64,000 bases of DNA from Alphaproteobacteria bacterium. Its GTDB lineage: Bacteria; Pseudomonadota; Alphaproteobacteria; RF32; CAG-239. The stretch covers positions 267-64,266 of the forward strand of contig JAFUXF010000021.1 in the NCBI GenBank assembly GCA_017477185.1, in the 5' to 3' direction. The notes below the pieces were generated by a model. That model saw nothing but the letters and a program-made list of their open reading frames with translations. It ran no database searches and was not told where the DNA came from. The position numbers and the translations under genes were made by a program. Positions 1-64,000 of the stretch are shown here, in pieces. Each line of letters opens with the position of its first letter. Positions within the stretch are counted from its first letter, which is position 1.

Positions 1-110
1 GGCTGTTTTTTTATTTTCAAAGACTTTAGGGTTGTGTGAATTTACAGGGTTTACATTATAATTCAAGTCATATAAAATAACCGCAATTGTTTATCTTACG
101 GAGAAAAATT

Positions 111-920
111 ATGGCTACAGTTCATTTAATGGTCGGATTTATGGGGTTCGGAAAAACGACAATTGCAAAGCAACTGGCAGAAACAATTCCTGCCGTGAGA
201 TTAACGCACGATGAATTTATGCTCAAGCGTTACGGAAGAGATCCTGATGATTTCCAGACAAAGTACAATATCATCGATGAAGAAATCCGCAAAAAAGCCT
301 CAGAACTCGTCAACGCCGGGCAAAGTGTCATTTTAGATTATGGGTTTTGGACACATGCCAAGCGTGAAGAGTATTATAAATGGGCAAAAACACTAACAAA
401 TGATGTGATTTTTCACGTTGTTTATTGCGATATGAATATTGCCAAGCAGAGGATTTTGGCGCGAACGGCAAATGATGTTGATTCTTTGGAAATTGATGAA
501 AATGCTTTTAATACCTTGGCTCAAAAATTTGAATCATGGAACTATATGGATGATTATCCTGTTGTTTTTCATAATTTACCGACAACACGTTATATCGGCA
601 ATCAGGTCTTGGTTAAAATTGACCGACCATTGGGCAGCAAGCATCCGAAATATGGTTTCGAATATCCAGTTAATTATGGGTATGTCCCCTTTACAAAGTC
701 GGGAGATGGAGAGGAGCTGGATGCCTATGTTTTGATGGAGGATAAACCTCTTGCCAAGTATATAGGGCGATGTATCGCTGTTGTTCACCGCACGGATGAT
801 GATGACGACAAGCTTATTGTTGTGCCGGAAGCATATGATTTGGCTGATGATATTATTGAAGAAAATATCACTTTTCAAGAAAAGTGGTTTAAGCATATTC
901 TGATCAGACAGCCTAAATAA
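111..920 (+). CDS. Fusion protein: N-terminal P-loop NTPase/kinase domain plus C-terminal family I inorganic pyrophosphatase-like domain
   Basis: ORF 87-920. The ATG at 111 is preferred because GGAG lies at 99-102. Walker A GFMGFGKTT is present. The C-terminal half has PPase-type motifs VKIDRPLGSKHPKY, YPVNYGYVP, GDGEELDAYVL and DDDDDKLIVVP. Confidence 0.7.
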   Translation: MATVHLMVGFMGFGKTTIAKQLAETIPAVRLTHDEFMLKRYGRDPDDFQTKYNIIDEEIRKKASELVNAGQSVILDYGFWTHAKREEYYKWAKTLTNDVIFHVVYCDMNIAKQRILARTANDVDSLEIDENAFNTLAQKFESWNYMDDYPVVFHNLPTTRYIGNQVLVKIDRPLGSKHPKYGFEYPVNYGYVPFTKSGDGEELDAYVLMEDKPLAKYIGRCIAVVHRTDDDDDKLIVVPEAYDLADDIIEENITFQEKWFKHILIRQPK

Positions 921-1278
921 CTAAAATGCACTTTGTGTATTTATAGAGATATGGTTAAAAAGGTAACTTGTTTATTTCACTTCATAAACTTTGAGATTGA
1001 AATTACTAATGTAAACAGCAGGTATAGAGTAACTATTTTTGTGTTACTTTACGAACTGTTATTTCTGTTAAAGAATAGTAATCAAGCCTTAAAGAATAAA
1101 ACATATATAAATATTAGTGTATTAGCAGAGAACATATTTTCTTTATTACTTCTACTCCTGAAGCAACCGCTTCAACAACTGATACTGTGCCAAACTGTGG
1201 TAGGAAAAATTGCGGAAAGAAAAGCAATATATCCGAAAGAATGAAAATATAGGTCCGCCATTATAGAGGACACTTTCC

Positions 1279-2886
1279 TTATTCCATATCTTCATAAAAA
1301 TGCTCAGACAAATCCGTCCAAATAACCATTCTTTTTTGCTTGAATTTTTCATCATCTTCCAAAATATCCATTTTAGGGTTATAGTGGTCATGATGAATCG
1401 AAGCAAGCCTTGTAATTGTTTCCGGAATATAATTTGAAATTACAGGCTTATCTTTTTGTTTTGACAATTTATTCCACATAATCCTATTTTCCTCTGTATT
1501 TAAATAGGCATCATTTGCATACCAAAATATAGGAATATGAAATGATTGAGGAACATTGGCTACCATCCATTTTCCATTGTCAAATATATTTATGGCATGA
1601 TCTGAAGAAAAAACTAAAAATGTACTCGAAGGAATTTTATTTATTGTCTTCAAAAATTCCTGAATTACATAAACACTATACTCCATCGCATTTTCGTATG
1701 TTTTCAAAATTATTTCCTTGTTTTCATTTTTTAGCGGCAAATGATTTTGTTTCAGAGAAGGCTTGTGTTTATCGAAAGAATTCGGATAACGATCTTCAAA
1801 ATTATAGTGACAACCGATTATTTTGATAACAACTAACTTCTTTTTATCATCTTTTCGCAAAATATTGTCGACAAGCGGTATTATCTCTGCGTCATTAACA
1901 AAATCATCAGGTGTACCGTCTGGATATTTTATCGGGACATAATCTTTTCTTCCGGAGCCATATTGGCTGAAATTCTGGCTTTCTATGGTGATAAAATTGA
2001 TATTATCATCACCAACGTGCAATTTTTTCAGATAACTTATAAAATATGTTTCATAACCAGCTTCTTCAAAAAGTTTAAATATGGAAGATTCATAAAAAAG
2101 AGGTTTTTTCTCATTTACTGTTTTACGAGAGAGAATTTGTGGCATAGCCCATAAAGTATAGGCATATTGCGATATTGCATCCGACATAAGAATAATATTG
2201 TTACCCATAAAATTATGCCACACTTTTTCAAAATAATCATATCGTTGGCTTTCTCCGATAAATATAATAACATTTTGAGGAGAATTTTGAGACGAAACGG
2301 CTCCCCATTTAAAATTGTTTTTCTCTTTTATTTGCTTCCCGTAATCATGTGATTGAGATATATACTTTGATATTTCCTTTATATAAGGTTTTCCTGCGCC
2401 TGTCCATAAAGAAAAAAGCATTATTAAAAAATATATAAACCATCCTCTTTTTTTGAACTTTATAAATAACATGATTATGAATAAAAATGCGAGAATAAAA
2501 AAGATTGTAAGTTCAAATGGTGATAATAGATTAATATAAGAAGCCATTTCCATGATGTTTGTATCAAAAGTTACAGCTAAAATTTGTTGTGCCATTGATT
2601 TAAAAGGTGCTCCATACAGGTGCACAAAATGCCAATCAAACAACAAAATCATTCCCGTAAAAAAATAAAATATACTAAAAATCCATCCAGGAGAAAATAG
2701 TGATAGAAACACTAGTGTAGATGAAGAAATAATAGTATATTTAATTTTTATGTACGGATTCAAAAATAGGCAAATTATCTCTATTAGTGATAAAATGAGC
2801 ATAAAAACAGTATATTTATTTTGTAAAATTTTTTTGCAGATTTGTGAAGTGTTTTTTCGTATTTTAGCCAGCATTTTCAGCTCCAT
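1279..2886 (-). CDS. Phosphoethanolamine transferase / sulfatase-family inner-membrane protein (EptA-like)
   Basis: 535 aa. The N-terminal ~170 aa are multi-pass hydrophobic. Alkaline-phosphatase-superfamily motifs follow: VIIFIGESQRYDY and LVFSSDHA. It is the last gene of a tightly packed minus-strand operon. An alternative start is at 2874. Confidence 0.7.
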   Translation of the reverse strand: MELKMLAKIRKNTSQICKKILQNKYTVFMLILSLIEIICLFLNPYIKIKYTIISSSTLVFLSLFSPGWIFSIFYFFTGMILLFDWHFVHLYGAPFKSMAQQILAVTFDTNIMEMASYINLLSPFELTIFFILAFLFIIMLFIKFKKRGWFIYFLIMLFSLWTGAGKPYIKEISKYISQSHDYGKQIKEKNNFKWGAVSSQNSPQNVIIFIGESQRYDYFEKVWHNFMGNNIILMSDAISQYAYTLWAMPQILSRKTVNEKKPLFYESSIFKLFEEAGYETYFISYLKKLHVGDDNINFITIESQNFSQYGSGRKDYVPIKYPDGTPDDFVNDAEIIPLVDNILRKDDKKKLVVIKIIGCHYNFEDRYPNSFDKHKPSLKQNHLPLKNENKEIILKTYENAMEYSVYVIQEFLKTINKIPSSTFLVFSSDHAINIFDNGKWMVANVPQSFHIPIFWYANDAYLNTEENRIMWNKLSKQKDKPVISNYIPETITRLASIHHDHYNPKMDILEDDEKFKQKRMVIWTDLSEHFYEDME

Positions 2887-4895
2887 TTTTTTAATTTGCT
2901 TTTATATTTATTTCTTTTTTTACCAAAAGTAATTTTTGAAAGAATTTTGTATTTATAATATTTCAAAGAACTTTTGTTCCCTTTTTCAATTTTTCCTATT
3001 TCTCTTTTTGAAAAATGGGGATTATTTTCATCCAATCTTTGAGAGAAAATATCCTGAAATTCAGGTTTCAACCAATGTGTTCCATCAAGACAAACTCTAT
3101 CTCTGATTTGTGCAAAAGTTGGTGCATCAAAGCCGACAATGTCACCAAAAGACAAAAACGCATGGTTATTCCAACAATGCGGATTAGGACAATGACATCC
3201 TATCGGATGTGATTCTAAAGGGGTTGTTAAGTCTTCAAAAATATTCTGTATCTTACCGCAACCATAACATTGAGCTACATCACCAGTTCCTAAATTAACG
3301 CAATAAGACCAATGCCCTGCATAGCAAAATTCTGTTCTTTTTTTCTCAAATAAAGGTAGTTTAAAATCGAACATCGGTGATTTAAAATCGCCCCATATCT
3401 TTCGGGCTTCTTCACACGAATAGTCTGATAATCTTGGAATACCAGGCTTAGTTTCATCTCTGGCAATTGTCAAATGACATAAAGCCCCCAATTCTTTCAT
3501 GCAAACTTCTTTAATATCTGGAATGTGCGGAATCAATTCATCCACAACAGTTAGTTCCACTGTAAAGGATGCCGGACTTTCTTTTATTTTGCGAATATTA
3601 CTAAAGAATTGCTCCATTAAGTTTGTGCGCTTTAATTCAAGATATTGAAAAGAGCATTTGAAGAATAATCGTTTCAGAAGCTCTTTATCCAATGCCAAAA
3701 TCTCATCAAAGCGTTTAGATACTGTTGTGTTAGTCACAATCATTACATAGTGTCCTTCTTGTAATAAACAACGAGCAATATCTGTTATTTCCGGTGGTAA
3801 AAGCGTTTCACCACCACCACACAAATTGATAAGGGACACCCCTCCCAAGCGTTTTTTTGATAGTGCTCTGGCGATATATTCAGGAGAATATTTAAACTCA
3901 GGCAATTTTTCGCCCCACCATTTATTTTGAGTGATATAGCAATAATGGCATTTGAAATTACATGTCTTTACCGGAACATAACAATCTAAGAATTTTACAA
4001 TTTTATCATTCTTTTCAGCAGAGTCATTTAAAATATTCACATTACCCAATGTCGACATCGTTTGCGCATGAACACCCTTTAATTTGCCATAAATGTTATC
4101 ATGTATAATGACCTGTTTTCCTAAAAGGGCACTGGCAATTGCGATATGCAACCGATCTGTCCGAATAACATCAAAATGATTTAATAATTCAAACATCATA
4201 TTCGTTGCAAATTCTATATTTTCGATCGGTTCCCATGGACTGAACCACCCCATTTCATTTGATAAATCCAAATCAGTTTGATAGTGTCCCTCTGATTCTG
4301 AATCTTTTCGGAACAATCTCACATCTTTTGGCAAAGATTTAACTATTTGGCGCAATTTAGATGAAGCTTTTTTCAAATCCTTCGTCGGAGCCAACATATT
4401 TGTTTTGATACTGCCACTTAAACGAAATGCCATATCGTGATCCAATAATATTTTTGCCCGAGTATTTTGTGATTTTAAATATTCAAAAGATTCTTTTTCC
4501 CTGCAAAAAACAGTAAAGCGCTTATCCAAAATTTTAATAAATTCAGGTACATCTCGAAAAGAAGACGGAAGAATAACAACTCTTTCAGCCTTTTGCATCA
4601 GATTCATAATCGGTTGCAAACCTTCTATCCAATCGTGTGTCCATGCACCGCCACCACCATAAACAAAGTATTTAATATTTTTTTCAGATTGATTGAATCG
4701 TCCCCAATTTAAGTGGTTTTGATTAAACCATCTGATTGTAGCAGCAGCAATGAGCATATCACCCATATTGCCACTGTTAGGAATATAAGCAAATGCCCCC
4801 AAACTCTCTAATTCTGATAACAACAAAGTATCATCCAACTTCATAGGATTATATTTTATAGATTCTTTTACTTTTAAAAATTGAAATAAATCCAT
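2877..4895 (-). CDS. Fusion of a polysaccharide pyruvyl-transferase domain (N-terminal) and a radical SAM domain with a SPASM/twitch-like Cys-rich tail (C-terminal)
   Basis: N-terminal motifs NSGNMGDMLIAAAT and TDRLHIAIASALLGKQVIIHD fit the PS_pyruv_trans pattern. CNFKCHYC (CX3CX2C, nt 3939-3962) is followed by GGGETLL. The C-terminal cluster is CYAGHWSYCVNLGTGDVAQCYGCG...CHCPNPHC. Confidence 0.75.
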   Translation of the reverse strand: MDLFQFLKVKESIKYNPMKLDDTLLLSELESLGAFAYIPNSGNMGDMLIAAATIRWFNQNHLNWGRFNQSEKNIKYFVYGGGGAWTHDWIEGLQPIMNLMQKAERVVILPSSFRDVPEFIKILDKRFTVFCREKESFEYLKSQNTRAKILLDHDMAFRLSGSIKTNMLAPTKDLKKASSKLRQIVKSLPKDVRLFRKDSESEGHYQTDLDLSNEMGWFSPWEPIENIEFATNMMFELLNHFDVIRTDRLHIAIASALLGKQVIIHDNIYGKLKGVHAQTMSTLGNVNILNDSAEKNDKIVKFLDCYVPVKTCNFKCHYCYITQNKWWGEKLPEFKYSPEYIARALSKKRLGGVSLINLCGGGETLLPPEITDIARCLLQEGHYVMIVTNTTVSKRFDEILALDKELLKRLFFKCSFQYLELKRTNLMEQFFSNIRKIKESPASFTVELTVVDELIPHIPDIKEVCMKELGALCHLTIARDETKPGIPRLSDYSCEEARKIWGDFKSPMFDFKLPLFEKKRTEFCYAGHWSYCVNLGTGDVAQCYGCGKIQNIFEDLTTPLESHPIGCHCPNPHCWNNHAFLSFGDIVGFDAPTFAQIRDRVCLDGTHWLKPEFQDIFSQRLDENNPHFSKREIGKIEKGNKSSLKYYKYKILSKITFGKKRNKYKSKLKKWS

Positions 4896-4896
4896 A

Positions 4897-5766
4897 TTAT
4901 TTTCTCCCTACCACTATTTCTACGCCAAAAATCGTCAGAATTTTCTTCTTTTTACCTGTTATCTTTTGGTTTCTGAGTGAGAAAATTCTTTGCCAAAATG
5001 TATATTTCATCTTTTGAGAGAATTGTTGTGGACACACTAAGTTCAGGATTTTTTGCTGTAATTCTTTATCATCCGTCAGAAAATCAAGCATATTTTGTTT
5101 GATTTTTTTAGTCGTTTCTTGTTGAATCTCCGAAAAGGCTGAGGAAATTTGATCATTATGACACCTATAATTGAGTAAAACTTCCTGAAGATTATATAAT
5201 TCAGTATATTTAATCATCCTCGTCCAAAGTTCATAATCCTCAGCATGAAGATAATTTTCATATTTGAGATGATATTTCTCTAAAATGGATTTTCTAACCA
5301 TAATAGAAGGATGAGCTACTTGATTTCCCTTTATCATATCTAAATATTTAGAATATTCTTTAATGTAAATAATATTTTCTTGAGGGAAAGTCTTAATTAA
5401 AGAACCGACCAATCCTGTCTCTGGATGTTCATCTAAATAATCAACTTGCTTTTCAAATCGCTCTGGTAGAGATATGTCATCAGAATCCATACGAGCAATA
5501 TATTCACCTTTGCAAAGTTCCAATCCTTTATTAAGCGTATAAATTAGTCCACGGTTTTCTTGTTCAAAATATTTAATGCGCCTGTCTCGATACGACCAGA
5601 TAACCTCTTTAGCATTATTGGTTGAACCGTCATCTATAATCAAAAACTCAAAATCTCTAAAAGTCTGATTAAGAATGCTCTCAATCGCTTCGCGCAAATA
5701 CTCTTCCTTTGTATTATAAACCGGCATCAAAACAGAAACTTTGGGCTTATCGTTTTTTGTTGTCAT
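4897..5766 (-). CDS. Family 2 glycosyltransferase
   Basis: VSVLMPVYNTKEEYLREAIESILNQTFRDFEFLIIDDGSTNN and the DSDD motif are present. Its stop lies 1 nt from the start of the next gene. Confidence 0.85.
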   Translation of the reverse strand: MTTKNDKPKVSVLMPVYNTKEEYLREAIESILNQTFRDFEFLIIDDGSTNNAKEVIWSYRDRRIKYFEQENRGLIYTLNKGLELCKGEYIARMDSDDISLPERFEKQVDYLDEHPETGLVGSLIKTFPQENIIYIKEYSKYLDMIKGNQVAHPSIMVRKSILEKYHLKYENYLHAEDYELWTRMIKYTELYNLQEVLLNYRCHNDQISSAFSEIQQETTKKIKQNMLDFLTDDKELQQKILNLVCPQQFSQKMKYTFWQRIFSLRNQKITGKKKKILTIFGVEIVVGRK

Positions 5767-6061
5767 TATATTCCCCTAATAATTTTGAATTTTCACGAAT
5801 GAAGTTGCAAGCTGTTCCATTATCATGTTTTTATAAAACCACTGTTTATATTTGACACATGGTTTTATACTTCAAAGAGTTGCAAAAAGCAATATCTTTT
5901 TATAAATTTATTTGAAACATGTTTATGTATATTTTCATCACAAGATCAACTCCTTATAAGAAAATTCGGATCCGTCTGTTCTGGTGTATTCCAAACTCTT
6001 TCTTGACTTTGCTTCTTTTTTTCGTTATCTTTCGAGAAAATTGCTTTTAATCGGAGTTTTT

Positions 6062-6790
6062 ATGAAAAAAATATATCTTATTTTATTTATTTTTTCGTTT
6101 TTAATCAATTCTGCCTGCCAAGCAGAAGTTTCTTCTTTTTTAACAAAAGATCAAATTCCTACGGCATCAGAATTTCTCCCCTCGCCTCCAGAAACTACAG
6201 ACGCCGCCTTTTACAATGATTGGTATCGATATGAATGGGGAAAGTCTGTACGCAATACCGAACGAGGTAAACAAGCTATCGAAGATGCCGCTCATTCGTT
6301 AGAATATTTTTATAAAATATATTCCGAGCCTTTTGGTTTAATTATTTCAAAAGAAAATACTCCGGAAATCTCTGCTCTGTTAGAGCGCGTACTTGCTACA
6401 TCCGTTTTATGTAAAGATAAAGCCAAAAGTCAGTTTATGCGTACCAGACCTTTCGTACAATTTAATGAACCTACTCCCGTTCCAAACGACGAAGAAGTAT
6501 TGAAAAATAATTCATCTTATCCGTCAGGTCATACAACAATGGGCTGGGGAATTGCTCTCGTTTTGGCAGAAATCAACCCCGATCGCCAAAATGAGATTTT
6601 AAAACGCGCATTTGAATATGGTGAAAGTCGTGTTATCGTAGGATTTCACTATCAAAGTGATGTTGACCATGCCCGTATTTTGACTTCTGTACTCATAAAC
6701 CGGTTACATGGTAATGATGATTTTGTTAAACAACTTCAAAAGGCAAAAGAGGAATTTTTTCTCAAAAAGGCTTCTGATAACAAAAAATAG
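6062..6790 (+). CDS. Class A non-specific acid phosphatase (PAP2 family), secreted
   Basis: The ATG at 6062 gives the signal peptide MKKIYLILFIFSFLINSACQA. PAP2 motifs are KDKAKSQFMRTRP, SYPSGHTT and SRVIVGFHYQSD. Confidence 0.8.
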   Translation: MKKIYLILFIFSFLINSACQAEVSSFLTKDQIPTASEFLPSPPETTDAAFYNDWYRYEWGKSVRNTERGKQAIEDAAHSLEYFYKIYSEPFGLIISKENTPEISALLERVLATSVLCKDKAKSQFMRTRPFVQFNEPTPVPNDEEVLKNNSSYPSGHTTMGWGIALVLAEINPDRQNEILKRAFEYGESRVIVGFHYQSDVDHARILTSVLINRLHGNDDFVKQLQKAKEEFFLKKASDNKK

Positions 6791-6941
6791 CTATGTTCAG
6801 ATCATAAACTGAAGGGATGGATTATTCACTGTCTTTAATTGTCCGTCGGATACGAGAAGATGATGTGAATATATTTATAATAAGTATTGAATATTTTTGT
6901 CATATGCTCTATTTTAATAGGGAATAGTTTGAGATAAAAAC

Positions 6942-7262
6942 ATGAATAATCCTGAATTACCACAATTAAAAATTGAGCAACAAAAAGATAATGATAAGTT
7001 AGTTTGCAAATTGGCTGGTTGGTTGGATCCTAATACTTCGCCAGACTTACTTTGTAAAATTGATCTTACACGTGTTCAGTCTCTTATTTTCGATATGACT
7101 AATATTGAATATATCTTTTCTTCCGGTTTACGCGTCATGCTTATTTTCCAAAAAATGATGTCTGAAAACGGAGGAACCATGAAATTGATAAACGTGCCGG
7201 AGCAAATCAGGTCTATTTTTGAAGACACCGGTTTAGATAAAATGCTAGCAACAAAAGTATGA
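6942..7262 (+). CDS. STAS-domain anti-sigma-factor antagonist (SpoIIAA/RsbV-like)
   Basis: 106 aa. It has the STAS-like core LIFDMTNIEYIFSSGLRVML and the ending INVPEQIRSIFEDTGLDK. An ATGA overlap links it to the next gene. Confidence 0.75.
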   Translation: MNNPELPQLKIEQQKDNDKLVCKLAGWLDPNTSPDLLCKIDLTRVQSLIFDMTNIEYIFSSGLRVMLIFQKMMSENGGTMKLINVPEQIRSIFEDTGLDKMLATKV

Positions 7263-9583
7263 TGAACTGGCTCAATAAGCATTCTCTGACCTTTAAACTA
7301 AGTATCACTATTATTGCATGCGTATGCACTGTTTTTTTTGCGCTTATTTACTTTATTTCGGGACGGGTAGAAAAAATCATTCTCGCTCAAATAAATCATA
7401 CCGCACAAGAGGCCGTTAATGCTTATGCCGGAGATTTTAATCGTCTGACATCTGATGTAGAGCAAATTGTTACTAACACAAAAAACACTCTGTCTCAAAT
7501 AAGAGAAACAAATATATCTTCTTTGAAAGTTGCCCTAAATTCAGCAATCCAGACAGTTGAAGATTCTGATTTAAATTTTACGGAAGCATGGGTATATACT
7601 TTTCCTGCTGAAGATGTGTCAGTCGGTACGCTTTATATCAGTGAATATCTGAATGATGATAAAATCGATTTTTACAGCAAAAAAATAAATAACTTTTATG
7701 AGGCTTTCCCTTGGTTCAAAGAAGTTCCAAAGAAAGAAAAAATTTATTGGTCTGAACCCTATATTGATGCGGATACCGGAAAAACGGTCGTAACTTGTCT
7801 TATTCCGTTTAAATTTAAGGATGAAACAGATTTTAATGGTTTAGCGGCACTAACGGTTGATTTATCAACAATCCAAAACAGCATAAATAATTTTTCATTT
7901 TATGAAACGGGTAAATTATTGTTGCTTTCTCGCTCAGGACTTTATGTAACACATCCGGATAAAAATATTGTATTAAAGATGACAATTTTTGAATTGTCCA
8001 AAAAAATTAACTTACCCGAACTTGAAACAGCCGGAAAAAAAATGTTTGCCGGTGAAACCGGAAATATTTGGATACCGTATTCTTCTGTTTATAAAGGTCC
8101 GGTGATTTTCTTTTATACGCCAATTAAAAAAATTGGTTGGGGGCTTTGTTTGGTATATGCACAGAGTGTGCTCTTAAAACCGATACAGCGTTTTCAAATT
8201 ATCATGACTATCGGTTTATTGGTAGGGATACTAACGCTTTTATTCATCATTAATCAAATTTGCAAGCACTCTACCAATCAACTTCTAAAATTAAGTAAAT
8301 TAGCAGAAAAGTATGGGCGCGGCGATTTTTCTGACAAATTTACTGAGGTTCCTTATTCTTCAGATATTGGGGTTTTATCTTTAGCTCTTTCTAACATGAG
8401 GGAAAATTTGCTCAATTATACTGAAAAAGAAAGACAAGAAGCAGCAGAAAAACAAAAAAGTCAAAGTGAACTTGAAATTGCTCGGAATATCCAGAAAGCA
8501 TCCCTTTCGACTAAATATCCGCAACATCAGGCTTTTAATATCTCAACTGTAATGATTCCTGCCAGAGAAGTCGGGGGTGATTTTTATGACTTCTTCTTTA
8601 TTGATCAGGATCATTTTGCTATCGTTATGGCTGATGTTTCCGGTAAGGGTATTCCTGCCGCATTGTATATGATGAAATCTCAAACTTTGATTAAGAACAT
8701 AAGTAAAGGTCATCTCGGTTTAGATAAAGTATTTTATCATGTCAATAATGAACTTTGTGAAGGAAATGATACCTGTATGTTTGTGACGGTATTTATGGCT
8801 GTTATTGATTTATTAAACGGGGAAGTCCAGTATGTTAATGCCGGTCATACGCCACCACTGCTTAAAACCAAAAACGGTTATGACTTTATGTCCCCGAAAA
8901 AAAATCTTATTCTGGGAATTTCCAAAAACACTAAATTTGCGGTTGAAAAAATAAAATTAAATATGGGGGATCATCTTTTCTTATATACAGATGGTGTCAC
9001 AGAAGCAGAAAATGCAAAGGCTCAATTTTATGGAGCAGACCGTCTTAAGAAAATATTACAAAAAGCAACTGATGATCCCGAAACAAATTTAAACCTCGTC
9101 CTAAACAGCATAAAAAAATTTGTCAAAGAGAATGCTCAATCTGATGATATCACGATGCTTGACTTTGCTTACTTAGGTTCTTCCGAGGGGTATTTGAGGC
9201 TTCCAGCTAATAACAAAACTCTATCTAAAATGATAGACTTCTTAAAAACAGATATGGCTAAACATTTTGTTCCTCAAAAAAAGCAATTCAACGTTATTAT
9301 CGCTGCTGAAGAAATTTTTTCTAATATTGCAAATTATGCTTATCAAAAAGATGGCATTGTTGAAATTTTAACTTATGTTCATGACGGCATTTATTATGTT
9401 CGTTTTTCTGATTCTGGAAAAAAATATAATCCTCTGGAACATCAGGAGCCTGATGTAACGGTCGACTTGAAAGATCGAAAAATCGGCGGTCTTGGCATTT
9501 TTTTAGTAAAAAAACTATCAGATACAATCACCTATTCTTACGAAAAAAAGAAAAATGTTCTAACTATCGGTGTATCCTTGTGA
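7259..9583 (+). CDS. Membrane sensor with Cache-like periplasmic domain, HAMP, PP2C/SpoIIE phosphatase and C-terminal RsbW-like HATPase (anti-sigma serine kinase) domain
   Basis: Two TM segments flank a ~290-aa extracytoplasmic region. The SpoIIE motif is PAREVGGDFYDFFFID...ADVSGKGIPAALYM...YTDGVTEA...QSDDIT. The C-terminus carries AAEEIFSNIANYAY...GGLGIFLVKKLSD. Confidence 0.8.
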   Translation: MMNWLNKHSLTFKLSITIIACVCTVFFALIYFISGRVEKIILAQINHTAQEAVNAYAGDFNRLTSDVEQIVTNTKNTLSQIRETNISSLKVALNSAIQTVEDSDLNFTEAWVYTFPAEDVSVGTLYISEYLNDDKIDFYSKKINNFYEAFPWFKEVPKKEKIYWSEPYIDADTGKTVVTCLIPFKFKDETDFNGLAALTVDLSTIQNSINNFSFYETGKLLLLSRSGLYVTHPDKNIVLKMTIFELSKKINLPELETAGKKMFAGETGNIWIPYSSVYKGPVIFFYTPIKKIGWGLCLVYAQSVLLKPIQRFQIIMTIGLLVGILTLLFIINQICKHSTNQLLKLSKLAEKYGRGDFSDKFTEVPYSSDIGVLSLALSNMRENLLNYTEKERQEAAEKQKSQSELEIARNIQKASLSTKYPQHQAFNISTVMIPAREVGGDFYDFFFIDQDHFAIVMADVSGKGIPAALYMMKSQTLIKNISKGHLGLDKVFYHVNNELCEGNDTCMFVTVFMAVIDLLNGEVQYVNAGHTPPLLKTKNGYDFMSPKKNLILGISKNTKFAVEKIKLNMGDHLFLYTDGVTEAENAKAQFYGADRLKKILQKATDDPETNLNLVLNSIKKFVKENAQSDDITMLDFAYLGSSEGYLRLPANNKTLSKMIDFLKTDMAKHFVPQKKQFNVIIAAEEIFSNIANYAYQKDGIVEILTYVHDGIYYVRFSDSGKKYNPLEHQEPDVTVDLKDRKIGGLGIFLVKKLSDTITYSYEKKKNVLTIGVSL

Positions 9584-9602
9584 CGTATGGTAAAAATAAA
9601 TT

Positions 9603-10229
9603 ATGATAAAATATTGTATTTTTGATATTGGTAATGTTTGTTATCCTTATAGTCCGAAACCGCTTCATGACTATATTCGTCATTCAGTTGACGATAAAAA
9701 ATCTTTTGATAAAATGGGTGGTATTTATTCCTTTGATTTTGATCCTTTACTTAAAGGTGAAATCAGTTTTTCTCAGTTTTGTCAGGACTTATGCTTCCAT
9801 TTTGGGCTTTCTTTTTCTGAAAATCTTGAAAAAATATTTTATAGTCTTGAACATGAATGTATCGGCTCTTTTATTCCCGAAACGAAACAGCTCATGCAAG
9901 AATTATCTTCGAAAGGTTACGAAATTTGCCTTCTTTCTAATATCACACCTGACTTAGAGGATATTGTTCCTCAGTCTGTTGATGCAGATAAGCGTTTTTT
10001 ATCCTACGAATTAGGCATGATAAAACCAGATATTGAAATATACAAATACGTTTTGGATAAATTGCATGCACGTCCGGAAGAGACCTTGTTTATTGATGAT
10101 TTGCCTGTTAATATATCCGCCGCACAGAAGTTGGGAATGAATGGTTTGGTTTTTCATCAAAAAACGATTATTCGTGATGTTCATGATATTTTATTCTCTT
10201 GCCCTCAAAAACTTCTTGACCAAAATTAA
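9603..10229 (+). CDS. HAD-superfamily hydrolase
   Basis: Motif I is IFDIGNV. LLSNITPD is present, and motif IV is LFIDDLPVNISAAQKLGMNG. Confidence 0.7.
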   Translation: MIKYCIFDIGNVCYPYSPKPLHDYIRHSVDDKKSFDKMGGIYSFDFDPLLKGEISFSQFCQDLCFHFGLSFSENLEKIFYSLEHECIGSFIPETKQLMQELSSKGYEICLLSNITPDLEDIVPQSVDADKRFLSYELGMIKPDIEIYKYVLDKLHARPEETLFIDDLPVNISAAQKLGMNGLVFHQKTIIRDVHDILFSCPQKLLDQN

Positions 10230-10287
10230 AATATGGTTTAGTAGTAACGCGTTGTCATTGTTGATTTTTGTTTTGCAAAACAAAAAG

Positions 10288-10363
<76 letters not shown>

Positions 10364-10636
10364 ATTTACATAAGAGAGGCATAGGTTGTCTCTTTTTTTA
10401 TGTTTAGGATCGAACTAAAGTTCGTCTTGCTTCGTAAGGGTGCGCCATTATGCGCGCCCTAACTTCGCTTCGGTCAAGCCAGTTGTAACGCTTGTTCCAT
10501 ACGCTGTCGCTTCTCACAAGCTAACAACTGCTACTGATTTCGGCAAAAACAATTCTTAGGAAATGTTTTTGCTCTGCAATCCCCGCTTACCTCCACCAAT
10601 TTACATAAAAGAGGCATATGTTGTCTCTTTTTTTAT
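10364..10636 (+). repeat. 235-bp block (10364-10598) inserted after tRNA-Ala and ending in a copy of the tRNA 3' end; 55-bp direct repeats at 10347-10401 and 10582-10636
   Basis: CCCGCTTACCTCCACCAATTTACATAA(G/A)AGAGGCATA(G/T)GTTGTCTCTTTTTTTAT occurs twice with 2 mismatches. This covers the tRNA 3' end plus its terminator. The ~180 bp between the copies contains GC-rich hairpins, for example GGGTGCGCCATTATGCGCGCCC. Confidence 0.85.
10373..10400 (+). terminator. Intrinsic terminator after tRNA-Ala
   Basis: Hairpin AGAGA-11 nt loop-TCTCT is followed by a T7 run. Confidence 0.65.
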
Positions 10637-10704
10637 ATCTTGGCTTTTTACTATCCTTTTACCTTTTTTGCGCATAATGACTTATCTTTAATCATAAGGA
10701 TAAA

Positions 10705-11859
10705 ATGATGGATACGGTGCTTTGTTTGCATAATGCTGTTGTTTTGACCGGTTTTTCTACTATGCCGAACTGTGCGGTTTATATCAAAAAAGATAAAATT
10801 GCCGATGTATATAACGAATCGAGATTTCAGCAAAAACAGTTCTCCTCTCATGTCCAAATGATTGATATGCAAGGAGCATATATCGCCCCCGGTTTTATCG
10901 ATACGCATATTCACGGAATCGGCGGATACAGCACCGATGAAGCGGAGACACAATCTATTCTTAAGATGTCTGAAATTTTGCCCTCTTATGGTGTTACTTC
11001 TTTTATTCCGACTATCATCACTGCTCCTGAAAAAATCTTAATCAAGCGTATCAAAGCCATTGTTGCGGCAATAGGCAAGGAAAAAGGCGCACGGGTTTTG
11101 GGTATTCATCTTGAAGGTCCTTTTTTATCTCCGGAAAAAATTGGCGGACAAGAGGCGGATGGCTTGTCTTCGGTTGATTTAAACTATCTTAAACGTATTA
11201 TCAAAGCCGGTAAAGGTCATATTATCAATATGACTCTTGCACCGGAACTCAAACATATTCGCGAATTGGCTCTTAAATGTATGGAAGCCGGAATCGTCTT
11301 ACAAGCCGGACACACTAATGCGACTTATGAGCAAATTATTGAAGGAATGCAAGCCGGTATTTTCCATGCCACGCATATGTTTAATGCTATGCGCCCGATG
11401 CATCACCGTGAGCCGGGGACGGTCGGAGCTATTCTGACACATCCTGAAATATCATGTGAAATTATCGGTGATGGTATTCATGTTCATCCGGATTTGATTC
11501 GTTTGCTCACTCAATGCAAGCAGCCGACCCAGTTGGTCCTTATTACGGATAGTCTCAAGTATACAAAGGCGCAAATTCCTTCTGATATTGATTTATATTG
11601 TCAAAAATGTTTTAAACGTAAATCAGATGATGTTATTATGGGCTCTTGTATAACCATGCTTGACGGCTTTCAAAATCTTCTTAAGTTTGGCGTACGTCTG
11701 GAGCGTGCTATCCAAATGGCGACCAGTAATCCGGCGCGAATTATGCACCAGAATGGAATCGGCTCTATTATCCCGAGTTATGATGCAGATTTGATAGTTT
11801 TAGATAAAAATTTTAACCTTAAAATGACGATGATTAAAGGAAAATTTCTTAAATTATAA
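10705..11859 (+). CDS. nagA: N-acetylglucosamine-6-phosphate deacetylase
   Basis: Motifs GFIDTHIHGIGG, HLEGPFLS, AGHTNATYEQ and ATHMFNAMRPMHHREPG are present. Confidence 0.9.
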   Translation: MMDTVLCLHNAVVLTGFSTMPNCAVYIKKDKIADVYNESRFQQKQFSSHVQMIDMQGAYIAPGFIDTHIHGIGGYSTDEAETQSILKMSEILPSYGVTSFIPTIITAPEKILIKRIKAIVAAIGKEKGARVLGIHLEGPFLSPEKIGGQEADGLSSVDLNYLKRIIKAGKGHIINMTLAPELKHIRELALKCMEAGIVLQAGHTNATYEQIIEGMQAGIFHATHMFNAMRPMHHREPGTVGAILTHPEISCEIIGDGIHVHPDLIRLLTQCKQPTQLVLITDSLKYTKAQIPSDIDLYCQKCFKRKSDDVIMGSCITMLDGFQNLLKFGVRLERAIQMATSNPARIMHQNGIGSIIPSYDADLIVLDKNFNLKMTMIKGKFLKL

Positions 11860-11932
11860 TTTTTCCTCTTTTTTTTTATAACAGTTATGATTATATTAGT
11901 TATGATTAACAACATCAACAAAGGAGAAATAA

Positions 11933-12328
11933 ATGAAAAAATTACTTACTTCAACAGCTTTAGCTGCTGCAGTCTTATTAAGTTTACCAGTTAGTGCCGG
12001 TATGTCCGGAAACCACTCTCAAATGGCTCAGCCGGCACAGCAGGCTGCACAAAATATGCAACAACCTGCAGTGATGACCATTGAACAAGTCCAAACATTG
12101 GGAGATGATGTTCCTGTTGTGATGGAAGGGATGATTACTCAAGCCATGGGCGATGAAATGTATACCTTTCAAGACGCTAACGGAAATACCATTATGGTTG
12201 AGATTGATGATGAAGATTGGGGCGGCTTAAAACCTGACCCGAACACCATGGTCGTTATTACCGGTGAAACCGATAAAAAAGGCAACATTGTTGAAATTGA
12301 TGTCGATACAATTGCTTTGAAAAATTAG
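11933..12328 (+). CDS. Periplasmic OB-fold stress protein (YgiW/YdeI, BOF family)
   Basis: A signal peptide is followed by TIEQVQTLGDDVPVVMEGMI...MYTFQDANGNTIMVEIDDEDW...VEIDVDTI. This is colinear with the YgiW pattern. Confidence 0.75.
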   Translation: MKKLLTSTALAAAVLLSLPVSAGMSGNHSQMAQPAQQAAQNMQQPAVMTIEQVQTLGDDVPVVMEGMITQAMGDEMYTFQDANGNTIMVEIDDEDWGGLKPDPNTMVVITGETDKKGNIVEIDVDTIALKN

Positions 12329-12340
12329 ATAATACACTTA

Positions 12341-12375
12341 TACCGGACAAGGAAGAGCCTTGTCCGGTATTTTTA
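12341..12375 (+). terminator. Intrinsic terminator
   Basis: ACCGGACAAGG-AAGAG-CCTTGTCCGGT is followed by ATTTTT. Confidence 0.7.
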
Positions 12376-12376
12376 G

Positions 12377-12643
12377 TTAATTTGCTTCAGAATTTTGCTT
12401 TAATGCAGCTTCTATTCCGCGTGCCAATTGATCAGCACAGGATGTTCCTTTTCCGCCACAATCATTTCCCTTCAAAATTTCTGCCGCTTTTTGGGCATCT
12501 GCTCCTTCCAGCAATTTACCGATTGCCGCTGTGTTTCCGGGGCAACCTCCATGAAATTTGATATTATGTAACTTTCCGTCTTCTATGGAAAAACTGATTT
12601 CTTGAGCGCAAACATAATTTGTCTTTATTGTGTAGTCTTGCAT
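12377..12643 (-). CDS. Small four-cysteine TSCPD-domain protein (TIGR03905-like)
   Basis: 88 aa with GGCPGNTAAIGKLLEG and NDCGGKGTSCADQLA. It has four Cys residues in total. Confidence 0.65.
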   Translation of the reverse strand: MQDYTIKTNYVCAQEISFSIEDGKLHNIKFHGGCPGNTAAIGKLLEGADAQKAAEILKGNDCGGKGTSCADQLARGIEAALKQNSEAN

Positions 12644-12710
12644 ATGAATTATCCTTTTATAAAATATCAGGCATCATAAAGTGAAAAAAGTGCAAATGCA
12701 ACCTCAAAAA

Positions 12711-13718
12711 TCAGACAGTCATCAATCCGTTACGACATAAATTTGCAAATATCGGCTTATTTAACCCCAATGCTGCAATAATTTCTTGTGGCTTTTGTTT
12801 TATGTGTAGTGCCTTGGTTTGGATAATTCCGTCTTTGATAAGTTTTATCTCGGCACTCGGCAAATCGCAATGCCCGATACAAGAGGATAAATATACAAAA
12901 CATTCATCATTATCACGCAAGTTTTCTAAAGCTAACTTGCGGGCGTATAAATTCAGTGTCAAATCAGCCTTGCTGGCATCTTTCGTCCACGGGCTACCGC
13001 CGCCAACCGGACAAGTTCCGGCATAAAAATCACAGGCTAATTTACGCCCTGTTACGCCGCAATCGGCAATAGAAGAGTGGCATTTATAGCTTCCCGTACC
13101 ATTAATGATCAAATTTTTAGGTTCATCTTCTAAAGCGTCAAAAACAAAACTTATCAAATTTTCAGCCTCAAGCATAGGGATAGCCACAATCGCTGTGTTA
13201 ATTGAGCCATCATCATCGAGCGTAATTTGCGTTTTGATATCCAGCCCCAAATTTTTACTGTTGCGAGCTTTGTCATAAAGTGCCCGATTAAGTTTTTGCG
13301 CTAAATATTGTTCTTTTGCTAAAAATCCCTTACCTTGGCAAGCATAGCCGACAAAAATTCCTTGATCGCCCCAACCGGACTGATCAACGCCCTGCCCGAT
13401 TTCTACCGACTGCGCACCAATCAGGTTAATAACCTTTAATTTATCAGGATTAATGGCGTTTTCGCCCCAACGTGAAGAATATTCTTTAGTGTATCCGATA
13501 TCATTCAGGGCTTGTTTGATATACGTTTCAATTTTTTTCAGACTGACATTTCCACTAACCTCACCGCCTAAAATAGCTGTATTATCTTTAAGCATTACTT
13601 CGACCGCATAACGAACATGCTCGTCTTGTTCAATCATTCGATCTAAAATGTAACTGGAAATATAATCACAAATTTTATCAGGGTGTCCGAGTGACACAGC
13701 TTCGGCTGTTTTTTGCAT
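12711..13718 (-). CDS. Compact, divergent S-adenosylmethionine synthetase (MetK-family) protein
   Basis: The ATG at 13718 is preferred because AGGAG lies 8 nt upstream. Motifs are colinear with MetK: GHPDKICDYIS, GDQGIFVGYA, DCGVTGRKL and GGGSPWTKDASKADLT. At about 335 aa it is roughly 50 aa shorter than typical bacterial MetK. The C-terminal region is not MetK-like. Confidence 0.7.
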   Translation of the reverse strand: MQKTAEAVSLGHPDKICDYISSYILDRMIEQDEHVRYAVEVMLKDNTAILGGEVSGNVSLKKIETYIKQALNDIGYTKEYSSRWGENAINPDKLKVINLIGAQSVEIGQGVDQSGWGDQGIFVGYACQGKGFLAKEQYLAQKLNRALYDKARNSKNLGLDIKTQITLDDDGSINTAIVAIPMLEAENLISFVFDALEDEPKNLIINGTGSYKCHSSIADCGVTGRKLACDFYAGTCPVGGGSPWTKDASKADLTLNLYARKLALENLRDNDECFVYLSSCIGHCDLPSAEIKLIKDGIIQTKALHIKQKPQEIIAALGLNKPIFANLCRNGLMTV

Positions 13719-13803
13719 AACAAAAGTCTCCTTTTTTAGTCCTCTATTGCGGGACAAGTTAGGTTAAATCCACATGGGCCTTATTTCAGCTCTTTCGTCC
13801 GGC

Positions 13804-13831
13804 ATTATGAAACTTTTTATTCTGATGTCAA
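13804..13831 (-). promoter_or_regulatory. Candidate sigma-70 promoter for the MetK-like gene
   Basis: On the minus strand: TTGACA (13831-13826), 16-nt spacer, CATAAT (13809-13804). It would give a leader of about 80 nt. Confidence 0.4.
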
Positions 13832-14304
13832 GCGGTAAGACGATTTTTTCCAATTATACTTGACAGGAATCGAAAAAAGGAATAGTCTGAAAGTATCAAA
13901 TGATTATTATCATATTATGTATGAAAATTCCAGCCCTCAGGCTGTTAAAATATGAGCTCTTTGAAAGAGTTGCTTGCACACCGTGTAAAATATTGCTTAT
14001 GCAATTGCCAAAATATTCATATGGATTGTTGTCCGATGTTTTTGACAGGCAGTGCATTGAGTTTTTTTCAGAGGCGTGATGAGTTTACGAAGTTTGATGG
14101 ATTTGATTGTCTGTTTGTATGATTTTGTCAGGTGCACATGATAATTTTGTACTTGTAGATGACTTATCTATCTCCTTCCTGAACCACCGTATTGAAATAA
14201 AAAAGAAAAACAAACACCGCGTGCAAATGTAAAAGGCTTGAGATGTACGGCAAATGTTAATGTTATAACAAGATGCCCAGGAAAGTCCGTACGAAAAAGT
14301 CGGG

Positions 14305-14356
14305 TAGGAGAAAACGCATTCCGATTGGAAGGGTGCCTTTTCTCCTATTTTTTTTG
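14305..14356 (+). terminator. Intrinsic terminator / long imperfect hairpin in an ORF-poor gap
   Basis: AGGAGAAAA...TTTTCTCCT encloses an inner TTCC-GATT-GGAA hairpin. A T8 run follows. Confidence 0.55.
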
Positions 14357-14479
14357 CTTTATTTTAAGAGATTGCACACAAAATAGTAATTGTTACAGAA
14401 TTATGAATATTTTTGTCAGAACAGGGATGTATCTGGACAAGAAAGCAGTTTTGTGTTATAAATACAAGTGTTGAGCAGG

Positions 14480-14517
14480 AATCCCCGTTAGCTATGTCGA
14501 GCGGGGATTTTTATTTT
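14480..14517 (+). terminator. Intrinsic terminator
   Basis: AATCCCCG-14 nt-CGGGGATT is followed by TTTTATTTT. Confidence 0.6.
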
Positions 14518-14533
14518 AAATGCCCGAATTATC

Positions 14534-14562
14534 TAGACAAAATAAACAGAATCTGCTATAAT
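14534..14562 (+). promoter_or_regulatory. Candidate sigma-70 promoter for the 743-aa orphan gene
   Basis: TAGACA (14534-14539), 17-nt spacer, TATAAT (14557-14562). It lies 75 nt upstream of the ATG, which has a GGAGG RBS. Confidence 0.5.
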
Positions 14563-14637
14563 AAAGTAAATATTAACTAATACGCGCTAGAATCAGACTA
14601 AGTATAAATGTCTCTAGACTAAACGGAGGGCAAAGAG

Positions 14638-16869
14638 ATGGCGGAAAAAACTGATACAAATGCGAAAAAAAGTCCTAAAGAGCTTAATCAGGAAAAAGCT
14701 GCATCCCTGCTTTTTGATCGTAAAAATTTAAATAAAATAAGTCTGAAAAATCTTTTGAAAACCCAAGAGATTCTTGCCGGGGCTCATCAAGATAAAAATT
14801 CCGGTAAATCATCTGATGTAATTGAAACTCTTATTTCTCCTAAAGCACAGAAGAATCTTGATTATGCTGTCCTTGGCATTTTGGAACAAGTTGCTGCCGG
14901 TAAATATCTGAGCAATGATTGGGAAACCTACAAACAACAAAAAGAAGAAATTTTAGCTTTAATGGATGCTTCTCCAAATTTAAAAAAGAATTTTCCGAAT
15001 ACCATTGCAATGGTTAATCGTCGTTTACGTCCGACTGAAGAACAAAAGCCAAGAGTTAAATTATATCATGGTGACATGAAAAAAGGCTTTGTTAATTCCG
15101 CTATTATTTATAATAACTTTTACGCTGCAGATTCTTGGGGAAAGAAAAATGTCATTCGTCCATGGCGTAAATTTAAGAGAAATGTCAATAAATTATTTGA
15201 ACCATCTGCAGCAGCCAAACTGGCTCGTTTACAGAGGCACAACAACAAGATTAAGCGCAAATTATGGCGTCAAGAAAAATGGGAGGATGCTAAAAATTGG
15301 GTTAAATCTCGTCCGAGTTGGCTGAACAAAAAACGTAAAGAACTCGGGGGTAAGATTGCCAAATGGTTTAAAGAAAAAACATGGGTCGGAAAAAAACTGG
15401 TTGCTGCAAACAAGTGGCGCAAAGATACCGGTCGCAAAATCAAAAATGGTATCGTAAATGCCGGAAAAACGGTTTGGGGAATTACCAAGCAAGTTGGACA
15501 TGGTATTTACGTCGGAGCTAAATATGCAGCCTTAGGGGCGACAGCTCCTATTTGGGGACCTCCGTATATTGTGTATAAAGGAGCAAAAGCCGGTTATGAT
15601 TGGACGAAGGGAAAATATAATCAGACAAAAGATAACATCAAGGGTAAGATGAATGATGAAACAGCTAAAGCTACCCAAGACCGGCAAAAATATGTTGACC
15701 GTAATCCTCATCCGTATGAGAAACTGAATGATGATCAACAAAAAAATGTTAACAATATATTGAAAACTTACACAAATCAAGCTCGTCCGATGCGAGAAGA
15801 TGGTGTTCGCAAAGATACAACTAAGTGGGTAGCTGATGATGTTGAGCGTCAGGCTGCAAAAGAAATGCTGGGCAAATTGATTCAGCCGAAAGATAAAGGC
15901 GGACTGGAACTCCCTCCTGAGCAAGCTAAAGAAATTATGGACTTTTTCCAAAAACAAGGCTTAATGAAAAGTACTTATGATGATATTGCAAAAGATGATA
16001 ACATCAATAAGTCGGTGCAAGAAGAACATCGTGAACCCGCACATGAGGCAAAAGTTGAAGTTAATGACAATCAATCAAAAGGAGGCGAAGAGCAAACTCA
16101 GCCTATGTCTGTAGAACAGCAGATAGAAAAATTACAACTGGAAACATCTCAGCAGACTGTGGTTTCATCTCATTTAAAATTGTTAAAACAAATGCAACAA
16201 AATGAAACAAACCAAGAAGTTTTGAATACAATGACAGAGAGTTATACCCAAGTATTTAAGGATATTGGTGTTTCTGAAGAAAAAATTGCACAAATCAAGG
16301 AAATGAATCCTGATTTATTCCCGAAGAAAGAGAAAGCTCAAGAAACAGAAGAAGCAACGGAAATAAAACAGACCACCGTCAAGAATGATCGAGGAGATGA
16401 TGTGAATATTGTCAGTGGCGAGGGAAACATTGACAGACAACCATCTAATGGCGAATCTTTGAACACGAACCAACCAACAGCTCAAGAAATTGAACTTAAT
16501 GCGTATAAAGAAATTAAAGATCCAACAAAAGAATATTCTGGAGGACAGAGAAAAACCTTAAATGATTTATTAGAGGCTTATGAATTAGAAAAAAAGAGTA
16601 AAGGTGAAGAAATTGCTGAAACTAATTTTAAATTACGAGCTCAGGGACCACGCAAAAGAACGAGTATTAAATCAGAGACATCATATGGTAAAGGTCATAA
16701 GATTCTTGGAGGATTGGAGCTTAATGAAGAGCAATGGAATGAATTAAAAGAATATCTTGGAAAATCCGGAAAAATTCCGGAATTTGCTCCGAAACAACAG
16801 AGAAATGTTCAAAACAAAGAAATGAATAATGTTATTATAAATGCAAAGGAGAAACTCCAAAATAGTTAG
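14638..16869 (+). CDS. Hypothetical 743-aa Lys/Trp/Glu-rich protein, no recognisable domain
   Basis: A long uninterrupted ORF with a GGAGG RBS. No signal peptide is seen. A basic W/K-rich block (KLWRQEKWEDAKNWVKSRPSWLNKKRK...KWFKEKTW) is followed by a Gly/Ala-rich hydrophobic patch and an acidic Q/E-rich C-terminal half. Confidence 0.6.
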   Translation: MAEKTDTNAKKSPKELNQEKAASLLFDRKNLNKISLKNLLKTQEILAGAHQDKNSGKSSDVIETLISPKAQKNLDYAVLGILEQVAAGKYLSNDWETYKQQKEEILALMDASPNLKKNFPNTIAMVNRRLRPTEEQKPRVKLYHGDMKKGFVNSAIIYNNFYAADSWGKKNVIRPWRKFKRNVNKLFEPSAAAKLARLQRHNNKIKRKLWRQEKWEDAKNWVKSRPSWLNKKRKELGGKIAKWFKEKTWVGKKLVAANKWRKDTGRKIKNGIVNAGKTVWGITKQVGHGIYVGAKYAALGATAPIWGPPYIVYKGAKAGYDWTKGKYNQTKDNIKGKMNDETAKATQDRQKYVDRNPHPYEKLNDDQQKNVNNILKTYTNQARPMREDGVRKDTTKWVADDVERQAAKEMLGKLIQPKDKGGLELPPEQAKEIMDFFQKQGLMKSTYDDIAKDDNINKSVQEEHREPAHEAKVEVNDNQSKGGEEQTQPMSVEQQIEKLQLETSQQTVVSSHLKLLKQMQQNETNQEVLNTMTESYTQVFKDIGVSEEKIAQIKEMNPDLFPKKEKAQETEEATEIKQTTVKNDRGDDVNIVSGEGNIDRQPSNGESLNTNQPTAQEIELNAYKEIKDPTKEYSGGQRKTLNDLLEAYELEKKSKGEEIAETNFKLRAQGPRKRTSIKSETSYGKGHKILGGLELNEEQWNELKEYLGKSGKIPEFAPKQQRNVQNKEMNNVIINAKEKLQNS

Positions 16870-18056
16870 GGTTTAGAGCGGACAAACACCTCAACAACCC
16901 TATCTAACACACCTTTGACTTCAGAGAGGCAGATTCCGTAATTGGTTATTGCTACCCTTGCGCTTTCGCATTTTTGGATACGAGATAAAATCTCTCTCCG
17001 GTTTTGCGTGCAACCACCGCACTGCACAACTAACTTATACTCTTGCAAATTATCAGGAAACGTACAACCGGAGCAAAAATCAAACTGCAAATTCTTTCCG
17101 GTTTTCTTTTTCAAACCATTCGGAATTTTAACTTTTCCGATATCATCATCAATGGCATGGTGGGTACAAGCCTCCGCAATCAAAACCTTGTCTCCGTCTT
17201 GTAATCGGTTTATTGCTTCAGCTCCCTCTGCCATTTTAAGCAAATCTCCTTTAAGGCGGGCAAATAAAATAGAAAACGTTGTACATAAAATATCTTCCGG
17301 TGTATTGGATATCATAAAATCAACCACCTGTGAGTCACAAACGACCAAGTCCGGCTTATTTTTCAGGCTGTTTAAGGCTTGAACATACTCTGTTTCTTTA
17401 ACCACAATCACAATGTTATCATGGTCGAGCGCATCTCGTATGGCTTGAACTTGGGGCATAATCAACCGCCCTTTCGGGGCTTCTTTATCAATCGGGGTTA
17501 ATAATATAATCGTGCTGTGGGGCGGAACTAAATCGCCCAGCAAAGCAGGTGCTTGAATGAAATCTTCCGGCACAACTTTAATCAAGGCTTCTTTCAGCTC
17601 ATTCAAAACTCTGTCTCGGCTCGATTTGTCGGTTGAATTAACGCAAATACTTTCACCGGAAATATCGGACAAATCTGCTTTATTATGAACTTTTATCAAT
17701 GGAATTTTGCGCTTTTCGCACTCGGCAATAATTGTTTCTTCTTCCTCACCCCACTTTGATCCGTCACAAATCAGCAAAGCGACATCCGCCTTATCTAAGA
17801 TACGTTGTGTTTTTGCCAAGCGCTTTTCACCCAATGCCGTTTCATCACCTAAACCGGCAGTATCCAACCAGACGACAGGACCGATCGGCAAAAGTTCTTG
17901 TGTTTTTTCAACCACATCGGTTGTGGTTCCGGCAATAGCGGACGTAATAGAGACATCTTGTCCGGTCACAAGGTTTAAAAAGCTTGATTTTCCGGCATTG
18001 ACACGTCCTAACAAAGCAATATGAAGGCGCAAAGATTTCGGTGCTGACTGCATCAT
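16866..18056 (-). CDS. HydF-like GTPase ([FeFe]-hydrogenase maturation GTPase family)
   Basis: G1 is GRVNAGKSS. GTTTDVVEK...IGPVVWLDTAGLGD is present, and G4 is NKAD. The C-terminal Cys motif is EACTHH...VVQCGGC, against the HydF pattern CxH...HCxxC. Confidence 0.6.
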   Translation of the reverse strand: MMQSAPKSLRLHIALLGRVNAGKSSFLNLVTGQDVSITSAIAGTTTDVVEKTQELLPIGPVVWLDTAGLGDETALGEKRLAKTQRILDKADVALLICDGSKWGEEEETIIAECEKRKIPLIKVHNKADLSDISGESICVNSTDKSSRDRVLNELKEALIKVVPEDFIQAPALLGDLVPPHSTIILLTPIDKEAPKGRLIMPQVQAIRDALDHDNIVIVVKETEYVQALNSLKNKPDLVVCDSQVVDFMISNTPEDILCTTFSILFARLKGDLLKMAEGAEAINRLQDGDKVLIAEACTHHAIDDDIGKVKIPNGLKKKTGKNLQFDFCSGCTFPDNLQEYKLVVQCGGCTQNRREILSRIQKCESARVAITNYGICLSEVKGVLDRVVEVFVRSKP

Positions 18057-18057
18057 T

Positions 18058-18795
18058 TTATTTCTCCCTTTTCGCTAACGTTTTTATCACTTCGTTAGCG
18101 ATTGTCAAACCAAAAATCGCGGTAACTGTCGGCAAAGAACCCAATGTATTTCGGGCTTGAGGGTCATCATTTTCAAGACAAGCCTGTTTGCGCTGTTCGT
18201 TATTCGGCTCATCGGAATAGACACACTTTATTTGTTTAATATCAACTTCCCGACGACGCAAACGTTGGCGAATAAGTTTGGACAATCCGCAATTTTTGGT
18301 TTTATCAAGCGTGCTGATTTTAATAAAACTCGGATCTGTTCGCAAAGCCGCTCCCATAGAAGAAATAAACGGTATTTTATGTTTCCAAAGGGTTTCTATC
18401 AGATTACATTTGGCATTAAGTGAATCGATCGCATCAATCACAAAATCAGGCTTAAGAACTGCAATTTCAGGCAAAGTATCGCTGTCGACAAACATATCTC
18501 TCGTTTCAACAAGACAATTCGGATTAATTTCTTTAACTCGCTCAGCCGCAACTTCTACTTTTTTACGACCGACGGTTGAGGTTAAGGCTAAAATTTGGCG
18601 GTTTATATTGGTCTCATCAAAACTATCAAAATCCACAACAATAATATGCCCCACACCGGCACGCGCAACCGCCTCTAAGGCATATCCGCCGACAGCCCCG
18701 ACACCGATAATCATTACGCTTGCCTGCTGCAGTCGCTTAATGCCTTGCTCACCCAATAATAATCCTGTTCGCATTAATCTTTCCGGTATACTCAT
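18058..18795 (-). CDS. tcdA: tRNA threonylcarbamoyladenosine dehydratase (ThiF/MoeB-family, TcdA/CsdL-like)
   Basis: IIGVGAVGGYALEAVARAGVGHIIVVDFDSFDETNINRQ is present. The start at 18795 makes an ATGA overlap with the tatD stop. Confidence 0.75.
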   Translation of the reverse strand: MSIPERLMRTGLLLGEQGIKRLQQASVMIIGVGAVGGYALEAVARAGVGHIIVVDFDSFDETNINRQILALTSTVGRKKVEVAAERVKEINPNCLVETRDMFVDSDTLPEIAVLKPDFVIDAIDSLNAKCNLIETLWKHKIPFISSMGAALRTDPSFIKISTLDKTKNCGLSKLIRQRLRRREVDIKQIKCVYSDEPNNEQRKQACLENDDPQARNTLGSLPTVTAIFGLTIANEVIKTLAKREK

Positions 18796-19511
18796 TTGAT
18801 AAACTCCACTGAATTTTGATAGACCTGTTTTGCTAATTCTTCCGCATTTTCCTGCCGCAAAAGAGCAATTTGCTTTGCTTGCTCTATAACTCGCCACGGA
18901 TAATTTGCCTGAAACGGCGCATCAGTTTCAAATAATAACTTATTTTGAGGGATAAGATTGAGAATCTCCTTAGCTTTGGGCGTTTTCAGCAAACCCGCAC
19001 CTACGCCGATATATCCGCCTTTTTGAATAATTCTCTTCAAAAATTCCGCCTTGTCATTAAATCCGTGGATGACAAATTTTTCAGGTAAATCATCCCAAAA
19101 ATCTTCCATGAGTGAAACCGCTTTAACCGCATGAATAATCAAAGGTCTTTGAAACTGATGAGCTAATTTAATCTGCTCGGCAAAAAGGCTTTCCTGTTTT
19201 TCAATTTCAGGCTTTAACCCATCTAGCCCACACTCCCCGACAAGAGCATAAGGAAATTTTTGCATTTTTTCAATCAGACGATTTTGCCAACCTGTTTTAA
19301 CGGATGTCGTATACCACGGGTGCAAACCGAATGCGGGAACAATTATCTCGGAAAATTGTTTTGACAGATGTTCTATTTTATCCCAATCTTCTTCTTGAGC
19401 GGCGACACAAACCAATTTTTCCGCCCCTTTTTCTTTGGCGCGATTGATAATCTCCGTTGCATTATTTGACTTATCGTCTTGCAAATGAATATGGGTATCG
19501 ATAAACTGCAT
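18792..19511 (-). CDS. TatD-family metal-dependent hydrolase
   Basis: MQFIDTHIHL is at the N-terminus. GECGLD, IIHAV and ETDAP motifs are present. Confidence 0.85.
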   Translation of the reverse strand: MQFIDTHIHLQDDKSNNATEIINRAKEKGAEKLVCVAAQEEDWDKIEHLSKQFSEIIVPAFGLHPWYTTSVKTGWQNRLIEKMQKFPYALVGECGLDGLKPEIEKQESLFAEQIKLAHQFQRPLIIHAVKAVSLMEDFWDDLPEKFVIHGFNDKAEFLKRIIQKGGYIGVGAGLLKTPKAKEILNLIPQNKLLFETDAPFQANYPWRVIEQAKQIALLRQENAEELAKQVYQNSVEFIK

Positions 19512-19553
19512 TTATTGTTGTTCCGTTTTATTTGACAAGGATAATAAGCTGTT

Positions 19554-20660
19554 ATGAGCATTTTGACAAGACCAATTTTAGAAATCAATCTCAATAATTT
19601 AGTGGCTAATTATAAATTATTGCAGCAATTGGCACCTCGTGCCGAGGCTGCCGCAGTTGTTAAAGATTGTGCTTATGGTTTGGGCGATATTTTGGTCGCG
19701 CAAACACTTTATGAGCAAGCCAAATGCCGATGTTTTTTTGTGGCTCACGGCGTGGAAGGTGCTAAAATCAGAGAAGTTGCGCCTGATGCCCGAATTTTTG
19801 TTTTACAAGGTATCGGAGAAGACAGTCTGGATGATTTTATTTCAGCTCGATTAATTCCCGTTATCTCCTCAAAAGAAATGCTCGCATTTTGGAAAGAACA
19901 CAAAATTCCGGGAATTAAACCGGCTATCCAGATCGAAACAGGGTTGAATCGTCTGGGGTTTCGTGAACATGATTTGGCGCAGATGAATCATGAGGATTTG
20001 CACGAATTCGGAACCGTCTTGTCTCATCTTGCTTGTGCAGATGAAAAAGATCATTTTATGAATCAGCATCAGTTGGATATGTTTATTTATCTTAAGGAAA
20101 CTTATTTTCCTAAGCTGGAAGCCACATTATCCGCTTCTGACGGAACGTTTTTGGGTAAAGAGTATCAATTTGATATTGTTCGCTTGGGTGCTGCAATGTA
20201 TGGTATTAACACTGCACCTTATCGTGAAAATCAGATGAAACCCGTCGTTAGGGTTAAAGCTCCGGTTTTAGAAATTGCTAACCTTCCTAAAGGCGAGTTT
20301 GTCGGTTATTCAGCGACTTATCGCGCAACGTCAAATCGTAAAATTGCGATTGTTTCCATCGGATACGGTGACGGTATTCCACGCTCTCTTTCCAACACGG
20401 GAAAAGTCTTTTTCAATATGTGCGACAAACTTCACGAAGCGCGAATTTTAGGGCGGATTTCAATGGATAACATTATTTGCGATGTGACGGATATTGATAA
20501 TCTTCAAATTGGCGATATGGCTGATATTATCTCTGATTATTATACACTTGATGATATTGCCCGGGATGCACAAACAATCAGTTATGAAATTTTATCCCGT
20601 GTCGGGAAAAATCCTCGTTATTTCCGTAAAATTAAATATCCGGAAGTCATTGATTTTTAA
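19554..20660 (+). CDS. alr: Alanine racemase
   Basis: The PLP-lysine region is AAVVKDCAYGLG. YGDGIPR and the C-terminal ISYEILSRVG are present. Confidence 0.9.
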   Translation: MSILTRPILEINLNNLVANYKLLQQLAPRAEAAAVVKDCAYGLGDILVAQTLYEQAKCRCFFVAHGVEGAKIREVAPDARIFVLQGIGEDSLDDFISARLIPVISSKEMLAFWKEHKIPGIKPAIQIETGLNRLGFREHDLAQMNHEDLHEFGTVLSHLACADEKDHFMNQHQLDMFIYLKETYFPKLEATLSASDGTFLGKEYQFDIVRLGAAMYGINTAPYRENQMKPVVRVKAPVLEIANLPKGEFVGYSATYRATSNRKIAIVSIGYGDGIPRSLSNTGKVFFNMCDKLHEARILGRISMDNIICDVTDIDNLQIGDMADIISDYYTLDDIARDAQTISYEILSRVGKNPRYFRKIKYPEVIDF

Positions 20661-20782
20661 TTTTTTTGCCATCATCTCGCTCTTAAGTGATATTTTGCAA
20701 CTAAATTTAAAAATATTATTGTATTTTTCTTCTAATCTGCTATTTTCGCAGAGGTTAAAACTTTTATTTAGGACATATAAAA

Positions 20783-22063
20783 ATGCTTGATATTAAATTT
20801 ATTATCGAAAATAAACAACTTGTCCGCGAAGGCTTGGACAAGAAAGGCTATACAAATATTGATTTGGATAATTTAATATCAGTACACTCCAGTTTGACTA
20901 AGCTTAAAACATCCTCACAGGCTTTAGCTGAAGAAAAAAACAAACTCAGTAACTCAATTAAATCTGCTTCTAACGAAGAACGGCCGGCTATTATTGCCAA
21001 AAGTAAAGAAGTTGGTGAAGAACTGAAAAAAGAATTAGCTGAACTTGATGAATTACAAGCAAAATTTGACGATATGATGCTCAGAATGCCAAACCTGCCA
21101 AGTCCTCAAGCTCCTCAAGGACCAGATGAAAGCGGTAATGTCGTTATTCGCAAAGTCGGTGACTTACCAAAGTTTGACTTTACCCCGCGTGATCATATCG
21201 AATTGATGGAAATTAATGACTGGGGCGAGATGGATCGTATCACCAAAGTTTCAGGCGCCCGCACTTATGCTATTAAAAATGAACTTTCCCGTTTGGAACT
21301 GGCTATCCATATGTTGGTTTTGGATAAGTTAGCCGCTTATGGATTTACCACAATTACTGTTCCATCTTTGGCTAAGCAAAAACCTTTGTATGGTATGGGT
21401 TATTTACCGTTTTCCGGTGATGAAATTTATTATATGCCGGCTGATGATTTATACCTCTCAGGAACAGCTGAGCTTGTTTTGAACTCTCTGCACGCAGATG
21501 AAATTTTGAATGAAAATGATTTACCGATTACTTATGCCGGATTTTCACCATGTTTTCGTCGTGAAGCCGGTGCTGCCGGTAAAGATACACGCGGTCTGGT
21601 TCGGGTTCACCAATTTATGAAAACAGAGCAATTTGTCATTTGCAAAAACGATATCAATGAAAGTGAAAAGTGGCACCAAAAACTTCTCAATATTTCTGAA
21701 GAAGTTTTACAAGATTTAGAATTGCCTTATCAGGTCTTGGATATTTGTACCGGTGATATGGGCGCACCGAAATATCGTCAATATGATTTGGAGGCTTGGG
21801 TTCCGTCACAAAATTGTTATCGTGAAACGCACTCTTGCTCTAACATTACCGATTGGCAAGCCAGACGCACCAACTTGCGTTATCGTGATAATGCTGACGG
21901 CAAGGTTAAATTTGCTCATACTTTAAATAATACCGGTATTGCCACACCACGCGCATTGGTTCCATTTATTGAATGCCACCAAAATGCAGACGGAACGGTT
22001 AATATTCCGGCTAAATTACAACCTTATATGAACGGTAAAACCAAAATCGGTAAAAATGCTTAA
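20783..22063 (+). CDS. serS: Seryl-tRNA synthetase
   Basis: An N-terminal coiled-coil arm (MLDIKFI...) is followed by class II motifs FSPCFRREAGAAGKDTRGLVRVHQF and GTGIATPR. Confidence 0.95.
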   Translation: MLDIKFIIENKQLVREGLDKKGYTNIDLDNLISVHSSLTKLKTSSQALAEEKNKLSNSIKSASNEERPAIIAKSKEVGEELKKELAELDELQAKFDDMMLRMPNLPSPQAPQGPDESGNVVIRKVGDLPKFDFTPRDHIELMEINDWGEMDRITKVSGARTYAIKNELSRLELAIHMLVLDKLAAYGFTTITVPSLAKQKPLYGMGYLPFSGDEIYYMPADDLYLSGTAELVLNSLHADEILNENDLPITYAGFSPCFRREAGAAGKDTRGLVRVHQFMKTEQFVICKNDINESEKWHQKLLNISEEVLQDLELPYQVLDICTGDMGAPKYRQYDLEAWVPSQNCYRETHSCSNITDWQARRTNLRYRDNADGKVKFAHTLNNTGIATPRALVPFIECHQNADGTVNIPAKLQPYMNGKTKIGKNA

Positions 22064-22100
22064 AAATAAAAAGCAGAATCTGATGATTCTGCTTTTTATT
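22064..22100. terminator. Bidirectional intrinsic terminator
   Basis: AAAGCAGAATC-TGAT-GATTCTGCTTT is flanked by A and T runs between convergent genes. Confidence 0.7.
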
Positions 22101-22478
22101 TCATTTAAGATATTCCACATCCTCCCACTCTTCACGGGAACCTTCCGGATAGAGTGTTAGGTTGGAGAGCATATACGTGTGCTTTTCTACAAAATCGACA
22201 CGAATTTTCTCTTCTAAGCGATTCAGTTCAATCAAATCTCCGGGCATAAAACAACCTAAAGGTTCACCTGGCGTCTCAAGTTGTTCTTCTTGAACATCAA
22301 CAAACAACTTGTGCTTAAATGTTTTTTTCTCTTTTCTCTCGTATTGGGCATCATTTTCATCATGATACTCAAATACCTTACTCTCACACTCCATACGGAT
22401 GGATATGAGATTCTTATCAACCCCTAAATGTCTTAATCTCCCGATAAATGACACACAATATAACTTTTCCATAGGCAA
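22101..22478 (-). CDS. Hypothetical protein (125 aa)
   Basis: The ORF sits between two terminator and promoter contexts. No recognisable motif was found. Confidence 0.45.
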   Translation of the reverse strand: MPMEKLYCVSFIGRLRHLGVDKNLISIRMECESKVFEYHDENDAQYERKEKKTFKHKLFVDVQEEQLETPGEPLGCFMPGDLIELNRLEEKIRVDFVEKHTYMLSNLTLYPEGSREEWEDVEYLK

Positions 22479-22558
22479 ATTTTTTTAATAATGAATAATA
22501 ATATCATTTGTTTTTCTGATATATCACGCACTTATGTATTTTGCAAGATAAATTTAGT

Positions 22559-23998
22559 CTATAATTGTCCAAGGGCTAATTCAACCCGACGCAAGGTCTC
22601 TTCTTTCCCTAAAACGACAGCTAATTCAGTTGCTCCTCCGGGGGTAGTTTCCTTACCGCTTAAAGCAATACGAACCGGATATAAAATCTGCCCATTTTTC
22701 ATTTCTTTGGCGGCGGCAACAGCCTTTAAGCATTCAAACAAAGCCTCATTTGTCCATTCGTTCTGATTCTTTAAGGCTTCATAGGCATATTGCAGAGCAA
22801 GTTTGGCAACCTGTTCATCCGTTTTCATTTTCTTATTGACGAACAACTCATTACCATAAGTCGGTAAAGTCTCAATAAAATCAACATTGTCAATAATATC
22901 TTGCAGGGTTTCAATACGCGGTTGTAAAACTTGGCTCAGTGCCTCAAGATTGACTTTACGGGTCAAGGCTTTTGCATAATAAGGTAATGCAAGTTTATGA
23001 AACTCTTGCGGATTTAAATTACGAATATACTGACCGTTCATCCATTTGAGTTTTACACCGTCAAAAATCGCCGGTGATTGGTGCAACCTTTCCGCCGTAA
23101 AACATTTTTTCAGTTCCTCTAACGAGAAAATTTCCTGCTCGGTTCCCGGATTCCAGCCCAGTAAAGCAATATAGTTCAAAATCGCCTCCGGCAAATACCC
23201 TTTGGCAACCAAATCTTGGAAAGAAGCATCGCCATTGCGTTTGCTCAATTTATGTTGCGCATCTTTCATAACCGGCGGAACATGGACGTAAATCGGCGGT
23301 GTCCAGCCAAATGCCTCGTAAATCAGGTTATATTTCGGGGTTGAAGAAATATATTCATTACCGCGAACAACATGGCTGATTTCCATTAAATGGTCATCAA
23401 CAACATTGGCAAAATTATAGGTCGGCATGCCGTCAGATTTGAGCAAGACACCTTCATCCAGTTCATCATAGTCAATCTCTATATCACCATAGACAACATC
23501 ATGAAATTTCGATTTGCCGGTTTTATTGATGGTTTGACGAACGGTGAACTTTTCCCCTTTGGCAATACGGGCGCGAGCTTCTTCTTTGCTGATAAATTTG
23601 CAGGGATCCTTAAACTTGGCAAATTTAGAGGCTAAATCTTCCTCTTCTGCCTCCTCTTCATCACCGGTATCAGCGCAGAAACAATAGTGCGCCCCACCCA
23701 AATCAACTAATTTGTGCGCATACTCTGCATATATGGCTTTACGCTCCGACTGCACATAAGGTCCGAAATTGCCCCCAATATCCGGTCCTTCATCCCATAG
23801 CATACCAACACGTTTCAGCGTTGCATAAATGATGTCGGTTGCTCCCTCAACGTAGCGTTTTTGGTCGGTATCTTCAATGCGCAGAATAAAATCCCCGCCT
23901 TCGGCTTTGGCGATTAAATATTCATACAATGCCGTTCTCAGGTTTCCTATGTGCATATAGCCGGTTGGGCTTGGTGCAAATCTGGTTCTTACTTTCAT
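22559..23998 (-). CDS. gltX: Glutamyl-tRNA synthetase
   Basis: RFAPSPTGYMHIGNLRTAL (HIGH-type) and KLSKRNG (KMSKS-type) are present. Confidence 0.95.
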   Translation of the reverse strand: MKVRTRFAPSPTGYMHIGNLRTALYEYLIAKAEGGDFILRIEDTDQKRYVEGATDIIYATLKRVGMLWDEGPDIGGNFGPYVQSERKAIYAEYAHKLVDLGGAHYCFCADTGDEEEAEEEDLASKFAKFKDPCKFISKEEARARIAKGEKFTVRQTINKTGKSKFHDVVYGDIEIDYDELDEGVLLKSDGMPTYNFANVVDDHLMEISHVVRGNEYISSTPKYNLIYEAFGWTPPIYVHVPPVMKDAQHKLSKRNGDASFQDLVAKGYLPEAILNYIALLGWNPGTEQEIFSLEELKKCFTAERLHQSPAIFDGVKLKWMNGQYIRNLNPQEFHKLALPYYAKALTRKVNLEALSQVLQPRIETLQDIIDNVDFIETLPTYGNELFVNKKMKTDEQVAKLALQYAYEALKNQNEWTNEALFECLKAVAAAKEMKNGQILYPVRIALSGKETTPGGATELAVVLGKEETLRRVELALGQL

Positions 23999-24009
23999 TT
24001 TTGTTTCCT

Positions 24010-25671
24010 TTACATTTCTATCAAAACTTTGGCGGCAGCACGCGCCTCATCTGTGATTGTCTCACCGGCCAACATACGCGCTACTTCCTCGTGTCTTTCT
24101 TTATCATTAAGCTCTTTAACACCAGTCGTCGTTACATTATTTTCGGTTGTTTTTTCAACCTTAAAATGATGGTTTCCTCTTGCGGCAACTTGTGGCGAAT
24201 GCGTCACAACTAAGACTTGGACGGTTTGTGCCAGACGCGCTAATCTCTCTCCAACTGCCTGCGCTGTTGCGCCTCCGACACCGGCATCAACTTCATCAAA
24301 AATCATGGTGCCTATCTGTGAGCTCTGCGCCAAATTGACCTTTAGTGCCAACATAAAACGCGCCAACTCACCACCGGAGGCAATTTTGTTCAGCGGTCCT
24401 TGCGGCGAGTTCGGATTGGTTGACACCGTAAACATCACATTATCAAATCCTTTTATTCCCCAACTTGACTCTTCCTCCTTTTCAACCACCGTAGTAAACT
24501 TGGCTTTTTCCATTTTTAAGGGTTTTAGTTCAGCCATCACTTGTTTATCTAGCAATTGAGCTGCTTGTTGTCGACAAGAGCTTAATGTATTGGCCTCCTT
24601 GATATAATTCAGCTTGGCTTGTTCTTCTTCTCGGCGTAAGTTATTCAGCCCCTCTTCGCCGCACTCAAGGCTTTGTAATTGTTGCTCAAATTTTTGCAAA
24701 ATCTGTGGAAGATCAGCTATTGCAGACTGGTGTTTGCGGGCAATACCACGAAGCGCAAATAAACGTTCCTCAATACTTTCCAGTTCATTTTGATTCATAG
24801 AAATACCGGAGGCTAATTCTTCCAATTCATTGACACTTTCGGAAACATCTATCGCAGCTTGTTCCAACATATCAGACAAGACTTTATACTTATCGTTTAC
24901 CAAAATATTGACTTTATCAATAGCATTTTGCGCTTGTCTTAAAGCCCCTTGGACATCTGCACCTTGCGTTAAAGCACCATAAGCATAATTGATACTTTCA
25001 ACAATCTTTTCTGCATTCATGAGTTCTTGTCGCCGTTGGCTTAAGATTTCTTCTTCATTTTCCTGCACATTCATTTTGCGTAATTCATCCACCCAGTGAC
25101 GCAAATTTTCTTCATCTTCTTTAGCTTTTAGGATATTTTTTTCCGCTTCAGTACGGGCATTTTTAGCTTGCTTGTAGCAATTATACGCAATCATAACTGT
25201 TTCCAACTTTTCTTTATAATTGCCATAAGCATCTAAAATATCTAAATGATTTGCCGGATTTAGCAACCCTTGATTATCAAATTGCCCATGTACCTCAACC
25301 AGAAATCGACCAATTTCTTTCAGTACTTTGACCGACACCTGCTGATCATTCAAAAAGATTTTACCTTTTCCATCCTGAGATAAACTGCGTTTGATAATAA
25401 CATCATCTTCAACCTCTAAATCATATTCATCTAAAAGGCGTTTAAACTCCTGATTCTTCGGTAATGTAAATGTTCCGATAACAGATAATTTTTCTTCACC
25501 TTGGCGGATGAGTCCGGTCTCAGCACGATTTCCCAGCAATAATCCTAACGAATCAAGCAAAATAGATTTACCAGCACCCGTCTCTCCTGTCAAAACACTT
25601 AAACCGGACTTGAAATCCAAGTCCAGTTTATCAATAAGCACAACATTGCGGATTGACAGGGATGTCAGCAT
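24010..25671 (-). CDS. recN: DNA repair protein RecN
   Basis: The N-terminus is MLTSLSIRNVVLIDKLDLDF...LTGETGAGKSIL. A long coiled coil follows. The C-terminus has ASGGELARFMLALK and MIFDEVDAGVGG. Confidence 0.95.
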   Translation of the reverse strand: MLTSLSIRNVVLIDKLDLDFKSGLSVLTGETGAGKSILLDSLGLLLGNRAETGLIRQGEEKLSVIGTFTLPKNQEFKRLLDEYDLEVEDDVIIKRSLSQDGKGKIFLNDQQVSVKVLKEIGRFLVEVHGQFDNQGLLNPANHLDILDAYGNYKEKLETVMIAYNCYKQAKNARTEAEKNILKAKEDEENLRHWVDELRKMNVQENEEEILSQRRQELMNAEKIVESINYAYGALTQGADVQGALRQAQNAIDKVNILVNDKYKVLSDMLEQAAIDVSESVNELEELASGISMNQNELESIEERLFALRGIARKHQSAIADLPQILQKFEQQLQSLECGEEGLNNLRREEEQAKLNYIKEANTLSSCRQQAAQLLDKQVMAELKPLKMEKAKFTTVVEKEEESSWGIKGFDNVMFTVSTNPNSPQGPLNKIASGGELARFMLALKVNLAQSSQIGTMIFDEVDAGVGGATAQAVGERLARLAQTVQVLVVTHSPQVAARGNHHFKVEKTTENNVTTTGVKELNDKERHEEVARMLAGETITDEARAAAKVLIEM

Positions 25672-25683
25672 TTCCGTTCAACC

Positions 25684-26424
25684 TTATTTTTTAGACACCA
25701 ATTTTTTCGCTTCTTTACTCCAAGAACTATCCGGATAATTATAAATCAGTACCTGAGCTGCTTTTCCTGCTTCATCATTTAAGCCCATAATAGTATAAAT
25801 TTCGGTTTGGCGATAAAGAGCCTCCTCAATATGAGAGGTAGTTTGATATCTGGTTACAACTTCTGAAAAACGATTGAGAGCAGATAAATAATTCTGTTGT
25901 TTCAGATAATATCTTCCGATTTCCATTTGTTGACCGGCTAAATGATCTATTGTTAAATCCAATTTTGCTCTTGCGTCCTTAGCATAATCACTATCCGGAA
26001 ACCGAATAATCACATTATTTAAGGCTTCCATTGCTTTTGCTGTTATGCTTTGATCTTTCTCAACGGAGGTAATTTGATCATAATAGCATAATGCTTTCAG
26101 ATAATACGCATAGGCAATGTCTTTGTTTCCTGGGTGAAATTTAATAAAACGATCCAAACTTATGATTGCATCATCATAAGAATAGTCCTTGTAATAAGCA
26201 TAAGCTCCCATTAGCTTAGCTTTAATTGCCCATTTTGAATAAGGGTACTCCAACTCTACCTGTTCAAAACTTTTAGCTGCTTTACTATAAGAGGTATCTT
26301 GTAATTGATTATAGGCTTGATTATAAAGCTCCTCCGCATTTTCCGGCTCTTTTTGATCGCTCACACAACCGCACAATAAACAGTTTAGACAGACAGCACA
26401 TAAAATGTTATGAAAATATTTCAT
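25684..26424 (-). CDS. bamD: Outer-membrane protein assembly factor BamD (TPR lipoprotein)
   Basis: It has a lipobox LLCGC and TPR-like repeats. Its position between lpxC and recN is as in other alphaproteobacteria. Confidence 0.85.
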   Translation of the reverse strand: MKYFHNILCAVCLNCLLCGCVSDQKEPENAEELYNQAYNQLQDTSYSKAAKSFEQVELEYPYSKWAIKAKLMGAYAYYKDYSYDDAIISLDRFIKFHPGNKDIAYAYYLKALCYYDQITSVEKDQSITAKAMEALNNVIIRFPDSDYAKDARAKLDLTIDHLAGQQMEIGRYYLKQQNYLSALNRFSEVVTRYQTTSHIEEALYRQTEIYTIMGLNDEAGKAAQVLIYNYPDSSWSKEAKKLVSKK

Positions 26425-26433
26425 TTTTTCTCC

Positions 26434-27291
26434 TTATCCGATTTGATAATTAGCAGAATCTGCAAACACTAGTTTTAATAACTCATTATTATGGTAATGT
26501 CCAGTCTTGTCCGCCTGATATCGACCATAAATTACAAAACCGGCCGTATATAAATCCCCTATAGCATCCAAAACTTTATGATTAACACATTCATTTTTTA
26601 CTCGAAATCCGCCCTCGTTCAGAATTTTATCACCATCCAACACAACAGCGTTTTCTAAACTTCCTCCTTTAGCCAACCCGATGGAGCGCAGATAATCGAC
26701 CTGAAATTTTTCGCAAAACGTGCGGCTGGGAGCAATTTGAGAGGCAAAAATCTCCGGCGTTAAATCAGCCTGAAAAACTTGATGTCCGACAATTGGCGAG
26801 GGGAATTCAATATTGAAATTAAGATTTAATTTATTTCCCTCAACAGGAGCGAGGCTAACCATATTCCCTTTATCGTCCTGAAAAGAAACTTTTTGTTTGA
26901 TGCGCAGAATTTTTCGCGGCGCATTCTGCTCAAGTAATTCTACCTCTGATAAAATTTCCCAAAACGGCTTGGCACTACCATCCATTATCGGAATTTCCTG
27001 GTTATCGGTCTCAATCAGTACATTATCAATGTGGCAAACTCTAAGTGTTGCCATTAAATGTTCAATGGTACTAACCAAATTGCCTTTTTTATCTCCGAGA
27101 CAAGTACAATTCCGCGTATCAACAACATTGTTGTACAGTGCTTTAATTTCAGGCTGATCAGCCAAATCAATTCTTTTAAAAATGATTCCCGTATCTGCCG
27201 GTGCCGGTTTTAAGACCAACTTGACTTGGCAACCGGAGTGCAACCCTATCCCTGAAACTGTTATCGGATTTTTTAAGGTTTGTTGCTTCAT
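26434..27291 (-). CDS. lpxC: UDP-3-O-acyl-N-acetylglucosamine deacetylase
   Basis: MKQQTLKNPITVSGIGLHSG, TIEHLMA and HKVLDAIGDL are present. Confidence 0.95.
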   Translation of the reverse strand: MKQQTLKNPITVSGIGLHSGCQVKLVLKPAPADTGIIFKRIDLADQPEIKALYNNVVDTRNCTCLGDKKGNLVSTIEHLMATLRVCHIDNVLIETDNQEIPIMDGSAKPFWEILSEVELLEQNAPRKILRIKQKVSFQDDKGNMVSLAPVEGNKLNLNFNIEFPSPIVGHQVFQADLTPEIFASQIAPSRTFCEKFQVDYLRSIGLAKGGSLENAVVLDGDKILNEGGFRVKNECVNHKVLDAIGDLYTAGFVIYGRYQADKTGHYHNNELLKLVFADSANYQIG

Positions 27292-27311
27292 CTGTTATCC
27301 TTTACATTAAT

Positions 27312-27690
27312 AAGGCAGTCTATAAGCCGAGTTCTGTCCCTGAAATCAGGGGATAGCTATTCATCTAATCCGATTGTTACCAACCGGCTCGTTGCGACCT
27401 ACCTCTGGGTGGATTAGGAACACTCCATATAAATATGACTAAAGCCACACTTCCCTAACTTGGTCTTGCATCAGACAGGGTTTACCTTGCCAAAAAACTT
27501 TACAGCTTTTGCGGTGAGCTCTTACCTCGCCTTTTCAACCTTACCCGAAAAAGATTCGGGCGGTAACTTTCTGTGGCACTTTCCCGTGGATTACTCCAGC
27601 CGGACGTTATCCGGTGTCTTGTTCCTTTGATGCTCGGACTTTCCTCACCCGCGGATTTTCCTTTCCGGAGTGCAGCTATCCGACTGCCTT
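27312..27690 (-). ncRNA. rnpB: RNase P RNA, bacterial type A
   Basis: The reverse complement reads GGCAGTCGGATAGCTGC...GAGGAAAGTCCGAGC...ACAGAACTCGGCTTATAGACTGCC. The P1 pairing is GGCAGTC/GACTGCC. Ends are approximate to about 10 nt. Confidence 0.9.
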
Positions 27691-27839
27691 GGGTGTTAGC
27701 ATAATACATTCCAAATGAATTTCAATAATTATTCAGATATTCATCATTTTTTTTGATTTTCTGTAGATAAGAATAGACAATCATTACAAGACTCTTCCGA
27801 AGAACAAAACAAGAACTCTTAACAAATTACTAAAAAAAT

Positions 27840-27878
27840 CCATTGATTACCATAAAATCCCATGATATACCATATAAT
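27840..27878 (+). promoter_or_regulatory. Four phased CCAT (ATGG) direct repeats abutting a TATAAT box upstream of mraZ: candidate MraZ operator and dcw promoter
   Basis: CCAT starts at 27840, 27850, 27860 and 27870, exactly 10 bp apart. TATAAT is at 27873-27878. The mraZ ATG is at 27907. Confidence 0.45.
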
Positions 27879-27906
27879 ATCAATTTTAAGAACGGGATAA
27901 TTGGTT

Positions 27907-28374
27907 ATGGGAAAGACGTTTCTTTTTTTAGACACCATTACAAATAAGGTCGATGCTAAAGGTCGTGTTTCTCTGCCTGCAGATTATCGAGAAATTGTTA
28001 AAGAACTCTCAACAGATATTGTTTGTTATCGTAGTTTAAGTGCGCCATGTATTGAGGGCTGTACAGAAGATTTGCTTGCCAAATTAGCTTCAGAAATAGA
28101 GTCTTCCTTAGATTTTTTTTCGCAAACACAAGATGATTTGACCAATTTAATCTTTGGCGATGCGCGTAAATTCAGTTTCGATTCCACCGGACGGATTGTT
28201 TTAAGTGAAAAGCTGTTAAAGCATGCGCAAATTACCGATATGGCTGTTTTTGTCGGTAAGGGACGCAAATTTCAAATTTGGAATCCTGAAAATTGGAAAA
28301 AAGAGGAAGCTCGGATTCGCTCAGAAGTTTTGAAGAATCGTCCTTCTCTGACTTTTAGTCGGGAGGATAATTGA
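27907..28374 (+). CDS. mraZ: Transcriptional regulator MraZ
   Basis: VDAKGRVSLP and DSTGRIVL give the duplicated SpoVT/AbrB-like halves. It is the first gene of the dcw cluster. Confidence 0.9.
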   Translation: MGKTFLFLDTITNKVDAKGRVSLPADYREIVKELSTDIVCYRSLSAPCIEGCTEDLLAKLASEIESSLDFFSQTQDDLTNLIFGDARKFSFDSTGRIVLSEKLLKHAQITDMAVFVGKGRKFQIWNPENWKKEEARIRSEVLKNRPSLTFSREDN

Positions 28375-29291
28375 TGCAAGCCTCTTTTGCTAAACATTTT
28401 CCTGTTATGTTGCCGGAAGTTCTGGAAAAATTGGCTCCACATGACGGCGAGACTTATATTGATGCGACTTTTGGCAACGGAGGCTATACCGAAGCTGTTT
28501 TACAAGCAGCAAATTGCAAAGTTATTGCCATTGACCGTGACCCGACGGTTTTGCCTCGGGTACAAGAATTACAAAAAATTTATGGTCAACGATTTGAATT
28601 TAGACAAGGTTGCTTCGGCGATTTAAATCATTTAATTGTGAATGCCGTTAATGGGTTTATGTTTGACATTGGTGTTTCTTCAATGCAATTGGATCAAGCT
28701 GAACGTGGATTCTCTTTTTCTAAGCAGGCACCGCTGGATATGCGAATGTCTTGTTCCGGTCAAACTGCGGCAGATATTGTTAATCATATGCAGGAAAAAG
28801 ATTTAGCAGATTTAATATACAAGTATGGCGAAGAACGTAAGTCCAGACAAATTGCTGCTAAGATTGTTCAATATCGTGCAACTAAACCTATTGAAACAAC
28901 AACAGAACTCGCAAATATTATCTATTCGGTTATTCATCGCGCACCTCATGCAATTGATCCGGCAACACGGACTTTTCAGGCTTTGAGGATTGCTGTTAAT
29001 CGTGAATTAGAAGAGCTTGAAAACGGTTTGAATGCCGCGCTCAACCTACTTCAACCAAAGGGAAGAATTGTGGTGGTTTCTTTCCACTCTCTTGAAGATA
29101 GAATTATCAAAACTTTCTTCAGAGATAAGTCAGGTAATAATGCCCATGCTTCGCGTTATATGCCGCAAAACACCTTAACCGCTGACGTTGTTTTAACCAA
29201 TGTTTCTAAAGCGATTTTGCCAAGTGCCGAAGAATTAGCACTTAACCCTCGCTCACGTTCGGCAAAACTGCGTTCAGCACAGAAAAAATAA
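28374..29291 (+). CDS. rsmH: 16S rRNA (cytosine1402-N4)-methyltransferase
   Basis: HFPVMLPEVL, IDATFGNGGYT, FDIGVSSMQLD and SFHSLEDR are present. GGGAGGA lies 6 nt upstream. A TGATG overlap links it to mraZ. Confidence 0.95.
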   Translation: MQASFAKHFPVMLPEVLEKLAPHDGETYIDATFGNGGYTEAVLQAANCKVIAIDRDPTVLPRVQELQKIYGQRFEFRQGCFGDLNHLIVNAVNGFMFDIGVSSMQLDQAERGFSFSKQAPLDMRMSCSGQTAADIVNHMQEKDLADLIYKYGEERKSRQIAAKIVQYRATKPIETTTELANIIYSVIHRAPHAIDPATRTFQALRIAVNRELEELENGLNAALNLLQPKGRIVVVSFHSLEDRIIKTFFRDKSGNNAHASRYMPQNTLTADVVLTNVSKAILPSAEELALNPRSRSAKLRSAQKK

Positions 29292-29310
29292 AACCAGAAA
29301 GGAAGGTTAT

Positions 29311-29697
29311 ATGACCAGCACAGATACGGCCAAGCTCAGTATTCTTGTGGCTTTAACATCTTTTATCGGAGTCGGAATGTTTGTTCTGAAGAATCAGGTT
29401 CAAACATTAGAAGGCGAGCTAAATCGAATTAATTTATCGATTCAGGAAGATGTTAAATCAATCCATGTTTTGCGTGCGGAATGGAGCCACTTAAACTCTC
29501 CGCAACGCCTTCGCACCCTGGCTGAAAAACATATTTCTTTAAATCCTGCCCGAGCTGAACAAATTATTAACTTTTCTGAGTTACCATTTGCCTATGAGCA
29601 GAACGAATCGGATAGACGATTAATTGCTCAAAGGAACATTAACCGTCAAGCCGAGCATAACCGGCAATTGAAACTGTTGGTCAAAGCTCAGCACTAA
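29311..29697 (+). CDS. ftsL: Cell division protein FtsL (alphaproteobacterial type)
   Basis: It has a single N-terminal TM followed by a coiled coil, with LRAEWSHLNSPQRL. It sits between rsmH and ftsI. Confidence 0.7.
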   Translation: MTSTDTAKLSILVALTSFIGVGMFVLKNQVQTLEGELNRINLSIQEDVKSIHVLRAEWSHLNSPQRLRTLAEKHISLNPARAEQIINFSELPFAYEQNESDRRLIAQRNINRQAEHNRQLKLLVKAQH

Positions 29698-29729
29698 AGG
29701 ACATATTATTTAAACGGGCAAGAAGCAAA

Positions 29730-31502
29730 ATGAGGAAAAAGTATTTTTTCCATAAAGAGAAATCACATTTCTATCAACCCGGTGAAGAAATCAGGGTCAA
29801 TAGAAAGAATCAGTTGGAGGAAAGAGATTCTCTTAATTCCGTTAAGTCTCGTGTTGTCTTGGCGGCGGTTGCTTTTTGTTGTGTTTATTTAGTGTTAGTT
29901 CTGCGTTTATTTGACTTATGTGTTCTTAAGGCGAGAGAAAATTCTGCTGTTTATAATTATAGCCAAGATGAAGAATTCAAGCATATATTAAAGTATACAG
30001 AAATGCCGATTATGCGTGCCGATATTCTGGATAGAAACGGTACAATTATTGCCACATCTCTTCCAACCGTTCATCTTTATGCAAATCCCTCAAAAATCCG
30101 CCACAAAGTAGAACTCGCACATAAATTAGCAAAGATTATCCCTGATGTTTCTTATGAATCTTTCCTTAAAAAATTAGAGATGAAGGCACGATTCGTTTAT
30201 TTGAAACGTAATTTGACTCCTTCGCAACAATACCAAATTAATGCTCTTGGAAACCCTTGGTTAGAATTTGAGAAAAGTGAAAAACGTATTTATCCGCATA
30301 AAAATCTGTTTGCTCATATTATAGGGGCAACAAACATTGATAATGATGGTGTATCCGGTTTAGAAAAACAGCTTAACAGTCGTCTGACAGAATCTGATAT
30401 TCCTTTGCAATTAACCATTGATTCCGGCTTACAAGATACGATTAGAGAAGAATTGCTTCAAGCTGTTGAAAAGTTCCATGCCGAAGGGGCATCTGCTATT
30501 TTGATGGATGTTCGCAATGGCGAGATTTTAGCCATGCTTTCTTTACCGGATTATGACCCGAATTCTAATAATAATATTTCGGAACGGGCGCAATTTAATT
30601 TTACGACTAAAGGTGTTTATGAACCGGGATCCGTCTTAAAAATTTTTAATGCGGCATTAGGATTAGAAAGCGGAAAAGTAAAGGTAACAGATAAATTTGA
30701 TGCCACACAGCCCTTAAAATTGCGCTATAATGTTATTAAGGATTATCGTGGCGAAAATCGTTGGTTAGATTTGCCTGAAATTATGATTCATTCTTCAAAT
30801 ATCGGTTCGGCCAGAATTGCTCTTAAGGTTGGCAAAGATGAACAACGTCGTTTCTTAGAAAGTCTCGGATTTTTTGCCCCTGTCAAATCAATTGAAGTCG
30901 CCGAAAAAGGAATCCCGTTGATTCCGAGTTATAAAAATTGGGGAGAATCCACCGTCGCAACTGTTGGCTATGGCTATGGTATTTCAATTACACCATTACA
31001 TTTAATTTCTGCTTTTGCATCTGTTGTCAACGGTGGTATGTATTATGAACCGACGTTGGTTAAAAACAATAAAAATACAACCTCTCACCGTACTCTGTCT
31101 TATAATACCTCTATGCAAATGCGGCAATTACTGCGCGGCGTTGTCGTTAAGGGTTCGGGCAAGCGTGCAAATGTTGCCGGATATGAAGTTGCCGGCAAAA
31201 CCGGCACAGCAAATAAACCCGTTAACGGACATTATGTTGATAAAAAAGTTTATACCTCATTTTTGGCAACTTTTCCGGTATCTGACCCTAAATATGCCCT
31301 TTATTTAATGTTGGATGAGCCTAAACCGATAAAAGAAACTTGGGGCTTTGTAACCTCGGGCTGGAACACTGTACCGACAGCCGGTAAAATTATCACGGCA
31401 ATTGCTCCGCAACTTGATTTACCTGCTAATAATGACATTTACGAATCGCGCCACGAGCGTATTATCAATGCCGCTTATACTGTTCGAAAAAATAACAAAT
31501 AA
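29730..31502 (+). CDS. ftsI: Peptidoglycan D,D-transpeptidase FtsI (PBP3-class)
   Basis: It has a TM anchor and PBP dimer-domain features. Transpeptidase motifs are GSVLK (SxxK), SSN and KTGT. Confidence 0.9.
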   Translation: MRKKYFFHKEKSHFYQPGEEIRVNRKNQLEERDSLNSVKSRVVLAAVAFCCVYLVLVLRLFDLCVLKARENSAVYNYSQDEEFKHILKYTEMPIMRADILDRNGTIIATSLPTVHLYANPSKIRHKVELAHKLAKIIPDVSYESFLKKLEMKARFVYLKRNLTPSQQYQINALGNPWLEFEKSEKRIYPHKNLFAHIIGATNIDNDGVSGLEKQLNSRLTESDIPLQLTIDSGLQDTIREELLQAVEKFHAEGASAILMDVRNGEILAMLSLPDYDPNSNNNISERAQFNFTTKGVYEPGSVLKIFNAALGLESGKVKVTDKFDATQPLKLRYNVIKDYRGENRWLDLPEIMIHSSNIGSARIALKVGKDEQRRFLESLGFFAPVKSIEVAEKGIPLIPSYKNWGESTVATVGYGYGISITPLHLISAFASVVNGGMYYEPTLVKNNKNTTSHRTLSYNTSMQMRQLLRGVVVKGSGKRANVAGYEVAGKTGTANKPVNGHYVDKKVYTSFLATFPVSDPKYALYLMLDEPKPIKETWGFVTSGWNTVPTAGKIITAIAPQLDLPANNDIYESRHERIINAAYTVRKNNK

Positions 31503-31598
31503 TTGCAAAAAAGATATTGCAGAATCGCATTAGAAGTGCTATGTATCTTCTGTTTTCCGTATTTATTAATTATAATTATTAAAAAAAAACAGAAAGTT

Positions 31599-32363
31599 AT
31601 GAGACAACATTTTTTGCCGCTTCTGGTCGTCTGTTTTGTCGGCTGGTTGCTGTATGTAAACAACGTTGATGCGTCAACTGAGAAAAGTTCACGCCAACAA
31701 ATTTCTCAACAAGTCTCTGCACCTAAGCAGAGTAGTTTAGTTATCACAACAGTTCCTAAAAAACAGAAACCTTCTGTGAAAGAATATGTTGCGACACATC
31801 TTGAAAATGACATTGCCGATGCAATAGCTTGTGTGGAAGGGTTCAGAGCTAATCCTTATTATTCAGGTGTATGGTGCGTCGGGTATGGCAGTGGTCGGTA
31901 TGCTGACGGCTCTGTTGTTACAAAATATAGCCATGCTGTGAGCAGACAAGAGGCTAAGCAATGTGTGATTGCGCATATTAGAAAATATGTGGATCCCGTC
32001 ATTGACAAGAATGTTAGAAAAAAATTATCCGATGGCGAGCGTATTGCTTGCGCTATGTTCATCTATAATGTCGGAGATGGTGCTTTTGAGAAAAGCTCTT
32101 TTTTGCGTTTAATTAACAGTGGGGCTTCTGCACAAGAATGTGCTCAGGCGTTAGCTCTGTTTAATAAGGCCGGCGGATCTGTCAATGCAACATTGCAAAA
32201 ACGTCGTTGGTTGGAAGGAGCGATTTTCTGTGGGTATATTACGCCTTGTGATATCAGGAAGATGTCGAGCGTTTATCATGCCAATCTTGCAGACTTGTAT
32301 AATGGATCACAACTTGATTACAGTCATGCGAGCATCAAGAAATTTCTTAAGCATGCTTCTTAA
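31599..32363 (+). CDS. Secreted GH24 (phage-type) lysozyme-like protein
   Basis: The ATG at 31599 gives a signal-like N-terminus MRQHFLPLLVVCFVGWLLYVNNVDA. EGFRANPYYSGVWCVGYG aligns to the T4-lysozyme EG...Y.D..G..T.G.G region. FIYNVGDGAF is also present. Confidence 0.6.
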   Translation: MRQHFLPLLVVCFVGWLLYVNNVDASTEKSSRQQISQQVSAPKQSSLVITTVPKKQKPSVKEYVATHLENDIADAIACVEGFRANPYYSGVWCVGYGSGRYADGSVVTKYSHAVSRQEAKQCVIAHIRKYVDPVIDKNVRKKLSDGERIACAMFIYNVGDGAFEKSSFLRLINSGASAQECAQALALFNKAGGSVNATLQKRRWLEGAIFCGYITPCDIRKMSSVYHANLADLYNGSQLDYSHASIKKFLKHAS

Positions 32364-32369
32364 AATTAA

Positions 32370-32403
32370 CAAACCCCGAAGATAGCTTCGGGGTTGTTTT
32401 TTA
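32370..32403. terminator. Bidirectional intrinsic terminator
   Basis: AACCCCGAAG-ATAG-CTTCGGGGTT is followed by a T run, between convergent genes. Confidence 0.75.
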
Positions 32404-34137
32404 TTTATATAGTTTCGGGAGCGGAGAAGTCTGTTTTTTAGATTTTTTTTGCACATTCTGCTCTTCCTTAAAAACTTTAAGAAATTGCGTTTGGTTAAAA
32501 CCTTCTTCTTTTCCCGAATATAAAGCTTTACTCAAGTTACTCAACTCTTGCTTAAACGCTTTGCTATTACTTTTTTTCCCTAAATCATCTAAATTATGTA
32601 TTTTTTCATCAGGATAATTTTGGCGTGCCCAAGCTATCAAACTGTCTCTTAATTCTTTAAGATTATTTGTTTTTGCTGCTTTTTCAACCTGTTGGCGATA
32701 GTCTCCCTCCGTCATATTAGGGGTCTTTTTACGACCAAACATCAAATAACTCAAAACAACACCGAGAACAAATGCTCCAACTGTCCAAACCCACACAGGA
32801 AAGCTCCCTGTCGTTTTTTCGGTCGTTGGTAAAGAAGGCAAATCCGCCTTTTTATTGTCCGGTTGCAATCTTGGTTTCATTGCTTGCCGATTCTCAGCTT
32901 CTTGCCCTTTTGTTGATGGTAAAACCTTTAGAGTTTGTGCCGGTAGAGTTGCATGTTCTATTTGTCCGGTATGAATATTATACCAATCAACTGTTATCTC
33001 CGGTAACGTTATTTCTCCTGATTTTTCAGGTATATAGACGTTGCCGAATTTCTTAATTGAAATGACTTCTCCCTGATGTTGCGAACTCATCGCTACCGGT
33101 TTTTCCGGATATTGTTTAACACCATCAATTTCTGCAAATTTAATATCAGGTAGCTGATTTTCAACAACTCCGGCCGCCTTAAGGTAAACTGAGCGACTGA
33201 CCGCTTCACCTACCCTAAGTGTCGGGTTTTTATCTTCCCATTCTGCGGACAATATAACTTTTGAGGCCGGAAGCCACCAATATCCGCTGTTTTGAGCCGG
33301 TATGGCTCTTACATCAATGTCAATACTCTCCGGACGCAGCACAATCGGATTTCGAGTAGCAAACATATCAGAAAATCCCATATTAAAAAAGCCATGATTA
33401 AACACATCATCAAAAGCATCTGCACCACGACGGCTTTTAGTTAAATAATACCCTTGAAACTCAAGATCAGGCGTTTGCAAGAGACCGCTCTTTTGAGGAA
33501 ACAGAGCATAATGAAATTGAATCTCTCGCAAATGTTGCCCATTGATTACCTTGCTTTCAATCGTTGGTTCTCCCATACTTTTAACAATCCAATCGCGGTT
33601 GCCGTTATCAACAATGACCGGTTGCTCCCCGTATAAACCACCGCTATCATAAATGCTAAAAGTATAGTTAATTTGTTGTTGTACAAACGGATTTTTATTA
33701 TCAACTTCTGCATTGACCGCAAATTTCGGACCATCGGCTGCCGAAGATTGCTGTTTTCCTTGCTGTACCAATTGTGATGAAATAACATTTAATTGAATTG
33801 GTTCTGATTTCAGATTATCTAGTTTAATTGCCGGAATTTCAATTTGCCCTGCATTTTTCGGCATAAGAACAATTTGCCACTGCCGACTATGCTTGCTTAC
33901 GCCGTTGATATAGGTGCTTTGAAAAGCATTGCCGACCGAATAAACCGTGAAATTTTTATCCAATACGCTTAAATCCGGTGACCCGCTAACTTTATCATTA
34001 TCAGTCTCTAAAGTTAATAAAAATGTTTCTCCTTGAGGAATTTCCGTCCGATTAACGGTTGCCTGCAATTGTTCGGCAAACGCAGATCTTCCTAAAAACA
34101 GCGATAAGCCAAGCAAAACATAGATTATTTTTTTCAT
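32401..34137 (-). CDS. batD: BatD-like oxygen-tolerance protein
   Basis: The true start is MKKIIYVLLGLSLFLGRSAFA at 34137. The mature N-terminus is EQLQATVNRTEIPQGETFLLTLE. A C-terminal TM segment is present. Confidence 0.7.
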   Translation of the reverse strand: MKKIIYVLLGLSLFLGRSAFAEQLQATVNRTEIPQGETFLLTLETDNDKVSGSPDLSVLDKNFTVYSVGNAFQSTYINGVSKHSRQWQIVLMPKNAGQIEIPAIKLDNLKSEPIQLNVISSQLVQQGKQQSSAADGPKFAVNAEVDNKNPFVQQQINYTFSIYDSGGLYGEQPVIVDNGNRDWIVKSMGEPTIESKVINGQHLREIQFHYALFPQKSGLLQTPDLEFQGYYLTKSRRGADAFDDVFNHGFFNMGFSDMFATRNPIVLRPESIDIDVRAIPAQNSGYWWLPASKVILSAEWEDKNPTLRVGEAVSRSVYLKAAGVVENQLPDIKFAEIDGVKQYPEKPVAMSSQHQGEVISIKKFGNVYIPEKSGEITLPEITVDWYNIHTGQIEHATLPAQTLKVLPSTKGQEAENRQAMKPRLQPDNKKADLPSLPTTEKTTGSFPVWVWTVGAFVLGVVLSYLMFGRKKTPNMTEGDYRQQVEKAAKTNNLKELRDSLIAWARQNYPDEKIHNLDDLGKKSNSKAFKQELSNLSKALYSGKEEGFNQTQFLKVFKEEQNVQKKSKKQTSPLPKLYK

Positions 34138-34141
34138 CTTA

Positions 34142-35848
34142 TTATTTATCCCCTGCATAACGATTTTTAGCATATTCTCTGGCAATAAACGCTCGCAACA
34201 AGCCGCCCACATCTTCCGGAATTTCACGGTACTGCATTTCACGCGCTTGTATCTCTTCATTATATTTAGTCTCCCCCTCATTATTTTGCAAGGTTTGTAA
34301 AGAATTTTGCTGCTTTTCCTCTTGATTTTGAGGGCTGGTTGCTTGTTTTTGCTGTTGTTGCCGATGATTATTTTCCGTGCCTTGATTTTCTTGTTGCTCC
34401 GGAGACGGTTGCTGATTTTGTGAAGATTGATTTTTGCTTTGATCAGATTGGCTGTTTTGCTCTTTATCCTGATTTTGCTCCTGCCGACTTTGCTCCGGTG
34501 TCGTCGCTTGTTGCTGGTTTTGCTCTTGTTCTTTATTTTTGTTATCATCATTATTTTGAGAATTTGACGATTGCGGTTGTTGCTGATTTTGTTGTTTTAG
34601 ATATTCTAAATTAAATTTAGCATCTTCATGTTGAGGATTTTGCCGCAAAACCTCTTCATATTTATTGATTGCCTCCTTTATTTTCCCCATTTTAGCAAGG
34701 GCATTTCCCTGATTATACAGACTTTCTGTGTCCTGTGTTTTGTTAAAAAATTGCAGAGCCTTATCATATTCTCCCAAACGATAAAAACTTGAACCTTGCC
34801 ATTTGGGACTTTTAAATTTTTGTGCGGCTTTTTGATAGTCTTGCTGATTAAACGCACGCATCCCCTCCTGATTAGCGTTAAGAAAGAATCCTGCTTGTGC
34901 CGGAAAACTTATTCCCAAAACAAATAGCACCATAAAAATTCCACGGCGAAAAAAGTATAAGCAGCACAACAGCGGAATAAAACAAAGAAAGTAACCATTA
35001 TCCAACCATTGTGAAATTTTACGATGCGATTTTTTTACTTCTGCAGAAGTTTGTTCTGCTAATTTGAGCCCTAATTCTCCCGCCTGATTTACATTTTGAT
35101 ATATCCCCTGCCCTTGTTTTGCAATTTTTTGCAACTTTTCATTCGGCTCTGAACTGACATTTATAATATTGATATGATATCCTTGTTTTTTAATTTCTTC
35201 TGCCTTTTGCAGCGCACGGGCAAATTCTTCCCCAATATCGGCAGCAAAAATCACGATTTGCCCTTTTGACCATCCTCCGTTGCTAAGGCTCTGAGCAGAT
35301 AATTGCAATGCTCTGTCCAACCTGTCCCCATTCGCCGGCATAATATCAAAATCAATCGCCGATAATAAATTATCAATCAGGCGATTGTCCTCGGTAATCG
35401 GCGAAATTAAAAACGGCTCTTCGGCATAAACAATCAGACCGCTTTGCATTTCTCCAACGTTTTTTAAGAAATCTGAAATGGCATATTTCGCTCGTGCCAA
35501 ACGATTAGGAGAAACATCTTTTGCCATCATGTCGGAAGAGACATTTAGGGCAATCATTATCGGATTTTGCGTATTTAAGCCTTCTGCTTCCTGTTTCATC
35601 CAACTGGGACCAGATGCTGCCAAAATTCCTCCTACGAAACCAATTAGACCTAAATAAAAAATAAACTTTCTTTGCCCTGATGATCCTTTAATTAACAGGT
35701 ATTTCAATAAATTTTTGTCACACACTTTTTCCCATGAAGAGACTGCCTCCAAAGTGTTATGAAAATACCAACAAGTCGCTGCTGCTACAATAAACAGCAT
35801 TAAACACCACGGTCGCAAAAAATGAAAATTTTGCATAAATGTTTCCAT
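34142..35848 (-). CDS. Fused BatB (TM + von Willebrand A) / BatC (TPR) protein with a long Gln/Asn-rich tail
   Basis: The VWA region is IMIALNVSSDMMAKDVSPNRLARAK. A second TM follows, then TPR repeats (YRLGEYDKALQFF, NQGNALAKMGKIKEAINKYEEVL). About 120 aa of Q/N/E/S low complexity come last. Confidence 0.75.
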   Translation of the reverse strand: METFMQNFHFLRPWCLMLFIVAAATCWYFHNTLEAVSSWEKVCDKNLLKYLLIKGSSGQRKFIFYLGLIGFVGGILAASGPSWMKQEAEGLNTQNPIMIALNVSSDMMAKDVSPNRLARAKYAISDFLKNVGEMQSGLIVYAEEPFLISPITEDNRLIDNLLSAIDFDIMPANGDRLDRALQLSAQSLSNGGWSKGQIVIFAADIGEEFARALQKAEEIKKQGYHINIINVSSEPNEKLQKIAKQGQGIYQNVNQAGELGLKLAEQTSAEVKKSHRKISQWLDNGYFLCFIPLLCCLYFFRRGIFMVLFVLGISFPAQAGFFLNANQEGMRAFNQQDYQKAAQKFKSPKWQGSSFYRLGEYDKALQFFNKTQDTESLYNQGNALAKMGKIKEAINKYEEVLRQNPQHEDAKFNLEYLKQQNQQQPQSSNSQNNDDNKNKEQEQNQQQATTPEQSRQEQNQDKEQNSQSDQSKNQSSQNQQPSPEQQENQGTENNHRQQQQKQATSPQNQEEKQQNSLQTLQNNEGETKYNEEIQAREMQYREIPEDVGGLLRAFIAREYAKNRYAGDK

Positions 35849-35849
35849 A

Positions 35850-36857
35850 TTATCTCTTCCTTTGCTTTAATATCAGCAGGAATAAGCTGAAAATTATTGC
35901 TACCAATAAGGGAATATAATAATACTCTCTGATTTCACGAATATAATTTTCGTCCTGCGCCTGGGGTTCTAATTTGTTAATTTCATCATATACGCGAACC
36001 AAGGCTGCCGTATCGTCCGCACGAAAATATTGTCCACCTGCTTCTTCTGCTATTTGTTTCAGCCCCTCCTCATCTAATCCTGAAGGCAAGGCTATTTTAT
36101 AACTTAAAATAGATTGCATAAAACTACCAACACCGCCAACACCGATAGTATAAATCTTGACTTTTTCATTTTTAGCCAATTGAATCGCCTGTGGTAGACT
36201 TAAGTTGCCATCATTGTTCTCACCATCACTTAGCAAAATAATAACTTTATTTTCTTTGTCATCATTTTCACGAATCGATTTAAGAGCTAATCCTAAAGCG
36301 TCTCCGATTGCCGTTGAATTTCCGGCCATACCGGCATCCATTGTCATCAGAATATCTTTAACAGCTTGTTTATCATATGTCAGCGGAGCTTGTAAATAAG
36401 CTCTCGAGCCAAATAAAATTAAACCGATACGATCATCCCGACGCTTATCAACAAAATCTGCAGCGGCGGCTTTAACCGCTTGCAAACGACTAAGCCGTCT
36501 TCCTTGATAACTAAAATCTCTTTCCAGCATGGAGGTAGAAATATCCATAACCAATAGGATATCTCGTCCCTCATTTTTGATTCTTATCGGCTCCCCGACC
36601 CATTGCGGACGTGCAGCAGCTAGAACCAGCAAGATATATATCAGACTTAATAAGATTCTGTTTATTGTTATTTTGTGCGTAGAAAAACCACTTTTCACCC
36701 ACAAACTACCGGATTTAAGATTGATTTTGGATAAATCATCCAAAAATGTTATCCTTAAGGCATCTCCATGTATGCCTTTAGCTGCAGGCAATAACAAATA
36801 AATCAAAATAGGCAAGAGTAAGAGGCAAAACGCAAAAGGATAAGCAAAATTTATCAT
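35850..36857 (-). CDS. batA: BatA-like von Willebrand factor A membrane protein
   Basis: The start at 36857 has AGGAGA 6 nt upstream and an ATGA overlap with the upstream gene. VWA/MIDAS motifs are ILLVMDISTSM and NSTAIGDAL. Confidence 0.8.
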   Translation of the reverse strand: MINFAYPFAFCLLLLPILIYLLLPAAKGIHGDALRITFLDDLSKINLKSGSLWVKSGFSTHKITINRILLSLIYILLVLAAARPQWVGEPIRIKNEGRDILLVMDISTSMLERDFSYQGRRLSRLQAVKAAAADFVDKRRDDRIGLILFGSRAYLQAPLTYDKQAVKDILMTMDAGMAGNSTAIGDALGLALKSIRENDDKENKVIILLSDGENNDGNLSLPQAIQLAKNEKVKIYTIGVGGVGSFMQSILSYKIALPSGLDEEGLKQIAEEAGGQYFRADDTAALVRVYDEINKLEPQAQDENYIREIREYYYIPLLVAIIFSLFLLILKQRKR

Positions 36858-37306
36858 AAATTTTCTCCTATCCATGATTGAGCAAAAGAGGTAATCTCTT
36901 GTAAATTTTGCGTTTGATACTTTTGTGATTTTATATTCATATAGGGTGCATTGAGTAAGAGATCTTTGCTTGAAGTGCTTAATTTGACTTGGCTATGCCG
37001 TGCAATAAAATTCCACCAATCTTCTCCACTTAAAGCAACAGCTTGCGGATAGCGATAAATACAAATACGCCGCAACAATTCCGAGATGCGTGCAACAGAA
37101 GTAATAATCTCATCCGTATCTAATTCTGCCAGAATTTTTAAGGCATATTTTTTGCGGCTTTTTTGCACCCACATTTTATAAAGTTTTACCATAACGACAC
37201 ACAAAATGACGGTAATAACAATAACGTACCAACCATATGCCGGAGGAAAAAAAGAAACGCCTTCTGGTAAGTGAATATCTCGCAATTCCGGTAAATTATC
37301 ATTCAT
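36854..37306 (-). CDS. DUF4381-like membrane protein of Bat operons
   Basis: LRDIHLPEGVSFFPPAYGWYVIV is followed by a TM segment. Its position is immediately upstream of batA. Confidence 0.6.
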   Translation of the reverse strand: MNDNLPELRDIHLPEGVSFFPPAYGWYVIVITVILCVVMVKLYKMWVQKSRKKYALKILAELDTDEIITSVARISELLRRICIYRYPQAVALSGEDWWNFIARHSQVKLSTSSKDLLLNAPYMNIKSQKYQTQNLQEITSFAQSWIGENL

Positions 37307-37327
37307 TATTATACCCTCTTTTGTTTA

Positions 37328-37804
37328 TTATATATGGAACACTCCCAGATATTGCAAGGCGATTATAACAAACAGAATCTGAAAAATTGGTACCAACCAA
37401 AAAACAAACTGATAACTTTTCTTGCGATTTTTATGATGTAATATTTTTTGCCCTAACAAAGCACCTGTCCAACCGCCAAGCAATTCCAACATATGTAAAT
37501 CTTTCTCCGGAATTCGCCATTGCCCGTTAATCGCAGCTCGTTTATCTTTCCAATAAGCGCAAAATGTAAAAATATTAATAAAAATAAAGTGCACAGCCAG
37601 AAATAACAACAATGTTTTAAATGTAAAAACACTGGTTCGAAAATAATGTGTCTCCACCCAATAAGCTAACAGCACCATTGTACAGCTGTGTAAAATGTAA
37701 AAAACATTTTTTTGCAAAGAGCGCAAAACAAGTAATGCCCCGAACAAAATAACAGAAAAGGTTAAAACCATTGAAATACTCCCTATTGTCCATTTTTGTA
37801 ACAT
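37328..37804 (-). CDS. DUF1294-family membrane protein
   Basis: The C-terminus reads KDKRAAINGQWRIPEKDLHMLELLGGWTGALLGQKILHHKNRK. Confidence 0.6.
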   Translation of the reverse strand: MLQKWTIGSISMVLTFSVILFGALLVLRSLQKNVFYILHSCTMVLLAYWVETHYFRTSVFTFKTLLLFLAVHFIFINIFTFCAYWKDKRAAINGQWRIPEKDLHMLELLGGWTGALLGQKILHHKNRKKSYQFVFWLVPIFQILFVIIALQYLGVFHI

Positions 37805-37919
37805 ATTCTTTTATGAAAAAAAAGTATCTTCACGCAAATAGTGAATAACTAAAAAAAGATAATGAGTTTTCAAAAAAACTCTTTATGATATGTGTAGTGA
37901 GAATTTGATGAGGTATAAC

Positions 37920-38429
37920 ATGAAAAAAATATTTACCTTTGGGGTGGTTTTATTACTTACGGGTTGCGCAGATTTATCTTTTCAGAAAAAGGAAGTTCCT
38001 GTTGAACCGGTGGAGACAACGACAATAACCATGCCGGATATGCAGAATATTTATATGACAAAGGCTTATGAAACAGCAGCCACCAGAATTACAAATAAAA
38101 TGCTTGATGACACCCCAGATTTGTACGAAGTTCAGCCCCGTCCGAAAATTTATATTCGCCAAATCAGAAAAGAAGCTACCGGTTTGCCTGACGGTTTCTA
38201 TACTGCACAACAAGTCATCAAAGATATTATAAGCGGTTCAGGCACATATACCGTTGTTAATAAAGCGGATGAAGCTGATTATATTTTGGCAACCAGTATT
38301 AATCAGTTTAATGTTGATAATCTTCCGGGGATTATCATTAAACAAAGTATCAATGATATATATGACCAACAGCTTCGCGGATGGAATATTGTCATCAAAC
38401 AAATGACCGAAGATAAAAGTTGGTGGTAA
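37920..38429 (+). CDS. Lipoprotein (possibly LpoB-like)
   Basis: The ATG at 37920 gives lipobox LLLTGC. TVVNKADEADYILATSINQF resembles the LpoB family. That assignment is tentative. Confidence 0.5.
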   Translation: MKKIFTFGVVLLLTGCADLSFQKKEVPVEPVETTTITMPDMQNIYMTKAYETAATRITNKMLDDTPDLYEVQPRPKIYIRQIRKEATGLPDGFYTAQQVIKDIISGSGTYTVVNKADEADYILATSINQFNVDNLPGIIIKQSINDIYDQQLRGWNIVIKQMTEDKSWW

Positions 38430-39430
38430 TGAGATATCTTGGATTTGGTATAGGTTTGTTAATTTTGTCTTCCACCCCCGTTTTGGCAGAGGTTTTGGAA
38501 CAAGAGAGTAGCGCGTTAGCTGTTTTTGGGGAGGCTTGCGAAAACAGTAAAGAAGGTGAGCAAAATGCAACCGTTCGTATGAGAGCAACGGATAAGGCGT
38601 GTTTTAGTGCCATTAATGCTTTGCCCGAGATTATCAATATAAAAGACAGCTTCGATGATCATGATTTTAATGTTATGATTTATAATATTGTTGACGAATA
38701 CATCGAAGATTTGACCACAAAAACAACAAAGCAAACCGAAACGCAGGTTTGTGTTGAGGTTTCGGGATATGTTACTCCTGAAAACATAGGAAAAGCTATT
38801 GACGAAACCATTAAGACACCGGCTTCGGAGCAAATATTAGCAGATAACGCACAACTTCCTTCCCAAATACCTGAAGACGAATCGTTGGCGATTTCTCAAC
38901 CGACATTACTTTCTAATAATGAAGATAATGTGGTTGTTCTCAATACTATTTTTGTTCGTCCGACCGAATTTTATAATCACACACAATCAAATTCACATTC
39001 AGCAATCTTACGCAAAATTCTGGCACAATCGGATAATGTCCAAATTGTTCAAGATGAAGAAGACGCCAATTTTGTCGTTACTCCTCAGGTTTTAAAAGCA
39101 AAAATTGAACCGTTAAATAATGAGACAAATCGTTTGCAAATGGTATTAGCCCTTGAAACTTTTGATCGCCATAAAAACACCACAACGACAGAGCATCAAA
39201 ATAAATTTGTGCTATTTACGAATGATGATAACGAACAAGAAATTGCAAAAAAACTTTTGACACAACTTTTTGAAAAGAGTAGTTCTTCTTTACTCAAATT
39301 AGCTAATAAAAGCAGTCAACAGATTTATCAAAAGCATGCCAAAATGCTATCAGGCAACGATAACTCTACAATTTCTCAGCCACATCAGACCGGTGCCGAG
39401 ATATTGGATAAACCACAGAACTTAAATTAA
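38429..39430 (+). CDS. Secreted hypothetical protein
   Basis: A TAATG overlap links it to the preceding lipoprotein gene. Its signal peptide is MRYLGFGIGLLILSSTPVLA. Confidence 0.5.
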   Translation: MRYLGFGIGLLILSSTPVLAEVLEQESSALAVFGEACENSKEGEQNATVRMRATDKACFSAINALPEIINIKDSFDDHDFNVMIYNIVDEYIEDLTTKTTKQTETQVCVEVSGYVTPENIGKAIDETIKTPASEQILADNAQLPSQIPEDESLAISQPTLLSNNEDNVVVLNTIFVRPTEFYNHTQSNSHSAILRKILAQSDNVQIVQDEEDANFVVTPQVLKAKIEPLNNETNRLQMVLALETFDRHKNTTTTEHQNKFVLFTNDDNEQEIAKKLLTQLFEKSSSSLLKLANKSSQQIYQKHAKMLSGNDNSTISQPHQTGAEILDKPQNLN

Positions 39431-40154
39431 TTAAATCTTCAATTTTATGCGCTGCACAATAAGTCGAAATTTGCATATTCAGCAAATTTCCGGTTTCTTT
39501 ATAATTTTTAATACTGTCGTCAACATAAAAAATAAATTCTATATCCGGAAAATCCCTATCGTGGAAAAGATTATAAGAAAAGCCGAGCATGCTGTCTTGA
39601 ACCTTTTCGATTATTCGATTTAAAATTGCAGGAATGTGTTTCGTGACACCATAATCTTCATTTAATTGAATCCAATCTTGCAGCACAATTTTATCTTTAT
39701 TTTCGGGAAAATAAATCAGCACTCGCTCTAAGAGAGTCATATTTCCGCTATATATAGCATATTTCAATAAGAGATTTCCATAATTTGCCATATTATTTTC
39801 CAAATCAGCAATGTATGATGCCAGAGCAGCTCCTGCCATGTCGGACAAACCTAAATTCATTAAGTCTTTTATAAAAATTTGCTCTGAAGATAAGCGTAAT
39901 TGTCCTCCTGTTTCCCAAATTCTATATGCTATAGAGCGAGCTCTTTGTCCGCGTCCTTTCATAATTTGTTGATGCATCATCAGTACCAACAAATCCGTAT
40001 CCGCCTGATTACTTTGAAGCTGAGTGTATAACTGCTGTTCTACATAATTGATATTATCTATATCAGAGTATTCTAAATTTTGCATAAATTGCAATGTCTT
40101 ATCATAATCGACCAGAGGCATTCTTTTTAAAACATCATTATTGGTATCTGTCAT
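39366..40154 (-). CDS. Hypothetical protein
   Basis: The ATG at 40154 has AAGGAA 6 nt upstream. No recognisable motif was found. Confidence 0.45.
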   Translation of the reverse strand: MTDTNNDVLKRMPLVDYDKTLQFMQNLEYSDIDNINYVEQQLYTQLQSNQADTDLLVLMMHQQIMKGRGQRARSIAYRIWETGGQLRLSSEQIFIKDLMNLGLSDMAGAALASYIADLENNMANYGNLLLKYAIYSGNMTLLERVLIYFPENKDKIVLQDWIQLNEDYGVTKHIPAILNRIIEKVQDSMLGFSYNLFHDRDFPDIEFIFYVDDSIKNYKETGNLLNMQISTYCAAHKIEDLINLSSVVYPISRHRSDVAEKL

Positions 40155-40164
40155 ATTGTATTCC

Positions 40165-40602
40165 TTATTTTTCCAGCATAAATGTTGCCGGCCCGTCATT
40201 TATCAGGCGAACTTTCATTTCCGTCTGAAAAACTCCTGTTTCGACATGATGTCCACAGTTTTGTAAATATTGCACAAACTTTTCATACAGTGGTCTTGCC
40301 TCTACAGGACGAGCAGCGGTTTCAAATCCCGGGCGGTTGCCGCGTGATGTATCGCCGGCTAATGTGAATTGCGAAATTGCTAAAATCGCACCTCCAACAT
40401 CTTTGAGATTTAAATTCATTTTACCGTCTGCATCTTCAAAGATACGAAGGTTGCTGACTTTATTAGCCAAATATTCAACTTGTGCAACCGAATCGTTTTT
40501 TTGAATACCTATAAAAAGCAGGTATCCTTTTCCTATTTGTCCGACAATCTTATTGTCAACACTCACGGAGGCTTCATCAACTCTTTGTACTAATACACGC
40601 AT
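40165..40602 (-). CDS. dtd: D-aminoacyl-tRNA deacylase
   Basis: MRVLVQRV and [17 protein letters not shown] are present. It is 145 aa long. Confidence 0.9.
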
Positions 40603-40622
40603 ATTTTACCTTTTCTATCCCA

Positions 40623-41852
40623 TTAATGCCAAAAAATGTATGCTATCCCAATTGCGGCACAAATACCGGCTAAATCTGCCAGTAACGCACAAGGAACGGC
40701 AGATCCGGTTTTGGTTATTTTAACCGCTCCAAAGTAGACGGCAAGCACATAAAAAGTTGTTTCCGTTGAGCCTTGGATAACCGAAGAAACTAAAGCAGGA
40801 AAACTATCAACACCATAATTTTGAATTGTTTCTATCATCATTGCGCGCGCACCACTTCCTGACAAAGGTTTCATCAATGCCGTCGGAAGTGCCGGTATAA
40901 AATCATTATTGATATGACACAAAGAAATAATATATTCACAACCGGAAAGCAAATAATCTAAGGCTCCCGAAGTTCTAAAAACGGCGATTCCAACCAACAT
41001 TGCCACCATATAAGGAATTATTCTAACTGCTGTTTCAAATCCCTCTTTAGCTCCTTCTATAAACACATTATAGACGTTTAGGCGGCAAATCAGCCCTGAT
41101 GCTATAAAAAGAATAATCATGCCAAAAAGAGCTATATTCGCTAACAATGATGCATAAAGTATTCTGTTTTCCGCATCAAGAGAGGCAAATAAGCAGGATA
41201 TTCCGACAATAAAAATTAAAAACACACTTAAATACCCTAAGACAGTACGATTATATATCGGTAATTTTTCGGCTATAGCTACACTTATAAAACCAACCAG
41301 TGTGGATACGGATGTTGCTAAGAGAATCGGTAAAAATACCATACTCGGCTCCGTTGCACCAAATTGCTGACGAAACATTAAAATGCTTATCGGAATCAGG
41401 GTTACCGATGACGTATTAATAACCATAAACAAAATTTGAGCAGACGATGCTTTTTCTTTATGAGGATTCAAATCTTGCAATTGCTCCATGGCTTTAATTC
41501 CGATAGGAGTTGCAGCATTATCAAGCCCAAGTATATTTGCTGCCATATTCATCACGATAGACCCCTGAGCGGGGCTATCTGCCGGAATTTCCGGAAGTAA
41601 TTTACGAAATAGCGGGCGTAAAATTTTTGCTAAGACTTCGGTTAATCCAGATTTTTCAGCTATTTTTAACAGCCCCAGCCACAAACACATCATACCCGTT
41701 AAGGATAAGGTAATTTCAAAAGCATTTTTTGACGAATCAAACAGGGTATTTGCTAAATCTGACCATATTTGCACATTACCATTGACAATTGTTTGCCATA
41801 GGGCCACAACAAATGCACTTAAGAAAAAACCACTCCAGATAATATTAAGCAT
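40623..41852 (-). CDS. Nucleoside-recognition-domain membrane protein (SpmA/SpmB-like fusion)
   Basis: The N-terminus MLNIIWSGFFLSAFVVALWQ is SpmA-like. The protein is polytopic throughout. Confidence 0.7.
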   Translation of the reverse strand: MLNIIWSGFFLSAFVVALWQTIVNGNVQIWSDLANTLFDSSKNAFEITLSLTGMMCLWLGLLKIAEKSGLTEVLAKILRPLFRKLLPEIPADSPAQGSIVMNMAANILGLDNAATPIGIKAMEQLQDLNPHKEKASSAQILFMVINTSSVTLIPISILMFRQQFGATEPSMVFLPILLATSVSTLVGFISVAIAEKLPIYNRTVLGYLSVFLIFIVGISCLFASLDAENRILYASLLANIALFGMIILFIASGLICRLNVYNVFIEGAKEGFETAVRIIPYMVAMLVGIAVFRTSGALDYLLSGCEYIISLCHINNDFIPALPTALMKPLSGSGARAMMIETIQNYGVDSFPALVSSVIQGSTETTFYVLAVYFGAVKITKTGSAVPCALLADLAGICAAIGIAYIFWH

Positions 41853-41951
41853 TTTACCCTCCTCTGCTTTTTAATAACAGATAATTGCTAATCTTTATTT
41901 AATAAAATATTTATATACTGACTTTGTATCTACTTTCTTGGGAGAAATTTT

Positions 41952-42509
41952 ATGTCTGTTGTATTGATTCTCATATTTGTCATTCTTTTGTTTTTGTATA
42001 GTTTGTATGTTTCTCTTATTCATAAAAAAAATAAAGTTAAAGAAGCATCTTCCGGCATTGATGTGCAATTAAAAAAACGTTGCGACCTTATTCCGAATCT
42101 TTTACAAACTGCCGCTAAATTTATGACTCATGAAAAAGATTTAATGAACGAAATTACGCAATTAAGGACTCAAGCCATAAACGAATCCTTCAAAAACAAT
42201 CCCAAGCAAGCCATGCAAGTAGAAAATGCTCTATCTGAAAAACTACATTTATTTAATATTTCTGTTGAAAATTATCCCGATTTAAAATCAAATCAAACAA
42301 TGGTACAGGCAATGAGCGCTATGGAAGAAACAGAAGAAGGTATTGCTGCCGCTCGACGCTTTTATAATTCTGCCGTTAATGATTTGAATAACGCTGTTGA
42401 GATTTTTCCAAGCAGTCTTATTGCAAAAGGACTTCATATTGAAACAGCAATGTTTTTTGTTGCTCCAGAAAGGGATAAAAAGCCTATTGATGTGAAAGAT
42501 TATTTCTGA
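41952..42509 (+). CDS. lemA: LemA-family protein
   Basis: An N-terminal TM is followed by VQLKKRCDLIPNL, ENYPDLKSNQ and RRFYNSAVNDLN. Confidence 0.85.
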   Translation: MSVVLILIFVILLFLYSLYVSLIHKKNKVKEASSGIDVQLKKRCDLIPNLLQTAAKFMTHEKDLMNEITQLRTQAINESFKNNPKQAMQVENALSEKLHLFNISVENYPDLKSNQTMVQAMSAMEETEEGIAAARRFYNSAVNDLNNAVEIFPSSLIAKGLHIETAMFFVAPERDKKPIDVKDYF

Positions 42510-42511
42510 TT

Positions 42512-43471
42512 ATGTTGTGTGATAGTCTTTTTACAAAATACAGGGCTGACTTTGAGGAATATTATTACCAAAAGATATGGCCTAAACTCATTGAAATGGA
42601 AGAAAAGCGATTAAGGCAACTTTATCGCTTTTGGATTTTGTTTTTTATTATGTGTTGCGCTCTTCCATGCTTTATTATTTATATGTGGGGAGAGTGGTTA
42701 TATGTTGCTTTTACTCAATGCAGTGGGAAAGAGCTTGAGGGTATTATCAAATTAGGATTATTACTGATTGCACTTATTGTCTCAATTGTCGGTTATCCGA
42801 TTGTCTGTTATAAATCTGATGTCAAAAATGCAATTATCAAAGATTTTATTAATTTTTTCGGAAGTTTTGATCATAATATATTTAGTAAAATTCATGATGA
42901 AACCATTAAAAAGAGTTTGCTTTTCAATAGCTATAATCGTCATTACGGCGACGATTATTTTTATGGAAAATATAGAAATGTTGATATGGTTATTTCTGAA
43001 GAAGAATTAATTTTTAAGAGAAACAAAGGTCAAAATACTGTTTTTGACGGGGTCTTAATTTTATTAAAATTTCCAAAAAATTTTTTAGGACAGACTGTTG
43101 TTTTTAAGGATTGGGGATATTTTAATTGTTTTCATAAAACAGCAAAACATTTTGAAAACGTAAAGCTTGAAGATATTATTTTTGAAAAAGAATTTGAAGT
43201 TTTTGCTACAGATCAAATTGAGGCAAGAACATTACTTACAACAGCATTTATGGAGCGTATTCTTAAAGTTCGCGATATTTTTCATGGAAAAAAAATTCAA
43301 TTCAGTTTTTTTGACAATCATTTGCTTATTGCCATTCATACCTCAACAGATATGTTTGAACCTTCGTCTTTATTCAAATGTTCTACGGACAGACGCCCTA
43401 TTAATAATGTTTTTGAACAATTTTTAGCTGTTTTTGCCATTATTGAATTTTTAAAATTAACACAACAGTAA
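42512..43471 (+). CDS. DUF3137-like membrane protein
   Basis: It lies 2 nt downstream of lemA. It has two central TM segments. The architecture and the LemA adjacency are typical of DUF3137. Confidence 0.55.
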   Translation: MLCDSLFTKYRADFEEYYYQKIWPKLIEMEEKRLRQLYRFWILFFIMCCALPCFIIYMWGEWLYVAFTQCSGKELEGIIKLGLLLIALIVSIVGYPIVCYKSDVKNAIIKDFINFFGSFDHNIFSKIHDETIKKSLLFNSYNRHYGDDYFYGKYRNVDMVISEEELIFKRNKGQNTVFDGVLILLKFPKNFLGQTVVFKDWGYFNCFHKTAKHFENVKLEDIIFEKEFEVFATDQIEARTLLTTAFMERILKVRDIFHGKKIQFSFFDNHLLIAIHTSTDMFEPSSLFKCSTDRRPINNVFEQFLAVFAIIEFLKLTQQ

Positions 43472-43521
43472 TCTTTTTTTGCTATTCTGGTCTTATATTC
43501 TATCTCAGAAAGGATTACGCC

Positions 43522-44193
43522 ATGAAGTTTTGTTCTTATTTTGCAATTATGCTTTTTTTGTTATTGCAGGCACCAATGTCAGCTCAATCTGCCATGACCA
43601 TGCTCCCCAAAATTGCCGACGATATAGGAACAACTGCAACGCGTAATATTGAAAGTTCAGAACGATTATTTTGCTATATTGTTTCAGGTAAATCTCAGAA
43701 TTATGCCGGATATACACTTGACGACATGGCTGTTACCGGATTTTGTGGTATTATTGATGATAACCTGAAGGATATGTTATTTGAGCAGCTCTTTATGACA
43801 CAAGACAACATTGACTTTAATCATTCTGAAAATTGTATGATTCAGCCGCGTGTTTTATTGAGATTTGTCCGCGGTGTTGATAATACCGATGTTTTGTTAT
43901 CTGCACCTTGCCACTCTATGACTATTTTTTATGGTGGTAAAATGAACACTTACAACATGAAATCTGCCGCACATTTACTTGATACTGTTACAAATGCTTT
44001 TCAGACCAGTCAAACAAATTTTGTTTCGCCGGCATTGATTAACCAATTGTTACCAATTGGTGTTCCTCAAACAGCGGGACAACGTGCAGCTTTAGCTCAA
44101 CCAACAGCAGCTAAGCGTTCTTGGGCGGCACCGGAAAGCTCTGCCTCAAACACTTCGTCTCAAGGTTGGAATACTTTAAATTTTAATAAATAA
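43522..44193 (+). CDS. Secreted hypothetical protein
   Basis: Signal peptide MKFCSYFAIMLFLLLQAPMSAQSA. No known motif was found. Confidence 0.5.
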   Translation: MKFCSYFAIMLFLLLQAPMSAQSAMTMLPKIADDIGTTATRNIESSERLFCYIVSGKSQNYAGYTLDDMAVTGFCGIIDDNLKDMLFEQLFMTQDNIDFNHSENCMIQPRVLLRFVRGVDNTDVLLSAPCHSMTIFYGGKMNTYNMKSAAHLLDTVTNAFQTSQTNFVSPALINQLLPIGVPQTAGQRAALAQPTAAKRSWAAPESSASNTSSQGWNTLNFNK

Positions 44194-44330
44194 AAATATT
44201 TTTACGAATCCTGCGACATTCTCTCTTGTAATTGCATTTTTGCTGTTTTTTTATGTGATAAATCGCTTTTTTCGGTTTTATTATCTAAAAAATCATATAG
44301 TATGTAAGTGTCTGTTTGGGGAAAGAGATT

Positions 44331-44885
44331 ATGGCCGAAGATAACGAGGAAGAAATAGAAGAATCTGAAGAAGTTCCTATTTCTTCAGGTAATATAAAGA
44401 AGAAGATTCTGATTATTCTTATTCCTGCAATTCTTTTGATTGGTGCGGGCGTTGCTGCCGTTGTTGTTTTTTTTACCGGAAGTAAAAATCAACAACCACA
44501 AGGTTATGATATTGTTACCCAGAAAAATGCTGATGGTTCTGGCGATATTGTTACTATTTTTTATACACTGCCCGAAATTTCAGCAAGATTGCGTACCAGT
44601 AATGGTGTTTTTGAAAGCATTCGAATTAAGCTGAACTTGGAGTTGTCTTCTGCTGAAGATGTTATCACAATTAATGCTTTAATGCCAAGAATCAACGATA
44701 TTATTATTGCTCATTTGGTTGAATTAACCCCTGATGAAGTCAGTGGCTCGGAAGGATTTTACGCTCTTAAGACAGAGTTATTGCATCGTATCAACTTGAT
44801 GGTTTCTCCCGTAAAGGTTTCCAATGTTAACATTAAAGATTTGAATATTCAGATTACAGATGCTTTAGAGAAAAAAGAGGATTAG
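44331..44885 (+). CDS. fliL: Flagellar basal-body-associated protein FliL
   Basis: An acidic N-terminus and a single TM are followed by FYTLPEISARL...IRIKLNLEL. Confidence 0.75.
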   Translation: MAEDNEEEIEESEEVPISSGNIKKKILIILIPAILLIGAGVAAVVVFFTGSKNQQPQGYDIVTQKNADGSGDIVTIFYTLPEISARLRTSNGVFESIRIKLNLELSSAEDVITINALMPRINDIIIAHLVELTPDEVSGSEGFYALKTELLHRINLMVSPVKVSNVNIKDLNIQITDALEKKED

Positions 44886-44888
44886 GTC

Positions 44889-45959
44889 GTGAGTGAAGAA
44901 GATAAAAAAGAACAAAATCAGCAAGCTGCAAAGCCAGAGAGTAATGGAACAAGCAGTAATAAAGCTAATCTGGATCAATCCTCAGCATTAAATGACAGTG
45001 CTAAAATTCTGAATCAAGAGGAAATTGACGCTTTATTCGGATACAGCGATGCGGATTACTTGTCTTCTGACAATCAGACAGGCGTTAAAGCTATTTTGAA
45101 CTCTTCAATGGCAAGTTATGAACGCTTACCAATGTTAGACATTGTTTTTGACCGCCTTATTCGCATGATGTCAACCTCATTGCGTAACTTTACCCAAGAT
45201 AACGTTGAAGTTTCTTTGGACAGTATTGAGTCTATGCGGTTCGGTGAGTATATTGATGCCTTAACCCTTCCTACTTTATTAGGTGTTTTCAAAGCGGAAG
45301 AATGGGATAATTATGGTTTAATATCTGTGGATTCTTCCTTAGTTTATTCAATTGTTGATGTTTTACTCGGAGGGCGCAGAGGAACGGCGGCTGTCCGAAT
45401 CGAAGGTCGTCCATACACAACCATTGAATTAAATTTAGTTAAAGAGATGCTTGATATTGTTCTTTCCGATTTGTCAACAGCATTTGATCCGGTTACATCC
45501 GTCAGTTTTTCTTATGATAGAATGGAAACTAATCCTCGATTTGCGACGATTACGCGTTTGTCGAATGCGGTTATTGTGGCAAGGCTTCGCGTTGACATGG
45601 AAGACCGAGGCGGAAAAATTGATTTAATGATTCCCTATGCAACACTGGAGCCTATCCGTGATTTATTATTGCAAATGTTTATGGGGGAGCGTTATGGGCG
45701 AGACACTATTTGGGAAAATCATTTGGTTGAAAGATTATGGAATACAGATTTAGATACGCGTGTTATTCTGAAAGAACGTGATATTCCTCTCGGTGATATT
45801 ACTAAATGGCAAGTCGGTTCTTTTTTGCCTTTGGATATGTCGCCGCACGATCCGATTAAACTCATTTGTGGTGATGTTGAGTTATTTTCCGGAGCCATGG
45901 GACGAAAAGGTGATTCTATAGTTATTAAAATATTAGGAAAGGCTAATAGTAATGGATAG
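44889..45959 (+). CDS. fliM: Flagellar motor switch protein FliM
   Basis: GTG start with an AGAGGA RBS. LNQEEIDALFG, LLGGRRG and a C-terminal SpoA-like segment are present. Confidence 0.85.
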   Translation: MSEEDKKEQNQQAAKPESNGTSSNKANLDQSSALNDSAKILNQEEIDALFGYSDADYLSSDNQTGVKAILNSSMASYERLPMLDIVFDRLIRMMSTSLRNFTQDNVEVSLDSIESMRFGEYIDALTLPTLLGVFKAEEWDNYGLISVDSSLVYSIVDVLLGGRRGTAAVRIEGRPYTTIELNLVKEMLDIVLSDLSTAFDPVTSVSFSYDRMETNPRFATITRLSNAVIVARLRVDMEDRGGKIDLMIPYATLEPIRDLLLQMFMGERYGRDTIWENHLVERLWNTDLDTRVILKERDIPLGDITKWQVGSFLPLDMSPHDPIKLICGDVELFSGAMGRKGDSIVIKILGKANSNG

Positions 45960-46386
45960 TCTGGAATTAATCATTAATTTGCTTATTATCGTTTTGCTGG
46001 TTCCTACGATTATTTATGCGTATAAACTCAATAAAAATTTGACACTTCTTCGAGAAAATCAGAATAGTTTAGCACGCTTGGTTTCTTCTTTAAATGATGC
46101 TACGGTAAAAGCTGAAAACTCTATTCCAAAACTAAAAGACGTTACTGAAGTTTCTTCGCAAAATCTGCTTAATGTTGTTGACAATGCCAAATCATTAAAA
46201 GAGGATTTGACCTTTATTAATGAGCGGGCAGATAATTTGGCTGATCGTTTGGAAAACGTGATTCATGACGGCAGAAACTTAAAAAACAGTTCATCTTTTG
46301 ATACTGAGGAAGCTCAACAAAAACAAAGCCAAGACAAATCCCAAGCAGAATTAGAGTTATTGAAAGCATTACGATCAATTAAATAG
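45952..46386 (+). CDS. Flagellar-cluster membrane protein (DUF6468-like)
   Basis: It overlaps the fliM end by 8 nt. An N-terminal TM is followed by a coiled coil. Confidence 0.5.
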   Translation: MDSLELIINLLIIVLLVPTIIYAYKLNKNLTLLRENQNSLARLVSSLNDATVKAENSIPKLKDVTEVSSQNLLNVVDNAKSLKEDLTFINERADNLADRLENVIHDGRNLKNSSSFDTEEAQQKQSQDKSQAELELLKALRSIK

Positions 46387-46394
46387 GGGACTCA

Positions 46395-47069
46395 ATGTTT
46401 AAATCTCGACACATACGCATTCTTCCGATTTTTATATTCTTATCATCTCTTTTGCTGACTATTCGGGTGACGAATATTATAGAATCGTTACGGCATAATG
46501 AGTTCCCTAAATTCGGTATCGGGGAAATTCAAGCAGCAGAAACCGTAACACCGGAAGCTGCGGCATTGAGTTCGACCCTTCAGTCTTCAGACTTGAAAGA
46601 TAAAGCTCAGAACTCATCTAAAACAGAAAATTCAAGTAGTGAAGATAATGAAGATTCAAATAAGACAAGTTTTACGCCTGCTGAGGTTTTGATTCTTCAA
46701 GAATTAGCAGAACGACGTGAAGCACTTGACCTGAGAAGTGCTGAAATAGATAAGAAAGCCTTACAGTTAAAAGTTTCGGAGCGTGAAATCGATAAGCAAT
46801 TGAAGCAACTACAGGAGTATGAACAAAAACTTAAAACATTAATTCAGGAATACAATGCTAAAGAAAAAGAAAAAATAGCTTCTTTAGTAAAAGTTTATAC
46901 CAGTATGAAACCTAAAGATGCTGCTCGTATTTTTGAAACTTTGGATTTAGAAGTTACAGTTGCTTTGTTAAAAGAAATGAAACCTTCGGCGTCATCTGCT
47001 ATTTTAGCACAAATTACACCTGCTAAAGCTAAAGCAATTACAGATAAAATTATAGGAAATGCTTTTTGA
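46395..47069 (+). CDS. motE: MotE-family / MgtE_N-like flagellar protein
   Basis: VKVYTSMKPKDAARIFETLDLEVTVALLKEMKPSASSAILAQITPAKAKAI is present. Confidence 0.6.
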   Translation: MFKSRHIRILPIFIFLSSLLLTIRVTNIIESLRHNEFPKFGIGEIQAAETVTPEAAALSSTLQSSDLKDKAQNSSKTENSSSEDNEDSNKTSFTPAEVLILQELAERREALDLRSAEIDKKALQLKVSEREIDKQLKQLQEYEQKLKTLIQEYNAKEKEKIASLVKVYTSMKPKDAARIFETLDLEVTVALLKEMKPSASSAILAQITPAKAKAITDKIIGNAF

Positions 47070-47083
47070 TTTAGGGAAGTTCA

Positions 47084-49912
47084 TTGAAAAAGGATAATTC
47101 ACATAGTTTTATATTCCGTTCAGCATTTTTGTTGAGTATTGTTTTATGCTTGCTTATTTATTCATCTCAAGGTTTTGCACAGATTAACTTGAGCAATTTT
47201 ACCGAACAGTTCTCGCCTCAAAGCACTAAAAATATTCTCTTAAAATATAGTAAGCAACCATCAAGCGATCGTTTTATTTTTGAGTTTCCCAACAGTTATA
47301 AAGTTCCTTATACGGTGACCAGTGATAACAGCAGCACTAAAATTGTTTTTTCGCGTGTTTTTAGGTTTGACACACAAAATCTGACTTCTTTTTCTCGTTA
47401 TCCGCAAATTTCACAAAGGGAATTACCTGAAAATCAACTAGAAATTACATTTCCTCTTCCCCTAAAAACCTCTGCTGAACTTGAAAACTCAATTATTTTA
47501 GAGCTTTCTGAAGATGCACAAAATTCGTCACAAGCAAAGCAACAAGCTGTCAATCCGTTACAAATTTCCAGCCTTGGTTTTTCTTGGAACACACCGGTTG
47601 CGTTAGCTGTCTTTAAGAGAGGGCGTTATTTGTGGATTGTATTCAACCAGTATCAACCAATTAAAACGGATGATTTGCTTAAGAGTGCTGGCCATATTGT
47701 CAAAGACATCATTCAACTGCCGCATACCGCAGCTACTATTTTGCGGATTGAAGCTGCAGGTGAGTTGTACAGCGAAGTTCGAAAAGAAGGTTTGCTATGG
47801 ATTGTTGATTTGTATAATCAAAAAACCGAACGAAATCTTAAACCAATTACCATTAATACAGATTTAACATTGCCAATTAAGCCATTTTTACAAGTCAATC
47901 TTCCACATACAGAGGACATCTTCAGTTTTCTTGATCCGGATATCGGAGATATCATTATGGCGATTACAAGTTCAGATCCGGGGTATGCCTTTTTGGACGG
48001 ATACAAATATCCTGATTTTGAATTTTTGCCGAGTTCACAAGGTATGGCCATTAATAGTGATGATTTTGGCATTAGTATTATCCGAAACACTGTCGGGTTT
48101 ATTGTACAAACGACGCAACATCCTTTAAATATATCAAAGAATCTGGAACAAAAAAAGCAATTAGAAGGAATGAAAAATCGTAGCAATGAAATAAATTTGA
48201 CAAAAGAACTTACCGTCCCGATTATCAAAAAATCTTTTGAAGCAAGTGAAAAGTTCCTTTTAAATAAAATTAAATCGGCAGTGCCGGATGAGGTAAGTGC
48301 AACACAATTAGAATTAGCAAAATTTTATTTGTCTCACGGCTTGGGGTCTAATGCTTTGGGACTATTACAAAATATTCGATTACACTTTATTCGGCAAAAA
48401 AAAGAAATTCCCGCGCAGATCACAGCTCTTACAGGGGTTGCTTCCTTTTTAATGCAACGGTACGATACAGCTTTTGAGATTTTTGGAAAGCCGGAATGTG
48501 CCAACATTCCGGAAATAGAGTTATGGAGACATCTTTCTGATTTGGATAAAGAAAGAAATCATGCGCCGGATATTGCCAAGAATATTCACTTTATTTTTAA
48601 TTATCCGACTGAAATCAAAAAACGATTGACTTTAAGAGGGCTGGCTTATGCTATTGACAAGCAAAATGATTCTTTAGCTCAAAATTTTATCAATATTTTG
48701 AAAGAATTGCCGATGAATAATGAGCTTTATGCGGCTCTTAATTATTATGATGCCGAAAAAATTCGCCTTCAGGGATTTATTCGTAGCGCCCTACCACAAT
48801 ATAAAATGGTAGCTCTTAGTTCTTCAAATTTATATTCTGCTTTAGCACGTTATCGAATAGCTACTTTTAATAGTAGTCTTGTGGATGTAAAACTCAATCG
48901 CATTATTTTAGAATTTGAGCGTTTACGTTTTTCGTGGGGAGAAAAAAGTTTTAAAATTCAAATATTAAATCATCTCGTTGACTTATACCTTAAAAATACT
49001 GATTTTTATATGGCATTAAAGACACTTCACGAGATGGGTGAACTATCATCCTCACAAAAACCGATAATAGAAAAACGGATGGTTCAAATTATGGAAGAAA
49101 TATATTATTATAATAATGATAATCAATTCAGTCCGATTAAAGCATTGGCATTGTTTGATAATTTTGGATATTTGATTGAAAGGAGTCCTTATCAGACGGC
49201 CATTATCATTAAATTGGCTGATCGGTTGGTTGCTATTGATTTATTAGATAGAGCCTATAAACTTTTAAATGATTATCTTTTACAACATCGTAAAAATTTA
49301 TCGCATGAAGAAATCAGTGCGATGGGCGGACGACTGGCTCTGATTGATTTATTTAAGGATAATACCAATACAGCCATACAAAATCTTTATGATACGGCCT
49401 ATTCTGATATTTCAGAAACATTAATGTTGCAGCGTAAGATTATTGAGGCAAAGGCTTTAGTGCAGGAAGGATTTTCAGATAAGGCTTTAGCTTTATTAGC
49501 CGGAAACAATAGTAAAAATGCAACACTTTTGAAAGCTGAAATTTATTGGGCTGCTCAACAATGGGATGAAGCCTCTGACGCAATTCGATTACTAGTAGAA
49601 AGGCCTGAAAAAGATAAACCTTTGTCGGAAGAGCAAATTCGTTATGTTTTAGATTGGTTAACAGCTCTAAAGTTGGCAGGAAAAGAAACCATTATTGTTA
49701 GAATCAGAAACACTTTCTTGCCTTATTTTGAAAAGACACCTTATGCGAGTTTGTTTAATGTTTTATCCGGACATTTGGAAGAAGATACCATCAGCTTGAA
49801 AGATATTGATAAAACGATTCAAAATGTTCAAGCGTTTAGTGATTTTGCCAAACAGTATACTCAATCTTTATTAAATACAAAACCTAAAAAGAATGACAAT
49901 TCAGTGCAATAA
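47084..49912 (+). CDS. Large (942 aa) exported TPR-like repeat protein of the flagellar cluster
   Basis: TTG start with an AGGGAAG RBS. An N-terminal hydrophobic segment is present. The C-terminal two-thirds are helical-repeat-like. Confidence 0.5.
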
Positions 49913-51890
49913 AATACAGCTTATCAGCCCTTTTGAACCTTCAGGTGACCAGCCTGAGGCTATTAAAGAGTTATGTGAAGGGCTAAAGCGCGGAGACAAA
50001 AGTCAGGTTCTGCTTGGGGTTACCGGAAGCGGAAAAACATTTACCATGGCTAAGATTATTGAGCAAATGCAACGCCCTGCTCTGATTATGGCTCCCAATA
50101 AAATTCTGGCAGCTCAATTATATAGCGAAATGAAGGAGTTTTTTCCGCATAATCACGTTGAATATTTTGTTTCTTATTATGATTATTATCAGCCAGAAGC
50201 CTATGTTCCCAAAACAGATCTCTATATTGAAAAAGATTCAGCCATAAATGAGCAAATTGACCGAATGCGTAATGCTGCAACGCGTAGTTTGCTGGAATAT
50301 AATGATGTTATTATTATTGCCTCTGTTTCATGTATTTATGGTTTAGGAGATGTTGAATCTTACGGCAGTATGACATTAAAACTTACTAAAGGAGATGTGA
50401 TTGAACCACCGGAGATTTATCGTAGATTGGCGGAATTACAATATGAACGCAACCAAAGTAACTTTATTCGTTCAACCTTTCGTGTTAACGGAGATACTTT
50501 GGATATTTTCCCTTCACACTTAGAAGACAGAGGCTGGCGTGTTTCTTTCTTTGGCGATGAAATTGAAGATTTGTACGAATTTGACAGTTTGACCGGTAAA
50601 AAAATTGAAAACTTAGAAACAGCAACACTTTATCCGGCGAGCCACTATGTTACACCTCGTCCGACGATTGCCCACGCTATGGAACAAATAAAGGAAGAGT
50701 TAAAAGAAAGGGAATCCTTTTTTATTCGTGAGAACAAACTCCTTGAAGCACAGAGAATCGGGCAAAGAACCAGATTTGATTTAGAAATGCTGGAAACGAC
50801 CGGTCATTGTAAGGGAATAGAAAACTACTCTCGTTATTTAACAGGTAGGAATGCCGGTGAGCCTCCTCCGACGTTATTTGAATACTTACCGGAAAATGCA
50901 ATTGTTTTTGTTGATGAGAGTCATATTTCTATTCCACAAATCGGCGGAATGTTCAGGGGGGATTTTAATCGCAAAAGTACATTGTCTGACTACGGTTTCC
51001 GCTTACCCTCGTGCATAGATAATCGTCCTTTAAAATTTGAAGAATGGGATAAAATGCGCCCTCAGAGTATTTTTGTTTCTGCCACTCCCGGAGATTGGGA
51101 GCTAGCGCAGAGCAAGGGCGTTTTTGCCGAACAAGTTATCCGCCCGACAGGATTAACTGATCCGATTTGTGATGTTCGACCTGTCGATAATCAAATCGAT
51201 GATTTAATGGAAGAATGCCGTAAAGTTGTCGCTCAAAATGAGCGTGTATTGGTCACAACACTCACAAAAAAAATGGCGGAAGACTTAACGGAATATTTGG
51301 CTGAAAATGGGGTTAAAGTCCGTTACCTACATTCGGATATTGATACCTTAGAGCGTATTGAAATTATCCGTGATTTGAGGCTTGGTGTTTTTGATGTGTT
51401 AGTCGGTATTAACCTGTTGCGTGAGGGATTGGATATTCCGGAGTGCTCATTAGTAGCCATTTTAGATGCTGATAAAGAGGGATTTTTACGCTCGCAACGC
51501 TCTCTCATTCAAACAATCGGACGCGCCGCCAGAAATGCTCATGGTAAAGTTATTCTTTACGCTGATAAAATGACAGATTCAATCAAGAATGCTCTTGATG
51601 AAACAAATCGACGTCGGCAAAAACAAATACAATATAACATTGAGCATGGGATTACTCCTCAGACCATTAAGAAGAGTATTTCTTCAACTTTAAACGAGAT
51701 GACAGAAACTGATTTTGTTAAACATGACAGCGACACGAAAAAACTCGAAGACATCAAGAATATCGATAAACTCTTACGCGATTATAAAAAGAAAATGCAA
51801 GATGCCGCTGCCAATTTGGAATTTGAAACAGCGATGGTTTATCGCGATAAAATCAAAGAGCTTGAGAAGTTAGGGTTAAAGACTTTATAA
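49893..51890 (+). CDS. uvrB: Excinuclease ABC subunit B
   Basis: [27 protein letters not shown] and a C-terminal UVR motif [15 protein letters not shown] are present. Confidence 0.95.
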
Positions 51891-51974
51891 TAAGAACTAC
51901 TGATTGCATAAGAAATTCTTGATTCTTTCTTTTAAAAAGATTATATGTAGTTCATCATCAAAATATTATTGCGT

Positions 51975-52502
51975 ATGAATTTTTATGAGAAACCGCTCCG
52001 CGACCTTTCAGAAAAGGAGTGGGAGCAAATCTGTTTAAGGTGCGGAAAATGTTGCATGTGCAAATATCGTGGAGATAATGTTATTCATTTTTCCAATCAT
52101 ATGTGCCGCTTTTTCGACATCAAAAAAGGAATATGTTCTTGTTATAATGACCGCATAGACACGGCAAAAGGCGAATGCGTCAAGGTTGATATGGATTTAC
52201 TGGAAAATCATTTGGAATTTCTGCCACCGGACTGTGCCTATCGCCGTTTATATGAAGGTCGCGGCTTACCGGCCTATCATCCATTACTAACAAGAAATCC
52301 TAACTCTGTAATTGAAGCAGGACAAACCGTTATGTCTTTGCCGATTGTCTCAGAAAATGCAAGAGAAAAAGCTTTAGATACTCTTTTAAGGAATATCGTA
52401 AAATATCATTGGACAAGAGCTAAATTTACTCAAAAATTAGCGATAATCAATGAAAAATATTCTTTGAAATGGCTTGAAACTTATCCTTTGCCCTCTCAGT
52501 AA
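51975..52502 (+). CDS. ycgN: YcgN-family (UPF0260) cysteine-cluster protein
   Basis: WEQICLRCGKCCMCK, CRFFD, CSCYNDR and CAYRRLYEGRGLP are present. Confidence 0.8.
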   Translation: MNFYEKPLRDLSEKEWEQICLRCGKCCMCKYRGDNVIHFSNHMCRFFDIKKGICSCYNDRIDTAKGECVKVDMDLLENHLEFLPPDCAYRRLYEGRGLPAYHPLLTRNPNSVIEAGQTVMSLPIVSENAREKALDTLLRNIVKYHWTRAKFTQKLAIINEKYSLKWLETYPLPSQ

Positions 52503-52536
52503 AAATGCCCTTCCTTATGGAAGGGCATTTTTTTAC
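52501..52536. terminator. Bidirectional intrinsic terminator
   Basis: AAAAATGCCCTTCC-TTAT-GGAAGGGCATTTTTTT. Confidence 0.75.
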
Positions 52537-53015
52537 ATTTTATTAACGTTAATTTTTTTAACTTTGGCCTTTTCAGTCTGAGATTTAGGAATTTCAATCG
52601 AAAGCAATCCGTCATTATATTTAGCATCAGCCTTATTATAATCTAAATCCCATGGCAAAGGTATCGTCCTTTTAACCATACCATAATATATTTCTGAAAA
52701 ATAATTATCGCGCATACCGTGTTCTGTTGAACATTTTTTCTCGCCACTAATCGTTAGATAACCATCTGAGGATATTTGCAAATCAATATCTTTAGCATCA
52801 ATTCCAGGTAATTCGGCAGAGACAGTTACAGCATCTTTCGTTTCCGCAACCTCTATTTTGGGAGCAATATCTGCCGCTTCTGTCGCCAATGGTGTTTCGG
52901 ATAAATTCCAAAAATGTTGCAAAAAATGTTTTAATTCACTGGAAACAGGAACATGAATCGGAATATTACGCGCTGTTTGCGCTGCCGTTTCCGTACTTGA
53001 TAAATCAGTTCTCAT
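52533..53015 (-). CDS. Hsp20/alpha-crystallin small heat-shock protein
   Basis: AVTVSAELPGIDAKDIDLQI and the C-terminal YNDGLLSIEIPK are present. Confidence 0.85.
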   Translation of the reverse strand: MRTDLSSTETAAQTARNIPIHVPVSSELKHFLQHFWNLSETPLATEAADIAPKIEVAETKDAVTVSAELPGIDAKDIDLQISSDGYLTISGEKKCSTEHGMRDNYFSEIYYGMVKRTIPLPWDLDYNKADAKYNDGLLSIEIPKSQTEKAKVKKINVNKM

Positions 53016-53093
53016 TTTATCTCTCCTTATTATATTTAACCACTTTGAGAGATAGTGCCGAGATTTTATCTTTCTATATAGCTAATGGTCTAT

Positions 53094-54116
53094 TTATAAC
53101 CCTTTTTGCGCACGCTTATTTTTCCATTTCAGCTTAGCATAAAGACGCATATCCGCCACCTGATCGGTTTCATCCAAAATTTCTTTACCCAGAATCGTCT
53201 CAATAATATCTTCAAGAGTAATAATTCCAACCCAGTTGCCAAAAGCATCAATAACCAATGCCATATGGTTATGATCTTCGAGCATAGAATTTAATACATC
53301 TTCCAAATGTGCCTCATCTGAAAATGAGCGCATCGGACGTGCATATTGCTCCACTTTATCAGAATCGTTATGTGCCTTATAAGAACTCGATTTATGAATA
53401 TACCCTGAAAAAATTTTTTCTTGTTCATCTATAATCGGAAAACGAGAAAATGGGGTTTTACATAAAAAACAATCAAACTCGCCAATTGTCATCTCCGGTT
53501 TGACTTTATGCACCACTGTACGCGGCGTCATTACGTCCCCGACGCTGACTTCTTGCAGTTTGATAATGTTATTGATAATACGAAACTTGGTATCATCTAA
53601 CAAATTTTGGTCCCGTCCGATTTTTGCTAAAGCCTTGATTTCATCTTTAACATCAGAGTATTCTGACTTACCAAACAACCCCATGATAAAGTTGGAAATA
53701 TAAAGTACCGGTCTTAGCACAAAAACCATTGTTTCTACGATTGTGCAAACGGCAGGAATCAGTGAACGCCAATACTTTGAGCCGATTGTTTTCGGCATTA
53801 TCTCAGATAAAACCAAAATAGCGACAGTCATAATTCCGGATGCAATTCCTAAATAAGCGGAACCGTATAATTTTGTCACTTGAGCGCCGATACCGGCAGC
53901 ACCGACCGTATTGGCGATTGTATTTAAGGTTAAGATAGCTGCCAATGGGGTATCCATATTTCGTTTTAATTTAGAAACACGTTTATACCAGCGCGGATTT
54001 TTCTCCTCCAACTGAGCAATGTAACTTGGGGTAATAGATAAAAGTGATGCCTCGGATACAGAACAAATAAAAGAAATAGCAATTGCCATTGCGGCATAAA
54101 AAAATAAAAGAAACAT
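53094..54116 (-). CDS. CNNM/DUF21 transmembrane domain plus CBS-pair protein (HlyC/CorC family)
   Basis: The N-terminal DUF21 pattern has SEASLLS and KTIGSKYW. The CBS region includes VGDVMTPRT. No CorC_HlyC C-terminal domain is evident. Confidence 0.8.
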   Translation of the reverse strand: MFLLFFYAAMAIAISFICSVSEASLLSITPSYIAQLEEKNPRWYKRVSKLKRNMDTPLAAILTLNTIANTVGAAGIGAQVTKLYGSAYLGIASGIMTVAILVLSEIMPKTIGSKYWRSLIPAVCTIVETMVFVLRPVLYISNFIMGLFGKSEYSDVKDEIKALAKIGRDQNLLDDTKFRIINNIIKLQEVSVGDVMTPRTVVHKVKPEMTIGEFDCFLCKTPFSRFPIIDEQEKIFSGYIHKSSSYKAHNDSDKVEQYARPMRSFSDEAHLEDVLNSMLEDHNHMALVIDAFGNWVGIITLEDIIETILGKEILDETDQVADMRLYAKLKWKNKRAQKGL

Positions 54117-54194
54117 ATCTTAGATTTTAAGAACCTTCTGCTGTTAATCAATAGGAGTTAACATAATGTATATACAACAAAAAGTAAAGAGATA

Positions 54195-55247
54195 TTACAG
54201 AATAATCTGCCACTTCTTTTGCTGCTTATAATTTTCATCAAACAGTACATCCGCCATATATTTCGCAACGACTACATTACTAAATTCGGTATGTGCTTTA
54301 TGATGCCCATTTGCTGCAATTTTCATTCGTTCCTGTGGATGATTTTTGTAATAACATACTTTATCAAAAAATTCCTCTCGCGTTTCATAAAAAACAGCTT
54401 CTTTCTCACTAAATAAGTCCTGAAATCCGTTACGCTTATCCAGAAGCACCAATTGCCCGTTTGCAAAAGAATGGATCATTCTATCTGAACTATAAAGATA
54501 AATATCATTCATTCGACTTAAATTCAGCCCCATTGCCGTTTGTCCCAGTGCATGCACATACTCAAAACCGTTCAACGTTGGTTGGCCTTTTATACCGGCA
54601 AGTTTCCACCGCAAACCATCAACTCGGGTCAAACTATCATCAACGATTTGTTCAATCTCTTCATCTTGACCGCAAAATTGGCGTCGTCCGGTGTTAGCAC
54701 AAAGCATAATATCATATGGGAGTTCTTCGTACTCAAACGCACGTCCTGTTTCAAGCGCATCATCAGCCATATTTGGAACATACCCTACCCGATTTTTGAC
54801 TGTCTTAAATTGTCCCAATAATTTTTTATCGCCGGTTGATATCAAATTGACATCAGCTACATTTATTTTGCTTTTAATTGAAGCAATATTCCGTTCTGCA
54901 AGTTCAGGATGAATCCAGTCACAACTCCACTGTAAAACTTTTAATTGCGGAAACATCTCTTTGATTTTTTGGATTGTTTCTTCTTCTACTAAATCGGCAT
55001 GTCCCACGAACAAAGCATCAGGCTCCATCACGCGACAGTAATTCAAAAGGTGTTTATTGAGTTTTTTCTTAGCAAACCAGTTTTGATGTCCGAACCCGAA
55101 CATCCGACAGATATCCCTATCCGGATAATTAAAAACACTGTATCCGCAACGAATCAACCCGTTTGAAATTTTAAACGGGAAGCCAACCTGAAAGCACCCT
55201 TTGAGGCGCACTAAATTAAAATTAGCAATATGAATAATTTTTTTCAT
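54195..55247 (-). CDS. CgeB-like glycosyltransferase (Glyco_trans_1_2-type C-terminus)
   Basis: The C-terminus reads FSEKEAVFYETREEFFDKVCYYKNHPQERMKIAANGHHKAHTEF. Confidence 0.55.
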   Translation of the reverse strand: MKKIIHIANFNLVRLKGCFQVGFPFKISNGLIRCGYSVFNYPDRDICRMFGFGHQNWFAKKKLNKHLLNYCRVMEPDALFVGHADLVEEETIQKIKEMFPQLKVLQWSCDWIHPELAERNIASIKSKINVADVNLISTGDKKLLGQFKTVKNRVGYVPNMADDALETGRAFEYEELPYDIMLCANTGRRQFCGQDEEIEQIVDDSLTRVDGLRWKLAGIKGQPTLNGFEYVHALGQTAMGLNLSRMNDIYLYSSDRMIHSFANGQLVLLDKRNGFQDLFSEKEAVFYETREEFFDKVCYYKNHPQERMKIAANGHHKAHTEFSNVVVAKYMADVLFDENYKQQKKWQIIL

Positions 55248-55254
55248 CCAGATC

Positions 55255-56133
55255 TCACCTACTCAGTAAATGTTTTATAAACAGATTAAAATCAGCAATC
55301 ACACGGCACAGCGGGTGTAAAAATCTCGGAGCTTGTCCGGCAGCACAAAATTCTACACTTACGCGGTCAATTCCGCATTCAAGTGCAACACTCATACGGT
55401 GGTGTCCTTGATTAAGAGTATCTTTTATTCCCATGTTACGGCAAAGCATAATATCAAGCGGGCAACGGTCATCATATCCCTTTTCTTGCATGCTCTTAAC
55501 TAATTTTTCGTATGTTTGTTGCCGTTCTGCCTCACTCATTTGGTATTTTGGATTAGAGAACTTATAAGCATTTGCTGATGTTCTTAAATTTCTTTCCAAA
55601 CCTTTTTCTCGGATTTCTTGCGGGCGAATATGATAGATATTGCTACTAAACAAATTATATTTATAGCGCAATTTGCGAATCAGCGGAGAAATAAAATCAT
55701 ATGCTTTTATTCGGTTTTCGAATGCTATTCTAACCGGTATATAGGCATCTCCAGCCGTTATAGCTTTTTTAACAGCGTCACGTCCCTTTAACAAGGTATC
55801 CGGTGTTACGGGATAATCAGGATACCACAAACGTCTTTTGCCGATCAAAAGAATAACTTCATCATCTGGTACATTTTTGGGTAATACCGACGAATCCGGT
55901 AAAGATATTAAATCTTCTACAGCCAGTCCATATATTTCTGATGAATAACAAATTCTATTCATATATTCTCCGTTTCTGAGAAGAAAATACACCATTTTGG
56001 CATTATTTGTAAATAAAATTATTCCTTCTCCACATTCGGTTAGATTGAATTTTGATAAAATTCGGTTATTTGTTACAATATTGTTACAAATTTTGGTTGT
56101 TATATGTTCAAAATTGTGATATACTGAGGTCAT
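55255..56133 (-). CDS. Hypothetical protein with C-terminal ParB/sulfiredoxin-like domain
   Basis: PLDIMLCRNMGIKDTLNQGHHRMSVALECGIDRVSVEF is present. QGHHR is encoded at 55396-55410. Confidence 0.45.
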   Translation of the reverse strand: MTSVYHNFEHITTKICNNIVTNNRILSKFNLTECGEGIILFTNNAKMVYFLLRNGEYMNRICYSSEIYGLAVEDLISLPDSSVLPKNVPDDEVILLIGKRRLWYPDYPVTPDTLLKGRDAVKKAITAGDAYIPVRIAFENRIKAYDFISPLIRKLRYKYNLFSSNIYHIRPQEIREKGLERNLRTSANAYKFSNPKYQMSEAERQQTYEKLVKSMQEKGYDDRCPLDIMLCRNMGIKDTLNQGHHRMSVALECGIDRVSVEFCAAGQAPRFLHPLCRVIADFNLFIKHLLSR

Positions 56134-56163
56134 AAATATAATTATGAATAAGGAGTGATTATC

Positions 56164-56655
56164 ATGATAACTCTCTCTAAGAAAACGTCCGGCGAAACCT
56201 TTTTGCAGCAGGTTCTTGATGCCGGTACGAGTAAAGGCTTGTTATTTTCGCTTTTATACGAAACGCTGCAAAATGAATATTCTCATCTGCATATTGGTAC
56301 AATTATCAGTCAAATCAAGAATTTTGATGCTTTAGTGAATTATGATGCCAGTGTCGCGAGATTTCAAATCAAACGTAATGCTGAAAATCTCAGTAAAACA
56401 TTGAAAGAAATTAACAAGATTAAAGTTCTTGGTAAAGATAATTTCAAGTATAAAAAAATGATGATTAAAAAGCTGAATGCGCTCGCGGCTGTTAAGCCTG
56501 ATGCAAAAGCCTTAACGGATATTGTCGCGGCTGAATTTATTGCTCGCGGTTACGGTAATATTAACAGCTTTAAGTGTGAATTTACACATTACGTTCATTC
56601 ATTGCACAGTATTTCTACAATCGGCACTGAAGACTCTTGTGTATTGCAATGCTGA
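56164..56655 (+). CDS. Hypothetical protein
   Basis: The ATG at 56164 has AAGGAG 8 nt upstream. It lies only 30 bp from the divergent gene start. No motif was found. Confidence 0.45.
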   Translation: MITLSKKTSGETFLQQVLDAGTSKGLLFSLLYETLQNEYSHLHIGTIISQIKNFDALVNYDASVARFQIKRNAENLSKTLKEINKIKVLGKDNFKYKKMMIKKLNALAAVKPDAKALTDIVAAEFIARGYGNINSFKCEFTHYVHSLHSISTIGTEDSCVLQC

Positions 56656-56671
56656 TATTTATTTCATTTTC

Positions 56672-56706
56672 AAAAAAGACCGGATTATTTTAATCCGGTC
56701 TTTTTT
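56672..56706. terminator. Bidirectional intrinsic terminator
   Basis: AAAAAAGACCGGATT-ATTTT-AATCCGGTCTTTTTT. Confidence 0.75.
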
Positions 56707-56709
56707 ATA

Positions 56710-58005
56710 TTATTCATCACTTTCGTGGATTGTTTCTATTTGTGCACCGACACCTGCCAGCTTCTCAACAAGTTTCTCGTATCCGCGGTAAAGGTGGTAC
56801 ACACGATTAACAATAGTCTCTCCTTCTGCAATTAAACCGGCTAGAATAAGCGCAAATGAAGCCCGCAAATCAGTTGCCATAACCGGTGCTCCATATAATT
56901 TATCAACATGGCGAACAATTGCGGAAGCATGCCCGTGAACATTGATATTTGCCCCCATGCGCAAAAGTTCGGGAACATGCATAAAACGGTTCTCAAAAAT
57001 CGTTTCTGTCACCAGTGATGCCCCTTCGGCCGTCAACATTAGAGCCAAAAACTGTGCCTGCAAATCGGTTGGAAAACCGGGGTAAAAATCGGTCATAATA
57101 TCTTGTCCTACCAGCGTTTTACCTCTCGCATCAACGATTAAAGAATTTGAGGTTTCCGTTACATCAACCCCCATTTGGCGGAGAATATTTATCGGACACT
57201 GCAAAGTGGAAGCCTGAGCATTGATTAATTCGATACACCCTCTGGTAATGGCGGCAGCAACAGCATAAGACCCTGCTTCAATACGGTCGGCAATAACTTT
57301 ATGGGTTGCCCCGTGTAAAGATTCAACCCCTTCAATTGTCAGAAAAGATGTGTCTCGACCGCTGATTTTAGCGCCCATATCATTGAGTAAATCAATTAAA
57401 TCACCGATTTCAGGTTCTTTGGCGGCGTTTTCAATACGGGTTGTTCCCTCTGCCAACGCAGCGGCCATTAAAATATTACACGTTGCACCGACAGAAGCAA
57501 TTTTAAAGATAATATTTGCGCCCTTAAGACGGTTCTCAACATCAGCATGAACATAACCGTTTTTAATCTCTATTTTTGCGCCCATTTGTTCTAAGGCTGA
57601 TAAGTGAATATCCATCGGACGCGCCCCGATAGCACATCCTCCGGGGAGTGATAACTCTACATGTCCGTAACGAGCCAGAAGAGGTCCTAAAACATAGTAA
57701 GAAGCTCGCATTTTACGAACGTAATCATATGGGGCTATCAGACTTGTGGCTTGAGGGGTACGATAAGAATAAGTTTTAGTCGGGTGTCCGTCTAAAAAAT
57801 CGTCAAACTCATCAATTTGTGTTCCAAGTTGAGTTAATAGCAGATTAAGTGATTTGATATCAGATAACATCGGCATATTGGTAAGTGTTATTGTATCCGG
57901 TGTTAACAAACTGGCACAAACAAGCGGTAGAGCGGCATTTTTAGCGCCACTGATATAGATTTTTCCGTTTAATTGTTTTCCTCCGATAATTTTGATTTTA
58001 TCCAT
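56710..58005 (-). CDS. murA: UDP-N-acetylglucosamine 1-carboxyvinyltransferase
   Basis: [27 protein letters not shown] and the active-site region [13 protein letters not shown] are present. Confidence 0.95.
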
Positions 58006-58153
58006 TATTTTGTTCCTCTTGTGCTTTTTTCTGTTGTTTTAATTTTTCACGGGCAGCAATCTGTTTTTTACGTTTTTCAAGATTTTTTTGCAAGGCTTTT
58101 CCTTCACGAATAATGCGCTCACGGCAACGTTGACTTGAGGCTTTTTCTGTCAT
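57998..58153 (-). CDS. Small (51 aa) Lys/Glu-rich protein upstream of murA
   Basis: The ATG at 58153 has AAGGAG 6 nt upstream. It overlaps the murA start by 8 nt. The longer track ORF reaching 58393 runs through tRNA-Thr and was trimmed. Confidence 0.45.
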   Translation of the reverse strand: MTEKASSQRCRERIIREGKALQKNLEKRKKQIAAREKLKQQKKAQEEQNNG

Positions 58154-58275
58154 GATATTCTCCTTTTGTGTTCTCGAAGAGTATTGTAGAGCCAATCTCT
58201 TAAAAAAAAGTGAGGAATTTATATTTTTTCCTCTTGATTTTTGATAAAGTCTTGAGTATGTTGCAGAGGTTAGAT

Positions 58276-58303
58276 TTGCTGTGCTGATAAGGTGCAGTAT
58301 AAT
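58276..58303 (+). promoter_or_regulatory. Candidate promoter of tRNA-Thr
   Basis: TTGCTG, 16-nt spacer, TATAAT (58298-58303). It ends 8 nt before the tRNA 5' end. Confidence 0.4.
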
Positions 58304-58311
58304 ATTGAAGT

Positions 58312-58386
58312 GCCGTTGTAGCTCAGTGGTAGAGCACGTCATTGGTAATGACGGGGTCGAAAGTCCGATTCTTTTCAGCGGCACCA
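58312..58386 (+). tRNA. tRNA-Thr (anticodon GGT)
   Basis: Acceptor is GCCGTTG/CAGCGGC. D arm is GCTC-AGTGGTA-GAGC. The anticodon loop TTGGTAA gives GGT. T arm is GAAAG-TCCGATT-CTTTT. CCA is encoded. Confidence 0.9.
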
Positions 58387-58579
58387 TTAACAAAAAAGCC
58401 TCCTAAACGGAGGTTTTTTTGTTAATGCGTATCGGGGATAGGGAAAGGACTTACGACATGATTGCGTAAGCAATCCGTAAGTCCGGAGCTGAGGTCGCCG
58501 AGTGTTTTAAGTGCGAGGCGGATGAAGCCGACAATGAGCAAACTTTTTTGCGAATTGTCATTCGAATTCAGCGGCACCA
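58387..58579 (+). repeat. tRNA-Thr-linked block 1 (193 bp)
   Basis: It starts right after CCA with a terminator hairpin GCCTCC-TAAAC-GGAGG plus T7. GTTAATGCGTATCGGGGATA follows. Nested hairpins are GGACTTACG...CGTAAGTCC and GACAAT-GA-GCAAA-CTTT-TTTGC-GA-ATTGTC. It ends in TTCAGCGGCACCA. Confidence 0.9.
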
Positions 58580-58761
58580 TTAACAAAAAAGCCTCCTAAA
58601 CGGAGGTTTTTTTGTTAATGCGTATCGGGGATAAGAAAAGGATTTACGGGGGCATTGTTAAGTCCGGAGCTGAAGTCGCCGAGCCTTTTAAGTGTGAGGC
58701 GGATGAAGCCGACAATGAGCAAACTTTTTTTGCGAATTGTCATTCGAATTCAGCGGCACCA
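58580..58761 (+). repeat. tRNA-Thr-linked block 2 (182 bp), tandem copy of block 1
   Basis: Same order of parts as block 1, with scattered substitutions. It lacks the inner GATTGC-GTAA-GCAATC hairpin. It ends in TTCAGCGGCACCA (58749-58761). Confidence 0.9.
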
Positions 58762-58769
58762 TTTTTGAA

Positions 58770-58797
58770 AAGGCACCTTTTTGGGTGCCTTTTTTTG
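58770..58797 (+). terminator. Intrinsic terminator (copy 1 of the putative native tRNA-Thr terminator)
   Basis: AGGCACC-TTTTTG-GGTGCCT is followed by T7. A near-identical sequence lies at 60984-61012. Confidence 0.7.
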
Positions 58798-59022
58798 ATA
58801 CGATAAATTGCAAACCAGCACACTACGAACGAAAGACAGGCAGGACTATGTCAGTCAGCAAAGGTTAATGAGTTAAGCGTTGCGGATCCGTTCCTGTCTA
58901 GTGCAACGATTAAAAATACCATTTTTATAAAATTCAATCAGGTTTTGAGTAGGCTTTACTTTAAAATTTTATAGTATATAGTGCTGGTGTCTAAAATAGT
59001 TATTATAAAAAATGATATTATC

Positions 59023-59460
59023 ATGGAACAGATTATTATTTCTTTAAGAGAAAAGTATTTCGAGCAGATTCGGAGAGGCGAAAAGCACTTTGAATACAGA
59101 AAATCCTTTAAAAATTTCAAAGGTAAGATCAAAGCTTATATTTACGTAAGCAAGCCGGTCGCTAAAGTGTATTCCTATGTGATATTAAGCGAAGGGATAT
59201 ATGATTCGATACCTAATATTTTGGATAAGGTCGTCTCGAAAGATCAAGTTGATATGTTGGACGAAATCCGAGAGTATCTGAAAGGCCCAAAGAAGAACAA
59301 GAAATTTGGAATTGCCTTACCTATTGTCGAATTTAAGGAGTTTAAACCGCAAAATCTGAGGTATTTGCAAAAGCGTTTCGACTTCCAGCCCTCTCCAACA
59401 TGGATTGAAGAAAGAGAATATCCTGAGTTATTTGAATACCTGGATAGTATCTCTCGATAA
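59023..59460 (+). CDS. ASCH/PUA-like domain protein
   Basis: The N-terminus IIISLREKYFEQIRRGEKHFEYRKSF matches the ASCH-type beta-barrel start. Later, VYSYVILSE is present. Confidence 0.6.
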   Translation: MEQIIISLREKYFEQIRRGEKHFEYRKSFKNFKGKIKAYIYVSKPVAKVYSYVILSEGIYDSIPNILDKVVSKDQVDMLDEIREYLKGPKKNKKFGIALPIVEFKEFKPQNLRYLQKRFDFQPSPTWIEEREYPELFEYLDSISR

Positions 59461-59465
59461 AAATT

Positions 59466-59498
59466 AAAGGAGCTTAGATGTAAGCTCCTTTAGTTTTT
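59466..59498. terminator. Bidirectional terminator between convergent ASCH and GNAT genes
   Basis: A perfect 10-bp stem AAGGAGCTTA-GATG-TAAGCTCCTT is followed by TAGTTTTT. Confidence 0.65.
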
Positions 59499-60029
59499 GC
59501 CACGGCGCAGTTTGCTTGCCAGTAAGGCTGGTAAAATATCTGTTTTCAGAATTTCAGTCGCTTTATTGTTAAAATAATTTTCGGTGTCTTTTTCTTGGTA
59601 AGCACCCTTCTTTCTGTATGAAAAAGTAAAGTTGTTCTTATCTAATAATCTCTGTAATTGAGAGAGATTTCTGTTTGAAACGGTTATCAGCGGCTTATCT
59701 GTTTTTAAGACTTCGCAGCTTTTTTGCATTAACACACTGGCTATGCCGTTGCCTCGGCAATCTTCCCTTACAAATAAGCAACAAATTTTCTTTTCATCTT
59801 CTGTATCCTTTAGTAGGGATACGCCCATGGGGTGGCTTAAATCATGTTCATTACATACGACAACCATTTTTCTGGAACCATCTTTTAAGCCGGGAAAAAA
59901 TTTTTCACGCAACCAAGTATCATGTTGAGGATATGTGTCATTGAGTGATTTAGTGAGTTCGGCTATACCTTGGTATAAATCTTTATGTTGAGAAGACCAG
60001 TAGTCAATTATTTTTATGTTGTAATTCAT
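59490..60029 (-). CDS. GNAT-family N-acetyltransferase
   Basis: The ATG at 60029 has an AAGGGA RBS. The acetyl-CoA motif region is LFVREDCRGNGIASVLMQKSCE. Confidence 0.75.
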   Translation of the reverse strand: MNYNIKIIDYWSSQHKDLYQGIAELTKSLNDTYPQHDTWLREKFFPGLKDGSRKMVVVCNEHDLSHPMGVSLLKDTEDEKKICCLFVREDCRGNGIASVLMQKSCEVLKTDKPLITVSNRNLSQLQRLLDKNNFTFSYRKKGAYQEKDTENYFNNKATEILKTDILPALLASKLRRGKN

Positions 60030-60103
60030 ATTATTCCCTTTACAAGTGCTAATTTTGTCTATATTATACATTAATAGTGTTCGATATTGCAAGGAATTTA
60101 TTG

Positions 60104-60436
60104 ATGCATAAGCTAAACGTTAAAGAAAAATATTATAATATGTTAAAATCTGGTACCAAAACCATAGAGTTGCGCTTGTTTGATGAAAAACGCAGAAAGA
60201 TTAAAGTTGGTGATACCATTGAGTTTTCAAATAATTCAGATGCCGATGATAAATTTACGGCACAAGTTATAAATTTACATAGAGCAAGTAACTTTGTGGA
60301 ACTTTGTAAAAGTATCAACTGCCGTAATGCCGGTTTTCCTTCTAATGAAGAGCTTATTGATGTTTTGGAAGAGTTTTATTCCAGAGACAGGCAGAGAGAA
60401 TTTGGCGTGGTTGGTATCGAAATTCAGAAGAAGTGA
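60104..60436 (+). CDS. ASCH domain protein
   Basis: The ATG at 60104 has AAGGAA 7 nt upstream. MHKLNVKEKYYNMLKSGTKTIELRLFDEKRRKIKVGDTIEF is present, and the C-terminus has GVVGIEI. Confidence 0.75.
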   Translation: MHKLNVKEKYYNMLKSGTKTIELRLFDEKRRKIKVGDTIEFSNNSDADDKFTAQVINLHRASNFVELCKSINCRNAGFPSNEELIDVLEEFYSRDRQREFGVVGIEIQKK

Positions 60437-60457
60437 AAGGACAAGCAAGAAGCAATA

Positions 60458-60493
60458 CAAAATATGATGCTTTTTCAAAATATGATGCTTTTT
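60458..60493 (+). repeat. Perfect 18-bp tandem duplication
   Basis: CAAAATATGATGCTTTTT occurs twice in tandem. Confidence 0.9.
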
Positions 60494-60594
60494 CTATAGC
60501 TATGCAAAATAAAGGGAATACAGGAAAATAAGATTTATAGGTTGAGAATGCAATCAATCCTATCTTTCAACACTTTACATTCTTGTGTATGTTG

Positions 60595-60625
60595 AGTCCG
60601 ATAATCGCATAACAAAAGCGCACCA
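60595..60625 (+). repeat. Decayed copy of the tRNA-Thr 3' portion (T-loop to CCA)
   Basis: AGTCCGATaatcgcataacaaaAGCGCACCA compares with tRNA AGTCCGATTCTTTTCAGCGGCACCA. TTAACAAAAAGC follows, as it does after the real tRNA. Confidence 0.5.
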
Positions 60626-60975
60626 TTAACAAAAAGCTTCTTACTCGTAAGCTCATTGTCATTCGCTAACTCGTTTCGGTCACTCGTTTTCTAATTTCGC
60701 TGTGCTTCGATTACTCTCGCTTGCTCAATAAGAAAACTTCGCCTGTCGTTAAAAATTGCTCATTAAAGAGCAATTTTTTGCCTCCAGCCTTAAAGGTGGG
60801 TTTTTTGTTAATGCGTATCGGAGATAAGAAGAGAACTTACGGGGGGTGTTAAGTCCGACGGAGCAGTTTGGCTATATTCAAACTGCGTAGGACGAGGCGC
60901 AATGCGTCCGAGGTCTTGAGCGTAAGCGAAAGATGCGCGGTGTGAAACGCGCGCACCTTCTTATCAGCGGCACCA
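60626..60975 (+). repeat. tRNA-Thr-linked block 4 (350 bp, composite)
   Basis: The left ~155 bp loosely resemble the tRNA-Ala insert (CTAACTCGTTTCGGTCAC vs CTAACTTCGCTTCGGTCAAG). From 60807, GTTAATGCGTATCGGAGATAAG begins a diverged copy of the block 1/2 core with GC-rich hairpins. It ends in CAGCGGCACCA (60965-60975). Confidence 0.75.
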
Positions 60976-60983
60976 TTTTATAA

Positions 60984-61012
60984 AAGGCACCTTTTGAGGT
61001 GCTTTTTGTTTT
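60984..61012 (+). terminator. Intrinsic terminator (copy 2 of the putative native tRNA-Thr terminator)
   Basis: AAGGCACC-TTTTGA-GGTGCTT is followed by a T run. Confidence 0.65.
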
Positions 61013-61122
61013 TGTGGGGCTGAATCACATAAAGTCCGATTGTGTGGTTTTTGAAAATGGCTGTTTTTTTATAATTTATCGGACTTTTTATTGACTTAAC
61101 GGCTGTTTTATATTAAATCTGT

Positions 61123-61866
61123 ATGGGTAAGGACATGAAAATTAAAAATCTTATTTCTATCATAACTGTGTGTAAGAATGAACCTTTTATAAACGATACT
61201 TGCAAAAGTATAGTTAATCAATCTTGTCAGAATTTTGAGTGGATTATTGTTGATGGGGCATCAACAGATGAGACTTTAGAAAAATTGACAAAATACAAAC
61301 AGCGAGCAGATGTATTTATTTCAGAGCCGGATAATGGTGTTTATTCTGCTATGAATAAAGGAATTAGGCATGCAAACGGAAAATATTTGTTATTTATGAA
61401 CGGAGGAGATTTATTTTATAATACGGAAGTGGTTAAATTAATGATGCCTTATTTAAATAAGGGGAAAGCTGATGTTTTTTATGGTGATTCATATAGGTTA
61501 TTCGAAAATGAAAAAGACTGCTTTGTCAAGATATATCCGGATGAAATTACAAAATCTTTCTTTTTAACCAACACATTAGCACATCAATCATCATTTATAA
61601 AAAGAGAACTTTTTGAAAAATATGGCGAATATAGAGAAGATTTCACCATTGTCAGTGACAAAGAAAAGTGGCTAAAATTCATAGATAATGGTGTAAAATT
61701 CTGCCACATTCCTCAGGTATTATCCCGTTTTCGCATGAATGGAAAATCTCAGCAGCAAACGTCTATTCTTAAAGCAGAAAAGAAAAAAATGTTAGAAGAA
61801 TATTTTCCAAAAAATCAGCTTTATAACACTGAGATACCTTATTTGCAAAATGTCTTTGATAGATAA
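61123..61866 (+). CDS. Family 2 glycosyltransferase
   Basis: ISIITVCKNEPFINDTCKSIVNQSCQNFEWIIVDGASTDETL is present. An alternative start is at 61135. Confidence 0.8.
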   Translation: MGKDMKIKNLISIITVCKNEPFINDTCKSIVNQSCQNFEWIIVDGASTDETLEKLTKYKQRADVFISEPDNGVYSAMNKGIRHANGKYLLFMNGGDLFYNTEVVKLMMPYLNKGKADVFYGDSYRLFENEKDCFVKIYPDEITKSFFLTNTLAHQSSFIKRELFEKYGEYREDFTIVSDKEKWLKFIDNGVKFCHIPQVLSRFRMNGKSQQQTSILKAEKKKMLEEYFPKNQLYNTEIPYLQNVFDR

Positions 61867-61930
61867 AATAATTCCAGCATATACTCCAACTGCTTATAAT
61901 CATCATAATTTTCACTCCGATATGTGCATA

Positions 61931-62060
61931 GTAATGCGTATCGGGGATAGGGAAAGGACTTACGGAAGGTTGTTAAGTCCGGAGCTGAAGTCGCCGAGTG
62001 TTTTTTTTGCGAGGCAATTGAGACCAACAATGAGCTAACTTTGGTTTTTCTCGTCATGAC
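61931..62060 (+). repeat. Fourth, right-truncated copy of the GTTAATGCGTATCGGGGATA repeat family
   Basis: GTAATGCGTATCGGGGATAGGGAAAGGACTTACGG...TTAAGTCCGGAGCTGAAGTCGCCGAGTG...CAATGAGC. No tRNA 3' end follows it. Confidence 0.8.
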
Positions 62061-62234
62061 AGAGAAAACAACGCTTTTCTTTAATTAAGCATTTTATTTC
62101 ATCATACACTCATCATAATTGAGCCTAAAAATATTATCATACATTTTTTATTTTTCGCTTAATGTATTTTATCTTCTACATTGACTTTTTATAAAAATCT
62201 TTTAGAGTATTTATAAACAAAATCGGGGGCTGCT

Positions 62235-62780
62235 GTGGAAAGTTATGTTCGCAATACCTTACAGATAAATGAAAATGTTCTGATGGAGCCTAAATTACAT
62301 TGGGCAATTTATTTGGACACTTATTTTCAGCTTTCTCTTTTATATCTTATCTGTTGCGAATTTTTGCATCCTTTTATTGTGCATACATTTCATTTTGGAG
62401 ATTTTTTCCACACTTCGCAAATGTATATCGGCGTGGCTATTTTATTGCGCATTATTTATCTGATTATTCGTTATTCTTCAATAGAAATGGCGGTTACTAA
62501 TTATCGCGTCGTTTATAAAATCGGTTTGATTAACATCTATACTGAAGAATTATCTAATGAAAAGTTAGAATCCGTTTCCGTTCGCCAGACAATTATGGGA
62601 CGTTTGCTTAACTATGGTGATATTATTTTTTCAGGTACCGGAACATCTCGTTTGGTTTTTAAGAAGGTTTATGCCCCTTGGTGGATAAAATCAAAAGCTG
62701 AAGATATTATAAGAGAAAGCTATATGCGGACGCATACGCCATCTTTCAGTACAGCTTTACATTCTCGAGATTATTATTGA
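62235..62780 (+). CDS. Bacterial PH-domain (bPH_2/YdbS-like) membrane protein
   Basis: GTG start. Two TM segments are followed by VTNYRVVYKIGLINIYTEELSNEKLESVSVRQTIMGRLLNYGDIIFSGTG. Confidence 0.6.
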   Translation: MESYVRNTLQINENVLMEPKLHWAIYLDTYFQLSLLYLICCEFLHPFIVHTFHFGDFFHTSQMYIGVAILLRIIYLIIRYSSIEMAVTNYRVVYKIGLINIYTEELSNEKLESVSVRQTIMGRLLNYGDIIFSGTGTSRLVFKKVYAPWWIKSKAEDIIRESYMRTHTPSFSTALHSRDYY

Positions 62781-62782
62781 TG

Positions 62783-64000
62783 TTATCTATCTATTACCGG
62801 TAGAATTCTTTTTATTTGAGCAAAACGTTCTTTGGCATAGTCTTTGGTTTCCTTAATCGCTTTATTGACTTTTGCTACTTTAACATTACGCGCAATTTTG
62901 TCTTCGTAGGCCTGTTTTCCTTTTTGTATACGAATTTGCTCCAGCTCATCAAGATGCATGGCTTCCTTTTTCTTAGTTTCTACCAACTGGTTAAATTCTT
63001 GATAATCACTGAGAAGAATTCTTATCAAAATTTCTTTCTCTCGCTTAAACAAATAAGGATAAAAATCTATATCTATATTTAGCTTTTTGTCGCGAATGTG
63101 CATTTTATCAGCAAGAACTCTCATGTGTTTAAGTGTATCACGCTGTACTGCATTGATATTAGAATATTGACTTTTGTGCATCTCTTTGGTTTTGGCTATA
63201 TTTTTTTTGTAATAAAGCCGAAATTTGTCTTGCATCCAAGCATCAAAAACCGTGTTTGCAATATAATCAATTTCCTTTTCATTTATTTCTTCTTCTGTAG
63301 GTTTTAAAACTCCTGATGATACCGCTTCTTTATATTTTTTGAAACGAGATGTTATCCTGTTAATATCCTTACCGTTTCGTAAATAATTATAGCGTTGCGT
63401 TAGACATTGTTTGATATTTGCAATAATTTCATCCCAAAAAAGTTCCGCAACTGTTAACTCCGGACTTTGCCCTAACTGCCCGATATTTGTCGGATTATCT
63501 AAATCATCCCCCGGAGAAGCGTTGGTGTTATGTTGATCTTCATGAGCTTCCGTTGCATTATATTCATCATTAAATTTATCGACAGCATAGTCTCTTTTAC
63601 CTTCTAAGGGTTCAAATTGGGTAATTTGCGTACCTCCCGGATAATTATGTCCAAGAGCAGGCATTTTGGGGAGTTTTTTATGATATTTATCATAATAGCA
63701 ATAACCGCTTTTTGATTGTTGCTGAGGTGTTTTCAGATAAAAAATCGTATCTTTTTTCAAATACCTGTTTTTTTGATTATTGCGCCATTCTTGACCCTTT
63801 GAACGATTATATTTATGCACAAAATCTGATAAATCCATTAAATTGTGCGCTTTTTTCTCTTTATCTATGTACAGCCACCGATCTTTGTAGTAGCGAACAT
63901 TTTCATAAAACTCTTGTAAAGGAATTTTTTGACCTTTGTACACGACGACACTATTGGCAAATTCTTGCGTATTAATTTTATTAAGTTCATATAAGGCATA
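62783..64000 (-). CDS. Hypothetical Lys/Tyr/Asn-rich protein, N-terminus probably outside the window
   Basis: The track starts it at GTG 63943. The same frame stays open to position 64000 (…YALYELNKINTQEFANSVVV-YKGQ…). No recognisable domain was found. Confidence 0.5.
   Translation of the reverse strand, partial: YALYELNKINTQEFANSVVVYKGQKIPLQEFYENVRYYKDRWLYIDKEKKAHNLMDLSDFVHKYNRSKGQEWRNNQKNRYLKKDTIFYLKTPQQQSKSGYCYYDKYHKKLPKMPALGHNYPGGTQITQFEPLEGKRDYAVDKFNDEYNATEAHEDQHNTNASPGDDLDNPTNIGQLGQSPELTVAELFWDEIIANIKQCLTQRYNYLRNGKDINRITSRFKKYKEAVSSGVLKPTEEEINEKEIDYIANTVFDAWMQDKFRLYYKKNIAKTKEMHKSQYSNINAVQRDTLKHMRVLADKMHIRDKKLNIDIDFYPYLFKREKEILIRILLSDYQEFNQLVETKKKEAMHLDELEQIRIQKGKQAYEDKIARNVKVAKVNKAIKETKDYAKERFAQIKRILPVIDR

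What the first reader, a model, noticed from the sequence alone, without database searches (positions are those of the whole stretch)
1279..5766. Pyruvyl-transferase fused to a radical SAM/SPASM enzyme inside a GT2 / PEtn-transferase operon
The 672-aa protein (2877-4895) joins two normally separate enzymes.
- **N-terminal half:** polysaccharide pyruvyl-transferase motifs (NSGNMGDML, TDRLHIAIASALLGKQV).
- **C-terminal half:** a CX3CX2C radical SAM core (CNFKCHYC, nt 3939-3962), GGGETLL, and a Cys-rich SPASM/twitch-like tail.

It is translationally packed between a GT2 glycosyltransferase and an EptA-like phosphoethanolamine transferase, with gaps of 1 nt and an overlap. This implies one pathway that decorates LPS or another envelope glycan. 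A radical step coupled to ketal-pyruvate transfer on a sugar could mean methylation, epimerisation or C-C chemistry on the pyruvylated residue. I do not know of a described pathway of this kind.
Basis: partly seen in the sequence, partly recalled or inferred. Interest (0 to 1): 0.65.

Follow-up and report, generated by a model that had tools for sequence, protein, structure and literature searches.

The report
Pyruvyltransferase fused to radical SAM partner
This is a real single gene that joins a sugar-pyruvylating enzyme to an iron-sulfur radical enzyme, and in gut bacteria of many phyla these two enzymes are almost always neighbours or fused, which points to an undescribed radical step in decorating cell-surface sugars.

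Summary
ORF 2877-4895 (minus strand, 672 aa) is one uninterrupted frame, identical in contigs from four gut-metagenome samples.

- **N-half:** a WbbZ-clade, PEP-dependent glycan pyruvyltransferase (PyrT). It passes the Pfam threshold, matches PDB 6X1L at E 2e-28, and has all three WbbZ signature motifs.
- **C-half:** a radical SAM (rSAM) enzyme with CX3CX2C, a GGE motif and a twitch-type tail. The tail has four invariant Cys, which fits one auxiliary cluster and not a full SPASM domain.

The rSAM half belongs to an unstudied family of 346 clusters at 50% identity, found in gut and rumen anaerobes of many phyla. Its steady partner is a pyruvyltransferase:

- 76 of 80 genomic loci carry one on the same strand within 3 kb, mostly directly adjacent.
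- 23 of 150 representative clusters are fused to one, in either domain order, from several independent events.
- Close relatives carry the same GT2, PyrT and rSAM modules as three genes, as GT2-PyrT plus rSAM, or as one triple fusion.

The rSAM is much more conserved than its partner (median 54% against 31% identity).

Best reading: a two-step tailoring module for a lipid-linked envelope glycan, with pyruvyl transfer followed by radical chemistry of unknown type. I found no published description. The PEtn-transferase-like gene is linked only in this window.

The parts
4897..5766 (-). GT2 glycosyltransferase (289 aa) with a basic C-terminal tail. Orthologous to the N-terminal half of the GT2-PyrT fusions in related Alphaproteobacteria.
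   Evidence: Pfam Glycos_transf_2 at 119.7 bits. 55% identity to residues 2-240 of the L013/L011 GT2-PyrT proteins. Tail has 9 K/R in the last 35 residues.
2877..4895 (-). Whole fusion ORF, 672 aa: PyrT domain, short linker, rSAM core, twitch domain, basic tail.
   Evidence: AF2 model with mean pLDDT 90.9; the only low-confidence internal stretch is residues 292-294. Identical in contigs from four samples.
4011..4895 (-). Pyruvyltransferase domain (residues 1-295), WbbZ clade. Motifs N43xG45D46, R132xxxS136 and TDRLH250.
   Evidence: PF04230 at 51.7 bits. PDB 6X1L WbbZ at E 2.4e-28 by sequence, and Foldseek E 9e-18 with TMt 0.76; Pvg1p 5AX7 at E 5e-9. Motif conservation. Motif definitions come from PMC10629545.
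3990..4037 (-). Fusion joint (residues 287-302, NILNDSAEKN|DKIVKF). Stand-alone rSAM relatives start at M(T)DKIVKF.
   Evidence: Sequence. pLDDT below 50 at residues 292-294. No variation in four samples.
3336..4007 (-). Radical SAM core (residues 297-520). C312x3C316x2C319 lies at nt 3939-3962 and G360GGETLL at nt 3798-3818.
   Evidence: PF04055 at 38.8 bits. The three Cys are invariant in 116 of 116 family members. Fold matches rSAM structures.
3066..3335 (-). Twitch-type auxiliary-cluster domain (residues 521-610): C524-X13-G538-X4-C543 and C569-X4-C574, plus near-invariant H573 and H578.
   Evidence: The four Cys are invariant in 116 of 116 members. Foldseek matches SPASM/twitch enzymes SkfB, SuiB, BlsE, anSME, BtrN and MoaA.
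2880..2984 (-). Strongly basic C-terminal tail (residues 638-672; 14 K/R, 0 D/E). Probably a peripheral membrane anchor.
   Evidence: The same 'YKILSKITFGKKR' tail occurs on another protein of a same-genus genome. Lower pLDDT of 60-69.
1279..2886 (-). Membrane-anchored alkaline-phosphatase-fold transferase (535 aa), PEtn-transferase-like and nearest CptA/EptC. Overlaps the fusion gene by 10 nt.
   Evidence: Pfam Sulfatase at 87.6 bits. NCBIfam CptA at 90 bits against a cut-off of 404. PDB EptC 5ZZU at E 9e-12. N-terminal hydrophobic spans. No close ortholog in 36 related genomes.

Best explanation
The 672-aa protein is a genuine bifunctional glycan-tailoring enzyme. A WbbZ-type, PEP-dependent pyruvyltransferase is fused to a member of an uncharacterised family of twitch-type radical SAM enzymes, and that family is the near-obligate genomic partner of polysaccharide pyruvyltransferases.

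**Proposed working (inferred):**
1. At the cytoplasmic face of the inner membrane, held there by basic C-terminal tails, the GT2 adds a sugar to a lipid-linked envelope glycan.
2. The PyrT domain transfers the three-carbon unit of PEP onto that sugar, as a pyruvate ketal or its enolpyruvyl precursor.
3. The radical SAM domain cleaves SAM reductively and uses the 5'-deoxyadenosyl radical to abstract a hydrogen from the pyruvylated sugar or the pyruvyl group. Its fully Cys-ligated auxiliary cluster handles the extra electron. The result is a substituent not yet described for polysaccharides.
4. In this genome a membrane PEtn-transferase-like enzyme may add a further group after export.

**Shown:** the domain identities, the reality of the fusion, and the conserved pairing with repeated independent fusion.

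**Inferred:** the order of steps, the target glycan and the radical chemistry. Candidate chemistries are PolH-like C-C cyclisation onto an enolpyruvyl ether, radical ring-opening of the ketal to a lactyl ether plus a keto-sugar, BtrN-like dehydrogenation, and BlsE-like dehydration or decarboxylation.
For: **Domains:**

**Real frame:** (four samples, 0 differences).

**Pairing:**
- 76 of 80 loci from many phyla carry a PS_pyruv_trans domain on the same strand within 3 kb of the rSAM. It is immediately adjacent for 63 of 83 rSAM ORFs and lies on either side.
- Pfam confirms 53 of 53 partner rows.
- The pair also occurs in same-family genome G028 and in an unverified phage-labelled contig.

**Fusions:**
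- 23 of 150 representative clusters are fused to PyrT, in both orders.
- GT2-PyrT-rSAM triple fusions exist.
- The tree needs about 16 architecture changes, and the window's fusion is independent because its nearest relatives are not fused to a PyrT.

**Same modules, different gene boundaries:**

**Conservation:** the rSAM is more conserved than the PyrT in 99.8% of locus pairs, with medians of 54% and 31%. This fits an rSAM that recognises a constant PEP-derived feature while the PyrT tracks variable acceptors.

**Other support:**
- WbbZ is a proven PEP-dependent pyruvyltransferase (PMC10629545).
- Enolpyruvyl transfer followed by a radical SAM step has a precedent in PolA/PolH (PMC5365060).
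- The closest folds include the sugar-active twitch enzymes BlsE, DesII and BtrN.
Against: - There is no biochemical or glycan-structure evidence for any family member.
- WbbZ and other characterised pyruvyltransferases work without a radical SAM partner.
- The family also fuses to GT2, GT-D, a methyltransferase and a deacetylase, so it could be a general glycan-tailoring module and not specific to pyruvate.
- The top Foldseek hits by E-value (SkfB, SuiB) modify peptides.
- No structural match exceeds TM 0.59.
- pTM of 0.67 for the full model leaves the relative domain orientation undefined.
- The PEtn-transferase link exists only in this window.
- The four supporting samples come from one study.
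Confidence: 0.7

Rival explanations
1. The radical SAM domain acts upstream, on a nucleotide sugar or other soluble precursor, as DesII and BlsE do. It would make an unusual sugar that the GT2 then transfers and the pyruvyltransferase then modifies. The pairing would reflect a shared sugar, with no chemistry on the pyruvyl group itself.
For: DesII (a TDP-sugar deaminase) and BlsE (which acts on cytosylglucuronate) are among the best structural matches. High rSAM conservation would also fit a constant soluble substrate. GT2 is adjacent or fused in 41 of 80 loci.
Against: The steady partner is the PyrT (76 of 80 loci), not a glycosyltransferase (adjacent in 41 of 80). If the rSAM made a special donor sugar, the transferring GT should be the conserved partner. 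The PyrT partners are very divergent (median 31% identity), which is odd for a single shared acceptor sugar. The basic membrane-type tail and repeated fusion to the PyrT suggest action at the lipid-linked glycan.
Confidence: 0.15
2. The two domains act independently on the same glycan. The rSAM would, for example, epimerise or oxidise a different residue, and the fusions would merely reflect frequent gene adjacency in compact glycan loci.
For: The rSAM family also occurs fused to GT2, GT-D, a methyltransferase and a deacetylase. Four of 80 loci show no PyrT nearby.
Against: Adjacency to PyrT is far more frequent and closer than to the ubiquitous GT2. Fusions to PyrT arose repeatedly and in both orders. 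At least two of the four loci without a PyrT have truncated flanks. rSAM and PyrT divergence are correlated (Spearman 0.40).
Confidence: 0.1
3. The radical SAM domain is a protein maturase. It would be anSME-like for the neighbouring sulfatase-fold protein, or a RiPP-type modifier.
For: anSME, SkfB, SuiB and EpeE are among the structural matches. The next gene has a Sulfatase-fold domain.
Against: The sulfatase-fold gene accompanies the rSAM only in this window. It matches PEtn transferases, and I saw no C/S-x-P-x-R formylglycine motif by eye. The family has four auxiliary Cys, not anSME's two-cluster SPASM. No precursor-peptide or RRE-type gene recurs in the 80 loci.
Confidence: 0.03
4. The fusion is a frameshift or assembly artefact, or a recent inactivating merger of two genes.
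For: Close relatives have a separate rSAM gene that starts exactly at the joint.
Against: Contigs from four samples agree at depths of 17-122 with 0 differences. All catalytic motifs of both halves are intact. Both domains fold confidently. The same architecture arose elsewhere.
Confidence: 0.02

Closest known systems
WbbZ (Klebsiella pneumoniae O1 antigen; PDB 6X1L) and Pvg1p (S. pombe; PDB 5AX7), PEP-dependent glycan pyruvyltransferases, Pfam PF04230
   Same: The N-half shares the fold (TMt 0.76 to 6X1L), is about 29% identical over the aligned structure, and has the motifs NxGD, RxxxS and the conserved His. WbbZ caps a glycan built in the cytoplasm, and some relatives of this module lie beside Wzm/Wzt-type exporter genes.
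   Different: WbbZ is a stand-alone protein of about 270 aa with no radical SAM partner. Here the domain is fused to one, and its orthologs are usually fused to a GT2. Acceptor and linkage are unknown.
PolA/NikO plus PolH/NikJ (polyoxin and nikkomycin biosynthesis): enolpyruvyl transfer from PEP to a sugar hydroxyl, followed by radical SAM C-C cyclisation to octosyl acid phosphate (PMC5365060)
   Same: The logic is the same: a PEP-derived C3 unit is placed on a sugar oxygen and a radical SAM enzyme then acts on that adduct.
   Different: PolA/NikO is described as an enolpyruvyl transferase; from general knowledge it has the MurA-type fold, not PF04230. PolH has its CX3CX2C at residues 225-232 and a single cluster. 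The substrate there is a nucleotide, not a glycan. Homology between PolH and this family was not tested.
Sugar-active twitch radical SAM enzymes: BlsE (7VOB), BtrN (4M7T) and DesII (8HZV)
   Same: Radical SAM core plus a C-terminal auxiliary domain. BlsE gives the best TM-score (TMq 0.52, TMt 0.59). The CX9-15GX4C signature is present.
   Different: Sequence identity is only 13-14% and TM is at most 0.59. The tail has its own CX4C/His-rich motif and about 60 further residues, including a basic tail. Those enzymes act on soluble small molecules in antibiotic pathways and have no pyruvyltransferase partner.
CptA/EptC/EptA phosphoethanolamine transferases (for the third gene)
   Same: Sulfatase-fold periplasmic domain behind an N-terminal multi-span membrane domain. 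EptC 5ZZU matches at E 9e-12.
   Different: Scores are far below all curated equivalog cut-offs. There is no close ortholog in related genomes. The substrate is unknown.

Membership tests
Polysaccharide pyruvyltransferase (PF04230; WbbZ/Pvg1p clade) | Profile match above the Pfam gathering score | tested here: met
   51.7 bits against a cut-off of 25.3, residues 43-264.
Polysaccharide pyruvyltransferase (PF04230; WbbZ/Pvg1p clade) | Conserved motifs NxGD, Rxxx(S/T) and His (WbbZ N29xG31D32, R121, H226; PMC10629545) | tested here: met
   N43-M-G45-D46, R132-EKE-S136 and TDRLH250. The first two are conserved in at least 48 of 52 rSAM-associated PyrT rows.
Polysaccharide pyruvyltransferase (PF04230; WbbZ/Pvg1p clade) | Two-Rossmann, GT-B-like fold as in 6X1L and 5AX7 | tested here: met
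   Foldseek: 6X1L at E 9e-18 with TMt 0.76; 5AX7 at E 5e-9. N-half pLDDT is mostly above 90.
Polysaccharide pyruvyltransferase (PF04230; WbbZ/Pvg1p clade) | PEP-dependent transfer of pyruvate to a sugar diol | not testable with these tools
   Needs an enzyme assay.
Radical SAM superfamily (PF04055) | CX3CX2C cluster motif, GGE SAM-binding motif, profile match above cut-off, partial TIM-barrel fold | tested here: met
   C312/C316/C319 are invariant in 116 of 116 members. GGGETLL at residues 360-366. 38.8 bits against 29.5. Foldseek matches only rSAM structures at E<=1e-3.
Radical SAM superfamily (PF04055) | Reductive cleavage of SAM to the 5'-deoxyadenosyl radical | not testable with these tools
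   Needs anaerobic reconstitution and an assay.
SPASM domain (two auxiliary 4Fe-4S clusters) | Seven-Cys motif CX9-15GX4C ... CX2CX5CX3C ... C (recalled from general knowledge of the family) | tested here: not met
   Only four non-core Cys are invariant (C524, C543, C569, C574). The second block is CX4C, not CX2CX5CX3C. C602 is present in only 77% of members. No Pfam SPASM hit.
Twitch domain (one auxiliary cluster, as in BtrN, MoaA and SkfB) | CX9-15GX4C plus further Cys sufficient for one cluster, C-terminal to the rSAM core | tested here: met
   C524-X13-G538-X4-C543 with G538 invariant, plus C569 and C574. Structural matches to twitch/SPASM enzymes. Cluster binding itself was not tested.
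PolH/NikJ-type enolpyruvyl-cyclising radical SAM | Partner is a PolA/NikO-type enolpyruvyl transferase; rSAM has an N-terminal extension of about 220 aa and a single cluster | tested here: not met
   The partner here is PF04230. CX3CX2C lies 17 residues into the rSAM module, and a four-Cys auxiliary motif is present, against PolH's C225 motif and single cluster. Sequence homology to PolH was not tested. 'Works like' remains open.
PEtn transferase (EptA/EptC/CptA) for ORF 1279-2886 | Curated equivalog or subfamily HMM above cut-off | tested here: not met
   The best hit is CptA at 90.1 bits against a cut-off of 404. Only superfamily-level membership holds: Sulfatase fold, EptC at E 9e-12 and N-terminal membrane spans.
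anSME-type sulfatase maturase | Two-cluster SPASM domain and a recurrent sulfatase partner | tested here: not met
   Four auxiliary Cys only. No sulfatase-fold gene recurs in the 80 loci.

The most novel reading that the evidence does not exclude
The radical SAM family and its pyruvyltransferase partner together install a PEP-derived sugar substituent that has never been described biosynthetically. One route is PolH-like radical C-C cyclisation of an enolpyruvyl ether, giving a bicyclic higher-carbon sugar acid on a polysaccharide. Another is radical ring-opening of the pyruvate ketal, giving a 1-carboxyethyl (lactyl) ether plus a keto-sugar. The second route would explain how lactyl-ether sugars arise in anaerobes. 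The module would then mark an unrecognised class of surface-glycan epitopes in gut Bacteroidales, Clostridia, Akkermansia and gut Alphaproteobacteria.
Probability: 0.35. Interest if true: 0.85.

Novelty: new variant of a known kind. Interest (0 to 1): 0.6.

Why it matters
Pyruvate ketals are common charged decorations of bacterial and yeast glycans. They shape antigenicity, chain termination and recognition by lectins and phages.

If a conserved radical enzyme rewrites that decoration, or acts together with the pyruvyltransferase, then many gut-commensal capsules and lipopolysaccharides carry a chemical group that current structure catalogues and serotype predictions miss.

The family is large, with 346 clusters at 50% identity, and it occurs in cultured Bacteroides, Odoribacter and Pygmaiobacter isolates, so it can be tested.

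The single-polypeptide form in this window, inside a three-gene operon of a 1.58-Mb genome, is a compact construct for heterologous reconstitution. It would also add a new reaction type, or a new substrate class (lipid-linked glycans), to the twitch radical SAM enzymes.

Tried and rejected
- **First full-length alignment (A2):** unusable, because MAFFT laid all PyrT-only rows on the rSAM half. I fixed this by adding three bridge rows that read through the single stop between adjacent in-frame PyrT and rSAM genes of relatives. These rows are an alignment device only and are not claimed to be proteins.
- **Sequence searches of the rSAM half against the PDB:** only marginal hits, SkfB at E 0.01 and TYW1 at E 0.004 over the GGE region. 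These are not informative on their own.
- **Search for an empty site in same-genus genomes:** failed, because only PAP2 and HAD are shared near the operon. No island borders could be drawn.
- **Promoter and terminator scan:** no better than shuffled sequence, 30 sites against 27.7 expected.
- **Search for a third universal partner gene:** none found. The next most common neighbours are Wzx (37 of 80 loci) and Wzm/Wzt (12-16 of 80).
- **Literature searches** for radical SAM with pyruvyl transferase, pyruvyltransferase, pyruvylated, carboxyethyl, or capsular polysaccharide plus twitch: nothing relevant.
- **anSME-like maturase idea** for the neighbouring sulfatase-fold gene: rejected.
- **Frameshift artefact:** rejected.

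Full report
**1. The observation**

Three co-directional ORFs lie on the minus strand:
- a GT2 glycosyltransferase at 4897-5766 (289 aa);
- the 672-aa ORF at 2877-4895;
- a 535-aa ORF at 1279-2886.

The GT2 stop and the next ATG are 1 nt apart. The 672-aa ORF overlaps the start of the third gene by 10 nt.

Pfam places PS_pyruv_trans on residues 43-264 (51.7 bits, cut-off 25.3) and Radical_SAM on residues 307-405 (38.8 bits, cut-off 29.5). GT2 scores 119.7 bits and the third protein has a Sulfatase-fold domain at 87.6 bits.

**2. The fusion is real**

Four gut-metagenome runs from one study each hold a contig covering 1200-5900 with no differences and no gaps, at word depths of 17 to 122. The joint lies at residues 287-302. 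Stand-alone relatives begin with M(T)DKIVKF, which is exactly where the rSAM half starts here.

Both halves fold confidently. The full-length model has mean pLDDT 90.9, with a dip only at residues 292-294. Its pTM of 0.67 leaves the relative orientation of the domains undefined.

**3. The N-half is a pyruvyltransferase of the WbbZ clade**

By sequence it matches PDB 6X1L (WbbZ) at E 2.4e-28. By fold it matches 6X1L at E 9e-18 with TMt 0.76, followed by yeast Pvg1p.

WbbZ is a biochemically validated PEP-dependent pyruvyltransferase. It places a terminal 3,4-linked pyruvate on the Klebsiella O1 antigen and cuts chains short in vitro (PMC10629545). That paper's signature motifs are all present: N43xG45D46, R132xxxS136 and the His of TDRLH250.

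**4. The C-half is a twitch-type radical SAM enzyme**

Across 116 family members the invariant Cys are the CX3CX2C triad plus exactly four others: C524-X13-G538-X4-C543 and C569-X4-C574. H573 and H578 are nearly invariant. C602 is present in only 77% of members. This fits one auxiliary cluster (twitch) and fails the seven-Cys SPASM pattern.

The domain modelled alone has pLDDT 90.9 and pTM 0.87. It matches only SPASM/twitch radical SAM structures. BlsE gives the best TM-score (TMq 0.52, TMt 0.59), followed by SuiB, SkfB, anSME, MoaA, EpeE, DesII and BtrN, all at 12-20% identity. No curated NCBIfam model reaches its cut-off, and source names are generic. It is therefore a distinct, unnamed subfamily.

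**5. The decisive evidence is comparative**

The rSAM half belongs to a well-conserved family. There are 346 clusters at 50% identity with E<=1e-30 among 1.84 billion representatives. A scan of one genome per species found 287 relatives, nearly all from gut or rumen anaerobes: Alphaproteobacteria MAGs, Bacteroidales, Clostridia, Gastranaerophilales, Akkermansia, Kiritimatiellia, Elusimicrobia, Fibrobacter and Spirochaetes.

In the 80 loci fetched:
- 76 have a PS_pyruv_trans domain on the same strand within 3 kb of the rSAM.
- For 63 of 83 rSAM ORFs the domain is immediately adjacent, on either side.
- At least two of the four loci without a partner have truncated flanks.

Pfam confirms all 53 partner rows independently. 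The pair also appears in the one same-family genome that has the rSAM and on an unverified phage-labelled fecal contig. By contrast, a GT2 is adjacent in only 41 of 80 loci, and no other gene is universal.

**6. Fusions recur, in both orders**

Of the 150 best representative clusters, 21 are rSAM-PyrT and 2 are GT2-PyrT-rSAM. P0009 shares the window's order.

A tree of the rSAM domain needs about 16 architecture changes. The window's nearest relatives, at 80% identity, are not fused to a PyrT, so this fusion is its own event.

Close alphaproteobacterial relatives carry the same three modules in the same order, cut differently:
- GT2 | PyrT | rSAM in L018;
- GT2-PyrT | rSAM in L013, and GT2-PyrT followed by a deacetylase-rSAM fusion in L011.

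The window's GT2 and PyrT are 53-57% identical to the two halves of those GT2-PyrT proteins, and its rSAM is about 80% identical to theirs. Among long proteins with this PyrT clade, GT2(-GT2)-PyrT is the usual form and the window's protein is the only PyrT-rSAM listed.

**7. The two partners are conserved unequally**

Over 62 paired loci the rSAM has a median pairwise identity of 54% and its PyrT partner 31%. The rSAM is the more conserved of the two in 99.8% of locus pairs, and the two divergences correlate (Spearman 0.40). I read this as the PyrT tracking variable acceptor sugars while the rSAM recognises a constant feature. The simplest such feature is the PEP-derived group and its immediate surroundings. 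This is an inference.

**8. Setting in this genome**

The genome is 1.58 Mb with 37.8% GC, and the operon has 32.0% GC.
- The fusion is the genome's only PyrT and its only member of this rSAM family.
- My probes found no Wzx or Wzm homolog.
- There are seven GT2 genes.
- The fusion is absent from 13 same-genus genomes, and the third gene has no close ortholog in 36 relatives.

The three genes therefore look like an acquired accessory set.

The flanking genes are mostly unrelated to glycan assembly: an AAA_33-pyrophosphatase fusion, a PAP2 phosphatase, STAS, a SpoIIE-type phosphatase, HAD, an amidohydrolase, MetK and HydF.

GT2 and the fusion have no membrane spans but end in strongly basic tails. 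The third protein has N-terminal hydrophobic spans ahead of its catalytic domain and matches EptC at E 9e-12, yet it scores far below the curated cut-offs.

**9. How it most likely works**

What is shown:
- a PEP-type pyruvyltransferase domain and a twitch radical SAM domain in one real polypeptide;
- the two modules as a conserved pair that has fused repeatedly;
- residence in glycan loci, both Wzx-type and ABC-exporter-type.

What is inferred: the steps take place at the cytoplasmic face on a lipid-linked glycan, because PEP, SAM and a reductant are cytoplasmic.
1. The GT2 adds the acceptor sugar.
2. The PyrT domain adds the C3 unit.
3. The rSAM abstracts a hydrogen from that residue or from the pyruvyl group.
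4. The membrane enzyme may add a phospho-substituent after export.

A fully Cys-ligated auxiliary cluster is typical of enzymes that pass an electron to or from a substrate radical, such as BtrN and anSME. That statement rests on general knowledge and was not tested here.

Candidate chemistries cannot be ranked with the present data:
- PolH-like cyclisation onto an enolpyruvyl ether (precedent in PMC5365060);
- ring-opening of the ketal to a lactyl ether plus a keto-sugar;
- dehydrogenation;
- dehydration or decarboxylation.

One 1305-aa relative joins rSAM, a ferredoxin, an FrhB-like flavoprotein domain and PyrT, which hints at a dedicated electron supply.

**10. Rivals**

- An upstream role on a nucleotide sugar is the main alternative. 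It is weakened because the constant partner is the PyrT, not a glycosyltransferase.
- Independent action on another residue is weakened by the repeated fusions in both orders.
- A protein-maturase role and an artefact are both unlikely.

**11. Known or new**

Pyruvyltransferases and twitch radical SAM sugar enzymes are both known kinds. Their obligate pairing is not described in the searchable literature.

Earlier AI notes from this scan reached the same general reading on other genomes. They are not independent evidence, but my own tests agree with them.

This window adds four things:
- the rare PyrT-then-rSAM order with a WbbZ-clade domain;
- the demonstration that the same three modules occur with different gene boundaries;
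- the conservation asymmetry between the two partners;
- a minimal three-gene context suited to reconstitution.

Noticed in passing
window 2880-2984 and 4900-5004 (minus strand); L004: Both the fusion and the GT2 end in strongly basic tails ('KYYKYKILSKITFGKKRNKYKSKLKKWS' and 'IFSLRNQKITGKKKKILTIFGVEIVVGRK'). A 668-aa ORF of a same-genus genome ends in nearly the same 'YKILSKITFGKKRK' tail, and P0009 carries 'LFSKITVGKKRTYY' at its PyrT/rSAM joint. This looks like a portable membrane-association tag on glycan enzymes.
   Followed up: partly
window 87-920 (+): One 277-aa ORF joins an AAA_33 P-loop kinase-like domain to an inorganic-pyrophosphatase-like domain. An AAA_33/Zeta_toxin-type gene also lies upstream of the related glycan cluster in L011/L012.
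   Followed up: no
window 6942-9583 (+): A STAS protein is followed by a 774-aa protein that combines dCache, SpoIIE-type PP2C phosphatase and an RsbW-like HATPase_c_2 domain. This would be a sensor, phosphatase and anti-sigma-kinase module in one polypeptide.
   Followed up: no
window 16866-18056 (-): HydF, the [FeFe]-hydrogenase maturation GTPase, is present in a 1.58-Mb gut alphaproteobacterial genome. This is consistent with an anaerobic lifestyle and with the use of oxygen-sensitive radical SAM enzymes.
   Followed up: no
window 14638-16869 (+): A 743-aa ORF has no Pfam match at E<=1e-5.
   Followed up: no
P0360 (1305 aa); P0266; P0248; P0257; P0003: The same rSAM family occurs fused to other modules: ferredoxin + FrhB-like + PyrT, a SAM methyltransferase, a GT-D glycosyltransferase, a GT2, and a NodB-type deacetylase. 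About 16 of 150 representative clusters carry an unidentified N-terminal extension of about 125 aa.
   Followed up: partly
L109 (MT838384.1, 'UNVERIFIED: Bacteriophage sp.', 5.3 kb): The record carries rSAM (250-1329), PyrT (1320-2267) and GT2 (2249-3271) in a row. It is either a phage-borne glycan-modifying cassette or a bacterial capsule-locus fragment mislabelled as phage.
   Followed up: partly
L011 9776-10813; L013 8143-9123: In the closest relatives the GT2-PyrT and rSAM genes are followed by GT10 or GT11 fucosyltransferase genes. This suggests fucosylated, possibly host-glycan-like, structures in gut Alphaproteobacteria.
   Followed up: no

Follow-up and report, generated by a model that had tools for sequence, protein, structure and literature searches.

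A tRNA-Thr(GGU) 3' end as the putative attachment site of a large serine recombinase family, followed by an array of recombinase-less cassettes and short tRNA-derived modules

Our leading interpretation, held with some reserve, is that the 3' end of a tRNA-Thr(GGU) gene serves as the attachment site (attB) of a large serine recombinase (LSR), and that the DNA behind it in our window (the whole 64,000-nucleotide stretch that was analyzed) is probably a recombinase-less array in which LSR-type cassettes alternate with locus-bound, tRNA-derived modules. A pile-up of cassettes behind a tRNA gene is of a known kind; small non-coding modules such as these have not been described.

The tRNA-Thr locus and its repeated tRNA ends

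The tRNA-Thr(GGU) gene (58312 to 58386; DNA anticodon GGT, CCA encoded) was identified by ARAGORN and matched the Rfam tRNA model at 66.4 bits. It reads on the plus strand, as do the cassettes, the half-site, and the modules described below. There are exact copies of the 13-mer TTCAGCGGCACCA at 58374, 58567, and 58749 and a copy with a single mismatch at 60963. Allowing two mismatches at most gives five matches against 0.89 expected, a number that 0 of 100 shuffles reached, so the repeated tRNA 3' ends noticed in the original prediction are real. Its block sizes are also correct by sequence: 193 bp (58387 to 58579), 182 bp (58580 to 58761), 1,864 bp (58762 to 60625; given as about 1.86 kb), and 350 bp (60626 to 60975). 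The paired terminator hairpins that it described hold as well, as AAAAGGCACC..GGTGC plus a T run is present twice, in copies (58750 to 58796 and 60964 to 61010) that are 87% identical over 47 nt. Two outlines need redrawing. The 350-bp block has the size given but is composite, consisting of a separate module of about 180 bp (60626 to 60805) and then a 170-bp unit. The blocks stand as listed, but the array continues past 61012, where it was said to end, with a fourth module copy that has no intact tRNA end (61930 to 62076).

The order of tRNA, unit A (the 193-bp block), and unit B (the 182-bp block) is 100% identical in assemblies from other samples. One contig (L004, sample ERZ28653820) covers the tRNA and both units and reaches into the 1.86-kb block, and another (L012, ERZ28655174) begins at the CCA preceding unit B (window 58579). 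Since at least three independent assemblies carry an identical array, it is not an assembly artifact. Many short-read assemblies do break at the array, and the first 55 nt of units A and B are identical, which would fit either an artifact or a one-off local tandem duplication. We regard both as highly improbable. Besides the agreement among assemblies, unit A is nearer to a unit from another species (L040, 91.2% identical) than to unit B (87.7%). The two therefore do not result from a recent tandem duplication. An equal architecture, moreover, occurs in five further related lineages.

A large serine recombinase at the same tRNA in relatives

In relatives, an LSR gene abuts tRNA-Thr(GGU) (L022, L024, L028, and L045/46; as a pseudogene in L042 to L044). 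Its product, 514 to 545 aa long, contains the Pfam domains Resolvase, Recombinase, and Zn_ribbon_recom and matches no named NCBIfam family, the best being XisF at 67.7 bits against a cutoff of 375. In L045, a 198-aa Mpi-family invertase adjoins the LSR. A complete LSR island with both junctions, attL and attR, is found in L022. The attB is seen in L025 as the tRNA followed by its native terminator. The attL reads tRNA..GCACCA joined to TTTGTCAATTTCAGGCG, and the attR of L022 reads ..AGTCCGATAACTGCACAGTATCGCGCACCA joined to the same native terminator as in the attB of L025. An intact attP lies inside the LSR 3' coding end in L047, on a contig without the tRNA. These four sites are related by one reciprocal exchange and have the common core GCACCATT(T). 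Integration exchanges the last ~30 residues of the LSR, which read ..KWCAILCSYRTENYDEF.. in the attP form and ..KWCR* or ..KWCRQQESDLRPRHYQ* once integrated.

The motif AGTCCGAT, visible in left half-sites only, lies 11 nt from GCACCA in 12 of 12 tRNAs and 16 nt from it at seven P-ends of relatives, among them the intact attP and the attR of the LSR island. In the window, the left half of attB is the last ~25 nt of the tRNA (AGTCCGAT at 58362 to 58369, 11 nt, then GCACCA). The zinc-ribbon motif of LSRs occupies bp 11 to 19 in attB and bp 16 to 24 in attP (Rutherford et al. 2013, PMC3783163). The 11- versus 16-nt gap matches this shift of about 5 bp between attP and attB, and the sites thus have the geometry of LSR att sites. 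Phage-type large serine integrases (A118/LI, Bxb1, phiC31) have the same domain set, short att sites with a common core, and a recognition motif placed 5 bp further from the center in attP than in attB. Unlike theirs, the attP here lies within the recombinase's own coding end, and there is a conserved inverted repeat of the recognition motif 57 to 81 nt from the crossover. Judged by these junctions, an LSR element family of this clade of gut and rumen Alphaproteobacteria uses the 3' end of tRNA-Thr(GGU) as its attB.

At Pfam sensitivity, the window itself contains no integrase, as was originally noted. Pfam placed none of the 36 ORFs of at least 170 aa in positions 1 to 49912 in a recombinase family, six of them having no or an uninformative family (14638 to 16869, 37890 to 38429, 38420 to 39430, 39366 to 40199, 43522 to 44193, and 47084 to 49912, the last with a weak TPR match). 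The gene tables for 48710 to 64000 list no recombinase, and tblastn of the related LSR against the window gave no match. Nor was an LSR found in the contigs of the window's own species. With no recombinase found in the window, its blocks can at most be non-autonomous members of the LSR element family.

Recombinase-less cargo cassettes

Cargo cassette 1 (58762 to 60625), delimited by sequence, gene tables, and Pfam, has a terminator (58768 to 58797), an ASCH-like gene (59023 to 59460, plus strand), a GNAT acetyltransferase gene (59490 to 60029, minus strand), and an ASCH gene (60140 to 60436, plus strand). It ends in an attP left (P) half-site at an attR-type junction (60595 to 60625). This stretch, AGTCCGAT...GCGCACCA, had been read as a decayed longer copy of the tRNA; it is instead a conserved recombination half-site, composed of AGTCCGAT, 17 nt, and GCACCA, with the architecture of the relatives' P-ends and the geometry of Rutherford et al. 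(2013). It is followed by TTAAC.., the attR form in the window. Two features count against the cassette reading: cassette 1 is without the left-end inverted repeat carried by other cassettes, and the gap in its half-site measures 17 nt instead of 16 nt, with an antisense strand that no longer codes for the conserved LSR tail.

Cargo cassette 2 (60976 to 61932, both ends approximate), recognized from the same three sources, contains a terminator (60980 to 61012), the inverted repeat AAGTCCGAT-N37-ATCGGACTT (61032 to 61086), and a family-2 glycosyltransferase gene (61123 to 61866, plus strand). Its degenerate P-end, ..CTGCTTATAATCATCATAATTTTCACTCCGATATGTGCATAGTAA (about 61890 to 61932), is preceded by a motif that matches positions 705 to 762 of L011.

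Strain comparison showed exchange of individual blocks. Strain ERZ27256838, otherwise 100% identical, has a different unit plus a kinase cassette in place of unit A, the break points coinciding precisely with the tRNA CCA and with the CACCA preceding unit B. Unit B was present in all strains seen (L011, L012). Strains with identical MurA are hypervariable in the DNA that follows the tRNA, and decay along the array grows with distance from the tRNA. The evidence supports the locus being a site-specific integration hot spot with tandem accretion. Repeated integration into the tRNA 3' end, as originally proposed, is borne out by the strain break points, by the LSR abutting the tRNA in relatives, and by the complete island in one of them. 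The accompanying proposal of att-bounded remnants or accreted recombinase-less elements holds for the larger blocks, which behave as att-bounded cassettes without a recombinase, but not for the short units, which are a different kind of block.

Newcomers would enter at the tRNA and displace older DNA distally. The cassettes would be non-autonomous LSR-type elements, each with its own terminator, then accessory genes, then the attP left half, which comparison with relatives shows to form an attR-type junction. We infer that they are moved by an LSR encoded elsewhere in the genome or the population. A point against this scheme is that an LSR does not normally recombine attP with attL or attR. 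For entry to recur, the tRNA with any terminator behind it would therefore have to remain usable as attB.

Short ORF-less modules

Each short module (105 to 211 bp across lineages) opens with a terminator of its own. An inverted copy of the final 31 nt of the tRNA follows, then a pivot hairpin, and lastly a split direct copy of that tRNA segment. The direct copy is broken at the T loop by a conserved multi-helix insert of 95 to 110 nt, and its tail is the fresh tRNA end. The inverted copy, which the original prediction did not mention, matches 20 to 24 of 31 nt in 10 of 10 comparisons (shuffle P ≤ 0.005) and tracks each lineage's tRNA variant. Every unit has it, which suggests that the units originated when the tRNA end was re-duplicated around its terminator.

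Unit A (58387 to 58579) defines the A type. Its palindromic terminator (58387 to 58420) and inverted copy of the tRNA 3' half (about 58425 to 58456) are followed by pivot hairpin H1 with a GUAA loop, a structured insert (H2, P3, P4-GA/GA-P5), and the tRNA end (58567 to 58579). Unit B (58580 to 58761; tRNA end 58749 to 58761), an A-type unit with a short H1 loop, scored 162.5 bits with the covariance model. Behind cassette 1 lies the S module, about 165 bp of non-coding DNA (within 60626 to 60805) that ends in a terminator (60779 to 60805) and appears to be an insertion in the ascending stem of a unit-type terminator. The module also comes after a P-end in L002 (97.5% identical) and in L001 (90%). 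Unit C (60806 to 60975, 170 bp) has the inverted tRNA copy and H1 of the A type with another structured insert, and its inverted copy pairs with the entire tRNA-derived end, ACCA included. The 18 nt of its end, TTCTTATCAGCGGCACCA, are identical to the relatives' tRNA and have one mismatch to the window's own; C-type orthologs are found in L001 and L037. Unit D (61930 to 62076), an A-type module identified by pattern match, sequence, and a covariance-model match of 104.4 bits, has lost the preceding CACCA and the palindromic terminator and has a decayed 3' end. We take it to be the oldest and most distal part of the array.

Units were found in five further lineages (L001, L016, L023, L032, and L037) and in L040 of the window's own group, at the tRNA-Thr locus only. 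They are 83 to 92% identical within groups and about 65% between groups, in parallel with their hosts. Scanning 185,579 species genomes for the core pattern yielded one other genome, to which a single metagenome contig can be added, and no unit copy was detected away from the tRNA-Thr locus in 281 kb searched. The modules look locus-bound rather than freely mobile. Under our leading interpretation, they would have been born when the tRNA 3' half was re-duplicated in direct-inverted-direct order around the palindromic terminator, and they would be mostly vertically inherited. They would be gained, lost, and reshuffled passively, through recombination between repeated tRNA ends and terminators and through cassette traffic, and each would provide the upstream DNA with a terminator anew.

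The units of about 180 bp had instead been proposed to be non-autonomous mini-elements mobilized in trans. In that case a recombinase, perhaps a tyrosine integrase or another serine recombinase, would carry out strand exchange 13 to 19 nt or further upstream of where the tRNA ends and would insert a circle of about 180 bp that brings along a terminator and a copy of the tRNA end. Direct repeats of the tRNA 3' end (12 to 19 nt) do flank the units and match each host's own tRNA. Presence varies among strains with identical MurA (none in L025, 211 bp in L023, and 105 bp in L030), and in most lineages a unit adjoins the tRNA, the place expected of the newest arrival. The end of unit C resembles a displaced ancestral tRNA end, and the window's A-type ends and its tRNA both have T64, which fits exchange between unit and tRNA. 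The window and ERZ27256838 differ in units, a swap that fits active mobility as well as passive reshuffling. We nevertheless find mobilization in trans rather doubtful. It is opposed by the confinement to one locus, the rarity of the core pattern, and the host-parallel divergence. Units A to D have no P- or B-type half-site, and AGTCCGAT is absent at both LSR spacings (11 or 16 to 17 nt from GCACCA) in every unit end. No partner recombinase with matching ends was found. A full-length relative with an integrase and the ends of the units did not turn up among the 47 loci listed, although in L002 and L005 the left part of a unit is joined to other DNA up to the contig end. The 105-bp unit of L030 goes back to a slip deletion between repeats of 9 bp. 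Finally, an inverted tRNA copy and a terminator-centered palindrome are neither needed for integration nor explained by it.

Structure and possible expression of the modules

In the structural model of the insert, 88.8% of cells are paired, compared with 27 to 41% when partners are slid. Eight pairs (20 cells) changed on both sides, against one to three in slid controls, in a set of nine sequences that represent essentially two clades and whose alignment was fitted to the structure. G-U pairs number 25 and A-C pairs 8, and the units contain GNRA loops and tandem G-A motifs. A caution for the RNA reading is that in unit A folding is strong on the minus strand too (z = -4.2, versus -3.6 for the plus strand). 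An acceptor-stem mimic test gave no canonical 7-bp partner in the units; matches at six of seven positions occur once each in A and B (GTCGCCG) and twice in C. The conserved fold on the tRNA strand suggests that the modules may be expressed as small structured RNAs, for example by terminator read-through. Against expression, they have no internal promoter-like site, and a strong terminator stands at each start.

The lack of an internal promoter-like site would also suit functionless, neutrally drifting scars, either fused att remnants or by-products of unequal recombination and of template switching driven by the palindrome where tRNA and terminator meet. A direct-inverted-direct order around a perfect 19-bp palindromic terminator is the expected product of fold-back template switching, and the decay of unit D, the internal deletion in L030, and the breaking of assemblies at the arrays agree with such an origin. 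We judge it improbable that the units are without function, as the insert is conserved between lineages only about 65% identical overall, its helices are kept through two-sided changes with G-U exceeding A-C pairs, and GNRA loops are replaced by other GNRA loops (GUAA by GUGA). In addition, three lineages (the window's, L001, and L037) have kept both paralogous types, A and C.

A further, unlikely reading is that the 105- to 211-bp units form a hitherto undescribed class of structured RNA genes or folded-DNA sites that derive from the tRNA and are functionally part of the integration platform. As an RNA, a unit might have a 5' arm that is antisense to the tRNA-Thr 3' half and shares its sense with the mRNA 3' end of the integrated recombinase; another possible role is that of a module restoring terminator and landing site after every integration. 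If this were true, the units and a serine recombinase with an integration-rewritten C terminus would make up an integron-like cassette system on a tRNA gene.

Comparison with known systems

Stacks of att-flanked, recombinase-less modules at one site, movable in trans, are known from CIMEs and ICESt1-type tandem accretion and from SCC composite islands. Those modules run to kilobases and carry genes, in contrast to the palindromic, non-coding units derived from a tRNA here.

The ssrA islands of Dehalococcoides, 15 of which have no integration module and were read as cis-mobilizable elements accreted in tandem, are a close parallel in the available text of their description (McMurdie et al. 2011, PMC3146451). 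There too, islands stand in tandem behind a tRNA-like gene, with direct repeats of the gene's 3' end at their borders. A serine recombinase (about 540 aa) encoded on the reverse strand adjoins attL directly, and a small second serine recombinase stands beside the large one, as the invertase does in L045. They differ in a tmRNA target, an inferred T-loop crossover, and a 20-bp repeat, whereas the LSR junctions here share only the core and the left arm of attP does not copy the tRNA. Their recombinase is a CcrB homolog; ours reaches no named family. ORF-less structured units of 105 to 211 bp are not mentioned in that text.

Prochlorococcus tycheposons (Hackl et al., bioRxiv 10.1101/2020.12.28.424599), as far as the available text describes them, integrate at specific tRNAs that include tRNA-Thr(GGT) and are flanked by partial tRNA copies. 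Successive integrations push older elements deeper into the island, and degenerate remnants and extra partial tRNAs are strewn through the islands. A minority have a large serine recombinase, as here, while most (910 of 937) use tyrosine recombinases. Tycheposons are kilobases long and have replication modules, and that text does not mention non-coding modules of inverted and direct tRNA halves.

As originally supposed, the units of about 180 bp belong to no described class: in the literature searched, their analogs were kilobase-scale only, and in Rfam 15 only the tRNA matched, unit matches being terminator-type chance hits below the gathering score. They are not integron cassettes (attC), as there is no IntI and the TTAAC/GTTAA arms occur in the window's group only, with TTAGA/TCTAA or TTAAA/TTTAA in others. 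Nor are they MITEs or other transposons with terminal inverted repeats, as copies are not dispersed and the flanking TTAA, missing at the last unit, stems from the terminator palindrome. Inverted tRNA-derived ends, on the other hand, do exist in the units.

Repeats behind tRNA-Thr and their variation among strains

tRNA-Thr(GGT) occupies 58312-58386 by both ARAGORN and Rfam. As originally predicted, its 13-nt 3' end recurs behind it; perfect copies start at 58567 and 58749, and a copy at 60963 differs by one base. Allowing up to two mismatches, the 13-mer has 5 matches against 0.89 expected, a count reached by 0 shuffles. Block lengths of 193, 182, 1864 and 350 bp were recovered, as was the duplicated AAAAGGCACC..GGTGC terminator, whose two copies are 87% identical over 47 nt. 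The array ends further out than was proposed, with a fourth copy of the short-unit core (unit D) at 61930-62076, following units A (58387-58579), B (58580-58761) and C (60806-60975).

In ENA, the window corresponds to contig k141_621434 from sample ERZ27256836. The original prediction allowed that the repeats might be an assembly artefact, which is contradicted by a contig from a different sample (L004, ERZ28653820) with a 100% identical tRNA-A-B order; a contig from a third sample (L012, ERZ28655174) begins at unit B and matches the window at 99.9%. Several other assemblies break exactly at the array, as expected because of its repeats. Short-read assemblies that end within or just after the tRNA include L005, L006, L007, L008, L009, L015, L033-L036 and L038. 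Since many assemblies stop at the tRNA, public metagenome-assembled genomes of this clade will often lack the array.

The locus differs among strains. In sample ERZ27256838, whose flanks are 100% identical to the window, one contig (L005) has a different terminator and a variant unit directly after the tRNA CCA, and in another (L011) a P-loop-kinase cassette meets window sequence exactly at the CACCA preceding unit B. Unit A, present in the window, has thus been replaced in this sample, with break points at the CCA boundaries. We retrieved the murA-tRNA-Thr locus from seven further lineages via MurA homologues, and in the lineage of MurA protein P0087, at least 6 gene sets lie behind the tRNA among ten strains with identical MurA. 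A single tRNA gene here serves for the docking of cassettes, probably by a serine recombinase, and the locus shows how gene content turns over from strain to strain in a widespread group of uncultured Alphaproteobacteria from gut and rumen.

A serine recombinase and its att sites in relatives

Two relatives' loci (L024 and L028) encode a 526-532-aa protein with Resolvase, Recombinase and Zn_ribbon_recom domains, its end abutting the tRNA and its reading frame extending antisense into the tRNA. The same position holds a recombinase pseudogene in L042-44, and L045 and L046 carry an intact gene at tRNA-Thr(GGT) in another genomic context. Homologues of this large serine recombinase (LSR) whose C-terminus reads ..KWCR lie at tRNAs that have (C/T)AGCGGCACCA as their end; among them, L045 has the TAGCGG type. 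In the window's own species, no tRNA was found with an LSR. Beside the large recombinase lies a small serine recombinase of 198 aa, assigned by NCBIfam to the Mpi-family invertases (L045 5980-6576, L046 935-1531, L037 3039-3539); the pair recalls DsiA/DsiB and CcrA/CcrB.

L022 is a complete 4-kb island with both junctions and a truncated recombinase (283 aa called; residues 267-532 covered by tblastn). At its left junction (attL), tRNA..GGCACCA is joined to TTTGTCAATTTCAGGCG; at its right junction (attR), ..CCTCATAGTTTTCAGTCCGATAACTGCACAGTATCGCGCACCA is joined to TTTTTAAGATTTCCGC and runs on into a homologue of the native terminator, the flank being 89% identical over 100 nt to the native terminator directly 3' of the tRNA in L025. 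In L047, an 8.6-kb tRNA-less contig, both element arms are joined (..AGTCCGATAACTGCACAATATCGCGCACCATTTGTCAATTTCAGGCG..) within the 3' end of the gene for a 545-aa recombinase, with element genes on either side. Thus, attB, attL, attR and attP are all observed among L025, L022 and L047, and exchange occurs within GCACCATT(T).

Between AGTCCGAT and GCACCA lie 11 nt in 12 of 12 tRNAs, against 16 nt in each of seven attP left arms. For LI integrase, the zinc-ribbon motif spans bp 11-19 of attB and bp 16-24 of attP (PMC3783163). This geometry fits exactly if the crossover dinucleotide, whose position we infer, is the GC or CA of GCACCA. An inverted motif was looked for in the LSR right half-sites, and none was found. 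The result is a full, sequence-defined set of attB, attP, attL and attR for a serine integrase family without a named equivalent, and such sets are wanted for genome engineering.

The attP lies about 30 codons ahead of the recombinase stop (L047 5472-7109; L024 5038-6636; proteins P0122, P0132, P0133 and P0141). In the free, attP form the protein tail reads ..KWCAILCSYRTENYDEFKELTRKMELFEDSVEEDL; in the integrated form it comes from the tRNA antisense and reads ..KWCR or ..KWCRQQESDLRPRHYQ, each followed by the stop, KWC being the antisense of GCACCA. With attP inside the reading frame, integration therefore alters the tail of the enzyme. This exchange could be an integration-dependent enzyme switch, with directionality built in. 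The attP-form contig L047 may be a free replicon, and no terminal overlap proving circularity was found in it. Its genes include a weak match to rolling-circle Rep as well as those for a cytosine methylase and a Vsr endonuclease (2879-3487 and 137-1090).

Recombinase-less cassettes in the window

As first noted, there is no recombinase in the window by Pfam on ORFs of at least 170 aa, gene tables or tblastn. The segment at 60595-60625, originally read as a decayed tRNA copy, is instead an attP left arm consisting of AGTCCGAT, 17 nt and GCACCA. The 1.86-kb block ending there (58762-60625), which encodes ASCH-like, GNAT and ASCH proteins, therefore represents a cassette that lacks a recombinase and has an attR-type end. 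The glycosyltransferase block (60976-61932) is likewise a recombinase-less cassette with an attP-left-arm end: at ~61890-61932 the upstream motif CTGCTTATAATCATCATAA..CTCCGAT is kept, and CACCA and the following palindromic terminator are deleted, fusing the block to unit D.

The pile-up adds a new member to a known phenomenon, in which a serine recombinase accretes DNA in tandem at the 3' end of a tRNA or tmRNA. Decay grows with distance from the tRNA, which fits entry at the tRNA. In this the array resembles tycheposons, which enter at the tRNA with older DNA further away (bioRxiv 10.1101/2020.12.28.424599), and the serine-recombinase ssrA islands of Dehalococcoides, of which 15 are without an integration module and were read as cis-mobilizable (PMC3146451).

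The recombinase recognition motif also forms an inverted repeat, AAGTCCGAT-N36/37-ATCGGACTT, located 57-81 nt to the right of the crossover and, in cassettes, at the left end (window 61032-61086). It is present in L024, L025, L032 and L001 too, and also within the LSR C-terminal coding region (KSPILSTKKEILRLILSDC). We rejected it as the crossover: its spacing fits two attP-type half-sites (17+2+17), but no junction lies at its centre, and the sole break seen near it (L022) is at the edge of one arm.

A non-coding module of ~165 bp, apparently inserted in the ascending stem of a unit-type terminator, is always found after the attP left arm (window 60626-60805; L002 27-215; L001 585-760, minus strand) and contains TTGTCATTCG, common to A-type unit ends. 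Just 3' of the second ASCH gene, 60458-60493 is a perfect 18-bp tandem duplication (CAAAATATGATGCTTTTT twice).

Anatomy and fold of the short units

Short units follow the tRNA in relatives as well, measuring 194 bp in L040, 175 bp in L016-L021, 178 bp in L032, 211 bp in L023/L026 and 105 bp, with a slip deletion, in L030; L001 and L037 have a C-type unit followed by an A-type. Every unit ends in its own host's tRNA end (CAGCGGC, TAGCGGC or TGGCGGC types). Past the unit terminator, the first ~31 nt repeat the last 31 nt of the tRNA in inverted orientation (20-24/31 identical in ten comparisons; shuffle p ≤0.005). This inverted copy tracks the lineage's T-stem variant: A, B, C and L040 have CTTAC, the other clade has CTTGC, and the unit of the alternative strain has CTTTC, which is also the variant of the window's tRNA. 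Hairpin H1 serves as the pivot into a direct copy that starts CGTAAGTCCG, is broken in the T loop by an insert of 95-110 nt, and terminates in a 13-19-nt tRNA end. The tRNA 3' half, terminator and inverted 3' half thus form a ~95-bp palindrome centred on the terminator loop, with a 19-bp core that is 95% complementary. A head-to-tail circle would be expected to join CACCA to TTAACAAAAAAGCC in a 182/193-bp or cassette-sized molecule.

The window tRNA itself (58359-58379) has a double compensating T-stem change, GAAAG/CUUUU versus GUAAG/CUUAU in its closest relatives (tRNAs of L001, L015 and L040). Units A-D keep the relatives' version, and the alternative strain's first unit has the new one.

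In the literature searched, we found no description of a non-coding module family of inverted and direct tRNA 3'-half copies around a structured insert, nor of attP within its own recombinase reading frame; both variants may be new.

The A-type insert has a three-way fold (P3, H2, P4-GA/GA-P5). MAFFT placed H1 off by one column in one clade, and realignment to a covariance model, which biases pair counts towards structure, gave 88.8% paired cells against 27-41% with partners slid, and eight pairs altered on both sides against 1-3 in slid controls (nine sequences, two clades). The count of 25 G-U pairs against 8 A-C pairs favours the tRNA strand. H1 loops are GUAA or GUGA. In the minimum-energy fold of unit C the inverted copy pairs with all of the tRNA-derived end. 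A caveat is that unit A folds well on the opposite strand too.

Rfam matched nothing in the units (E up to 10 on the window, 0.05 on five relatives), and neither strand of 58387-58761 has a sigma-70-like site. Protein coding was rejected, since no ORF of either strand is kept from lineage to lineage, and over the first ~10 codons the identity is at the DNA level only. We likewise rejected integron attC sites and MITEs with a TTAA duplication. As for an IS110-type guide RNA, a retron or a T-box, we saw no partner enzyme close to the units and no Rfam match across them.

Mobile or resident units

A one-off local duplication, which the original prediction held open, does not account for the units: A resembles the L040 and L001 units more closely than it does B, which means that A and B are not a recent duplication, and the same plan recurs in relatives' loci. 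The units might instead be mini-elements mobilised in trans, consistent with their presence or absence among strains, tRNA-proximal position and direct repeats that match the host. However, a search of 281 kb with a covariance model of the unit (R1) found none away from the tRNA-Thr locus, and the unit pattern occurred in one other genome in 185,579 and one metagenome contig. Unit identity is in step with host relatedness (83-92% within groups, ~65% between groups), a motif-gap scan found no LSR motif at unit ends, and no partner element was found. On these grounds we rank locus-bound, tRNA-derived modules that are passively reshuffled above trans-mobilised mini-elements, by a modest margin. 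Neither end module of the unit (5' or 3'), nor the attP left half-site, nor the LSR P' arm had a match in a viral collection. If expressed or recombinase-bound, the units would add a new accessory part to tRNA-targeted integration; if neither, they would show clearly how, in nature, a palindrome drives re-duplication at a terminator.

Just 5' of its tRNA-Thr, L001 carries a second, disrupted tRNA-Thr-like 5' part (~3400-3240, minus strand) that ARAGORN did not call. It has an acceptor and D-arm-like start, an identical anticodon arm, and a ~95-nt insert with a UUCG-capped hairpin and other stems.
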